From the NCBI GenBank assembly GCA_010909165.1, contig MU008180.1, positions 743,884 through 807,883 of the forward strand: DNA of 64,000 bases, in the 5' to 3' direction. This DNA comes from Anthoceros angustus (Eukaryota > Plantae > Anthocerotophyta). Made by a program: the position numbers and the translations under genes. A model generated the notes under the pieces. It searched no databases. It worked only from the letters and a program-made list of their open reading frames with translations, and was not told where the DNA came from. The number at the start of each line of letters is the position of its first letter. The stretch's first letter is position 1. This document shows, one piece after another, positions 1 through 64,000 of this stretch.

Positions 1-41
1 CATAATGACCTACTAACACAAAACAAGTAAACAATAAGAAA

Positions 42-400
42 CTAGCTCTCTAGATCAGGTGTAGGGGAGTCAAACAACCTAGGCTCCGTTCGCGGAGGGT
101 GCTGGCTAGCGATCCTCCGCACAGAAGCCAAATGTTGTGCAAAGCTCCCTTCCTCACTCAAAAGCTTACAGAACTTGTCATCCCAGAGTTCCTCAATACA
201 CTTTTCACCTATCTGGGTCAATCCAGAGGGCCCAGCTGTTGGTGGGGCAGCCGAACCCTTCGCCTTCAACCACGGAATCGGCACATCTTCCAAACATGTT
301 GGAACAACACAATTTTCATGAAACCGGAGATGTTGATAGATACAGAAATCGTGGTAAGCATGCCCACATGGTAGCACCACAAAATCGTTGCAACCATACG
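42..400 (-). other. RING-H2-like zinc-finger coding fragment (last exon of a gene, or TE-captured piece)
   Basis: ORF 42..413 contains LPCGHAYHDFCIYQHL...CVVPTC, matching the C-x-H-x2-H-x2-C...C-x2-4-C part of a RING-H2 finger. The first Cys pair is not in this ORF, and a TTTTCAG acceptor lies near 405. Confidence 0.35.
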
Positions 401-777
401 ACCTGAAAAACAAACCACACTACATCAGCCAAACAAGATTCAACCACACACTTGCCTGCAAGCAGCAGCAGCTGCTCCACCAACTTCCAACCAGCAGCTG
501 CTGCTTGCAAAGTCAGACCAACAACACTATGTGAAGTCTGCAGCATTAGTCCACCACCATTAGGACCAAACCACAGCATCAGCAAGGCAAGCAACACCAG
601 CTGCTCCACCACCTTGCAACCAAAGAAGAATGCGCTGGAGTGCACCGCTGTGCCGGATCACCGACTATGGGAAGTCAACAAGCACCCACCAGCATCAGCA
701 TTGGACCCCCAGCATGGTTCCTCGCCACAGTCAGGACCACACTGACCACAGCTAGGACAACACTACACAGGAAGGAA

Positions 778-1075
778 TACCACTCTCCACAGCGAGGAGC
801 ACCACTCTCCGCAGCGAGGAGCACCACTCTTCACAACGAGGAGCACCACTCTCCACAGCCAGGAGCACCACTCTCCACAGCGAGGAGCACCACTCTCCAC
901 AGCGAGGAGCACCACTCTCCAGCCGAGGAGCACCACTCTCCATGAGGAGCACCACTCTCCACGAGGAGCACCACTCTCCATGAGGAGCACCACTCTCCAC
1001 GGCCAAACACCACTCTCCACAAGCGAGGAACAACAATCTCCACAACCGGAGCACACTCTCCACGGCCGGGAACAC
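778..1075. repeat. 21-bp minisatellite (ACCACTCTCCACAGCGAGGAGC and variants), about 13 copies
   Basis: Directly visible tandem units; they explain the repetitive ORFs at 640-1084. Confidence 0.9.
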
Positions 1076-2014
1076 CACGGTCAAGTGTTAGAATCCACTC
1101 GGCGGTGAGGCGAGGTTGCAGTGAGGAATACCACTCCCCATAGTTAGGAAATCCACTCTCGAGACGGTGAAGAGTACCTCCAGACCACCGGATAGCGCAA
1201 AAACACGATTCAACCACAAACTTGCTTGCAAGTAGCAGAAACATGTGAGAGGCAGCATAAGCAATGCAAGCAGCACCAGTTGCTCCACCCACTTCCAACT
1301 AGTAGTTGCTGCACGCAAAGTCAGACCAAAAGCACTATGTAAAGTTTACAGCACCAGACCACCAACATCAGGACCACCACCAACATCAAATAAACTGTGG
1401 CACGACAAAAGCTTACCAGCGAATTTCCATAAACCGTTCAGTGCTATATTTGCCCTGCTATGGCGCGACAAGAGCCTAAAGAAGAATCTCCATGAACCAT
1501 AGAGTACTGTTGTTTTGAGCACATAAGATAAGGGTTATTAATTACCCTCATTATGACCTGACCCCAAGCCTTTTCACCCGTGTTTTATAAGGTGCTCTGG
1601 ATAGGGGTTCAAATCCGGATGACCTGAATTTCATGTGAGACCAAAATGACGGTGAGGCTTTCAATATTTTATGGTTAAATTATAGTTACTATATTGGAGT
1701 CTCCTACCATAGCCAAGGTGATAGCCAACTTCCATGATAGACCTTCCCGTTCAAATCCTTCGTAGACTTATAATCAGAGGTTAGTCTTCTACACAAATAC
1801 ACTCAGATCCTCATTGAGGATAATGACTGGAATACTCAAGGACTCGTTCCATGTCACGACTTAGGCCAAGGGTTGAGCAATTCTGGGTGGATACTCATTG
1901 ACATTACTGATCAGTCAATCCGCAAGATCTATCACATAACAAGTTCATGCTCAATGGTGCTCTGCACAACGTAGCGATGACTAAAAATGCGTGAATGGCA
2001 AGGAGCAGCCTGTA

Positions 2015-2104
2015 AGAAGAGCTTCAAAGGACAACAAAAACATTAGAAGAGCTACAAAGGACAACAGGAACATGAGAAGAGCTACAAAGGACAATAGGAA
2101 CATT
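2015..2104. repeat. 30-bp tandem repeat x3 (AGAAGAGCTACAAAGGACAACAGGAACATG-like)
   Basis: Units start at 2015, 2045 and 2075. Confidence 0.9.
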
Positions 2105-4030
2105 ATAAAGCGTGTTTCACGATCTCAACAATATGATGCGGAAAAATCGTTAAGAAATTGTACTGAAGTGCTGCAACTACAGCGTATGTTCACTTCACTG
2201 CTTGAATTTTGCACAGATCTTGGGGCAGTCCATTGAGCACAACTTGCCTACCTTCCATATTGGTACCACCTTCCTACATAAAATATATTTACCATGTATA
2301 TATGTGCGTACGTAGCAGTATGTGCTGTGTTCTGTAGGTAGGTCGTGCAAAATCCATGTGCCATGTTTTCCTTCCCGAGGATTCCCTGGAATGAATTATT
2401 TCATCACGCATCAGCATTGTACGCTCAGAGCTCAAGCCGATTTTCACACTAATTGATGTTTGAGGTGGCCTTATGTGGAAAATTCTACCCTCTTTGTGGA
2501 AAAAACTATATCCTGGCCTCGTTGGTTTGGTGACATTAGTGGGGATATCACATAATGGCCTTGGTCTTGTATAACATCCTTAGTCCATAACCAAGTCTCT
2601 ATCTTTTCATAACCTTATGATTCTCCGGTGCAAAAGGGATTTCCGATCTCAGCATATGTATTAAGTCTCCGTGCTCCCTTTTTAATTTTCATCCTCCAAC
2701 GAAGAGTCCACTTTCACATGCACATTCCCACTATTGGCCACTGCAGAGCGAGTGGAAGTACATATGCAAGTTTGACGTGGATTTGCAACCATGGATTGCA
2801 TGCGAGCTGGTGGAGCTGAAAAAGCGCCCAGGCCCAGTACCCTCGCATGCCCGGCCAGGGCCAGCGCCAGGGCCAGAGCCCGTTCCCGTTCCCGTTCCCG
2901 TCCCGTTAAAGGGGGCATCCAGTGGGCCAATGACGGATCATTTGGTGAGGTAGATACATACATGAGTGAAAGTAAATGACAGCGTTGCGCTGGCAGACAG
3001 TAAATACGTGGGAGACAAAAGGTGTGGGGCGTACGGCTGGGGAATGATTGGAGTGCGCGGTGGGCAGCGGGTAGGGCTCGTTCGGTAGGGGGGCGTAGGG
3101 TAGGGCTACAGTGTGTAACAGTAGGCTAGCCTACGTACTGGCATGGGCCCGGGGAGGCAACGGGACCGAGGGGCCCAGGGGACCCGGGATTGTTTGATTG
3201 TGTGGGCTAGGCGGCTAGGCCCCGCCGTGATGGGCGCACTACCTTTCAAGTGCCCGGCCGGGCCTTGGCCCACGTCCGACCCCCACTTCCACCCGGAATG
3301 GCGTAGAAGCCTGCAATGCGCGCCTCGAGGCCTCGAGGTGCTTTCTATTGCGGGTCTCACCTGCTGCACCGGCTCCGGCGACCGCTCCCCTAACGGACTC
3401 TTAACTGCCTGTTTGCGCCACCGACCGGTCGCCGACGCTGCGAGGGGGAGGGGTAAGAAAGAGAGCGCCAGACAGCCAGGTTCCAGCGTGCGGCTGCCTC
3501 TGGCTGGCCTACAGGCGGGGAGCAAGGCGGGTCTCGGCGAGGCGAAGGCACCGCAGCTCGACGCCAGCCTGCGACAGCCTTGCAGCCCGGCTGCGGCGTT
3601 TGCTGGTAGGACACGGCTCTGGGCTGTGAGCGGCATTGCTTGCTCCGGCCTGAGGCAGGCCTGGATTGGGGTCCAAGTGCGAGCAGCGGGGTAGAGTACG
3701 GGGGTGGTCCGTTTGGCGTGGCGTAGAGTGGTGTGTTTGGGCTAGGTAAGCGATGGGAGGTTGCTGTGATTGTGGCCCGGATGTGTGTGGCTTGCTCACG
3801 TTGTTCTGTTGTGATTCGGAATTCAGACTCGGGGCCGCGGGAGGCAGCTTGGATCTAGATGCATGGGGATGGGGGAGGGCAGGGCAGGGCAGCAGGATGG
3901 GGTGAGTGCAGTAGCTGCATTGGGGGACGGGAGCTGCGGCTCCGCGATGGGAGCAGCGTGACTGTGTTGTGAGGGTTTTGTGGAAGGGAGCAGAGCAGCT
4001 AGGTAGCCAGCCGCCGTCAGGGGAAGCGAG

Positions 4031-5290
4031 ATGTCGAGGTACGGGCGGATGAATAGACATAACCAGTCTACGGATTCTGAGGGCCTTAGTCTGGGGACTT
4101 CGCCGCCTCCGTCGCCGCGGCATCCGGTGTACTTCGTGCAGAGTCCTTCTCGGGACTCTTTCTACGGGGAGACGCCAACCCCGGGGCGGTCTCAGGAGCT
4201 TGGGCGTCCGCGTGAGGCTGGCCGCTCCAGGGATGTCAGGTCCGGGGAGCTGAATCGGTCGCAGGATTTCAGCCCCGTGGACTCGCCGCTGCACAGATCC
4301 TTCGTCAGAGCGTCTCCTGCTTATTCCGAGTCCGAGTCCCGGAACTTTGCCCCGCAGCCGGACACGCAGTCGTTCAATGGACAGTCGTATGATGTGAACG
4401 GCCTGCCCAACAGCTCGCTCAAGCCCGGGTCGAGGCGGGTTCTTCCGCAGCCGGGCTACAGCTCCTCTGTCTCCAAGAAAGGGTATATGCAATGGAACCC
4501 GGCGGTCACGTCCATTGAGGAGGAGGAGCAGGAGCCGCCTAGGAAGCCGCTGAAGCGGTTGTATGTGTATGCGCTCTGGGTGCTCCTCGTGCTGCTGCTC
4601 TTCTTCCTGGCTGTGTTCATCTTGTGGTTGATCACGAGGCCTAAGGCCCCGCAAGTGACTGTCAAGGTATGTGATCGTTATGTTTGGGACTCGTTTCTTT
4701 GTGCGAAAGCATTGTGCTGACTTGTGGGCCGGGTTGTCGCAGAGTATGAGCATCCAGCAGTTTAACTTGGGTCCAGGCACTGATCCGAGCGGTGTGCCTT
4801 CAACTCTCTTGACCATGAATTCGACAGTTACCCTCACCTTGCACAACCCATCCAGATATGTGAAGATGGATTACAACACTCTCGTGTTGCAATTCTTCTT
4901 CCTGCAGCTGGATGTGGCAGATGGGCAGGTGAGCATCTCATCACGTCTGTCACTCCTGGCTGCGTCTTCCTCGTTTAAGCAATGCTGACACGCTCTCCAT
5001 TGCAGACTCCGGGTTTCAGGCAAGGCAAACGGAGCAAGATGAATAAAGAGGTGGTGGTGCAATCGTTCCACAACAGCGTCCACGGGGCTGGAGCTTCTTT
5101 ACAAGCTCTGGAAGACTCAGGCCAGGACATGCCATTCAAGCTTGTGGGGGCGATACGTTCCAGTTCCCAGGTGCTGTGGAAGTTCATCAGGCCTAAGTTT
5201 GAAACCAGCGTCAGTTGTGACGTTTGGATCAACCAAAACCAGGGCACCAAAGACGGAGTTTTCTTTGTTACCAATCTGCAGTGCGCTTGA
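4031..5290 (+). CDS. CC1: COMPANION OF CELLULOSE SYNTHASE (CC1/CC2)-like membrane protein with LEA_2 domain; exons 4031-4666, 4743-4928, 5006-5290
   Basis: The N-terminus TDSE...SPRHPVYFVQSPSRDS, SLKPGSRR and QW...IEEE, a single TM helix, then RPKAPQVTVK and a LEA_2-like domain (GTDPSGV...TMNSTV...RPKF...CDV) follow the Arabidopsis CC1 family pattern. Both GT-AG introns are phase 0 and join in frame. Confidence 0.85.
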
Positions 5291-6171
5291 TCAGTCACTT
5301 CGGGTCACTTCTATTTCTTTTATTTGTGGCTCTTCCTCCATAATCCGCTTTACTAGAGTTGCCTGACGTTTTAATAGTAGGCATTTATGTATAGCCCTGA
5401 CACTATGGCCTGCCTGGACTGCCTTTTCTCTTCTGTCTTTAGTACTTCGAAATTAGGTGTCGTGTTGCACATGTTGCTTCTTTTGTTACGCGGGCTGCAT
5501 CTGAAACACTTCCGTATCTTGTTTATATCCGTCCTAGGCAAGGCTACAGGCAGAAAATCCGCCCGTAACTGCAATTCGGGTAACAAGTGCCGAAACCAAT
5601 ATAGACGAAGGAGATGCCCTGGCGACGTGCGGACTTGATGGTAGTGACGACACACCATTTTCAGTGATGACGTCATCAGATTCTTTCATGAGAGAAACTT
5701 GGTGAGGAAGCTTTGGAATAGATATGAAGCGGAGAAAAGACAGCATGTGCTGTTGACTCGGTGGAAAGTATGCTACATTGCAATATGCTAAAACAATAGT
5801 CCCACTCTCGAAGAGCGTGAGAACGAAGAGGCCCCTAGCAATCGCTGCAAAACACAAAGGGAGTTAAGATCAAGAAAGTACGCAAGATTTCACCACTCCA
5901 CCTAGAGCGTGCGAGAGAAAATACCTCAGGGCAGAAGGAAACTGCTCCACGCCCTGGACAGTATTTGGGATGATGCTTGCATCCCCGAGCACAGATTCGA
6001 ACACAAGCTACAACTCTTCGAATCCTGCCACGAAGACAGAAACAAAAAAAATTGACGATCTTCGTTTTCTCAAAGCCCCCCTAAAAAACACAGACACTAA
6101 GGTCTGCTGACACCATACCTCGGAGAACGGCTAGCTCTTCTCGAAATGTGAGAATGCCAACTGCCCAGCAG

Positions 6172-7326
6172 TTAACCTTGCCTGAGCTCAAACAGAGCCT
6201 GAGAAACGAGGAGCTGGATTTTAGAAGATGCAGCTGTCCTGTCGGGGGGACAAAATCTAGCAGACTTCTCCAAACACTCCAATGCTTTGGCGGGTTCACC
6301 CTTTTCCAGAGCTGCCACCCCAGCTCTGAACGCATTGTCCGCTGCCTCCATATCTCCAACCTGCAAGACCTTCATCGGCGGTTGAACCTGAAACCCTGCT
6401 TGCCGCAAAGCCCGCCCTGCAGTTGGAGTCAAGGACCCAACCTGCACAAGGGATTTTGTGGCACCACCTGTTCCACTCTCCGTCTTCCGGAGCAGATCCT
6501 CTGCACCCTCGATCATGCGTTGAATCTTACGAATAGCTAGCTGTTCGTCTGGAGGGCACGCTAAAAGGGCCAGGCGCAGATGCTTCAGGGCTTGCTCCGG
6601 CATCTGACCGGCTAGAGCCGAGATCCCGGCCGCAAACTCTCGATCTGCCAAACTTTTATCGTAATTCCTCACCAGCCCCTGTCCAACCCTGCCATTCTCA
6701 AGAGCAGGCCCCGATGCTGCCGGACGAGCGATCGAATCCGCCGTAGGTTTACCCTTGCTGGAGCTCCTTCTCCGATGAAGGACTTCCACCCCAGATCCCC
6801 TATCCGCTCCCAAGACATCCGTTGCCGTCCACGCAATCTGAGCCCTGGGTTGCCCACCACTGACAGACGGTCTTGCCCGCTCCCGGGCAAAGTTCTCCGA
6901 TTCCTGAATTTCGCCGACTTTCTTCTCCTCAGCAACGTCAGATCTCCTCTCCAATTCCAGAATTCCATCAATCTTCTTCTCCTCAGCAGCATCAGATGTC
7001 GCACCTCCATCTTCCTCACTCGCGCCTGCACTTGCTCCGTTGGCTGCTGGCAGGGGCTCTTGGGGTTTGGAGCCAATTGCGGTCCCATTTGAAGTCCCTG
7101 CGCCCCGGGCCTGCGGCTGAGACTCGCTGCACTTGGACAGAGCCGCCAGCTGGGCATTGGCACGAGCAAGCTCGTAGCAGGCAATGGATCGCTCGAGCTC
7201 GAGAAGCAGGGCATGAGGATCCTGGCTACCAGGTGCATCAGCAGAGATCGGGACAGCAGTAGAAGGTGATCCCGTATTACGTCTCAGGAGAGTGAAAGAA
7301 TGCATGGTAGAAACCGGATGCTGCAC
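6172..7326 (-). CDS. Uncharacterised protein with two copies of a TPR-like helical module; 5' exon(s) probably in 7350-7620
   Basis: 384-codon ORF with two related motifs, EFAAGISALAGQMPEQALKHLRLALLACPPDEQLAIRKIQRMI and AFRAGVAALEKGEPAKALECLEKSARFCPPDRTAASSKIQLLV. A TATA-like TATAGTATATAT lies upstream near 7620-7632. Confidence 0.6.
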   Translation of the reverse strand: MQHPVSTMHSFTLLRRNTGSPSTAVPISADAPGSQDPHALLLELERSIACYELARANAQLAALSKCSESQPQARGAGTSNGTAIGSKPQEPLPAANGASAGASEEDGGATSDAAEEKKIDGILELERRSDVAEEKKVGEIQESENFARERARPSVSGGQPRAQIAWTATDVLGADRGSGVEVLHRRRSSSKGKPTADSIARPAASGPALENGRVGQGLVRNYDKSLADREFAAGISALAGQMPEQALKHLRLALLACPPDEQLAIRKIQRMIEGAEDLLRKTESGTGGATKSLVQVGSLTPTAGRALRQAGFQVQPPMKVLQVGDMEAADNAFRAGVAALEKGEPAKALECLEKSARFCPPDRTAASSKIQLLVSQALFELRQG

Positions 7327-7869
7327 CTTCCACGCCAGGCGATCCCACGGCCACGGTCATCCCTCCCCCAGCTTTAGGTCCTTGCGCTTCGGCTCTTCCA
7401 AGCTCTGCAATAAGGGCTCTGCTGCTGCAAAATGAGAGCTGCCCGGCCTGCCGGAATCGAAACACATAAATAACGTAACGCAGATTGTCACACGCATCAT
7501 ACACAAACAAATCCAGATGGAGGCCGGGCACGCCCAGTAGCAAGGCGCCAACAGACGCTCCGCCTGGCCTGCCTTGCACATCCCGAAGGCGGGACGCGGC
7601 TCGTTGTTGCTCAAGCATAATATATACTATAATGTCTACGTGGCAACTCCTTTTTCTGATTTTGAAATACAACTTTGACAGGTAACTTCTCGGCCGCTCT
7701 TGTTCTCACACGTGTACGGAGAATGTAAAATAGAGTGACTTTACCATCGCTTGTTGTCTGGGTGGTGTATGTGGTTGTAACAATAGTCACATACACTCCC
7801 AGAACCTGGAGATTTTATAAAGAAGCATACATGGGAAAATACATTTACCCAAAGCTGATGGGAACTACC

Positions 7870-8123
7870 CACAAGATAGCCGAAGGCCAATTGGGGCTAG
7901 CCCCATGAATGTTGGACCTCTAGCTACCTACCGTTCCAAGAATATTGTGGTCAGTGATAAAGAAAAGGCCTATGACATGGCATAAACCGACCACTGCACA
8001 AGATAGCCGAAGGCCAATTGGGGCTAGCCCCATGAATGTTGGACCTCTAGCTACCTACCGTTCCAAGAATATTGTGGTCAGTGATAAAGAAAAGGCCTAT
8101 GACATGGCATAAACCGACCACTG
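7870..8123. repeat. 127-bp tandem duplication
   Basis: 7870-7996 is repeated at 7997-8123 with no difference seen by eye. Confidence 0.92.
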
Positions 8124-9197
8124 GCTATGTACATAAATAAAGATGATAGACTGAGCGTAGCTAGGATGGGATGTGGATGCATGTCAAGTATATGGATGAC
8201 ATATGCATGTGGATGATCGATGGCATGTGGCATGTTGGATGGCCATGGATAGAAGGATGTGTCTATAGATATTTAGATTAATTCTAGATCTTAGGATATC
8301 TACAAAAAGGGAAAGTATATTTAAATAGAAAGAATAAAAAGGAATATTTAGCAAGTTATATGTCTTGGCATGTTGAGGAGAAGTTGGAGTGGTTGTCCGC
8401 AAGTGCCCTACAAAAAGGGCGTCTAGAGGGAGGAAGTTGGAGTGGTTGTCCGCAAGTACAGGCCAAAGAGCTGTCAGTCCAATTTGGTGAGAGTCTGTCA
8501 AGGAATGACAACAATGTTTGTGTGACTCTATGGGTGAGAGAAATCCCATTGATTATTCGTAATTATTTTATAGCACTAGATCCATTGTTCAGTGATTTAG
8601 CTTAGCACAAATAGAACCAACTTAATTCTTGGAAAGACTGTGGATAGAAGCTATTGATGTGCCAGCATGGTTAGCCAATTGGTACAACTAGGAGTGTCAT
8701 ATGATGCCATATCCACTATGTAGTTAGGCATAGGTCTGCTAACTAGGCATGGTAGTGCTGAGGTCTGGTTGGACGAACGAGCAAACTCCTATGCAGGAAA
8801 CTAGAGGTGGAGAATAGCGTTGGCCTTTCGTTTGGAAGAGTGGAGAATTTACCTCGAGTTCCAATCTCGTTAGATCTCTGCAGCCGGAAGAGAACAGTGA
8901 CATAGTGAGAATGAGGCACGAAATAGTGCCAAGTAAGAATGACGTTTTTACCGGGAGACATGGGACCATGTCTCTAGCATATTTTGAGGAAAAGTTTCGG
9001 TGCAAAAGATTGTGGCTAAGGGAGAGACTGTCCAACCAACAAAGGCGGATGCAGGATACTGGAGTCAAGACTCTGAGAGAGGCGGCTTAGATATTTATGG
9101 CGGCTTTGGCTCCAAGGCAATGACGGAAGGTGGCCGATGTTGTTCATTCAATGTATGGTGATCGACTTACCAGTTGATCAATAGCTGAGAAGGTGTT

Positions 9198-9650
9198 GAA
9201 GGGTGACGCAGTCACTAACCCGTACCGGGAAGAGCATAATCTGGTAAGAGGAAGCCACAATTTAGGTAACCATAGTGCTGGCACGTATCAGCAGAAATCT
9301 GGACTTGGACAACAAAGCCAGTCAACTGGTTATTCAAAGTCTGTTGCACCCAGGGAGAAGCTTGCGAACACAGCTGGAGTAGTCGCTATCAAGCATACAC
9401 ACTCCATGACGCAGTTGCCTGCGTCACCCTTCCTGCTGAAGGGTGACGCAATCACTAACGCCTATAGGGAAGAGCATAGTGTGGTAAGAGGAAGCCATGA
9501 TTCAGGTAACTAGAGTGCTTGCAGGTATCAGCTTCTAGAAATCCGGACACGGACAGTTGGGCTAGTCATCCGATTATTCGAAGTCTGCTGAACCCAGGGA
9601 GAAGGTTGTGAACACTGCTGAAGGAGTTACTATCAAGCGTACACGTTGTC
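9198..9650. repeat. Diverged ~240-bp tandem duplication
   Basis: GAAGGGTGACGCA...GGTAAGAGGAAGCCA recurs at 9198 and 9438, and downstream motifs (CCCAGGGAGAAG, TATCAAGC) recur at about the same period. Confidence 0.8.
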
Positions 9651-10187
9651 ATGGAGCGCATCGATCAAGTGAATGTGAGTATAGACCCGGAGCGTTGACA
9701 GGCAAGGAAAATTGCAAGGCGTGTAACAGGTGGAGTCACATTGGTAGCGTGTTAGCAAGCTCATCCTGAGCTTCATCCAAATTTAAAGGAAGCCACTGAC
9801 ATTGCAACAAAATCAAAGGCTAAGTGCGGACCCACGAGGAGGGCGCTCATAAGGCAATATAGTTGTCCATGGCCACGCTAAGCGCATACATGGCTAGCAA
9901 AAGAAGCGCAACAAAGCTTCAAGGTCTGGATGAGCCTGCAAAATAAGATCAACCCAAGATGTCCTGGAACAAGGAAAAACAAAGGAAAAGCTACGTGGCA
10001 AAATCTTAAAGCCGCTAACAACCCCCCTGCAAAAACACGTGAACAAAACATAACGGAGAACCAATTTTTGCACCAAGTCACCAATTGTCGAACCAACGAG
10101 CAGTAAACCGCTTTAGAATGCAGGTCTCCTAAATTAGTGGGGCAAGAGGACGGAGATCATCCTCGCTGCCTTCGTACATCGGCTTTG

Positions 10188-13111
10188 ACCTCGAAGATGC
10201 CCTGCGTCATTCAACGGGAACACTATCCTGCACAATGACCTCATCGATATGGTATGGCGGATAAAGAGCAATTGCCTATATGTGATCTTGGACAGCAGCC
10301 TGCAGAGTGTAGAAAGATTGAGTAGACTTAGTGTTCCATTGAACGTATCCTACACGAAACATGTTAGTAAGGCGGTAAACCGCTTGTCCATCTTGTGGTC
10401 CTGGCTTGCCTCGACCGAGAGGCCAACAAATTTTGAGAATGTAAGCAACGCGGCCATCGCTGACTGCATGACATATTACATGTGGTTTCCATCTTCGAAT
10501 GCTTCCTCTGCCTCCCGGTTTTTGGTCCGGAGACCCGTTAGCTCTTCCAACCTCTCTAGCATCTCGTTCATGTGTGTGGCCCGGGCTTGCTCTAAGGGCT
10601 CCTAGTCTCTACGTAGGTCATAGACCTCCTACTCCAACTCCTGCAGCCGGGTTTTGGCCGCCTCCTCCCGTAGCCTGCCCTCCCCTCGGTGGTACTCTCG
10701 ATCCGCTTAGTTCTTCTCTTGCTTCTCCTTCCTGGCCCTCGGCTGTGCCTCCAAGGGCTCTGCTGGGCTTCCCTTCCCTTCGCTTTGTGGACTCGGCATC
10801 CTTCCTGGCGTCCTCCGTGACCCTCCTAGCGGCCTCCTCTGCCCTGAAAGCTTCCTTTGCCGTTTGCCGTGCCCTGCCCAACTCTTGGCTCAAGGCCTCT
10901 GCCCAGTCCCTCGCCTCCTATGTTGCCTCAGTTGTTCGCACAGCTGCAGGACCTTAGCTCGGTCTTGAAGAGCGGGATGCTGGCGGAGCCGGCATCCCGC
11001 TCCACCGACCGGCGCTGCTCTTCTTCCACTCGCGCTCTGGTCTTCGTCTTTTTCCTGGCTGCTTGGGCCGCCTCTATCTGGCCTTGCAACTCCACCATCC
11101 GTTGCCGCATGGCCTCTACCTTTTGTGTCTTCTCAGTGGCACGGAAGAGGCCCCAAGCCATTCCATCGGCGACAACCACCAATACCTGGCGAGCTCCCTC
11201 CATTGCCGTTGCCGGCGAATTCCCTTCAAACCCCTCCGCAGGAGATGACATCTCTCAATCTACCAGGGTGTGCCAGACCGCCCTGCGGAGCTAGTTCGTC
11301 ATGGTTACTCCGGCCTCTAGTAGGGGGCCTAGGTCCTGGCTGTCCGGTGCCTGCCCTTCTACTTCTTTGGCCCTCTTGGCGACCAACTCCTTCTCTGCCC
11401 TCTGTCCGCCCATGGCAATCCCAAATTGGTAGGGGTAAAGATGCGCTTAGAACTGCTCCCGGAGTTGAATGATAATACTGTGGCTTATGAGGTGCAAGAA
11501 CGCCTCTCCAACAGCGATAGGCACACCCAAGGCGTGGACTTCTCTATAGCTAGTAACATATTGGCACTCAATACCTGAGAGATCCGGTGGGGGGTCTCGC
11601 CCCTTGCCACTGGCCGCCATAATGAAAGATCGGAAAAACCATTAGAAGGATCCCTGAGCAAAATAATCCCGAAAGTGGTTGTAGATTGTCCCCATACACC
11701 TCGAAGATGCCCCTCGGTCATTCCCAAGCGGGAACACTATCCTGCACAATGACCTCATCGATATGGTATGGCGGATAAAGAGCAATTGCCTATATGTGAT
11801 CTTGGACAGCAGCCTGCAGAGTGTAGAAAGATTGAGTAGACTTAGTGTTCCATTGAACGTATCCTACACGAAACATGTTAGTAAGGCGGTAAAACTGCCT
11901 TGTCCATCTTGTGGTCCCGGGCTTGCCCCTGGACCGAGAGGCCAACAGCTTGGAGAATGTAAGCAACGCGGCCATCGCTGACTGCATGACATATTACATG
12001 TGGTTTCCATCTTCGAATGCTTCCTCTGCCTCCCGGTTTTTGGTCCGGAGACCCGTTAGCTCTTCCAACCTCTCTAGCATCTCGTTCATGTGTGTGGCCC
12101 GGGCTTGCTCTAAGGGCTCCTAGTCTCTACGTAGGTCATAGACCTCCTACTCCAACTCCTGCAGCCGGGTTTTGGCTGCTTCGGCCTCCTCCCGTAGTCG
12201 GTTCCTGTCTCGGTGGTAATACTCTCGATCCGCTTAGTTCTTCTCTTCCTCCTCGGCCCCATGCCTCCAAGGGCTCTGGGCTTCCCTTCGCTTTGTGGAC
12301 TCGGCATCCTTCTGGCGTCCTCCGTGACCTCCTAGCGGCCTCCTCCGCCTCAAAGCCTTTGCTGCTTGTGTGCCCAACTCTTGGCTCAAGGCCTGCCCAC
12401 CCTCGCCTCCTATGTTGCCTCGCTTGTTGCAGACACAGGACCTTAGCTCGGTCTTGAAGAGCGGGATCTTTGGCGGAGCATCCCGCCTCCACCCCGCCCG
12501 GCTCTTCTTCCACTCGGCCTGGGTCGCCTTTTCCGGGCGCCGCCTCTATCCGCCTTGCAACTCCACCATCCGTGCGCATGGCCTCTACCTTTGTGTCTTC
12601 TCGGCACTAAGAGGCCCAAGCCATTCAGCCGACAACCACCAATACTGGCGAGCTCCCTCCATTGCCGTTGCGGCGAATTCCCTTCAAACCCTCCGCAGAT
12701 GACATCTCTCAATCTACGGTGTGCCGCCTGGAGCTAGTTCGTCATGGTTACTCCCGCCTCTAGGGGCCTAGGTCCCGCCCGGCTCCTTCTTTTCTTTGGC
12801 CCTCACACCAACTCGCCCATGGCAATCCCAAATTGGTAGGGGTAAAGATGCTTAATCGCCCTGAGTTGAATGATAATCATGGCTTATGAGGTGCAAGAAC
12901 GCCTCTCCAATGATAGGCACACCCAAGGCGTGGACTTCTCTATAGCTAGTAACATATTGGCACTCAATACCTGAGAGATCCGGTGGGGGGTCTCGCCCCT
13001 TGCCACGGCCGCCGCCATAATGAAAAGATCGGAAAAACCATTAGAAGGATCCTCGGGAGCAAAATAATCCCGAAAGTGGTTGTAGATTGTCCCCAACAGA
13101 CCACCTGAAGA
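10188..13111. repeat. ~1.5-kb tandem duplication; second copy is deletion-rich
   Basis: 10188-11697 is repeated as 11698-~13102. The identical ORF start MVWRIKSNCLYV occurs at 10249 and 11763. Copy 2 is about 100 bp shorter through many small deletions. Confidence 0.9.
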
Positions 13112-13820
13112 AAGCGCAGGGCAGTGGCAAGAGCCCTGCCGAAGATCGCCATGTTAAGACAAAAAGGCTCCTCAGCAATGAAATCTAGAATATCCTGTGA
13201 AATGAGGTCAATAAGGGCTGGGTGAAGGGCGCGAAAAGCGACAATGGTCTCCTCGAAGGAAGCCAGCAGTGTAGGAAGAAGCAAGCCTCATCTGAGCCTC
13301 CCATGCTGCACAATCGAAGTCCTGTTGCTTGTGCCTAATGTGACATTGAAGTCCTGTTGCTTGTGCCTAATGTGACATTTCAACCCCTTAACCCCACAGC
13401 AAAGCTAAGCGCAGACCTGACAGAGAGCGTCCTTTAAGAGGGGTGGACCACACCATTGAGGAGAACGCAGAAAGAAACAATCTATGCAAGCTAGAACCAA
13501 AGTTGCATAGGACAGATGGCAGAAAGCAAGGAACAACCTGCAAACGACTGCCTGAGGGTGTTAGGGTTGAAGAGACTAGATTGGCCGGAGGCCCCAACGT
13601 AGAGAGGCTGCAACCCACCGGAACCTCGACAACCCATCGCACAAACGCCCGCACCGGCTACTCCATGTAAAAACTCAACCTAGGATTTTTAGGATTGACG
13701 GGGCCCGCCGGAACATGACGGCCCCGTCAATCCACCACCATAGCACCTGTCGGCCCGCTGCCCTGTCAACACACCGACCCGCTGGGGAGCTGGAAGGCGG
13801 GCCACCCCTCGGAGCCCACT

Positions 13821-13945
13821 CGCCACCGCGCTGTTCCCGTTGGCCACCGCACTGTTCCCGTTGGCCACCGCGCTGTTCCCGCTCGCCACCGCGCTGTTCC
13901 CGCTCGCCACCGCGCTGTTCCCGCTCGCCACCGCGCTCCTCCCGC
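13821..13945. repeat. GC-rich 21-bp minisatellite (CGCCACCGCGCTGTTCCCGCT), about 6 copies
   Basis: Directly visible tandem units. Confidence 0.88.
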
Positions 13946-14327
13946 TCTGCACACCGCACACCGCACATCGCACACCATACACTCCATCCAATTGTGTATT
14001 GGGCATGGTTACGAGTGTTCGTTGCAAGTAGGGTTTGAAGTTCGCACATTCGTCGACGAGACTAGGCCTCGTAGAGTCATCTACGACTTCGAGAGCAACT
14101 TTGTCCGCTTGTACCGGACGTGGAGCGGCGGCAACAGATCCCGTGACGCTATGGACGAACGACCAACTGCGGACCCGAGGAGGCAGGTGCACTGCAAGAA
14201 GAGCTGCGTGAGCTCATCACAGAGCTCGAGGCCCACAGCATGCGCAGTCACAAGAGGAGGAGGGTTCAAGCGACCTGCGACAGTAGTAGACTGAGGGGTC
14301 AGGGCAAGTGCCGCGCGCAAAGGGGAA

Positions 14328-14463
14328 GGATGCAAAGGGAAAGGGGGCAGGAGGGACTAGCTCCAAAGCTCAAAGGATGCAAGGGAAAGGGGGCAGGAGG
14401 TACAAACTCCAAAGCTCAAAGGATGCAAGGGAAAGGGGACAGGAGGTACAAACTCCAAAGCTC
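14328..14463. repeat. ~46-48-bp tandem repeat x3 (GGATGCAAGGGAAAGGGGGCAGGAGG...CTCCAAAGCTC)
   Basis: Three visible copies. Confidence 0.8.
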
Positions 14464-15909
14464 CGGAAAAGTGGGCCGTGCGGCACGGCTAGAGCAAGCA
14501 CTGGCATGGAGGGGCAAGCCACCGCCCAAAGTCGAACTAAGGAGGGGCATCTGGCTGCAGAGGAGGTCCGGGAATTGTGGCATTAACGAGGACAACTGTG
14601 GTTGCCATCAATGCATGCATGACCGGCGCCATATCCCTTATGCTTGAATTAGCGGAGAAGGTGTGAAACCTCAAGCTGCAATGGACGGAGATGGAGGAAG
14701 TTATGGACAAGACCCCACTACTGGAGATGGCATGCAACCACGAGAAAATGTCGCAGGAGTCACAGCTGTTGTGTTCATGAAGTACATGACTGCAGCCATA
14801 GCTACCTCCTTCAACCCAACCAGCCCTATGAGAACTACTTTTGAGTTTGGTGCACATCCTCCCCCTCCTTCCAATGTCCCTCCTTCCTCTCCTTCCCCTT
14901 TCTCTCCTCCCCCTCCTTCCCCTTCCCCTCCTTCCCCTTCCCCTCCTCCCCCTCCTTTTCCCTTTCTTTCCGGGTATGCATCTCACTCCCCCTCCAATTC
15001 CACAAGGTTAGCTGGTTGCACCTCGCCCCTCTATGGCACAGCCGACTGCACCCCCCCCTTCCGGTTCGTAAGTACCTCCGGCCAGGGTTGTAGAGTTTGT
15101 AACTCCTCCTCTTCAGGTTGCACAGAGCCAGTCTCTAAGATCTCATGCAGCCCACGAGCCTGGTTTTGCATGCAGCCCATGAGCCTGGTTCTGCACACAG
15201 CCCATAAGCCGGATTTCGGATCACAGGAGGATGGCACACCTGCTCTCATACTCTTCTAGAATTGAGGGGATTGAGAAGAGTGGAGGATGCAGCACGTAGG
15301 ACATAGAGGATCCTTTTCAGCGCTTCCACCATAAGGTGGGAGATTTTTTTCTGAGATCTTTTTTTGTTGAATGGAGGCATGAGCCCAGCTGTGTATGAGC
15401 CCAGCCATGTTTTTTTTGGTCGCATATGTGGTCCGCATCCTTGCATTCCCCCATCGGACTCGTAATGAAGCGAAGGAGCAGGCTTCCCGGCTTTGCAGTG
15501 GGGGCCGACCGTTGTAGAAACCCTACGGGGCTACTCTGAATTATATCCACGATCACTTGGAGGAGGCCTTGCCATCTCTGTCTGGCTATCCTATAGACTC
15601 GCAGTTCACCAACGTGCTAGCTACTCTACCTGTGCAGATTGTAAAAACCCCTGCTTCAATTTCCTTGCTTGGCTATGAACATGCAACGAAGGGTGATATC
15701 TAGGAGCTGGTCACTATATACTCTACATTCCCTCAGGGTCGCACCTGAGCAACAACAGAGAGTGACAAGATTTCAAGATACAGATCTCAAAGCTGCTTCC
15801 AGCTGGCCATGACTTGTTCACAAAACCTCACAAGACGCGCTAACCCTAGCTGTACATGGGAGCACAAGAAGGTGCTCCCCAAGCCTAACAAAGTAAAGAA
15901 AGAATTCTG

Positions 15910-16360
15910 CTAAACCCTTCCCTCCCACAAGCATTGTGGAAGGCCAGCAGCCTCCTCTAGTATTTGCTTCACCAAAGGTGGCGGGTTGAGCCCCATGCTC
16001 TCCGCCCTGTTCCAGCGATCTAATCTGGACAATCCTAAGCAAGGGCCAAACTTCATGTTGAGGTCGAAGTCCTTCAAGGTCTCCTCCACATCGTACCCTT
16101 CTGCATCAAACAGGTTACAAGAAAAGGACAGCTTAACGAACGAGCGACCTCCATGCGTAGGAGGAAATCCTAAGAAGAAAGCTCAGGAACTTACGGAATG
16201 TGCGCAGAGGAGTGGCGCCCTCTGCCGTCCTCAATTCCTCTTTCAGTTGAAAGCCTCCTGGCTTGTGCAGATCAGCGCCGGGAGGGCTGCCCCCACCTGG
16301 CTTCTTGAATCTATCGATGGAACTCTGCTTCTTTTGCTTGAAAACCTCGCCCAGATTCAT
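15910..16360 (-). CDS. POLD4: DNA polymerase delta subunit 4 (p12); exons 16360-16195 and 16100-15910, 118 aa
   Basis: The spliced product MNLGEVFKQKK...GYDVEETLKDFDLNMKFGPCLGLSRLDRWNRAESMGLNPPPLVKQILEE...QCLWEGRV* carries the POLD4 signature FD.N..FGPC.G..RL.RW.RA...GLNPP and the CLW..RV end. The phase-1 GT-AG intron joins in frame. The ORF track missed exon 2. Confidence 0.93.
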
Positions 16361-16897
16361 GGCGACTGGGGCTCTCTACACCACCTCAAAGAAGCGCTCC
16401 TGCTCCAATTCCGGTAGCTTGTGTTCCGCGTGCCTGTTGCAGATGAACGCCCGACGACGCCAACAGCGACACCTCGCTGGCCAGTGAAACAAAAATTTCA
16501 AATCTCCACTGCCGGTTCGCAACCCTATACATAATTGCGAATAGGGGTCGCCAACGTCTCCAATTTGTTACGCGTACAACATTTCAATTTTGGAGTTTCT
16601 TTAAACTTCACATGTGCGTTCACACCAGCTCGATTTGTGCCCGCCCGTTGGTATTGGGTTTTTTCAGCCTTCCTGCAGCACCCAGCCATGGCCGTTTTGC
16701 CGCAGACTTGAATAGCCCTGGCATTTCCCAGACAGAAGAGGCTCTAGAGTGTACGTGTACAAAGGGTGAGAGTGTAAACCCCACCCTACCTGGACTGCCA
16801 ATGCAAGCAATCAAACTTGTGATAGCAGGCTCTGGAACGGCCCAAGCTGCAGATGAATTCAGGAATATGCATTTTGATCAGCGAGGCTATGATCCAT

Positions 16898-18968
16898 TCA
16901 CAGGGACGCTGTAACCACGTGACAAGCCTTTCTCCCGTTCCGAGTCCCGAAGAATAGCGCAGGGCTGACCATGGTTTTCATAGCGCCCATAAATCTGCCC
17001 AACCTGGTGGAATTCCTCACAGCATCCTGATCCCTTAACCTCAAGTCTTCCTGCAGGTCGGTCACCATCAACTCGGCCCTTTCCCTTTCCCTCTTCCCAC
17101 TATCCTCCTCCGGATCCCGCTGCTGCTCCAAGGCGGAAATCCTATTCAGAATGTCTGCCCACCTGGCCTTCTCTAACTCGACGTTCCTCTCCAAGCCCTC
17201 CACGCGCTTGAGCAACTCGCAGGCCTCCTCCTGTTCCCGCTTCCGAGTCACAAGCATGGAATTACTCTCATTCTCAGGCTGCTGCACTTGGACCGGGACA
17301 TGGACGAACTCCTCGTCGGCGACCTCGATCTTGGGCACCTTGTTCCCCCTCTCCCAAGCTTCTTCCACCTCCCGACCCACAACGCTATCAGGCCCGCGCA
17401 CACGCTTCCTCGTCCCAGCACCCGGACCAGGACCCGACCCATATCCGCGTTGCTGCTGCTGCTGCAGCTCCTCCCCCCGCCTACCGGTGACGACGCTTCC
17501 CACACCCTGCTCCAGGCCCAGGCCCAGGCCGGCGATCGGGGCGGCATGCACCATCTCCGCTCCTCCCCTCACCTCGAAGAAGTAATCCATGGCCTCCTCC
17601 ACATACCGCAGCAGAAACTCCCTGAGCGACTCCGACAGGCGGCACCTTCGCCCGGTGGCCTGGTCCAGCACGTTCTCGATCCGGATGATCCTGGTGGACA
17701 CCCAGTCGAAGCGCTTGTTGGAGTAGAGCTCCTCCTTGAAGGCGAACACCTGCGTGTGCGCGAGCTGGCGGTCTGGGTTGGTGAATCCCAGCCCGGGCCT
17801 GCGCATCCTGATGTAATCCCGCAGCCTGGGCTCGAGGCTGTCCGCGGCCAGACCCTTGGACAAAGACGGCGCCCGAGCCGGCACCTTCCTGGAGCTCCGC
17901 GGCTGCTGCACAATGTAGCGCTCCAGCTCCCGGAACCTGTCCTGCGCCGCGCGCTGCTCGGGAACGGGGCCCGTGAAATCGATCCCCATGAAGGCGCCCA
18001 CCACTTCCGGCCTCAGAGACAGCGTATAGCGGGAATTGATCCGCAAGAGCCCCCGCTGGGAGTCCCAGCCGTCCACCTCGTACTCCTGGCTCAGCACCAG
18101 GCGGCAGAAATGGCCTCGGAACGGCCTCCGCTCCCCGTCCCTGTTCACCAGCCCCAGGCTCCTGAGCGCCGAGTGCCGGTCCTCCGAGCCCCCGCCTACC
18201 GGTGACGACGCTTCCCACACCCTGCTCCAGGCCCAGGCCCAGGCCGGCGATCAGGGCGGCATGCACCATCTCCGCTCCTCCCTCACCTCGAAGAAGTAAT
18301 CCATGGCCTCCTCCACATATGCAGCAGAAACTCCCTGAGCGACTCCGACAGGCGGCACCTTCGCCCGGTGGCCTGGTCCAGCACGTTCTCGATCCGGATG
18401 ATCCTGGTGGACACCCAGTCGAAGCGCTTGTTGGAGTGAGCTCCTCCCGAAGGCGAACACCTGCGTGTGCGCGAGCTGGCGGTCTGGGTTGGTGAATCCC
18501 AGCCCGGGCCTGCGCATCCTGATGTAATCCCGCAGCCTGGGCTCGAGGCTGTCCGCGGCCAGACCCTTGGACAAAGACGGCGCCCGAGCCGGCACCTTCC
18601 TGGAGCTCCGCGGCTGCTGCTGCTGTAGCGCTCCAGCTCCCGGAACCTGTCCTGCGCCGCGCTGCTCGGAACGGGGCCCGTGAAATCGATCCCCATGAAG
18701 GCGCCCACCACTTCCGGCCTCAGAGACAGCGTATAGCGGGAATTGATCCGCAAGAGCCCCCGCTGGGAGTCCCAGCCGTCCACCTCGTACTCCTGGCTCA
18801 GCACCAGGCGGCAGAAATGGCCTCGGAACGGCCTCCGCTCCCCGTCCCTGTTCACCAGCCCCAGGCTCCTGAGCGCCGAGTGCCGGTCCCTCCGAGCCCC
18901 CGCCTTCATCAAAGGCGACTCCCTCAGCCTCCCGTAATTCAAGAGCTCCTCCCCCTTCTCAACCTCGG

Positions 18969-19005
<37 letters not shown>

Positions 19006-19100
19006 AGGCTCGGGCTCAGGCTGCGCCAGCAGCAACTTCCCAATTCCGCACTCCTCCCTGTTGAGGCTCTGGGAAATCTCATCCTGAGGCCCCCCGTCTG
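16898..19100 (-). CDS. Uncharacterised protein (PE-repeat N-terminus, globular domain, C-terminal coiled coil), interrupted by a tandem duplication in this assembly
   Basis: ORFs 18283-19035 and 16898-18220 encode the same domain (RHSALRSLGLV...FDWVSTRII). An upstream acceptor near 19103 and a possible donor near 16970 suggest further exons. Confidence 0.55.
17474..18905. repeat. ~710-bp tandem duplication inside a coding exon
   Basis: CCCCCGCCT occurs at 17474, 18189 and 18897. The copy at 18189-18896 has frameshifting indels. Confidence 0.92.
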
Positions 19101-20102
19101 TTCACAACCGGAACCGGGAACGTTAGCCGAGAAATGCATGACTGATCTGCAGCGGAGTCGAGACCCAAGATTTGCCGACCTCAAGCTGGCACCAAACCCC
19201 ATGCATGCATCACATTGTTCACGTAGAGTAGCAAAAATCAAGAAGCCATCAGGCATGGAAGCAGGAAAGCTGCTGGGTTGTTGTACCGTAATACAGGGAT
19301 GCATAGCAGTTACTGTAGCGTCCTGGAAGCTTCCCCCTGCGGCATGAGGCACACGGTTCACGCTTCAGTGTGCCCAACAGGGAGCATGCGGAGTGGTTAA
19401 CCGAGAGAGGGAGAATGATCGGACCGTGGAAGATGGGAGACGCTGTCTGAAACACACTCCTGGCACCTCATCGCAGGCCTGGCAGTTGCAGTTGCAGTTG
19501 CAGTTGCAGCACTTCGTGGTGTGGTCTGAAACGGAATTACGTATCGCAATCGCAATGGAGGCGAGGTCGAGGGACTCGCGGTGTGGGTGGAGGTGAAGCT
19601 GGTGCGGCGGGGAGTGGTGGAGCGGATGGAATTTTCAAGATATGGGGCAATTGGCGCCTTTGGGTGATGTGGGTGTGATAAGGGGAGGGGAGGGAACTCG
19701 GAAGGGAGGACGGGAGTGATGATGGGCATGGAAGTGTACTTGGCGCTGCAACCTGCAACTGCACATGATGGTGGGCAGTGGAAGGGGTGGATTTTGGGAA
19801 AGAGTAATAAAAGATATTATTATTGTACCCATGTAACAAGGTGGTTCGTCGGGGACGTCGCGAAACCGGGAGGGAATAACCTATAACCTCCTACCGGCCA
19901 GTTGCCCCGCCTCGCCCCGGCCCAGCCCCAACGGCCCCGCACTGGCAGCAGGACCAGGACATCATCATTGCCGGCAGCAGATTTCGGGGCAGCTGCTGGC
20001 TCCGACTCCAGTCCTGCCTCCCGCAGGCTATCCCGTATCGCGTATCGAGTCGCGCGTCTCACCGTTTTTTTGCACGTCTCGCGCACAGGAGTCTGGCATT
20101 CC

Positions 20103-21373
20103 ATGAAGGAGCAGGAGGTGAAGGGATCGTCGCTGGCGGGGTCTGCCATCAAGGAGGTGGGGAGGGGAGCACATGGCATCATATGACATGACATGGCATG
20201 AGATGAGATGAAATGAGATGAGATGAGATGAGAGGACAGCCCAGCTGAGCCTGAGCCTGAGCCTGAGCCTGCAGCCGTTTGTGGGTTGGGGCCGGGCTGC
20301 CGCACTTTTGCCTCTGAAGCTTTGGTGCCCTTGTGGGCACTGGTGGCGTGTCGCAGGAAGCAAGTTTTCTGTTTGCGGAGCTGGTGGATTATTTGATCAC
20401 GGATGTTGCAACGGAGGCACACAGAGCTGCCCGTCTGGGGTTCGACTACCGGCTGGACGTGGAGGAGGAGGAGGACGCGCGGTCGTCAGATAAAGAACGG
20501 GACGATGCGGGAGATGCCGGTTTCAGTGGAGCAGGAGCGGACAGTGGCAGCAGCAAGTATACGGTGGACGTGTTCGGGCAGACGCATCCGGCCATTGCCA
20601 CTGACGCGTTTGATTGCATGAACTGTGGGCGGTCCATTGTGGCAGGCCGCTTTGCACCGCACTTGGAGAAGTGCATGGGTAAGGTGGGTGTTTTGGCAGC
20701 CGGGAACTACCCCTCTTGTCTGTCATGTGTGCAAGGCAAGACTGTCTGTGTGGGTTCTAAGCGGGCTCTGGGGTTTAGTGCACAGGTTTTTCAGACAGGA
20801 AATGGAGGATACGGAAAGGCTAAAGGCCTGGTCTTGTCTTGTCTCTCAGGCTTTTCTTTTTTCCGACCTGTCCCCGCTCGTCCTGCTTTGCCATTGCTCC
20901 TCATGCTTGACTTGCACGCAGGGTAGAAGAGCACGGCTTAAGACTGTCAAGAACAACATCCAGGTACCACAGCAAAAGAGATCCCGGAGTAGTCCTAGTT
21001 CTTCACATGGAACTGCCCTTGTTCCCCTTGGCTCCATTGGGAACAGATCCTACAACAAGTTGCAGATGCAGAAAGAAGCACAGAGGGTCGCTGAGCTCAA
21101 CGATGAGACATCTGATGAGGCCCACGAAGATGAAGACAAGGTTAGTTGCATCTGATTACTAAATGGCTTGGCAATGTCTTCCTTTTTGCGACGCCGTTCC
21201 CACAAGTCTCTAGTGCCAGGGGTGAACTTGCGCTGTGGGGTGCGCGAGTTTCGGCCTGTCAGTAGCCAGTGACAGATTTGAAGCTTGTCTGTGCAGTCAT
21301 GACCCTACTGTATTGAATCTTTCAGGTCCGTCGTGCTAGACTCCAAGGTGGCCAGTGCCAAGTCTCTGCATGA
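20103..21373 (+). CDS. SGF11: SAGA-associated factor 11 (deubiquitination module); exons 20103-20156, 20357-20683, 20922-21140, last exon tentative (21326-21373)
   Basis: LVDYLITDVATEAHRAARLG...KYTVDVFGQTHP...FDCMNCGRSIVAGRFAPHLEKCMGK|GRRAR is the plant Sgf11 signature and zinc finger. The introns are GT-AG and phase 0. Confidence 0.92.
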
Positions 21374-22439
21374 GATAAGATATTTGAGAAGAGGTCAGTT
21401 TGTTTGGTGCAGTGCGGTCTGTTATTGTCGATAAATGTCTGACATGACGATGGTGTCAGTCGTGCAGCAGTGTGATGGAATCTAATGTCATGTTTTGCTC
21501 GCAGGATGTGTGTTACGGTCAAGCACACCACCCTGTGAAATCCAGATCCTGGAAAAGGTCTGCTGCCTCTTGGACCCTGGATCGCGATGAGGGTGTTAAG
21601 GGAGCGGAGCAGCAAGCTCTTTCACCTCTGGTTCCAGTTCCTGTGAATTTGTCGCCTCCAACCAAACCTTGGAATTCTACCTCATGCTCCACTCTTCAAG
21701 ATACTGCGATGAGGGTAGAAAGCGGAACTGTGCAAGGACTGGCCGTGGAAGTGGATGTCAAGACATCCAATCCCGTTGTCAGTCTGAGGTTTTCAACCTC
21801 TATCCACAAATCCCCTTTGGGGATCTCCAAGGTCGGAATTGTTCGGAGACGGGCTAACCGGGGATCCCGGTAGGCTGCGAACGATGAGCTCTACTGGAGA
21901 AAAGCCCGATTTTCACCCACCTGGAGAGTTGAATGTCACACGGAGTTGCTCGTTTGGGTGCTGTTACATGTGTGAATTATTGGTTCCTTATCTGAAACAA
22001 AGGACAGGTGCCCTACTAATAGGCGACGATTTTTCCGTCACAAAATTGAGGAGCACAGTTAACTTTACACGAAACTCCGTCAAACCTGTCAGTTTGTCGC
22101 AGTAGCTGTTATGAGTCCTCAATTGTATGTCATTGCCGAGATGCGAAGATTCGCATGCCGGTGGCTGAGAGAAAAAATGGGGGCAACCTTGCTTGCACCG
22201 TTTGCATTGGCCTTCGTTTACCAGAAGAGGGAAAAATAGTGGCCACCATTGCAGCTGCTGCGCATCTGCTTGTCCAGCTCCTTTGCTTTCTCAGAGACTT
22301 CGATGGCAGTTCAGTTAGGTTTTCAAGGCAGTCATCTTAGAGCATCCTACTGCATCCCGCTGGTAGTCTTGTAAGGAAACAGACAAATTTCAACCAGGAT
22401 GAGTCATACGTGAAGTACCCTTCCCACATGTACGTTTTT

Positions 22440-25400
22440 TCATTCTCTGAACAGTTCCAAACTTCCGGAATTTAGAACTGAGCTCAGAAACAATGGAGAC
22501 GTACTATGTTCAGCAAAGCTGAAACAAAGGTGAAACGAGTGCACAACATACACTCCGCTACCTGTTGAAGTATGCTCTCTGTCTGTGATCGTCTTTATCC
22601 ACAGACATCAGCTAGAAACCACCCCCTGACATTCTTTCCCAACCTTACAAGTGGTGGAAACGTGTAACTTTTCATTTGACCGCTTGTATCTCATGTAGTC
22701 AATAACATACCTTCTCATGGTACCTGTTCGTTGCAAGTTGCAGCCTCTCTTCAGGCCAAGCATCAGAAGAGGTGAAATCCCTTGTTCGTGTGGCGACATA
22801 CCTGGACTCTCGTTCTTCCCAGGCCATTCTAAGATCAGGTCTGCTTAAAACATCCTTGTTCCTTCTTGATTCAAAACCGTCTGAAAGCTCGGTCCCAAAG
22901 TTGAGATCATATAAGGTTCTTGTACTCCCATCTGCTGAGTAGCCATTCTCAGGTTTACCAGTCCATTCCTTGCTTGTCACCTGTTTACCAGGCCTGCCAT
23001 TCTTGCTGTCATTACCAAACTCTTTCAAATAATCAACAAGCTTTTGGTCCTCATGGGCCTCCAGTCGTCCAACGTGCCCCTTCATCCCCATACTGCCTTC
23101 CAAGGTGGAAACCCTCCCCCTGCCTGAGACTCCACTCTGGTTCCTGCGATCCGAAGTTTCAGACAACCCAGCATACGGTTTCCCAGATCCCCAAAAGTCT
23201 GTCAGTGGTGATCTCATCTCGGTTGCCTCAGATACTTCATGCCTTGCACGTGCAGATGCTCCCCTCCCAGCACTCAGGTCCTCTGGGTATGACTGAGGAG
23301 ATCTTTGCTGCCCACGATCCAAATCATGGGGGCTGTATAGATCTGAAGATTCTGCTACCTCATACTTCCCAGCTGTTGGATGACGGGAGAAGGTCCGATG
23401 GAAGGTGGTTTCCCGAGGTGGTGAGCAAGAGCTCTGCCTGGCTTGCTGCAATAGGGCTGGGTACGCCGGATACGGAGGAGAGTGAACAACATGCTTCCTG
23501 CTTCGTGTGAAAGTTCTGTCATCTGGAGAGCATGAACGTCTACCCACACCATCGGTAGTGGGGTCAAACGGGCTCAACCGTTGTACAGACCTGTCCCAAC
23601 CTGATAGTTTCATACTCTTCGAATGTTGTAGTTTACCGTTGGCAACAACGAAGTCACGGCTGGTTGTGCGGAAGTCGGTGCCAGAAAAGGAGCGCCCATA
23701 GTTCGGCTTCTCAAACGACCTGTACTGATCTCTACCATGGCTTGCCTGATGATGTGCTCCACCTCTACCCCTTTGCTGCCGGTAAGGTTCATGGTCTCTG
23801 TCTCTATAAGAAGTGGCTGTGTGCATCCCACGATTGCTAGGTCTAGAATGGTATCCTCTTCCATCTTGATTGGGACGGTCCCGTCCTGTCTTGTAGTCCC
23901 TATCCCCGACTTGCATGTCTTCAGGGCCCCTGTAGATGAGCCTGTCAAATACTGTATCTCTGTTGTTTGCCCCACCTAAACGGTTGAACACACTTCGACC
24001 AGGGCCACCACCGGCCACCTTGCCATCATCACTCCTATCTCTGGGGAAAATTCCAGGCGAATACTCCACCCGCCGACCGTGCCTGGGTATGTCCTCTTCT
24101 TTGCCGAAGCTTCTGCTTTGACCGTATCTTTCATTGTCGTCATCGGAATCAGAGAACGGCTCTCTTGCAATTACTGGCTCTCTTGCCACTCTTGTCCTGG
24201 AAAGATCCCTCTCAAACGAATCTCTGTCAAATCCTGTGCGGACACGCTTCCTGGAGCTGGACCTGCAGAAGAGATAATATGATACAAGTTTCCGGCGACA
24301 GGTTAAATGCAAAAGATGGAACAAGTGTGCAGGCGAGAAGCATGGTTGGTAGTGGATACCCGACATACCTATCATCGAAATCAAAGTTCCCGCCACCGAC
24401 CAATGACGTTGGCAGCTTAATGATTCTCCCAACCCGTTTGGCAGGAGCAGGTTGATCCTCTTTGCTCGATTTCGAAGGAGTCTCAACCTCAGGTTCCTTG
24501 TGCACAGACTTATCAGAGAGCACTACCTGCTCCGTGACCTTTCCCTCCGTCTCACCACTCGCAGCCTCATGTTTACCAGCAACAACCTCTCCCTCAGATT
24601 TAGGCATCAAAGGAGAGCCCGACGGAGCACCCTTCTCTGGCCTGCTACATGACTCTTTAGATGCCTCGGTGTCCGCATCAACTCTAACGGGGCTTAGATC
24701 CTGGTTCTTTCCCGGCGCATCCTGCGTTCCAAATTCAGTCTCCATAACAGGCAGACGGCTGAGCTGTTGCACTTTCTTTACTGCAAGATCCGCACTCGCA
24801 GCCGCAGTTACGCGGCTGAGCTGGTCCCCCTTCTCCACTACAGCATCCTGCTCACCAGCAGAGCTCTCCGCCGGCGGTACGCGCCTGAGCTTCTGCCCGA
24901 AAAGCATGGGACACGAGTCTTGAGAAGCGCTCTTAACATCCATGAAAGTATACTCCGTCACGCTTGCAGCCCTTTCCTCCGGGCCCGTCACATGGGCGAA
25001 CTGAGCTTGCTCGGATTCCTCGGCCACCATAAGCTGGCCGACAGCCGGGCTCCTCTGCCGGTGTCTTCGTAGATTCATAAAATCAGACTCCGGCACACGA
25101 GAGTCCCCCTTGAGGCCGGAGGGAAAGAAGGTTCCCGTAACGGGCATCTCATACGCAACACCATCCCCCTCCTCCCCCGCATGCTTATCTAGTAACACTT
25201 CCCTCGCCCCTTCACCTTCCAGGTTCCCTTCACCTTCCAGGTTCCGTTGTGTTGCCAACGCCTGATAACCAAAGGGATTCGGCTCACTCCCAGCTTCAGC
25301 AGCAGACAACAAGTCCCTGGCACCAGCACCAGCACCAGCACCAGCACCGGCGCCCGCGCCGACGCCGACGCCGACAGCAGCAGACCTGGGATATGCCAGC

Positions 25401-25660
25401 CGCTCCAAGGCGGGGTCACATCGTCCCACTTCCTCAGCCCGGTTCTTGGGACCTGTTTCATGATCCGCCAGGCCGAGAGAGAGGTAATGTCTACCCAAAC
25501 TGGAGGTAGGAGACGAGGCGCCTTGAAACTTGTCTGCCGCGGGGCACTTCAAGGTGAGCGTGATCCTTTCCCCGTTCATGTCGATTTCATCTTCCGATGA
25601 CCCGCTCTCTGAGGTTAGGCCGCTGAACGTCTTGCGTGCCTCTATGTACTTCCTTGACAT
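22440..25660 (-). CDS. Large, mostly low-complexity (R/S/G/D/E-rich) uncharacterised protein, about 1,030 aa
   Basis: Two long overlapping ORFs (24227-25741 and 22699-24486) join through a GT-AG intron at about 24369-24270. A short exon at 22611-22562 and a tentative last exon end at TGA 22440. No domain recognised. Confidence 0.6.
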
Positions 25661-27159
25661 CGCTATAATTGGAATAACAATATAGAGAGAGCCCAACCCG
25701 CGTTCCGCTAAAGTGGCGAACTCAGCTCCTGGCTGCGTCACATTCCTTCAGACAAACCCTGTCCACAGCCGAGCACGAGATCCGAGGCTGCATCCCGGAG
25801 GCATCCCCATGTCCCCCGTCACATGCCATCCCGCACGGCCAGCAGAACTCCCCTCAAGCACCGATGTCCGGGAGGCAGAGCACAATCAAACTCCATCATT
25901 CAGGACTGCCAGTGCTGCTCCTATGCAGATCAGGCTCGAGAATTCATTTCATGGCGTGCCACGAAATCACCGCCTTCCGCTTCCCGACTCGGCTAACAAG
26001 GCAAGCGCTTCCCGATGCCGCACAGAACCGTGCCAAGGCTGTGCACAACAAAGCCGCAAGGATGAATGCCCCGGCCCCGGCTCCGGCTCGAGGAAGGAGA
26101 TTCAAGAAGGAAGCCGGACGCGAAAGGCGAGTGCAGGAAGCGACGGTCCCCTCGCCTCCCGGCCTACTCCCACCTGCTCGACTCCCTCCCCGCTCAGATG
26201 GACAGAACCGGGAAGAACAGGTGCCGGAAGAAGCAGCCTGGAGCACGGGAGCAAGAAGCGGAAGCGCAGGAATTGGCGAACCCCGGCGGGCAAGCCTCGC
26301 TCAGATCAGAGCCGCGCAAGCTTAGTCCCGCACACTCGCCGGCAGCCACCGCGCTGCGGTGAGCAGATCGAAGCTGGGAGGCGGGGAATGCGCAGGGCAG
26401 GGCAGAGCAGGCGGCAGGGGCGGGCCTGCAGCGGGACCTCGCAGGACGCGTCCGAGCACGGCGATGGAGGCGGCGATGGCGACGGTGGGCGCAGGCGAGG
26501 CAGCAGCAGCACCGGCAGAGCCCGAGGTCGAGGCGCAGAGGAAGGCAGACAGGAAGAAGGCGCAGCAGCGGCTTCCGCGGCACCCGTGACTTGCTCGGCG
26601 AGGCAACAAACAAATCCACTCCACGCCGCTCAGCAGCATCCATGAAAGGCCCGCAAAAGAGAAAGAAAAAGAAAAAGAAAAAGAATTCCTCTACCACAAA
26701 AAATCGCAATATACCACACGACCAACCGGGGGTGACCACATGGACAGCCCCGTTCACACAGCCGGGGGGAGTGGGAGGCAGGCCCGATGCGATGGACGAT
26801 GGGACGATGCCCGGGCATCCCACCACGTCATCGCCCATCTCGGGAGCCATGCCACGCTATGCTTGGTGCATCCCTAGAAGATGCCAAGTCAGCTGCCAGC
26901 GCCTGCTCTGACCACCAAATCCACCTTCACCTACTCCAGCCATTCATTCCTCACATGTCACCAATGAAGGCCAGCAACGCCCGCACTCTCATCGGAGCAC
27001 CCACCAGCCGCTTTCCACCATCCCTGTCCTTTTACACATGCACAAATCTCTCCCTCCAGCTCTCTGTCTGGTAGATAATCTACTCTCTGCTGTGCAGTGT
27101 GCACACAGCAACAGCAGCAAAGTGCGAGAACCACAGCCACATTCCCTGGCATATTCATT

Positions 27160-30140
27160 CTACACTGCCAAGATGGGGGCTCCACAAGGCCTGCTGCCGT
27201 GGTGGCCTTCGCTGAACACCTGTGAGCCTCGGACAAATGTGGAGATCACCCTCCCCGAGAGAGGGAGTCCCGAGTAAGGTGTCAACTGCAAGCCGCACTC
27301 CCACTTTGTTAGGTAGGGGGGGAGCAGGCGGGCAGCTACCCATGGGCCGTGAGCTTCAAGGCACTGACTGACTCCCTGACCTTATGCTTGTGGAACAGCC
27401 GGAAGTCGTTGCCCACGATGAATGATGCTTCAGGATCCCACACTACCAGATCTGCATCCTTCCCGAACTCGATCGAGCCCTGGGGATGGGCATCGTTGGT
27501 GAACCGGTCGCACGTAAGATGATGACTTCAGCAATCAGCAACTGGGGGCAAGAGGATAAAGTTTGTTTTACCTTTCTAGACAACTTGGCAAGTTGTGCAG
27601 GAGCGCTGCTCCACCAGGCCGAGACCTCCTGCAATGTAATGCCTTGTGGCTGCCCGAAAGTCCACGTAATGGGGAGCACCAGCTGCACACGTGTGAAGGA
27701 AAGCAAGCATGCTTTATGCGGGCGAGGAGAGCATGGGACAGGGGAAGCGGATGGATCGAGGGATTGGGCGAACCTGAAGAGAAGAGATGCCGCCCCAAGC
27801 CTTCATGAAGTCGCCTTCCTGCAGGAGTTTCAGCTCCGGCGTGGATGGGGAATGGTCGGAGCTGAGATGGTCTATGCTGCCATCCTGCAGGGCACCCACA
27901 ACGAGGTCCGTAAACTTTGACGCTGACAAGCTTGACCCACATCGTGGATTTGTCAGGAGGATGGCCAGGTTGGGTCACCTTCAGGGCATGCCAAAGCTTG
28001 AGCCTGTTTGATGATGCCCTCAATGGTGGGGCGCATTTGAACCTTGTGTCCCCATCCGTCACATTCTCCGCAGCCAGTGCTAGATAGTGGGGGCAAGTCT
28101 CGACGGTTATGGCATGCCCCTTGGCCTTCGCCTCCTGCCAAGACGCACAGCTTTTTCTTTGGCTGCCGTTCAGAACAACTTGCCAAAGAGAGGTTTCGAA
28201 TACCTTGATGAGATCCAGGGTGCCATCTGCATCTGAAAGGTGGACGACGTGGATGTGAGCACCTTCAGCCGACCCTCCAACTCCTGTCGCTTCAGCTACG
28301 TCCACCAGCTGTTGCACTGCTGTCTGCTCCCTGCAAGTCCAGACGGAAGTTGATGAATTGGTAATGCACTAAACCAGGTAATTTGCTTTCTAATGGTCGT
28401 TTCCAATTCCTTGGTGCGTTTCCAGAAGCTGAGAGATAAGCATAATTGTGTGAAACAATTTGGTTGCCACCACTGAAAAGACCTACAAAACACTGATTTC
28501 AGGGGCACAGAGAACTGACCATGAGGGTGGCCTGCTGTCAAGATAAGTTTGATATGATCGGCTATCCCTAATGGGTCGTCCTTCCGATGGACCTCCCTCA
28601 TCTTCAAGTGGGACTTCGGCATGGACCAAGATTGGACGTCCGTACCTTGCAAGCACATTCAAGGATGCCTGCACCATGTATTTTAGATTGCAAATTCAGA
28701 AACCAAATAATCCAAACCGTCCTAAATCCACCCGAAGCATGTCTTTACCTTTATATGGGCAGCTGTGGTCATCGGAAAGTCATTGATGCCTGAAGGACAC
28801 ATGAACGACTTCAAAATTAGCACCTGTCAGTTCCTTGTATGTGTCTCATTTCCAGAACTCGAAGAACTTCACACGAGAAGAGTGACACAATTGGCAAATA
28901 TGTACCTTCAATCCAAGAACACCGGCATCTAAAAGCTCAGCTAAAGCAGTCAGGTTCTCAGCATTTTCTGGAACGAGGCCACCCCAAAAGCCTGGCAAAG
29001 AAACCACAAAGTCCTCAGATCCGAGCAGCTTCAGGTAAACTTAGGATCACCAACACAGAACAGAGAGCAGACCACAACATTATGTTTTGTCTAAATCGCT
29101 TGGTTTCTTATAGTTTTTTACTTGAATACGGTGGCTGAGCACTGTGTAGAGTACTAACCTACATCCACAGCCAGTTTTCCTTTTGCGGCTCGAAGCTGCT
29201 AGCCCACAAAAATATGCGGTGTTGTCAGTCATTTACCAAGTCAGTATCAGTGGTTGGTTGAATCACAACTGCCTTTGGGACATAACAGCAGCATCACAAA
29301 AGCAGGATCTGTACCTTAATCTCAAAAGCCTCCACTGTGGTGGTTGCAGGATAGCTATTCAAAGGCATGTCCACCAAGGTCGTTATTCCACCTGTGAAAG
29401 CATCCATTCACAACTGCGTTACCGCAAGTTGTCTTCTTCAGAGTGGGCAATCAGCAAAACGTGGGTAAGAAATTTCCACGACAATCACACCAGCAGCAGC
29501 AGCTTGTGTCCCAGTCAGGAACCCTTCCCACTCCTCACGACCCGGCTCGTCCAAATGAACATGCCTGTAATTTCACGACAACGGTCATCCATAACTCTGG
29601 CAGCGATGAGGGCTCTGCCTTTGAACAAACACAACGCAGCTCTTACACATCGATGAGTCCTGGCATGACAACTGCGTTCCCATAGTCAAGCACATGGAGC
29701 CCTTCTCTCGGCTTTGGTGCTTCACTTCTTTTGATCACCGACACAATCCTCCCATTTTCCACCTCCACTGCAAGATGACGGGTGGAAACAGACGTTACAA
29801 ATTCAAGCACGCCTCACTGGGCTGTTGCCACCAACATGCACCCATTTACTTCAATACCTCCGGCAGATATCACTCCATCAGGCGTGACCACACGTTTGCT
29901 GAACACCACAAAGTGATCGTACGGAAGCAACCCGCACTCCCCCTTCTGCCAGCCAGGTAAGGAGTTGGGCATACAGTCAAATTGCGTACTTCCCCCTCAA
30001 ATCGCAGGGATTCCACGAGCAAAGCTGCAAACCTGAGAGGGAAGGAGAAATTGACTGAAGAGCAAGTACGTGCTGGCGAATATCGCCAGAGGGACAGTCC
30101 ACCCGCGCATCATGGGCCGTAGCAGGTCTAGTGGATCCAT
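27160..30140 (-). CDS. ALN: Allantoinase (amidohydrolase family), multi-exon; start codon tentative
   Basis: Exon peptides include [61 protein letters not shown]...[18 protein letters not shown]...[19 protein letters not shown] and a final exon [10 protein letters not shown]...CGAPILAV*. These are collinear with plant allantoinase. Confidence 0.93.
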
Positions 30141-30920
30141 AGCGCACCTGAACGTCACCGGACCCCGTTTTAGTGAACCAACCAGCCCGGCTCCGCCCAC
30201 GGCCTGGGATTGGTGGAATTTCACCACCAGGAAGAGTTGCACTGTAAATGCAACAGACATAAAACCCACAACATGAAGCAAAGGGTGGAGTCCATGTCGC
30301 ACCTGGCTGAGCTCTCCACTGAGATTCACACACGACCCACCATCACCAGCGTGCAGTGCCGGATCCGTTGGCACTGACCGCGGTTAAGTGAACCAGCGTC
30401 CCTAGTTCCCTCACCGGAGGTTTGTCCATGGAGGCGGCCGCGTTGGACATTCCGACCACACAGGCTCGGGCGCGGGCACCGGCTCGGGCTCGGGCTGTCG
30501 GAGGATGGGGCAACGATGTGCAGTGGCGAGCACTTTGAGGTGCAGGCAAAGGATGTGTTGCGGGGGCCAGAAATGGCGGGAGCTGCTTCCAGGATGGCCA
30601 GGCTGTGGACAATGCGCCAGGGATGCCTGCATAGTAGGAGACAGCTCGTGCGATTCTAGCTCGTGCGATTAGAGTCGTTTCCAGCTGCTTCTGCTGTCAG
30701 TGCAGGTAGGTACGAAGCCCATCCTACTCTTGGGTTGGGTTGAGGAAGGATGCATTCTCGGGTAGCGTGCTGCAGCAGGGGCCAGTCCTGCAGCAGAGGG
30801 TAGGGTTTAGTTTGGAGCTTTGGGGACGGAAGCTGGGTTGCGGGAGCCTGAGCTCGTTGTGATGCACAGGGATGATCCAGAGACCCGGATGAGCTCGCTC
30901 TAGTCCTGAATGGTGCAATT

Positions 30921-33900
30921 ATGGCTACATCATCCTCCTCCCCTCTATCTAAGCTGCCCAGCGGGAAGTTTTCTTGGGAAGGCATTGTGGTGGCGATCGA
31001 GGATGTGAATGACCTGTGGCCAAGCTTCAAGGAGGGTTTTGAGGCTCGCGTCCCCTTCAAGAAGGTGCATCTGGTGAACAAGGATCACAGCACGATTCTA
31101 GTGGAGAAGCTGCTGGTTGAGTATGTTCTCACTACTGATGCCCGGTTGCGTGGGAGGATCTCGCAGTCGCAGGAGCAGAGTCCCTTCTGCTTCCAGTTTC
31201 CATATGCTTCGGTTGTTCTGGTAAGCTGCGAGGACCAGGATGAGTACCGATCGATACTGAAACCGCGGCTGAAGGGGATGCTGCAGAATGATGATCGGGA
31301 ATGGTTCATCCTGTTCGTGTCCAAAGCGCCTCCCGCTGAAGCGGCTCAGAGGATGATTAGAAAGGTCTTCAGCAAGTTGCAAGATGATTTCAGCTCCAAG
31401 CGGAGGGATAGGTGCTGTAGATTCGATCTCAATGCCGCAGACGCGACTCTGTGGGATGAGGTGGAGGCTAAGATGGTGGAGTGCATTAGGAATACGCTGG
31501 AGAGGAGAATGCTGTATTATGAGGATGAATCACGGAAACTCACAGAGAGTCGGTATTCTCCGTCTTGGAGCTTCAGCCATTTTCTTATGATCAAGGAGAA
31601 CGCTGCAAGTATGTTTGAAATGGCAGGCATCTATGATGATGCTCTTCGTGAGTACAGTGAGCTGGAACAGTGTTTCGTTGAATTATTGAATGCCGACAAA
31701 CTCAAGTCCAGAGAGTTTGGAGGCTTGGATCCTGGTGATGATCGGGCTGCTCTTCTTGAAGTGAATCGGAAACCTTTGGCCCAGTTTGTGCAGGATGATT
31801 CAGTTCGGGAGTTCGACTTCAGGCAGTACCTTTTTGCTCGGCAGGCTGTGGTGTTGTTCAGAGCCGGTCGCGCAGCTGAAGTGGCAACTCGTGGCTTCGT
31901 GTTCATTCTATCATTTTCAAGAATTCTCTCACGGAATGAGAAAACGCTGTCCTTCTGTCTGAAGGAAGTCTGGGTGATAACAGCTTGCATGGCTCTCGTG
32001 AAAGGAATGTCTGAGCGGGGTGCTCCAAAGTTGTTCAACCCTGATGCTGAGAAGGAATTTTATCGCGTACGCGGGGATTTATGCTCGCATGCTCGGACCA
32101 AGTTCATGAGACTGGCGGACTTGATCGGCTATACGGATATTATTGAGAGAAGCCCTTGTAATAGCGCTGCCTTGAGTATGTTGCCATGGCCACGGCCATT
32201 AGTTTGGCCAGCTCTTCCTCCTGACTCACTAGAACGGGTGCTCGGGAAGCAACAGGCTGCATCTGTCAATGTTGTGGCCAATGGCACCAACAAAAAACAG
32301 CTCTCTCTGGCTCCTAGTGTGCTCCTCAGAGAGGCAAACCGAAGGAGAGCTTCTTTGTCAACGGGTAATATCACGGAGCTGCTTGAAAGCCGTGCACCTC
32401 TGAAGGACAGAGATGCTGCTGAGGGAGGACATCATGTGAGGTCATCGTCCCACTCTCTTCCAACCACCCCAACCTCTAATGACGGTCAGCTTACCAGCCC
32501 TGGTACTGCAAATCGTGTCATAGATAAGCCCATGAAACTTATTGAGATACAGGTTGCAGCAGAGAGTGCTCTTCTCAAATTGTTGACAGATGACAAGCTG
32601 AGGAGTGCATTTTCATCTGCCACAGCGTGTGAGGACTTTTACTTGGAATTAACTCAGGCTGCAGCAGATAGTTTCCACCTGTCCTGGAGGGCAAGACATG
32701 GCGTTGTACTTGATGGTGAAATTGCAGCTGTCCAGTACAGGCGTGGAAATGTGGATGCTGCTGCCAAACTCTTTGAGAAGGTCTGTGCCCTATATGCAGG
32801 TGAGCGATGGAATTTCCTGCTGGCTCAGGTGCTGCCACGGCTTTCCGATTGCCAGCTGCAGCTTAAGGATCTGGCTGGCCACCTCTCCTCCTGCTCAAAA
32901 TTATTGTCCTTGGGCCAGGGGCTGGTTTCTGATGAAAAGCGAAAGAGCCTGCAGGCTGAACTGGTGAGGCTGGCACACAGTGGGCTTCCGAATCCAATTT
33001 CTTTGGATGTGTCAGCCCTGATATCATTTTCACCCAGAGCGAGCCCACCTTTAGAGCTCTGTGAAGGTGACCCAGGAGTATTGCAGGTCTTTGTATGGAG
33101 CGGCTTTCCAGAAGGCATTTCCTTGGAGTCGCTGAGTCTAACCTTGATCACAACTTATAGTACTGATGAAGGTGCCAAGATAGTGCAGAGTGCAGATACC
33201 CCTGTGTTGCAGCCGGGCAAACAGGTTCTTGCATTCCTGTTACCTCCTTTCCGAGCTGGTTCGTATGTTCTTGGGGCCTTGACAGGGCAAATCGGGCAAG
33301 TGAAAGTGAGGTCGCATACCTACTGTACAACCAGTGCAGTTAGCTCAAAGAGTGGAGCTCCTGATAGTGATGACTACCTGATAGTTGAGAAATCTCAACG
33401 GCCAGTCCTTGAGGTGACATCTCCAAGAGTTCTTGTGGAGATGTCTGCTGCTGTAGCATGGGGGTTGCTTCTAGGGGCACCTCAGTGGGTGGGACTTGTG
33501 ATTCAGCCCAAGGACTATTCTTTGAAAGGTGCCATCCTGTACATTTCCGCAGGGTCTGGCTTGAATCTGGATGACTTGAAAGAAGCTGAGCTAGAGCGGT
33601 TGAGCTTGCCAACCAAGCCCTCAGGTGATGATGCTGAAAAGGTTGTGGAGACTCTAGCCCCAGAAGTTGAGGTTGTGGAGATCAATGGTGGCAAGATCGA
33701 GTACCCTGAGTGGGCAAGCACTGTGGCCTGTATCTTGTGGCTGAAGCTCGTAGTGAAGCAGGCAGCAGAAAATGAGTCCTCATCCGCTGGTGTACAGCCT
33801 CCCCCTTCTCCTCCGTCACCTAAAATCCTCTCGAGTTCAGCATTGTCTAGTAGGAGGCAAAGTGGTTCAGCAGGTGCTGGAGTTCTTGACCCCAGAGCTG

Positions 33901-34904
33901 AAACAAATATGAAACGGGTGTTACCCAGAAACTCAAGTCCTGTGGCAGGTGTGGTAAAGGATATCAACGTGAAGATGGAATTCGGAGCGGCGCGAAGCCA
34001 AGTTTGTGAGAGGAGTATCTCGTTACAGTTTGCAGAGCCTTTTCGAACTATCACCCGAGTCGTGAGGAAAGGCAATGACAGAGCATTCATTGTACAGGTG
34101 ACCTTGGTATCTCAAGTAGTAGCCACGACTACGGTGGTTTCTGCAGAGTTGAAATTGCAGCCAGGCTTTGTCCATGTAGATGCGCTTGTGCCAAATTGTC
34201 AGCAGTTGTTGCCCCTCACCTTGACAGCAACTTCCGAGGGTGCTCTACTTTTTGTAGTATCTGCTGGTACGGGTGGGGATAGGGAGGATGTAGGCTCACA
34301 GGAGAGTGTGTTAGAGGTGTGGTATAGAATTTCAGGAAATCGCAGATCTGGGGCTCATGCCCCTCCTGACAGAGCAGGTCAGCAGGGAACAGAGCAAGGT
34401 GATACTGGCCTGCTTTTCACTAGTGCATTCATTTTGAAGATGCCAGTCGTTGAACAACTGTTGGCTGTGGGGCTTTTGCCTACTCCTTTGGTACCCCCGC
34501 AGTTAGGGCAGCCAGTGATACTCCAGTGGAGAGTAGAGAGGTTGAAGGCAGGGTGGGCTACAGTTCTGCAGAGGGAGTCGGAGGGTGGGCTTGACAATGC
34601 CAAGCTAGGGCAGGTGAATGCAGAAGACAATGAGGAGTTGCTGTACGAGATAAAGATGAATGAAGAGAATTGGATGATTGCTGGACGCAAAGAGGGAATC
34701 ATATCATTAGCGCCGGACGTGGGATCCCGAGTGACTGTCTCCATGGTGTGCGTCCCCTTGGCTGCTGGTCATGTCCATCCCCCTTCCCTGCGGCTCCCCC
34801 TCATCAACCGGGCACACATCAACCATAGTCCTGCAGGCCCCCATTTGCTTTGTGTGCTCCCGCCGTCACCCTGTACTGCTCTATGTGTAGCCAAACATCT
34901 ATGA
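30921..34904 (+). CDS. TRS130: TRAPPII-specific subunit TRS130/TRAPPC10 (CLUB), single 1,327-aa exon
   Basis: VAIEDVNDLWP, VEYVLTTDARLR, PYASVVLVSCED, DREWFILFVSKA, FEMAGIYDDALREYSELE, REFDFRQYLFARQ and ELCEGDPG...VWSGFPE match plant TRS130 along the full length of an uninterrupted ORF. Confidence 0.95.
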   Translation: MATSSSSPLSKLPSGKFSWEGIVVAIEDVNDLWPSFKEGFEARVPFKKVHLVNKDHSTILVEKLLVEYVLTTDARLRGRISQSQEQSPFCFQFPYASVVLVSCEDQDEYRSILKPRLKGMLQNDDREWFILFVSKAPPAEAAQRMIRKVFSKLQDDFSSKRRDRCCRFDLNAADATLWDEVEAKMVECIRNTLERRMLYYEDESRKLTESRYSPSWSFSHFLMIKENAASMFEMAGIYDDALREYSELEQCFVELLNADKLKSREFGGLDPGDDRAALLEVNRKPLAQFVQDDSVREFDFRQYLFARQAVVLFRAGRAAEVATRGFVFILSFSRILSRNEKTLSFCLKEVWVITACMALVKGMSERGAPKLFNPDAEKEFYRVRGDLCSHARTKFMRLADLIGYTDIIERSPCNSAALSMLPWPRPLVWPALPPDSLERVLGKQQAASVNVVANGTNKKQLSLAPSVLLREANRRRASLSTGNITELLESRAPLKDRDAAEGGHHVRSSSHSLPTTPTSNDGQLTSPGTANRVIDKPMKLIEIQVAAESALLKLLTDDKLRSAFSSATACEDFYLELTQAAADSFHLSWRARHGVVLDGEIAAVQYRRGNVDAAAKLFEKVCALYAGERWNFLLAQVLPRLSDCQLQLKDLAGHLSSCSKLLSLGQGLVSDEKRKSLQAELVRLAHSGLPNPISLDVSALISFSPRASPPLELCEGDPGVLQVFVWSGFPEGISLESLSLTLITTYSTDEGAKIVQSADTPVLQPGKQVLAFLLPPFRAGSYVLGALTGQIGQVKVRSHTYCTTSAVSSKSGAPDSDDYLIVEKSQRPVLEVTSPRVLVEMSAAVAWGLLLGAPQWVGLVIQPKDYSLKGAILYISAGSGLNLDDLKEAELERLSLPTKPSGDDAEKVVETLAPEVEVVEINGGKIEYPEWASTVACILWLKLVVKQAAENESSSAGVQPPPSPPSPKILSSSALSSRRQSGSAGAGVLDPRAETNMKRVLPRNSSPVAGVVKDINVKMEFGAARSQVCERSISLQFAEPFRTITRVVRKGNDRAFIVQVTLVSQVVATTTVVSAELKLQPGFVHVDALVPNCQQLLPLTLTATSEGALLFVVSAGTGGDREDVGSQESVLEVWYRISGNRRSGAHAPPDRAGQQGTEQGDTGLLFTSAFILKMPVVEQLLAVGLLPTPLVPPQLGQPVILQWRVERLKAGWATVLQRESEGGLDNAKLGQVNAEDNEELLYEIKMNEENWMIAGRKEGIISLAPDVGSRVTVSMVCVPLAAGHVHPPSLRLPLINRAHINHSPAGPHLLCVLPPSPCTALCVAKHL

Positions 34905-36611
34905 ATTGGGTAGATACGGTGGGAAGCTGATAGTCACCTCTTCTCCAAGTCCTGAACCCCGGTTTTGTCCTTGCCCGTAATCGGGGTAGAACGTTGAAAG
35001 TGCAGCAAAGAGGTGGTCTTGAGCCCTGTCACCATGTACATTAGTGTTGGTCTGTAAGGGATTTTCACACTACTGTGTCCATAAGATTCTTCGTGCCACC
35101 ACGCCTTGTGGTGTCACTGCGGGGTTGACCCAAACCATAGAGGCTAGGCTAAGATGACAGCATTCATGAGAAATGCAAGGGTGGTTCAGATTGTAGACAG
35201 CTTGACATGCTAGAAGGTGGTGGTATTTTTTGGGTGCACCTAAAATCCGGGTTGCAGATGCGATTGTAAGTGATGCACACGCTCTCAATGTTCTTCCCAG
35301 AAGTCTGAGTCGGTGGGTTCGTGGCTGACATGTCTCATGTGCTCTTGTCCCCGGTGCAGAATTGCAGCCTGCAAGCATTTGGTGTGCGTAGTGGCACAGG
35401 GATAAGGCAATTTAGACATTTCACGTGACGGCATGGCGGGTGGCAGAGGACTGTCAGGGATTGACACCCTGTACTGAGAGCAGTCCATTCAATGGTACTC
35501 GCAGTACACACACACCCTGCGACTTCCAGTGGCATGTCGCTATGGAGTACACAGATGGCCACCAGCGTGTGTTTTACATTCATGATCCAGCGCCTGATTG
35601 TGCAGTGCATTTATGATGCGAAGGCGATGGAGGCAGGACTTCATGTGAAGACGATGAAGTGCCATTTTCTTGCCGCCCGCCGGCCTTGTCTGGCCAACCC
35701 TTCAGCAGTTAGCGCTTAGAGCGTGTGTCACTACTATTCACGCGCGGCCCGCGCGCAAATGTGCCGTTCCCTTTGCATCCAACCAACAGTCCGCTACGTG
35801 CAAACAAGATTCATCGGGACAGCCAGGTTGGTCGGTGCAGGCGCTCCTCGATTCTTTTGCCCCTTGTGTCTACTGCACTCAAGAGGTTTTTCCATTGCCT
35901 CCACGTCTGATCCTCTGTACAGGTGGCAGTGGCGAAGTGGGCTATCTCCTAGGAGGCCGCACGTCCATACAGGAATTGACTCCTGCATTTGCAGTCTCCA
36001 GGAAACCCGCAAGGCAAGCTGCTCTGAGCCTGCGGTTTCAGTTTGTAGCCTCCGATTTGGGATTTGGGGATTTGGGGATTTTGGTCACTGCGGTTGGTTT
36101 TGAATTGGGACATCGCTGCGGAGATCTGGGTGAGTGGCGCAGTTCTGATTGTGAGAGGCATTCTTCCGGTTCTTGTCCTCACAGGTGTGACTAGAGCGAT
36201 GACGAAGCACGGCTTGAGTCGAACCATTTTTTGCCCCTGCTGTTTGGCTATCAAGAATGGAGACGAGGGCAGGAGGAGGAGGAGGAGGAGGACTACAAGA
36301 AAGCCAATGCAGGAGTGCGGGATTTGATGTCCATTGGCGGTGCTGTGTTGGTTGCTTGGTTGGTTTGTAGGGGAGAAATCCAGGTTGTGGGAGTCATTGG
36401 TGTTGGCCTGTGACTCCGGAGGCCCGGCTGCAGATCTCTTCCTGTAGCGTTCTCGGAAGAACGCATTGATGACGCCGCAGTTTGCACAGTTGTCGCTCAC
36501 GTCTGAATCGTGGGGAAGGCTTCTGGGCTGGTCCACCGAAAGTGGCCTCACCTAATGGAGGACTAGTTGGACGAGGGCAGGACTGCAGTTGAGACTGCTG
36601 AAAAGGATGCG

Positions 36612-38614
36612 ATGAAGAATTCCAGAGGAGGGAATACTTTGCAGCTGGATTGGCTGAGCTGGAACAGGGTGTTGTCCCGATGTGATTTGCAGAGCTGCAG
36701 CACCAAGACGCTCATCCTCTCCGCCGCTTCTGTTGTCTTGATTTGCTTCATCTATTTTGATCTAGCGGTTGCGCCCTCCTCGTTGTTGGTGCACCAGGCA
36801 AAGGAGGTAGGCGTGTTGTTCGCTAGAACTCAGTCTGAGGGCTTGGCTCCGCCTGAGGATAAGGTCCCGGTAGTCGACCAGGAAATTGGCACTGTGCCGA
36901 AGCCTCGAGACTGGGAGCATCTCCAAGGCGGGAGTGGCGTAGGCTCAAATGCCTCACTGGAGGCAGGAGCAGGCAGTGAGGAGGAGAGTAATTTAAGAGG
37001 TTTGGAGTCTCCAAACCAAGAAAACACCTTGCAGGCGAGCCTGGTCTCAACTGCAGGTTATGGTGATCCATTTTCCCCGGTGTTGGACGACACGATTTTG
37101 AATGGGGGCAGAGCTGAGGCCGCTCCTCCTCCTCCTCCAGGTACTACTCCTCTTCCTAGCTTGCAGATTGAGAAGCAGGAGGAAAGGAATGGGACTCAGG
37201 ATGAAGCTCAGACGAACAGTGAAGAGCCTCCTAAAGAGAAGTCCAATGCCGGACATTTACCGGATGCGGGCTGCAATATTTATTCTGGAAGGTGGGTTTT
37301 TGACAATGCGTCCTATCCCTTGTACAGACTAGACGACTGCCCTTTCGCAGACGGTGGTTTTCGATGTGGGGATAACGGACGTCCTGACCTTCGGTATGAG
37401 AATTGGCGGTGGCAACCGTTTGGATGCGACATGCCAAGGGTAGATCCAAAGCAGGTGCTGGAAAACCTACGAGGTGGAAGGATGGTGTTTGTCGGGGACT
37501 CGCTGGGGCGCAACCAGTGGGAATCCATGCTGTGCTTGCTGTCCTCCGCAGTGCCCAACAAGAGTAGGATATACGAACTGGATGGGAACCCCATCACCAA
37601 GCACAAGGGGTTTTTGCGATTCCGGTTTGACGACTACGACTGCAATGTGGAGTACTACCGATCCCCATTCCTGGTCCCTCACGGAAGGGCTCCTCCACGT
37701 CCACCGGCAGGAGTGAAGACGACTCTGAAACTAGACTTCCTGGAGTGGACGTCACCCAAGTGGCAAAACGCTGACATTCTCATCTTCAACACCGGGCACT
37801 GGTGGACTCCCTCAAAAACTACCAAGCTGTAAGCAAGCTAGCTATTGCCACGGGCTCTTAAAAGCGTCTTGTCCTATCTGTCGAGATGTTGGGTCCTGTG
37901 CCTGACAGGTCTGCTGCTCTGCCTGTGCCAGAGGGGTCTTCTTCCAGGAGGGGACGGAGGTGAACATGAGCCTGGGCATAGAGGAGGCCTTCACCAGGGC
38001 CATGCGGACATGGTCAAAATGGGCACGGACCAAGGTTGATCTGAACAAGACGAGCGTATTCTTCCGCGGCTTCGCTTCTACTCACTTCAGGTACCCTAAT
38101 CCAAGTCACCCTCAACGTCAATCTTTGCCCCTGATCCACATCCAGATCCAGATCCAGATCCAGATCCAGATCCAGATCCAGATTCAGATCCAGAGCAGAG
38201 CATAACGCACCCACCTCCTTGCTTTCTTCCTTCCACAGAGGGGGCACCTGGAAGGACGGTGGGACTTGCCACAAGGAGGTGCTGCCGTTCCCGGACGACG
38301 CCCCAGGGCTGAATGGGACTCCAGTGACCAACACTATTATTCAGAAGGAGCTGGCCCACTCTGACCTAAAGCAGGTGACGTTCCTGGACGTCACCCTGTC
38401 CACCAATTACCGCAGAGACGCACATCCTGCAATGTGGAACACCGTGCCACCCAAGCCCATCAACCAGCAGGACTGCAGCCACTGGTGCCTCCCCGGGGTT
38501 CCTGATTCCTGGAACGAGATGGTATTCGCCGAATTGGAGATGAGGCGTTGGTCTCATGAGCGGCCACGCGCGGCGGATCCAGAAGCCGCACAAGATCCAA
38601 CAACCTCCAGATAG
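36612..38614 (+). CDS. TBL: Trichome birefringence-like (TBL) polysaccharide O-acetyltransferase; three coding exons (~36612-37828, ~37931-38090, ~38239-38614)
   Basis: It has an N-terminal TM segment, the CNIYSGRWVFD PMR5N domain, the GDS motif (FVGDSLGRNQWESM), NTGHWW and the DxxH motif (DCSHWCLPGVPDSWN). Subfamily was not assigned and a longer N-terminus cannot be excluded. Confidence 0.93.
38131..38195. repeat. (CAGATC)n intronic microsatellite
   Basis: About 10 copies in the second TBL intron. Confidence 0.9.
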
Positions 38615-38627
38615 CCTGGTGCAGAGG

Positions 38628-39005
38628 AAAGGCAAGGCAAGGCAAGGCAAGGGAAGGGAAGGCAAGGAAAGGAAAGGAAAGGAAAGGAAAGGCAAGGGAA
38701 GGGAAGGCAAGGAAAGGAAAGGAAAGGCAAGGCAAGGCAAGGCAAGGCAAGGCAAGGCAAGGCAAGGCAAGGCAAGGGAAGAGAAGGGAAGGCAACGCAA
38801 CGCAACGCAACGCAACGCAACGCAACGCAACGCAACGCAACGCAACGCAACGCAACGCAACGCAACGCAACGCACGCAACGCAACGCAACGCAACACGCA
38901 ACGCAACACGCAACGCAACGCAACGCAACGCAACGCAACGCAACGCAACGCAACGCAACGCAACGCAACGCAACGCAACGCAACGCAAGGAAAGGAAAGG
39001 AAAGG
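38628..39005. repeat. Compound pentanucleotide microsatellite (AAGGC/AAGGG/AAAGG)n-(AACGC)n-(AAAGG)n
   Basis: Directly visible; it starts about 14 bp after the TBL stop codon. Confidence 0.95.
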
Positions 39006-39963
39006 ATAGCCTACCGTAAACGGAATCCTCCTGTATCTGGGCCCCGCCCGCTCCCTATATAATTTTGAAAAGTTTGGCACTGGCTTCCCTAGGCCCGTAA
39101 TGCGACATCCTCGTAGCCAATGGGTTTTGGAAGCTGCCTATTTCACGCCTGCCTGGTGCATACATATGTACCTAGTCTAATGTGTCACATACTGTATGTA
39201 TGGAAATGTTGCCGTTCACGTTTAGGTACTAATCTTCATTCCTAACGTGGGGCGTGAAATGAATGTGAATGTAATCCGATCGTCCTCGGTTGTAGCATGG
39301 AGGAGGGATGACGGAGAGACGGCCAATGTGAAAAGGAGAAAGTGGGGTCAACCCAACTGCCGCCCGCCCTTTCTCTCTCTGCCCCCTTGCACAAGTTGCC
39401 AATGCGCACAAGCATCCATTCCCTCTCGAGCGGCATTTCTCCAACCACCCGCCTGCTCGCCCGAGGCCTCGCATGGGATAGCGGCTTCCGGACAACATTC
39501 CCTTGCAACAGCGCCGCCGTGCTCCCTTCCGCGCGGCTCTCCTTCTGCCGGATCTCCTTGCCTCCGCTTCCCCTGCAATCTGATCCGTCCGCAGCTGCGT
39601 CTGGCGCTGGCGGCGGCAGCAGCACCGGCAGCGGAAGCGGAAGCGGAGCATGTCGAGCGCTCTCTCGGCTTGAAGCGGAAGGGGAAGCAGGCAGCTGCCG
39701 GATAGGCTTAAGGTAAGGACGCTGGCCTCCGGCGGCTAATCTCGGTTTGGTGCATGGCAGATCAGGATGCTCCTTTGTTGCACTCCAGGTGGTGTTTGCG
39801 TCGGGGTTGCCCGGGGAGGATGGATTCTCTCATGCTGTAGAAGGACTTTGGCAACGGTGTAACGGTGGACGGTTCTATGTTGTGCAGGAAAGTAAGGCGC
39901 TCCGGCGTGTGCGCTTTGTAGGAGGTGCACACCGTCTCTGCCTTGGCTAGTGTCAGGCGCGCA

Positions 39964-42682
39964 ATGTCGGTGGCAGGGCCGGAGGGGCTGACATCCTCAT
40001 ACCTGCAGAACAATGAATTCCGGGCGAGTGCGCTTCACCACAGCATTGAGCAATCGGTGCTGCAGTCCTGTGGCGTGCAGGTGCTCCAAGTTGGACCCTC
40101 TCTCGGAGGTTTAGGTTCATGCTGTGCTGGACGTGGCCGCCTTTGCGTGTTCGGCTAGGCTTGATGCGGGAGTGATTGCGCTTTCCGTACTGCGCATTGT
40201 GGATTTGAATGACTTGCAGCTCGTGCCGTGTGCGCCTGTTCAGCTGATGGTAGACTCATGGAGTTTTTCTAGGATGGATAGTTGTGTGACGGTAATGGTT
40301 ATGCCAGCGTGTGCTGACTTGTTTCCCTTTCTGAGTTTAGGAGGAGCTTCTGGCCCCCCTCCTCATTGCCAGTGATTCGGCCCACGATGGTGAGAGTGAG
40401 GTTGAAGATGACAACGCTGAGAGATTAGACGTAGGTCTGAAGATGTATGGGTGAGTTGGCCAATCTTCACAGTGTCCCTCATTTACAGGGTGGTGTAAGA
40501 TGCCTGCCGTTGGTGTTCTGTTTCCTGCGTCAGGTTGGTTGAAAGCAATGGTACCCGTTTTTGCAAGTAAGCGTTGCTGAATCTGCGCATTTTGCTACAC
40601 TCTTCGTATTGTCAGGTGTGTGCACTATCGACGTCGATGTCGCATCAGAGCTCCTTGTTGCAATGAAGTTTTTGACTGTCGGCATTGTCATAACGATGTG
40701 AAGGTGAAAGAGGTTTCTACTTAACGGATTTCCTTCAGGCTTAAAAGTCTTGATGGTAGCTTAACTGGGGATTCATTTTTGTAGAATGCGTATGAAGTTG
40801 ATCCATGGAAGAAGCATGACATGCCTCGGCACGACGTGGAGAAGGTATGGAAATGAGCGGAAGACAGCATTACATGCTGAACGCACCGCAGTGCCTTCCG
40901 GAAGCTCTGTATTCGTTTGACTTTCTGCGGGAAACCTTTCCCGAAAAAGCAGTAATCGTTGGTTGTTTTCAGGTGATTTGTTCACTTTGCAACACTGAGC
41001 AAAAGGTATGTTTTTTGTTTCTGTCTCGTTGCCACGGCATGAGTACCTTGGAGTTCAACCTTCACGAATGACGTATTGTCGTAATCGGGAACAGGTGCAA
41101 CAGATTTGTGAGAATTGTGGAGTCTGCATGGGGAAATATTTCTGCAAGATGTGCAAGTTCTTCGACGATGATGTTAGTATTCCATGTGTGTGAGATCAAT
41201 TCATCAACATGCCAAATAATCAGTGGCGTGCTTCGATGCAGAACGTTCACCTATGAGTTTTCGACTGTCAAAGTGTTCCAAATAGTGCTTTAAAGTGGAT
41301 CTTTGTTTCTGAAATCATGTTTCAGGTGTCTAAGGAGCAGTTCCACTGTGACTCTTGTGGCATTTGCAGGTAATCTGGATTCACATCTCTCACTTTTAGA
41401 TCAACCGGTAACCTACTGCAAGTTTTGTTGCGTTCTCTCCCTAAGGGTGAAGTGATTGTTGACTGAGTCAGCTGTGGGTATATTCTGCGAAATGGGATTT
41501 GCAGAGTGGGAGGCAGCCAGAACTTCTTCCATTGTCAACGTTGCGGTAAGCCTTTCCTCTGTTCTCGAGCTCATCCGCTTCGGATTCTTGTTTGGATTTT
41601 TTGCTAGTAAACGGTTCTTCTCTCAGTACTTGTGTAGCACCCATGTGGGAGCATGGCTCCAACGTAGGTGCTGCCAGATTGCAGGCACGGGCAGCATGCA
41701 AGTGATGTCTTGAATAGGAAGAGCAGAAGCATTTGCTTTTAGCTTGCTCATGCTGTCATACTCTTAACCTGATGCAAGCTGATCCCGTAGTCTTGGTGTT
41801 TTGACCTTCGTGTTCCTAGCTGTTCTTAGCGTGTCGCTGTACTTCGTTAGAGATTGCGTGCTACAATCTGAATGTTTTCATTCGCGGACCGAGCAGGTTG
41901 TTGCTACTCGAGAAAGCTGGAAACGGGTCATCCCTGTGTTGAAAATGCGATGCATCACAACTGTCCCGTTTGCTTTGAGGTTCGCTTTGTGCTGCCCAAT
42001 CCTATTGCAAGTCAGCGGTCTTGGGGGCCGTAAAACCTGGCTGTTGAGACTCTGGGCATTGACTGTGGTGCAGTATCTTTTTGACTCCCTGAAGTCTATC
42101 ACTGTCATGCGATGTGGTCACACAATGCACGAGGCTTGCATGAGAGAAATGCACCTGCACCGCCAGTAAGTAGAAATCTGATCTCGTTCTGCTGTTAGCT
42201 TCTCTTCATGCCCCGGGCGTTTGCTTAGTTGTGGATGGCTTCAGGTATTCGTGTCCCATCTGCTCCAGGTCGACTCTGGAGGACATGTCTACATTTTGGG
42301 AAGAACGTGATCGCGAAGTAAGGCGCATATCCTCTTGTAGCCAGTCTATGCTGAAAAACTGCGAATCCGACTTGACTTAACTAACGCTCGTTTGTCCTCC
42401 AGGTGGCCGCGACTCCTATGCCCGTTAGTTACCAGAACAAGGAGGTAAGTGATGGCGTGAAGTGTATTTTTCCTGGTACGCCTTTGGTTGTCAACAACGC
42501 CTCTTCCGGTGAATCAATAACTTGTCTTCGGATCTGTTGCTTAGGTCCGTATTCTCTGCAACGATTGTGGTGCGAAAAAAGACGTTATCTTCCATATCGT
42601 TGGTCTCAAATGCCCGGCTTGCTCGTCTTACAACACCCGCCAGTTGAAGGGCAGGTCAGGCTCCTCGTCACACCACCTGTAG
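39964..42682 (+). CDS. CHY zinc finger / CTCHY / RING-H2 / zinc-ribbon E3 ubiquitin ligase (Pirh2, MIEL1, RZFP34 family), about 13 exons
   Basis: Spliced exons read YG|[104 protein letters not shown] and ILCNDCGA...[17 protein letters not shown]. Start codon is tentative. Confidence 0.93.
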
Positions 42683-43099
42683 GCAGCAGTTGATGACGTG
42701 TCCGAACCCTTACAGCTGAACGATTTTTAGCGTCCTTTAACGACTCTGTACCATTTGTTGCAATGGGGAAGGTGTTGAAGCCATCTTAGGTGTCTTGGTG
42801 GGTAGTTAAAATTAGGGGTGAAGGGATTCTAGGTGATGGTAGGAGACAATCTAAGGTTGGTCGGTGGTTGTCGGCTCAGCAACCTCGAGCAACCTTGATA
42901 TGTTCTAATCGTACTTGGAGGATATTCTTTCTAATTATTTTTAATTTTATTTATCATATGATAAAATTACATGGTTTTTTGAGTTCAGCATATAGCTTGG
43001 TGTAAATAGCAATGGTTAGCTTTTATATTTATTTTAAAAGTTTTATTGTAATATTATTGATCTTATTTTTATACATATGTTATATTTTTCATATTTAGT

Positions 43100-43492
43100 A
43101 TGGGAGTTCCAAGTGTCTACTTTATTTTTATTGATCTTTTCTTCTTCTATTTGAAAGAATGGTAATCACGTCATTTAGTACTAGTAGACCATATTAGGAA
43201 TATCCTCGACTGCGATGTAAACATCCTCCACCTGGACGGAGGTACCCGCAACCATGATAGAGGCATCCTCTCTCAAATAACCTTGGATGTATACCTAACA
43301 TTGTAGCATAGAATACATAAAACCTTTGTATCAAAATGGTATGCGATATTCAATAGTAGCATGGAACGCGTGACTCTTAGTACATACCGAGATGGTATAG
43401 TAAGAGACTATGCCCATGTGAGATGTGATGTTCAAGGGCAATTTTGTTACGGTATATCTTATGCTAAAGTTACAGCTTTGGTTAATCTATAA
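43100..43492 (+). pseudogene. Possible S-protein homologue (self-incompatibility S1 family)-like pseudogene
   Basis: A 131-codon frame with two internal stops reads MGVPSVYFIFIDLFFFYLKEW*SRHLVLVDHIRNILDCDVNILHLDGGTRNHDRGILS...TFVSKW...TYRDGIVRD...RCDVQGQFCYGISY. It has a hydrophobic leader and a layout resembling SPH (I.N.L...H...D.G.L; Y..RD..C....C..I). The resemblance was judged by eye only. Confidence 0.4.
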
Positions 43493-43561
43493 TGATCTTG
43501 TAATATTCTTGTTTGGTCCGTGGGCAGCTACGATTGGATCATGCATCGGCAATAGACTTCC

Positions 43562-44760
43562 ATGAAGTTGCATGAGGTCTATCTCCTCTTCTTCTTTTTG
43601 TATGGAATTCGAGTGCTGTTATGGTGTAGCACACATGTTTAGTATACCTCACTGAAGTGTTGAGCAACGTAGTCCCATAGAAGTTGTTTCCACTTTTTTA
43701 AGTTGTTTGGCCTTCCTGTAGGAGGTAAAATCATGCTTCCTTTTAGTTATAATACTAATCACTATGTATTATGAATCTATGTTTAGTTATGCTGTAAGTG
43801 ATATTAGATACTCCTTCGAGGAGCCGAACACGTTTTACATATGCATACGATTTTACACTTTGCAACATGTAGATACAGACAATCCTAATATTGATGGAGG
43901 TGACTATTCACCAGCATATGATAATTTAATTCCAGTGGATGATGAAGGAGAATATGATTTGATGGAGGTAACTATTCACTAGCATATGATAATTTAATTC
44001 CAGTGGATGATGAAGGAGAATATGATTTAATTCAAGTGGATGATAAAGATGAATTATGAGTTAATTCCAGAGGATGAGGAGGAGGATATGAGTTAATTCT
44101 AGAGGATGAGGAGGAGGATATGAGTTAATTCCAAATGATGAGGAGGAGGATATGAGTTGATTCCAGTGGATGACGATGCAGAATATGATTTAAATCTAGT
44201 GCATGATGAATGAGAATATGACTTAATTCTAGTATGATATAACTTAAAGTCTAGTGGATGATGAAGAAGAATATAATTTGATTCCATTGGATGATAAAAA
44301 AAGGATGTAAGATAATTTGGGATGATGAAGCAATGATTTTATTCCAAGGGATGTTGCTAGAGGATATAAGTTAATTGCAGTGGATGATGAAGCAATGATT
44401 TTAGTCCAGTGGATGCTGCAAGAGAATATAAGTTAATTCCAATGGATGATGAAGAAGGATATGATTATTCATAGGTGATTCTAGGATATGAGGTAATTCC
44501 AATGGATGATGAAGGAGGTTATGATTGATCATTCATGATTGTTTTCTTATTCACTTGATGTCCCCATAGCAAGTGAGTATTCATTAACAAAAATAATTCA
44601 TTGAAGAATGATGATGGAGAAGACTATCAAAGAAGTGATGAGGATTCACTAGCAAATGATAAATCACTTGTGGATGACAAAAGAAATTATAATGGAGAAA
44701 GTGAAGAAAATAACGCGTGTCAATCTTTGCTCAAACAAATTCATACCTACCAAAGTCACA
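43562..44760 (+). pseudogene. Degenerate acidic Tyr-rich repeat protein gene, paralogue of 46238-47347
   Basis: A signal-peptide-like start (MKLHEVYLLFFFLYG) and a possible donor at 43725 are followed by DGGDYSPAYDNLIPVDDEGEYD and an array of similar units broken by stops and frameshifts. Confidence 0.5.
43888..44525. repeat. ~30-33-bp degenerate minisatellite (TTAATTCCAGTGGATGATGAAGGAGAATATGA), roughly 18-20 units
   Basis: Visible tandem units; the consensus translates as LIPVDDEGEYD. Confidence 0.88.
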
Positions 44761-46099
44761 CCTACCAAAGACTTCTTCACGTGATGTCCGCATAGCATAG
44801 CAATCCATGCATAATATCATTGTATAGTATAATAGAACTATTTGGTAGGAGAGGTTGAAGAGGTGTGTAGATGCAGACAATCCTAATTGTGGGACTACAA
44901 CGAACCCTGTCGAGAAGGTTTAGGCTTTTGTGGCATGATGCCCCACTAGTGTAATTTTTTTTTATCTCATGATATATTATCACACAAATCAAAATGGTAG
45001 GGGAAAAAGATATTTGTTGCATGTGACTTGTGCTCGCTTATTTGTTACTAGATCAAATTTTGCATCCCATCCTTACTAGATCAAATTTTGCATCCCATCC
45101 AGGTGCAACTGTACACAACCACCTCAAAGGATGTAAAGACCCTTATAACATGACGCATGAGATGCTTGGTTGTCGATGTGCTTTGTGTCGAGCCTCGGTC
45201 CCCTGCATCACCACCAGTGCCGCCAAGGCTGTTACCGCACAAACCCATGCTCAATACCCAAAACGCTTATCCCTCTTGTATAATCAAGAACTGCAGCTTG
45301 ATGCGAGAGCGTCACATTCCCAAGTCGCCCCGCTCCTAAACTTGCATCCCGCTTCTATTTCCATAGGACGAAGGGACAAGTGGCTGCAAGCTCGATCGAT
45401 TCAACCTCGGAACCCAAATCCAGCTTAGGGTTTAGTGCGCATCCTCTAGTAAAGCTCCAAAGAACTTCAGAACGATGTGGGAGCAGCCTTGGTCCCCATG
45501 TCCCAAGGGAAATGTTTCGTACGTGATAGTGGCCCAATTATGTATTAGCCTGTTCTGAAAGAGGGTAGTTTGGAAAATTGGTATGATGGTAGAGGCGTCT
45601 CCGGATTCTAGAGAGCTACGTAACCAGGCCTGGCGATGGGGAGATCTGCACCCAAATTCTGCAAGCAAGTCATTAAAATGGCGGGATTCAAGCCTAGCCT
45701 CCTTAGAGATCTCTTCTGGCAAATCTCTTGGTCCCAAAGGAGTCAGAGGGCCGTCCCCAAGTCCAAGTGAGCACTACGAGGTTGCATACTAGCTGATCTG
45801 GACCATCAACAAAATTGTATCTCATCAAAGAAAAGGCTCGTGTGATGGACCGAAACACCTTGGAATGCACATGGATGTCGGAGACAGATTAATAAATCTA
45901 TCAAAGATTTTGTAAAATTCCTGTGATAGTTTAATAAAGCTATTAAAATTTTTGTGTTTATTACTTACATGGATCTCATATTTATATTGAAAGTATGTTA
46001 TATTTGTGGCCATATTGAAGAGTGGAGATTAACGATATGCTATTTTTGTTGAATAGTAATTATGTGCCTTTTCTAAATTTATTTACACTTTTGATGGCC

Positions 46100-46107
46100 C
46101 ATAAATA
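46100..46107 (+). promoter_or_regulatory. TATA-like box upstream of the secreted repeat protein
   Basis: CATAAATA is followed about 20-30 nt later by a CAA-rich leader (TCAAACACAACAACAACAA) and about 130 nt later by the ATG. Confidence 0.45.
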
Positions 46108-46237
46108 CTCTCCTCATTGTTCATTTCAAACACAACAACAACAATTTTGTGCGCTCTTTCCCTTTCCTAAGGGTCTCATATAATTCAAGAGCTTTTTTTG
46201 TGTTGAGGGCATCTTTTTGTTCATAATATCTTTCAGA

Positions 46238-47347
46238 ATGAAAAAAGAATTTCATGTGGTGTTTTTGCCCCTCTTAGTTGTAATGTTGTTCACTATATCA
46301 ACTTTTGAAGCTAAAGGTGTACACTGTGCTCGGCTCATCAAAGGAGTAATTTCTATCACGACATCCCTAACAACAAGGCATAGTGCTCTTCAGGGAACTC
46401 AAAGTCCGCTACTTTCACAAGTGGGTCCATTTTCACCCGAGGTACCCCGAGGAGCAAAAGCTAGAAGGATACGACATCACATCATAAACCCATTGTGGGA
46501 AGAATGGAAAGTGCCAAAGCCTCATTCACCTCCTCATGTCCCCACAGCAGTCCCAGGGATAGATGTCAGAAACCATGATGAAGATGTGGGCAACCCTAAT
46601 GATGAATATTCACAAGAAGGTGATGGAGGAAGAGGTGGTGATACGGGCAATCCTAATGATGAATATTCACCAATTGTAGATTATGGTTCACAAGCACCAC
46701 AGGAAGGTGATGGAGGGAGAGGTGGTGATGTGAGCAACCTTGATGACGGCTATTCACCAATTGTGGATTATGGTTCACAAGCACCACAAGAAGGTGATGG
46801 AGAAAGAGGTGGTGATATGGGCAACCTTAATGATGGCTATTCACCATTAGTAGATTATGGTTCACAAGCACCACAAGAAGGTGATGGAGAAAGAGGTGGT
46901 GATATGGGCAACCTTAATGATGGCTATTCACCATTAGTAAATTATGGTTCACAAGCACCACAAGAAGGTGATGGAGAACAAGGTGGTGATATGGGCAACC
47001 TTAATGATGGTTATTCACCATTAGTAGATTATGGTTCACAAGCACCACAAGAAGGTGATGGAGAAAGAGGTGGTGATATGGGCAACCTTAATGGCGACTT
47101 TTCACCAATAGTTGATTATTGTTTACAACCACCACAAGAAGATGATGGAGGAAGAGGTGTTGATGTGAGCAACCTTTATGATGACTTTTCACCAGTAGTT
47201 GATTATGGGTCACAAGCACCACAAGAAGGTGATGGAGCAAGAGGTTGTGATGTGGGCAACCTTAATGATGATTATTCACCAATAGTAGATATAATGGTTC
47301 ACAAGCACCACAAGAAGGTGATGGAGCAATTCTACGTGTACATGTGA
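46238..47347 (+). CDS. Putative secreted acidic Tyr-rich protein with 8 tandem 29-aa repeats
   Basis: A signal-peptide-like start (MKKEFHVVFLPLLVVMLFTISTFEA) and a basic/Pro-rich linker precede repeats of EGDGERGGDMGNLNDGYSPLVDYGSQAPQ. The frame is open for 369 aa in an AT-rich context. Confidence 0.65.
   Translation: MKKEFHVVFLPLLVVMLFTISTFEAKGVHCARLIKGVISITTSLTTRHSALQGTQSPLLSQVGPFSPEVPRGAKARRIRHHIINPLWEEWKVPKPHSPPHVPTAVPGIDVRNHDEDVGNPNDEYSQEGDGGRGGDTGNPNDEYSPIVDYGSQAPQEGDGGRGGDVSNLDDGYSPIVDYGSQAPQEGDGERGGDMGNLNDGYSPLVDYGSQAPQEGDGERGGDMGNLNDGYSPLVNYGSQAPQEGDGEQGGDMGNLNDGYSPLVDYGSQAPQEGDGERGGDMGNLNGDFSPIVDYCLQPPQEDDGGRGVDVSNLYDDFSPVVDYGSQAPQEGDGARGCDVGNLNDDYSPIVDIMVHKHHKKVMEQFYVYM
46580..47330. 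repeat. 87-bp coding minisatellite, 8 full units plus partial flanking units
   Basis: Units are visible in both DNA and translation. Confidence 0.93.
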
Positions 47348-48570
47348 GCAACCTGCATAATGGCTACTATTCACTGATATCTGATAATTCACCAGTGGAT
47401 GATGACAGGGAATAGGATATCCTTTTTCACAAGTGGATCGTTTTTCACTTGAGATCCCTACAACAGGCGACTCTTCACTAACAAATGATAATTATGCCGT
47501 TGATATTGATGACTTGAGATGACATAATCAAGATTGGTACAAGAATCAAAAGACCCAGAGACTTATTCACTAGATGAAATCAAAAGGTCTAGAGACTGCA
47601 AACGCAACGCAAGAAAAATACACTTGGAAAAAATATCCTCTATTGTAAAATATTAACGCTATGTTATAAAATATCTAAATTCACTTAAAAATAGTACATA
47701 AACGGCTAAAATCCTTTGTAAAACAAGTCATAACCAAAAAGCCATATGTCTTTAGTTGCGATTGTTTGTAAAATGACCCCTCCCTTCATTAGGTATGGTC
47801 CACAAGGAGGATAAAATCGTTTGTGTTGAAACATGATAATTTTTGAAGGGGGGGATTATAGTAACCCCTTTCGATCGAAACAGCACCCCCTTGTCACATT
47901 TTACACCCTTCCTGCGATAGCATATCTGCCATGCTTTGATAATGGGCACACCCTTTCTGAGTCCATACCTTTGATAAAAGACGCACTTTCAATTCTACAC
48001 CCCAGAACTAGAGCACTGTAGGGCGCGGGCCCGTTTGCATTTTTGTAGAATGCACAGTGGGCTGCCGTTTGCATTTGTTTATTACAACTGAAAACATTTA
48101 CTTTTCAAATGGTAGAACACAATAAAAATCATGCCTGTACTTGCGACAGTCTCATTTCAGTATTCGTGAAAACCTTGCAACAAACAACTGCTAAAGGAGG
48201 AAGTGGTCATCAGCATTAACAATAGTCATTCAAGAGGGCGGTCTAGCGACTCGTCCATGCCTTGCACCGATACTGAGTCAAGGACCACGGCCAAATTCCG
48301 AAGGTGGTCCATATCCTCCGCATCAAAGCTGACCGACGCCCATGGGCAGGGTGCGCTAGGAGAGGGTGCCAGCCGGCCAGCGCCCATGGCGGGCGTCTTT
48401 GGGGAGGGCTTCGGCCGGGCGCATGCGCAGGCGTCGGGGAGGGCGCTGGCGTAGCGTCGGGGAGGGCGCCAACCGCCAGAGCCCATGGGCGGGCGTCTTG
48501 GGAGGCGCCGTCCGGCCGCGCCCATGGGCGGGCGTCTTGGGAGAGGGCGCCACGGCCGGTGCCCTCCCTG

Positions 48571-48660
48571 TTTCACCGCATGAGTCGGCGGGTGGTGCTA
48601 AGGGAGGCCGGCCCGGCCGGTGCCCTCCCTTAGCACCACCCTACGGTGCATGCGGGTAAA
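48571..48660. repeat. Inverted repeat / hairpin after a cluster of GC-rich short direct repeats (48340-48570)
   Basis: GGTGGTGCTAAGGGAGG (48591-48607) is the exact reverse complement of CCTCCCTTAGCACCACC (48624-48640). An imperfect outer stem TTTCACCGCATG/CATGCGGGTAAA flanks it. Confidence 0.85.
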
Positions 48661-49000
48661 GTCCACACAACTTTGTGTAACACTCTCATTACAAATTTGT
48701 GTATCACTCTCTACAAAGAACACGATCATTCAGGTATGCTGAAAGATGGACTATCAAAAAAAAATAGTTGAAAACCCTTCGACATGACAATGGACCTGGT
48801 GAATTTACGTCCAAGAAATTTTAGGGCTATAAAAAATTTGCAGATGAAGGAATTGGTGTACTAGAATCTTCACACCATAGCATGAATGTTCCTTAAGAAT
48901 AAGATTGTGTACTCCTGAATCTGAAAACTGAATCTGAAAACTGCACTTGGGCATCAGTGAGAGATACCCAGAGTGCTCCCGCCCGATGGTCGTGGGGATG

Positions 49001-52000
49001 TGTGGACTACGGACTTCCCTTGGGGGTTAAGAAATAAGTAGGTTTTTGTTTTTTTGTAGGAGCGGAGGATAAAATAAGGCGGAAAAGGGAGGAATAAGCA
49101 CGGATAGCACTCGGTGCACTCGGAGTATACCCTGACGGAGTGGCAACGACCGACCTACTATGGCGGCGCCGGACTACGTCGGGGAGTAGCAGGATAAGTC
49201 CGGACTCACCTGTGTCCAAGGTGATAAGCACGGAAAGTAACTTAGAAGTGAGCCGTGAGGACTGACTCAGGCGGCGCCACGTGGACGGCCCCGAGTGGAG
49301 GTCGGCATGCACCGCCAGACCGGGCCGCGAGGCAGTATTCACGCCCGCGGCGCAGCGGCGTAAAACCGATCTGTGGCGTAAGGCGAGTAAGCGGGCGTAA
49401 GGTCGAAATAAGCCATGCAGACCTCGCGATTCTGGCGAGGAAGGCGCCTTCCGCCCAGTTACTCCGGCGGCGAAGGAAGGTCATTTCATTGTACCGAGAC
49501 ACTCAGCCTCTGCGCCCGCAACCCGGGCGCGCTTATCTCTTTGAGCGCCCGCACCTTCGAGCGTAGTTCACGCCGGGGTTGGAGAAGCGAACGGCGAGGA
49601 GGGCGATCGTGCCGCTGAACTCCGGGCCACAAGCTCAAGGGAGACGAAGGCGGCACCCAAAAAGCTCATGGAAGTTTGGGAGCCATGGAACCTCGTGGAG
49701 CGCAACATTGTGACCCGCGCTATCCGGACTTTGGGCCCCGGGCCGGAGGAAGCGGAGAATTAGTGGAGGAGTGGCACTGGATGCGTTCCAGACGGTCCGA
49801 CGCTCGACAACGCTACTCGTCCGGAGTTCGCCCAAGATGTTGGCGGCGGTCAACAAGGAGGTGCGGTCCAAGAACCTCCGGAGGACCCAAGGCGATGGAC
49901 CTTGAGGTCCCGAGGGCGCCTACAACCGCCCAAAGGAGGAAGAAGGGGAGTGGTGCCGAGCCCCTCAAGGCGGGGAAGATAGGGCCGCAACAGCGATGCC
50001 GAGGCTCGACGCAGGACCACCAACGGATGGTTGATATCCGACCGGATCCGAGTAAGGGCGGTAGCCCGATCATTGTCCATTGAACTCGCCACCAAGGTGG
50101 ATCACCTTGGTGATAACTGCTGGTATTCCGCATGCGCCGGGGAAGAGGGCGGATCGGGAAGGATTATCTTCGCCGGTTTAGTCGAGGCCCGCAAGCTCGT
50201 GACCGAGAAGCCTCGCCATGGGCATCCCCATACCGATCCATGTATGGGGACATTTCGAGCCTCAAGGAGGGAGAGCTTGAGCGGCGCCCGGAAAGGACTG
50301 AGGCCCGCAAGTGGAGCGGCAAGGGCGCCCGAGGTGGAGGCCGACCAAGGCCAAACGGACCGGAGGAGGACGACTGAGGGAATTCCTGACTCCATACGTC
50401 TGAACGGACCCCTCACCACCTGTGGAAGTATGGGAGAAATCCCTTCCCTCCTCACAGTGCCCAGTAGGGCGGCCGATCCGGCGAGGCGGCCGCCAATAGC
50501 CCCGCCACCACCACAACCACACCAGGAGCCCCGACTGTGAGGGAACCAAGAGACGCAAGATGGTTTACCAACGCCACCTCGACGGTGCCAAGACTTACCC
50601 CGCCTACCTGAGTGGCAAGAAGCGGAGGAAGTGTAAGGAGGCGAAGGGACGCCGCCTGTGAGCAGGAGGACACCGCGCAGCCTGCACTCCGGGTCCTGCC
50701 GGCTGTGAAGGGCAAAAGGGCTTGCTCCGGACCCCTCACCTCCTCCGAGCCCTGTGAGAAAAAGGGCGAGAAGGAGCTCGCGCCAAAAGGGCCAAGGAGG
50801 GTGAAGCTCCGAGTCAAGACTCGTGACCTAAGGGTCCCGATTAGGTCCGAGAACCCACCGACTCCCTGACAATGGTATGGAGGTCCTTGGCGGACCGTGA
50901 AATGCCGCCCCACTACGGACTTTGTGGGAGCCTCACGTGTGGAAGAAACACGGCGGGTCACAGCTACCGTCATGGACGGTATGCTTTGGGGTCTCTGGGA
51001 TGGCCGAGAAGACCTGTGGAGGTAGAAGCCACCCGAGGCGCATGGTACTCCTCCAGTGAGCAGCTTGAGGGGCCCAGGAGGCAGAAGGAAGGCCAAGCCT
51101 CGGCCGATTGAGGAAGGGAAACGCCGGAGGCCGAGAGGGAAGTCCGTCCATCCGCAAGGACCGGACTAAATTCCTTCACCGGAGGAGGAGGCGGTAAGGA
51201 GGCCAAGCGGGCCGAGGACCTCGCAGTGAGGGGTAGCGCAGCAGAGGCGAAGAGGCCGGGCGCAAGCGGGCGGGCTCGGGACTGGCGGAGGCGGCCCGCT
51301 CAATAGCCCCGCCACGGCCACAACCACGGAGCCCCGGACCGGAGGCGAAGAGGCAAAGGCGGCGTCTGCCTCGGGCGGTGCAGTACTTACACCTTGCAGG
51401 TGTGAAGCGGAGGCGGTAAGGAGGCGAGAAAGGGGCCGAGGCGAGGAGGACAGCGGCCGCGGGCCACATCGCCGCAGGAAGGGCAAAAGGCTTGCTCCGG
51501 ACCCCTCACCTCAGGCCCAGGAGAAAAAGGCGGAGAAGGAGCTCGCCAAAAGGGCCAAGGAGGGTGAAGCTCGGGGCTCGGCCTCTAAGGGTCTGATTAG
51601 GTCCGAGAACCAGTCATTACTCGGACGGTATGGAGGTCCTGGCGGACGTGAAAACTCACTCGGACTTTGTGGGAGCCTCGGCCGTGGAAGAAACACGGCG
51701 GGTCACAGCTACCGTCATGGGCGGTATGCTTTAGGTCTCTGGGATGGCGAAGACCCGGAGGTAGAAGCCACCGGGCGCATGGTACTCCTCCGGGAGGCGG
51801 TTGGAGGGCCGGAGGCGAAGGAAGAAGCTCTCGGCGGATTGAGGAAGGAAGCCGGGAGGCGAGGAGGAATCTGGTCCATCCATGAGGACGGACTAAATTC
51901 CTTCAGTGGAGGAGGCGGTGAGGCAGGCGGAGGCGGTGAGGACCTCTGTGCGGAGGGTAGTGGCGGAGGCGGCGGCGAGGCGGGCGGGCTCGGGACTGGC

Positions 52001-55000
52001 GGAGGCGGCAGGCTAGACGAGCCTGGAGGCTCGGTGAAGGTGGCCAGGAGGCGGAAGCCACGGCAGCCGCGATCACTATCGCGTGATCGAACCGTGGAGG
52101 GAGGCTTGAGCGCTCGGGAAAGGGCTGGAGGCCTACTTGAAGTGGAGGCGGGCAAGGCGCAGGGGTGGGGGAGGCCGAGGCCAAGCGGACCGGGAGGAGG
52201 CGGGAGGATTCCGGACTCCATCGTGCAGAGCGGACCCCTCACCACCCGAAGTATGGGAAGCTTCCCTCCTCACAGTGCCCAGCGGCGGCGGCGAGGCGGG
52301 CCCAATAGCCACCGCCACAACCACAGCGGGCCCGCGGACGAGGAGGCGGAGGCGAAGGCAGGCGGCGTCTGGCACCTCGGGCGGTGCAGTACCCCCACCA
52401 GGGTAACAAGCGGAGGCGGTAAGGAGGCGAAGGCCGCCGAGGCGGGAGGACAGCGGCAGCCGCACCCGGCAGTCTGTCGCCCGGCGGAAGGGCAAAAGGC
52501 TTGCTCCGGACCCCTCACCTCCGAGCCCAGGAGAAAAAGGGCGGAGAAGGAGCTCGCGGCCAAAAGGGCCAAGGAGGGTGAAGCTCGGAGCTCAGCACTC
52601 AGGACCTAAGGGTCCTGATTAGGTCCGGAGAACCCAGTCCGGACTTACTCGGACAGCGGTATGGAGGTCCTTGGCGGACCGTGAAATGCCGGCTCCCGCT
52701 ACGGACTTTGTGGGAGCCTCACCAGCGGCGGCCGTGGAAGAAACACGGGTCCTAGCTACCGTCATGGACGGTATGCTTTAGGTCTCTGGGATGGCGAAGA
52801 CCCGGAGGTAGAAGCCACCGGGCGCATGGTACTCCTCCGGGAGGCGGTTGGAGGGCCGGAGGCGAAGGAAGCTCTCGGCGGATTGAGAAGGAAGCGGAGG
52901 CGAGGAGGAAATCTGGTCCATCCAGGGGCCGGACTAAATTCCTTCAGTGGAGGCGGTGAGGCAGGCTAAGGAGGCCGAGGCGGAGGACCTCTGCGAGGCG
53001 AGGGGGAGGCCCGAGGCGGAAGAGGCCGGGCGCAAGCGGGCGGGCTGGAGGCGGCAGACTAGAGCCAAGGCGGAGGCTCGGTGAAGGTGGCCAAGGCGGA
53101 AGCCACAGCGCGATCACTATCGGCGTGATCGGGCCGGTGGAGGAGGCGGGGAGTAGCCAGCCAATCGAAGGCGGCGGTGGCGGGAGCAAGCAGACGAGCC
53201 GTGCGAAACTGGAGGCCAAGACCCGGAAATCGGGACCTCGGCGCACTGCAGGAGGTAGAAGGGGAGGCGGCCGGGTAGCCACGGCCAATCAAGGCCGGTG
53301 CGGCAATGAGCAAGCACGACGAGCCGTGTAAACACGAGGCCAAGACCCGGAAATCGGGGACCCTGTGGCGCAGGGCAGGAGGTAGAAGGGAGGCGTGGAG
53401 CCGGGAGGACAAGAAGGACACCTTGGAGTTACAACCCAAGACGCTGGAGAGAAGCAAGGGGTTCTCAACGAGAATCCAAGACTTCGAGGAGATAGAGCGC
53501 CCACCGCCTCAAGATGGAGCAGGAGGTGGCGGAGCAAGCGCGACCACCAGCCTGTGAAGTTCGCGACAAGGAGATGGAGGATCTCCTGACTCACCCGTGA
53601 GGTGGAGCAAGCGTGGAGATGGAAGACCGCAAGGAGACTTTGAGTCGCAGCCCAAACTACCATTGAGAGGAATGGTAGTCTCAGGACATGGTCGCGAACG
53701 CGAACGGAAATAGAGCGCCCCTGCTGGCGATGGAGCAGGGAGGCGGCGGAGATGGAGCAGGAGGCGGGGAGGCCGAGAGGAGATGGAGAAGGGCACAGGC
53801 GAAGCCCGCAGCCGCAGAGTTGCCCGACCGAGGAGATGGCGGAGTTAAGCCCGAATGGAAAGAGAGGCGAGAGCACCGGAAGGCATAAGAAGCCGCGGTC
53901 CAGAGGAAGGGGAAGGGGAACGCCGCGCTATGGCCGGTCGGCGAGCAAGAAGGAGTTGGAGGTGGAGCAACAAATGAGCCATGGAGGTGACCGAGGCACT
54001 GCACTGCAGAAGCAGCCCGGCCCGCCTATCAAACTCGGGAGGTGGTCCAACAAGCGGCAAAGACGCCTCCCGAGCACCTATGGCGAAGGGAGTATCGGTG
54101 CCCGCACACGTGGAAGAGGCAATCCAACAAGTGGATTCGGACTTTGCCTATTACCACGCCCGAGCCCCGGCTGAGGCCTCTCACGAAATACGGACCGGAA
54201 GGCCTGAGGGGAAGAAGGGCATGGGACAAAGACAGGGACTCTAGGGGCCCTGCTTGGAGACGACGGCAATGGGGAGAAGAGCCTCAAGAGGAGCGAGACG
54301 CAACGGACCCTGTGGTAAGTTCACCGCAACCCGCCTGGAGAAGGGAGGTGACGGCCAAAAGGGGCGCAGGAGGAGCCAACCCACCCAAGACAAGGGCCTG
54401 GGTAGGGAGGAGGACCTAGCAAGACGAGGTCCATGATAAGGGGTCCGGAGCTTGGGGCCGGACCCGGTAATAAGTTCGGACCACGAGGTCCGAACCTCAG
54501 ACGAGGCCGGACCCGGCCGGACTCGAAATAAGCCGACCGGAGTTCAGACCGGAGTCGAGACCGACCTCGAGGTCCGGACTTGCAAGAAGGAGGAGCCCCT
54601 TCGACTTACGCTAGGGGAGCAGATAGCGGTGGCCCCACCGAGGGGACCCACGGGAGGCTGTGGAGGATGACGTGGTAACGGCCGCCGATCGCCGCCGCAG
54701 AGCCAACCCGGCTGTGATTCCGGAGAGGAGGGGTCTACCGCGATCACTATCGCGTGATCGAACCGGTGGAGGGAGGCGGCCGGGTAGCCACGGCCAATCA
54801 AGGCCGAGCAGCAAGAGAGCAAGCACGAGCCGTGCGTAAACACTGAGGCCAGACCCGGAAATCGGGACCCTGTGGCGCAGCAGGAGGTAGAAGGGAGGCG
54901 GAGAGGACAAGAAGGACACCTTGGAGTTACAACCCAAGACGCTGCTGAGCAGCAAGGGGTTCTCAGAGAATCCAAGACTTCGAGGAGATAGAGCGCCCAG

Positions 55001-56938
55001 CCTCCTCAAGATGGAGCAGAGGTGGCGAGCAAGCGCGACCACCAGCCTGTGAAGTTCGCGACAAGGAGATGGAGGATCTCCTGACTCACCGGAGGTGGAG
55101 CAGCAGGAGATGGAAGACCGCAAGGAGACTTGAGTAGCCTTCAAACTACCATTGAGAGGAATGGTAGTCTCAGGATATGGTCGCGAACGCGAACGGAAAT
55201 AGAGCGGCCAGCCTGGCGGACGGAGGCGGCGGAGATGGAGCAGGAGGTGACGCCGCCGATGGAGAAGGGCCCGGGCGAAGCCCGCACCGCAGAGTTGCCC
55301 GACCGTCGAGAGGAGATGGAGCAACAATGGACAGAGGCGAGAGCACCGGAAGGCATAAGAAGCCCGGGTCCAGCTTGAGGAAGGAAGGGGAACGCTATGG
55401 CCGGGCAAGCCGCAGCCGGAGGGACTCGGGAGGCGGGGAGGTGGAGCAGGAGGCGGTGGAGCAACAATGGAGGTGACCGAGGCCTGTACCTGAAGCAGCC
55501 CAGCCTATCAAACCCGGCGGGGAGGTGGTCCAAGCCGGCAAAGACGCTCCCGAGCACCTATGGCGGCGGGGAGTATCGGTGCCCGCACACGTGGAAGAGG
55601 CAATCCAAGTGGATTCGGACTTTGCCTATTACCACGCCTGGAGAGAGGCCTCACCACCGAGAAATAGACGGACCGGAAGGCCTGAGGGGAAGAAGGGCAT
55701 GGGACAAAGACAGGGACCCCTGCTTGGAGACGACGGCAATGGGGAGAAGAGCCTCAAGAGGAGCGAGACGCAACGGACCCTGTGGTAAGTTCACCGCAAC
55801 CCGCCTGGAGAAGGGAGGACGGGCCGAAAGGGGCGCAGGAGCCAACCCACCCAAGACAAGGGTCGGGGTAGGGAGGAGGACCCAGCAAGACGAGGTCCAT
55901 GATAAGGGGTCCGGAGCTTGGGGACCGGACTGAATAAGTTCGACCGAGGTCCGAACCTCAGACGAGGCCGGACCACGACCGTGAAATAAGCCGACCGGAG
56001 TTCAGACCGGAGTCGACCGACCTCGAGGTCCGACTTGCAAGAAGGAGGAGCCCCTTCGACTTAGGGGAGCAGATAGGTGGCCCCACCGGAGGGGACCCAC
56101 GGGAGGCTGTGGAGGATGACGGTAACGGCGCCGACCGCCGAGCCAACCCGGCTGTGATTCCGGAGAGGAGGGTCCGCCTCGCGGATCATCCGATTGGGTG
56201 CGCCGCAATCGCCGTGACGGAGATTGGACCACCAATCCCAAGGCGGAACCGGGACCTTCCAGCGAAGGAGATAGGGGAAATAGGATGGTAGGCGGCCGAT
56301 TAGGTATACCGAAATGCCATCACCGTAATAGGGGTGTAATAAAGACGCCGACGTAGTATAAGAGGGTCCGCCTCAATAAATCATCTTTTCTTGGTGTTGA
56401 TGCGTTCTTGCAGACCTTTGTGTGTCTTCTTGCTAACGTGAGTCCCGAGTCACCGAAAGGTGCACGATACCCGGAGATTGATCGTGGTCCCGTGACGGAC
56501 CTAACGTGTTGTGGTGTGTGCAGGAGGTGACTGGGACCCGTGCTCGTCGAGCCGCGCCCACCGGACCGGAACGTGGAGCCGGAGGGACTCGGGAGGCGTC
56601 TGAGCCGGACGGAGAGGCCCGAGAACGACGGAGGAGGTCGGGGCATGTAACCAGCGTCTTTCCTAAGGCGATAAGTGTAGTGTGAGTGGAGAGAGGAACG
56701 GACGAGAGGTGTGAGTGGAGAGGAGCGAGACGCAACGGTCCTTAAACGTTTGGCCATACCGGCCTGCGGTGATTGTTGCAGTAGTTAGGCGTGGGCGGTG
56801 AATGTGTGCGTTGGAACTAAAGTAAGACGAGAATCGCTCGAACGCCGCAACGGAGTCATTCCCTTGGGAACGGACTCCTTCCTACAACGACATGGGATTG
56901 TGCGCGCCCGGCTGGCCGTCAGCGAAAGTCGCGCCACA
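49001..56938. mobile_element. 7.9-kb GC-rich insertion with TGTGG...CCACA termini and a 5-bp TSD (GGATG); solo-LTR-like or non-autonomous LTR-derived element
   Basis: GGATG at 48996-49000 and 56939-56943 flanks inverted TGTGG/CCACA ends, and the composition shift coincides roughly with these ends. No gag CCHC, protease, RT or integrase motif was seen. Confidence 0.75.
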
Positions 56939-57243
56939 GGATGACACTGATGTGATCCCCCGATTTCTCACTTTGATCTCATAGATCTTGGCACCCTGGC
57001 TCTTGGCTATTGAGGAGATTGCGAGCCCTTGCATGTGGGGCAAATATCAACATGCGTAGAATTAATACAACATGATGTTCCATTGCCATATGTGTACGAC
57101 CTACAACAACCTCCCAGCGGCAGATGCACTAAATCAGGTTGACGATATTCTTCTTGTCAACGGCGAGCTCCGGATTATTATCGTGCTCTTGATTTTTGTG
57201 CTACATCCTCCAAAGGTGCTAGCTACAACCTCTCTTAACCCCA

Positions 57244-57670
57244 TAGAGCCAAGACGTTTGAAGACGCGTTGACCAGCCACAGTCATAAAGAGTGGGACAA
57301 CATGAATATTTGATGAAGAATGGCACATGAGAGCTTGCATAATTACCTTTCTGGAGAAAGATAATGTATTGTAAACAGGTCTTCAAATTAAAGATGAAGG
57401 CTGATGCAACCTTCGACAAGTACAAGACGAGATTGGTCACGAGAGGCTTTTCTCAAGCGCCTGGACTTGATTACCGTGATTGCTTCGCTCCAAATGTGAA
57501 ATTGGCCACTTTGCACACTAAATTGGCTGCATCAGGATATTGTGATTATGAACTGGGAATGTTTGAGTGAAGATAACTACACTTCATAGCAAGCTTGACA
57601 GCGAGATATTCATGCAGCAGCGTCTAGGATGTGAGGTGGAAGGCCAAGAAAAATATCTCCAAGCATATAC
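57244..57670 (+). mobile_element. Ty1/Copia reverse transcriptase remnant
   Basis: Broken frames read (E)PKTFEDALTS..KEW and CKQVFKLKMKADATFDKYKTRLVTRGFSQAPGLDYRDCFAPNVKLAT, the RVT_2 N-terminal motif. Stops and frameshifts are present. Confidence 0.85.
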
Positions 57671-57967
57671 ATGGTTCTGTACGAGTCGGGAACATATCTA
57701 TGCAAAATGAACCAATCGTAAAATCCGGCAACTAAATCGTGAAATAGACAAATTGCCCCTTGTCAATCGAGCAATCTATTTTTAAAACTAAAATATGTTA
57801 TTATCTTTTCTTAGTAGAATTATTAGACAATGCTTGGTTGATGAGCATGGACTCTTGAATTGTGTTGCATTTTTCATACTTATGTTGTCTTTGAAATTAT
57901 AGTACAGTTAAAAAGGTATTGTTCAGTAATGCTGGACCAATTCGGCTTTCAATTAAGGTACATATGA

Positions 57968-60900
57968 TTAACTTTCCAATTTTTTCTTCCTAAACCTTTT
58001 AGATGATTTCTTTCTTATCGTAGACTTAAGAGGAATATGAGGAAGAGTATATGCTTTCACTCTCTCAAACTCTTTGTTCAAAGCGAATAGATAGTCCACT
58101 TGAGCATGTGCTGTTATAAGAGAAAATTTTTATTATGTAAGTACTACATCATTGAAGTGAAAACTTGTGTAAAGAACCATATGAATTCCATCAAATATAC
58201 GTATAAATAATACATAATAATATGAACCTAATTCGCGAAGTCTTCTTTGTTTGAAGATGCCATCTGTGCGTTGTTTTAACGCAGCATCTTTGCTTTCCTT
58301 TGCCACTGTCAAATATATTGAGAACACAAATATCATAATATGAATCTAATTATTAAACATCAAAAGATCTATATAATATGATAAAACATGAAAAGAAATA
58401 TGGCAACAAAATATCAAATTTACCAGCACTACTGCAAAGGCTCTCTTGAAAGCTATATTCTTGGAAGACCATGGATGCTTGACTTTGAAGATCTCCATTT
58501 TGTTTAGTCACGAGTCTTGCCTGTTTCATAAGTTGCTGTAAGTGTGTGTCCTTCTCCATTATTTTCTTCTCTTGTAAAACTTCGTTATGTTCTAGCCTAA
58601 AATACAAGTTGAAGTTACAAGTTTGAAAGTGTAAAATTATTATTTACATACATATTAATAAACAGAAATAATACCAAGCCCCATAGATGCTAAGAAATAT
58701 TTTCTATACTACACCTGTTTTGCAGAGCAGCACTTTCAGATGCAAGTGATAGATCTTCCCCCGTCTTTATAACATTTTGGAGCACTAAAAAAACATATTT
58801 TTTATTTTAAAAAGTATTAAATGCACCATAAGGAAATAATCTGCTCAAGTGATAACTCATACAAAATGTTCAATATGAGACCGAATTACCCTTCGTTGAA
58901 CGTAGCAATTGCAAATGGCGAACCTTCTCAATCAAGTTCCTCGTTAACATTTTTAGTTTTTTGATATCCCATTGTACCTCATAAATGTCTCTCTTGAAAT
59001 TTTTTATTTGGATCAACATATCTACCTATAAATATTCATATTAAAAATTTAATAAAATAAACCAACCATAGATAAATGAGCAACCCAAAGTCACCTATGA
59101 AGATTTGTTGTGCATGCGACCTACCTCATATGAATTGAAAAATACCTACCTTTACATTTGCTCTTTGTAAGACAAGCTCATTGAATTCTTCTATAATAGT
59201 TTTTGACATTAGTGAGGCATCTTTATAGTCTCCATCTAAGGGATCTAATTCCATTTCCACTGAACCTGACTTTACATGAAACATAAGGTCCAAATTCCTT
59301 CTTTTTTTTTCCCGGTTTTCTCTGAACTCTGTGAATGAAAGTGTGGAAATTAGAGCATCATAAGAAGGACTCAAAAGTACTTCTAAATTGTATGATCCTT
59401 AATATTTGAATCCCTTACCAGTTAAAGTCCTCAATGTTCCAGATATTTGCTTCCGGTTCAAATCATCTATTGTCATCAGCTCATCCAAATAACCGCTCAT
59501 CTCCACAAGATGAGCATGCATCTTTCTTACTTCCTCCTCTTGATCATTCTTTCTATTTCTATACCTCAAAAACCTATGCCATTGCTCAACTTCCATGTCC
59601 TATTTGATATTTTTACAATAAGAAAATGTGACGATTATTATGAAGGTAAAGTAAATATGAACTCTCTCTGCTTGACAAAATAAAAATTGAAAGCTATTTC
59701 AGTATTATATTTTTATTTTTATAGTGTACAACATCTATGAGAGTTGCTAAAATATATGGTTTAAAATTTGTACTTCAGGCATGTCATGAATGGGGTCAAG
59801 TTGATAAGTGGGTGCTGTGCTTGATGAAGCAAGCTGGAGAAGAAAAAACTAAATTAATAATACATTAAAAAATACTTACAACAGTCATAATAGCATCATT
59901 TAATTATACCCTATCTTTTTCTGCCTCGTTTTCTCCAGATTTTGTATCTTTTACTATTTGTGGTTTACCTTTGTCTCCTCTATGCAAAAACAAGTTTTTT
60001 AGAAGATAAAACCGCCGTATATTTAATTTTTTGGTTAATTAGCCTGAATTATAAAATCCTAAAAAACATATGTTACTTGGCGGAAGTCGCTTGGCGCTTG
60101 CGAAACAATCGATACAATTGAGATAAAAACTCTCCAAGGTCTTCAAATTCTTTTTTGAAGTTTTTGTCCAAACTTCTGTCTTCTTCCAAAACAAGATGAT
60201 ATTGCTCCTTAAAAGTATCTACCTGATAGGTTGCTTTTAAGTTTTAAATGCTCCTTATTTCAATTTCATTGAGAATGGAGAGAAGTTGTACGATTCTTTC
60301 TGTATAAAAGTGTCAATTGAAAGTCTTTGTTGTCCTCTATGTGGGACAAATTATAGGTTCTTATACAAATTAACCGAATCTTGAAAAGTATGGACTTGAC
60401 CCATGTAAAACAGTTTATGAAACCATATAAGATGAGCTTATCTACTTCAATGCTGGCATAACCTTATTACATACCTCTCGCTTAAATTCGGAAACAGCCC
60501 CCACTGATGCTGCTTTACAAACTTTCAAAAGATCAAGAGTATTGACAAGGTTGCTCTCTTTTTTCTCATCAAAAAATTCTTCATGTTCAATTTCGAGTGA
60601 CAATCTAGAAATGCTTTCCTCTATTGAAGATATCCTTGCTTCTTCCTACATTTTTTAATTAAAATCAATATATTTTCTTGTAAAAAAGTTGTTTCATACT
60701 GAACATTGCAAGCTGATTATAGCTATCTTTTAAGCACAAGATGTCTTCTTTGAAAGTCGTAGTACTTTTGACATCTAATCTATATGATGAGACATGGAAA
60801 TATATAACAAAAAAAGAAAATGGAAAAACTTCATAAATCATTTCATTCAACCTTAAGACGTAAGCTGAATAGATCAGCTACAGCATCATCAAAGCCATTT

Positions 60901-63900
60901 GATAAGTCTTCAATATCTCCCTTTAATTTTCTCATCTCTGTTTCCTGCCCTCGTATCTTTTTTTCTTTCTCCTCTTTAATTGCCTATAGCAAATGAGATT
61001 TCAACATAGTGTATTTATTCATCTAACGTAATATCTAATGAGTCACAAGTATAAATCGATCATACCTACCTTCACTTTAGCATCAAATTCCTTGATCTCC
61101 TTAAGTTGATCTTTTGTCATTTTCTTAGGATTGCCACTCATCCAAGCTGGTCTAGGTATTTCAGCTTCAACAACAGTAATCTCAACTTTGTGCTCTAATT
61201 TCCCCCCCATCATATCTACTAAAGCTCGTTCCATCCAATTGTTTCTAGCACGTATTCTGTTAAATGTGATAAGTCAGCAACTACAAGTAGGAAATATATT
61301 TTTAACTCATATTTGAACGGGCTCACAGTTCTTGTTCCTCCTCTAATTTTCTCTGTTCTTCAGCTGCTGCACGCTCTGCTTTATTCAAATATTTCTTAAC
61401 AGTGATTTCATCATTTTTAACTGTAAAAATCTTCTCCATTCCCTGTAATATTATGTGTAGAACAAATGAAAAAGGTAAGTTTTTGCTTTTAATTAGACAA
61501 CCAACCAATCACCAACAATCAAGCTATGTAGTTTCTTACAGGTGGTTCAACCATTTTGGCTTCAGGCACATATTTTTCATTCACTTGCAATGCCCTTTCT
61601 AAATCATGAATTCTAGCTAGTGCCTCTTTGATTTTGACAATTCTTTGTTTTTTATCCTCTTGCAAGTCCATCAACTTCTTGTTAAAGCTTACTCGAATCT
61701 CTTGAAGTTGTGCATGAAGCAAAACTCTCTGCATGAAACACGAAAGAGGCAGTAAGCAAGTGCCAGAGCTAATGCACAAAGACCTCTTAAAATATGCATT
61801 AGGATGGAAGCTGTACTTGAATACGTTTTCTCTTTGATGTAGTCAATTGGTAGCCTGTGTATAAAAAATTCTCCATTGGTCCATTTTCAGGTAATTCAAG
61901 CTTTTTCTCATCATCATCGTCAACTTCAATAGCAAGAGTTGGTGGTGATGTAGTGCTTTCTACCAATGCTATAAGTTGTTGAGATGTTGGTTGTATTCCA
62001 CTTTCAACTGGTGTGCTGGAAACAACACTTCCTCTTCTACTTTGGCTTTGGTTAGTTCGTGGGGCGATTTCAGGTGGAGCGGAATTGAGCTCCGATCTTA
62101 TGCCCGATTTGCTATCTTCAGTTGCTGTATTGCCAGGTACAAAATAACCATGGAGCGGCATGAAAGCCATACGGTATTATGAATCATGGACCAGCATTTT
62201 AAAACATATATTTTTTATGTATGTCCAATTGATTATGAATCATGGACCATCATTTTAAAAAATATATTTTTTATGTATGTCCAGTTGATTTTGTGATGAC
62301 CATGAGTTTGTACCTTTGCTTCTGTTGGAAATGATCCCATTGTCAATATTATCTGTTGTACTATGTGTTGTTGAGCTCCGTGCTGTAGACAAGCGTTGGG
62401 CTAGGGCCTTTTCATTCCCTTCCTTCATTGAAAGATTCACTTGAGTAATGTAAAACTGCTCATGCATCTCAACATTTCTCAAAAGTCTTGCCACTTTTGA
62501 GAGTCCATTGTCAAATCCACATTTTGCCAACAGTGAGAAGCTTTGAACTTCATGCCCTTTACTCAAAGGCCATATTTGAATTCCTACTCCAAAGGATAAG
62601 AAGAATGAGATTTTTAGTACAACTATAATAAGAGTTTAGGAAATTGTTCACTAATTAGTCACATGGAAGATAAGTACCAGGTTCTAACATTGTACTCCAA
62701 CATTCTGTCTTTATATGCTCTACTAAAATATCCTTCTTCAAGTCATCAGTGCGCACCTATCTCAACAATAAGTAATGTTAAAAGCATGTTGAAAGATTTA
62801 TATTTTTTTACATATAGATTTTAAAAATATATAACTACGTACCTTTTCATGAGCGTTTTCAACTTTATCTTCTCCTTCATTTCTTAGTGATTTTTCCAAA
62901 TCTATATCCACTATTAGCTCGACAGAATTTAATTTTTCCAATTGAGGTGCCTGTAAAAAATTAGACACCGAATGTTTATGGTAATGATACCCACAACTTT
63001 CAAATGTGAAAGAAGTTTTGAAGGAAGTAATGGTTTTATAACTAATATTAAAATCTTAACTATACCTCTTTATTTTTATCGAGTACTTCATTGAATTCAT
63101 TACGAATACATAGAATACGTTTTCTCATCTCATTTTTATAAGCTTCTGCTGCTAATAAGGACCTATCAAAAGTAAATAATTAAAGTATATGTACATAAAT
63201 AAATAAATTATTTTAATTTTAATTTTTAAGAAATACCTCTCTTGCAGTTTCTTTTCATGGTCCTCAACCATAGATGATATATTTTCATCATGATCTTCTC
63301 TATTATAAGGCTTCTTAGGTTCCGTGATATTAACATCATCCTTTATTCGTGAAATATTATCTATTTTTAATTATAATTTATTAACCATGAATTTTTTTAA
63401 AGTATCAATTATTTCATTATATTAAATACTTATTTTATGGTAATAATTCATCTATTTATCTTTATCTATTCAAATGAGATAATTATGAAATCGATATACT
63501 TTTTGACTTCCAGAAACCAAAGTTTTAGATGTATTGGTAGACAAACAATACAAACTTACTTCCACGCATTTTCACAATGCCAACATCCGCTGCATCACAT
63601 GAGAATATTAGGCCAGTTGCACTTCCTGTGAAAAGTCTTCCCCCTCCTATAGTGGCACAAGTTATTCCTCCGCTATGTCCATCGAACATTTTTATTTCTA
63701 GAACCTGAAAGTTTCTCATATTTATGAAAAGACCTCTGAAAAGTTCATTTGTATCAAGAACAAGGATTAAAAGAGCGAGAATGTGTGCGATGTCTTAAAT
63801 AACTTGAAATGCACCTTAGTTGGAGGTTTCACAGGGTCTAAGACAGAATTTCGTATTTGCAGTACGCCGTCTTCCGCACCAGTCACAAGTATGGAGGCCT

Positions 63901-64000
63901 CCGGTAGAAAAACTAAAAGTAATTCAGATGTGTGGGGATTAGTGTATGATCCTACTAGAAAAACATGTCATCTACATAAGATATTGATTTCTCATATCTG
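57968..64000 (-). CDS. CFAP43: Cilia- and flagella-associated protein 43 (WDR96), 3' part; multi-exon, 5' end outside the window
   Basis: It has WD40 exons (FDGHSGGITC...LFTGSATG) and coiled-coil exons matching CFAP43 (ENFLYTGYQLTTSKRKRIQ; MERALVDMMGGKLE...PRPAWM; NLDLMFHVKSGSVE...IEEFNELV; NFKRDIYEVQWDIKKLKM...HLQLLR). The last exon AQVDYLFALNKEFERVK...TAA ends at 57968. Confidence 0.88.

Follow-up and report, generated by a model that had tools for sequence, protein, structure and literature searches.

The described systems closest to the locus analysed here are the precursors of the sulfated peptides of plants (PSY, RGF, GLV, CLEL, CIF, PSK and TWS1), which carry an N-terminal secretion signal and comprise 70–180 amino acids (AA) with one C-terminal peptide domain; RGF precursors, for instance, are 79–182 AA long (PMC8708909). 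The minimal requirement of plant TPST is an Asp before the Tyr, in an acidic context (PMC6698702), and TPST is described as conserved across land plants in the portion of PMC8462819 drawn on here, in which hornworts are not named. PSY1 and the CIFs contain a DYG with its Asp-Tyr in an acidic context, and GLV1 has an S1P-type basic site upstream of its peptide. In multi-CEP and multi-CLE precursors a signal peptide is followed by several tandem units, whose cores of 12–15 residues are Pro-rich, have defined end residues and are more conserved than the spacers between them. Extensins and Tyr-containing glycine-rich proteins form a third group: these are secreted proteins, disordered and built of repeats, in which Tyr residues recur at regular intervals.

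In this work we analysed a window of 64,000 nucleotides from the hornwort Anthoceros angustus (contig MU008180.1 of assembly GCA_010909165.1, positions 743,884 to 807,883 of the forward strand); all positions given below are those of this window. An ATG at position 46238 of the forward strand opens a frame which, in the assembly, is closed by a TGA at 47345–47347 and encodes a product of 369 AA. The original prediction had placed there a secreted tandem-repeat protein encoded by 46238–47415. The start codon and the layout of the protein (N-terminus, linker and array, as read here) are upheld, but the assembled ORF ends at 47347, and a frameshift has to be read through to arrive at position 47415. 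We give an even chance to a protein-coding gene restricted to this lineage, which would either be alive and encode a product with a shortened C-terminus or have suffered damage at its 3' end only recently. In appearance the ORF is a lineage-specific gene that is young or in decay, and not a hormone precursor. The features of the locus are listed in Table 1.

Table 1. Features of the repeat-protein locus and of the related sequence upstream, in window coordinates
Feature	Positions	Strand	Remarks
Decayed paralogous relic	43860–44700	+	33-bp and 68-bp acidic Tyr units, in all three frames, with stops
TATA-like hexamer	46179–46184	+	54–59 nt 5' of the ATG; read from the sequence
Start codon and signal-peptide-like N-terminus	46238–46318	+	Residues 1 to ~27; heuristic
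Unique basic linker	46319–46558	+	~90 residues (26–115)
Intact portion of the 87-bp/29-AA array	46559–47254	+	Short first unit, then seven full ones
Ninth unit, frameshifted, with the assembled stop	47255–47347	+	Net +2 bp at ~47290, a further +3 bp, 18-residue tail
Old-frame continuation past the shift	47289–47415	+	Open as far as the TAG at 47413–47415
3' flank, with homology to the corresponding flank of the relic upstream	47416–47521	+	blastn and alignment

The N-terminus, read heuristically, consists of a Lys-Lys n-region followed by about 15 hydrophobic residues, with a hydropathy peak of 3.2 (11-residue window) over residues 5–18, and an A-K-G near residue 27 that satisfies the −3/−1 rule; residues 3–25 are modelled as a helix by AlphaFold2. 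The linker that had been predicted between this N-terminus and the array is confirmed, with 90 residues of unique sequence. It has a pI of ~10.5 and a charge of +6, and contains an FSxExP-type motif (46403–46453) and the sequence Arg-Arg-Ile-Arg (46463–46474), which we take to resemble the S1P/SBT6.1 sites of GLV1 and RALF23. The chance that the 115 unique codons preceding the array would all be open is 2.4e-4 per frame, calculated, as are the other open-frame chances, with the local stop-codon frequency of 0.070.

The array is detected by TRF as a repeat with a period of 87 bp and 8.2 copies (89% matches, score 1085, span 46611–47326). The eight 29-AA copies initially described agree with this period and copy number, but not with the detailed arrangement: a short first unit, which lacks ten residues, is followed by seven full 29-residue units, a damaged ninth unit and a degenerate tail. 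Neither the short unit nor any of the seven full ones contains a stop or an out-of-frame indel, at ~11% divergence among units. The Tyr content is as the original prediction had described it: of the seven full units, six have Val-Asp-Tyr-Gly and the other one V-N-Y-G, and the first Tyr of the unit, in the context Asp-Glu/Gly/Asp-Tyr-Ser-Pro, is replaced by Phe in two units. The unit continues after DYG with S-Q-A-P-Q-E-G-D-G; it contains one Ser-Pro, one Ala-Pro and a single basic residue, the Arg inside G-E-R-G-G. Residues 116–351 (~236 AA) have a pI of 4.05, a net charge of −44 and 21% Gly. This region is predicted to be intrinsically disordered: a single-sequence AlphaFold2 model has a mean pLDDT of 44 (low confidence), in which only the N-terminal helices are formed and faint three-residue strands, also of low confidence, appear at each Val-Asp-Tyr.

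The simplest way of dismissing the ORF would be to suppose that it was never a gene, being a non-coding minisatellite or a transposon-borne unit in which one frame is open by chance and has become joined to an upstream ATG. The open unique codons and the well-formed signal-like start argue against this, as do the divisibility of the period by three, the periodicity of base composition over the codon (GC1/GC2/GC3 of 0.69/0.43/0.16 in the repeats) and the absence of the unit from the rest of the window. Indeed, a 34-nt core of the unit gave six matches in the 64 kb, all of them within the array, against none expected from shuffled sequences, and the consensus unit is open in only one of its six frames. 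Dispersal of the 87-bp unit as a minisatellite, the objection that the original prediction had foreseen, was therefore not what we found within the window. On the other side, the three codon positions are equally variable among units (9/9/8 variable columns), the ORF is located in an AT-rich intergenic island, and a sequence related to the array was in part amplified with a non-coding period, as described below. All in all we regard this as the least probable of the readings considered here. A transposon was rejected as the source of the unit, given that transposon protein domains are lacking in the neighbouring ORFs, that no Rfam family is found at or near the locus and that the vicinity shows no convincing terminal repeats.

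The island (40% GC, ~42.9–48 kb) is flanked on one side by a CHY/RING-type zinc-finger gene, which has short introns and ends near 42680, and on the other by a block of 62–65% GC made of tandem repeats of 1.0–1.5 kb. The TATA-like hexamer that had been noted upstream of the ATG is present, but such hexamers are common in DNA of 40% GC such as that of the locus, so that it is weak evidence and uninformative as a promoter element. Two other neighbours allow the quality of the assembly to be judged: TRAPPC10 is a single intact ORF of 1327 codons, and a TBL (PMR5N/PC-esterase) gene can be read without interruption, apart from two normal introns. Since both read cleanly, the assembly is not noisy here.

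The related sequence is a relic lying ~2.7 kb upstream of the candidate ORF. Its units (Tyr-Glu/Asp-Leu-Ile-Pro-x-Asp-Asp-Glu-Glu-Gly) occur in each of the three frames, separated by stops, and TRF assigns them periods of 68, 33 and 32 bp; as a 32-bp period cannot be coding, part of the relic must have been amplified as plain minisatellite DNA. The last unit, the stop and the 3' flank of the candidate (47366–47493) are 77–79% identical to the relic over 56 nt and 69% identical over 118 nt, the 118-nt blastn match falling on relic positions 44485–44598. In its alignable parts the relic is 22–31% diverged from the candidate, and it is full of stops and frameshifts. That the relic is shattered while the units of the candidate are free of stops and indels indicates that the frame of the candidate was preserved as its sister decayed. 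The locus thus forms a small birth-and-death cluster of local extent, in which a long open frame is present in the candidate alone.

The 3' end of this copy is itself damaged. Relative to the consensus, the ninth unit carries a net insertion of 2 bp at ~47290 and 3 more bp further on; the assembled protein departs there from the repeat frame, adds 18 unrelated residues and terminates. Beyond the shift, ~42 codons of the old frame are open up to the TAG at 47413–47415 and resemble a degenerate unit. Because the chance of finding ~42 out-of-frame codons open is ~0.05 at the local stop frequency, the frameshift is either young or an error. The intact state of the neighbouring genes makes an assembly error less likely as the default explanation, but tandem repeats are hard to polish, and an error at this very place is still conceivable. 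Rescue of the frame by an intron was considered and rejected, because the excess amounts to 2 bp and the sequence, as read, offers no plausibly sized GT...AG interval across the shift. In the alignment the relic has TAT, a Tyr codon, opposite the TAG at 47413, and in the 3' flank a third frame is open as far as the TGA at 47519–47521. Part of this flank (~47425–47448) resembles the FSxExP-type motif of the linker, with 87.5% identity over 24 nt.

These lesions bear on another possibility, namely that the ORF is a pseudogene remnant, neither expressed nor under selection, in which an open frame survives owing to recent amplification or homogenisation of the array. In favour of this idea are the frameshift, the stop at a position where the paralogue has a Tyr codon, the further change of frame in the homologous 3' tail and the decay of the adjoining sister. 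However, ~351 codons, 115 of them unique, are free of stops and frameshifts when the sister is shattered, no lesion lies outside the degenerate last unit, and past the shift the old frame has stayed open. The edges of tandem arrays are usually their most diverged part.

The pattern of variation among units is also relevant to this question. The pN/pS ratio is 0.68 (summed over pairs of units), and the distinct variants comprise 11 synonymous and 20 non-synonymous changes (p = 0.08, not significantly different from the neutral expectation of 22% synonymous). Variation among units is thus close to neutral, which is what a dead gene would show. The same holds for base composition at third positions: GC3 is 0.16 in the repeats and 0.33 in the N-terminus, like the surrounding non-coding DNA, compared with 0.51–0.59 in TRAPPC10 and TBL. 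As only ~5% of the single substitutions possible in the unit create a stop, the absence of stops is by itself weak evidence of a maintained frame (P ~0.18 for 31 variants); more weight comes from the lack of indels, given general indel-to-substitution ratios. Together with the lack of a match in the protein collections searched, these properties keep a pseudogene in contention, although we consider it unlikely. A lineage-restricted gene that is alive or was only recently damaged remains the reading that we prefer.

Searches for relatives fit the prediction that the protein lies outside any described family. Pfam assigns no family to the ORF product, and a word-index search gave no relatives, whether it was run with the whole protein or with the 115-residue N-terminus separately. 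A HMMER scan of 1.84 billion cluster representatives, drawn from a collection of 15 billion proteins that includes transcript assemblies, gave a single match, the beetle protein CAH1188405.1 (E = 1.7e-4), and no fragment of the candidate was found in the 15-billion-protein collection or among shorter proteins. Metagenome scans with the DNA pattern and with the protein as query were both blank, and an exact look-up returned no record for the ORF product, nor for that of the neighbouring TRAPPC10. The nearest relative of the TRAPPC10 of the window is that of Marchantia (53% identity), followed by those of other liverworts, Sphagnum and Diphasiastrum (51–53%) and of angiosperms (~47%). Since the nearest proteomes are only 51–53% identical even for TRAPPC10, the absence of relatives of the candidate says little: at such distances a repeat protein that evolves fast would escape recognition, and the collection holds no long proteins of a close relative.

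The single match, CAH1188405.1, is an uncharacterised protein of 3218 AA from Phyllotreta striolata that is likewise made of acidic units of 25–29 residues. Both proteins have the spacing Tyr-x-Pro-[Val/Ile]-x-Asp-Tyr-x4-Pro-x-Glu...Asp-Leu/Met, but CAH1188405.1 is an animal protein, it contains a PAM2 motif, and it shows no match to the candidate beyond the repeats. Kinship with the flea beetle protein was rejected, and the resemblance was judged to be convergence or chance, with a score inflated by the comparison of one repeat with another.

The original prediction had proposed that the ORF encodes a multi-copy precursor, sulfated by TPST and cut into about eight signalling peptides that begin with DYG. 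Several properties are in keeping with this proposal. The N-terminus is signal-like on heuristic grounds, and the linker offers in its Arg-Arg-Ile-Arg a possible counterpart of the S1P-type site of GLV1. Each full unit has one Tyr in an acidic context that is preceded by Asp in six of the seven units, as TPST requires (PMC6698702), and by Asn in the remaining one. Among language-model neighbours (ESM Atlas) there is a CEP9-type multi-domain precursor, but all neighbours score only 0.75–0.77, below the useful level.

Most of the observations, however, oppose this proposal. The translation contains no dibasic, RRxL-type or other recurring processing site at the borders of the units. Compared with the PSY1 and RGF1 peptide sequences given in PMC8462819, the unit has neither the PSY-type DYxxPxxNxxHxP nor the RGF-type terminal His-Asn; more generally it is devoid of the Pro/Asn/His body or C-terminus of PSY, RGF and CIF peptides, DYG being the only element in common. 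Known precursors are short, with a single C-terminal domain (PMC8708909), whereas the candidate product, with its 369 AA, carries about eight repeats. It also differs from multi-CEP and multi-CLE precursors, both in its chemistry, which is acidic and dominated by Gly, Asp and Tyr, and in that core and spacer vary alike: 10 of the 42 columns of the putative core are variable, compared with 16 of the 45 columns of the spacer (Fisher p = 0.25). To this must be added the nearly neutral pN/pS, the frameshifted 3' end and the failure of the Pfam, word-index and HMMER searches to reveal a homologue; for a member of the PSY, RGF or CIF family, land-plant homologues would be expected, and these searches gave neither a plant match nor a Pfam family. 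The idea of a precursor of sulfated signalling peptides is thus not sustained, and we hold it to be improbable. A broader version, in which a live gene encodes a new polyprotein of the hornwort lineage that is sulfated at VDY and either releases acidic sulfopeptides or acts as a sulfated polyanion, appears to us slightly less probable still. If it were true, this polyprotein would, to our knowledge, have no described precedent in plants as a multi-copy TPST substrate.

How could a lineage-restricted gene of this kind, which we favour, have arisen, and what could its product do? The repeat region was probably generated by minisatellite-type amplification of one in-frame 87-bp unit. The product would enter the secretory pathway by means of a cleavable signal peptide, cut near residue 25–27, and the short basic pro-region could then be removed at Arg-Arg-Ile-Arg, acting as an S1P/subtilase-like site. 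What is left, ~236 residues, would consist of disordered, strongly acidic Gly/Asp/Tyr repeats, whose net charge is about −44. Its most likely role would be that of an extracellular polyanionic protein associated with matrix, wall or mucilage, with an affinity for cations or basic partners. The Tyr of V-D/N-Y-G, present once per full unit, might equally well be sulfated or cross-linked by peroxidase; sulfation is possible because Asp-Tyr in an acidic context meets the TPST requirement and because TPST occurs throughout the land plants according to the part of PMC8462819 cited above.

An acidic wall or mucilage protein, the other role that had been suggested for the ORF, is compatible with the data. 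Like extensins and Tyr-containing glycine-rich proteins, the candidate is predicted to be secreted and disordered, and it is repetitive with regularly spaced Tyr residues, but its translation contains no Ser-Pro(3-5) blocks and none of the Tyr-x-Tyr or Val-Tyr-Lys cross-link motifs. Its Gly content in the repeats is far below that of classical glycine-rich proteins, and it is strongly acidic, whereas wall proteins of the extensin type are basic. The candidate belongs to a familiar kind, that of lineage-specific secreted tandem-repeat proteins, with uncertain viability.

As it stands, this ORF is an ordinary candidate for an orphan or young gene, and we see no evidence for a new signalling system. 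A larger importance would come only from a demonstration of sulfation or of peptide release, neither of which is supported by the present data. Should the gene be alive, this genome would count a further lineage-specific secreted repeat protein. The locus also illustrates cleanly how minisatellite amplification can build the body of a gene, and the sister copy adjoining it is in decay.

The only HMMER scan match of the candidate ORF was CAH1188405.1, an uncharacterised protein from the flea beetle Phyllotreta striolata, in which residues ~1450–2200 hold dozens of acidic units of 25–26 residues each with the pattern Tyr-x-Pro-Val-Cys-Asp-Tyr-Ser-x-x-Leu-Pro-x-Glu. The spacing within these units is the same as in the 29-residue acidic repeat of the hornwort candidate, a likeness that is probably due to convergence.

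A decayed paralogous sequence lies upstream of the candidate, and the minisatellite that it contains (Table) descends from a once-coding acidic repeat of 33 bp. The array illustrates how a coding repeat can continue to amplify after its frame is lost.

Table. Repeats and genes in the neighbourhood of the candidate ORF
Feature	Window position	Strand	Remarks
TRAPPC10/TRS130 (CLUB-type) gene	30921–34904	+	single unbroken ORF, 1327 codons
(CCAGAT)n microsatellite	38130–38195		inside or adjoining second intron of TBL (PMR5N/PC-esterase) gene
10-bp-period array	38580–39027		~22 or more copies; directly downstream of TBL gene
CHY/RING-type zinc-finger gene, 3' exons	41800–42690	+	introns ~60–90 bp
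Minisatellite, 32-bp period	43994–44233		7.3 copies, 81% matches
High-GC block	48000–57000		62–65% GC; composed of 1.0–1.5-kb direct repeats

The 3' exons of the CHY/RING-type gene terminate ~3.5 kb upstream of the candidate ORF. The direct repeats of the high-GC block are 86–98% alike, and the block is strongly and positively skewed in AT (0.25–0.41) and in GC. A Pfam scan of two ORFs within it gave no match; the block may be a satellite or a transposon array.

A copy without introns of TRAPPC10/TRS130, a large housekeeping gene, is unusual in land plants. The top database identity of its product in the window is only 53%, to Marchantia, and according to database identities liverworts, mosses and a clubmoss are all at roughly the same distance from it.
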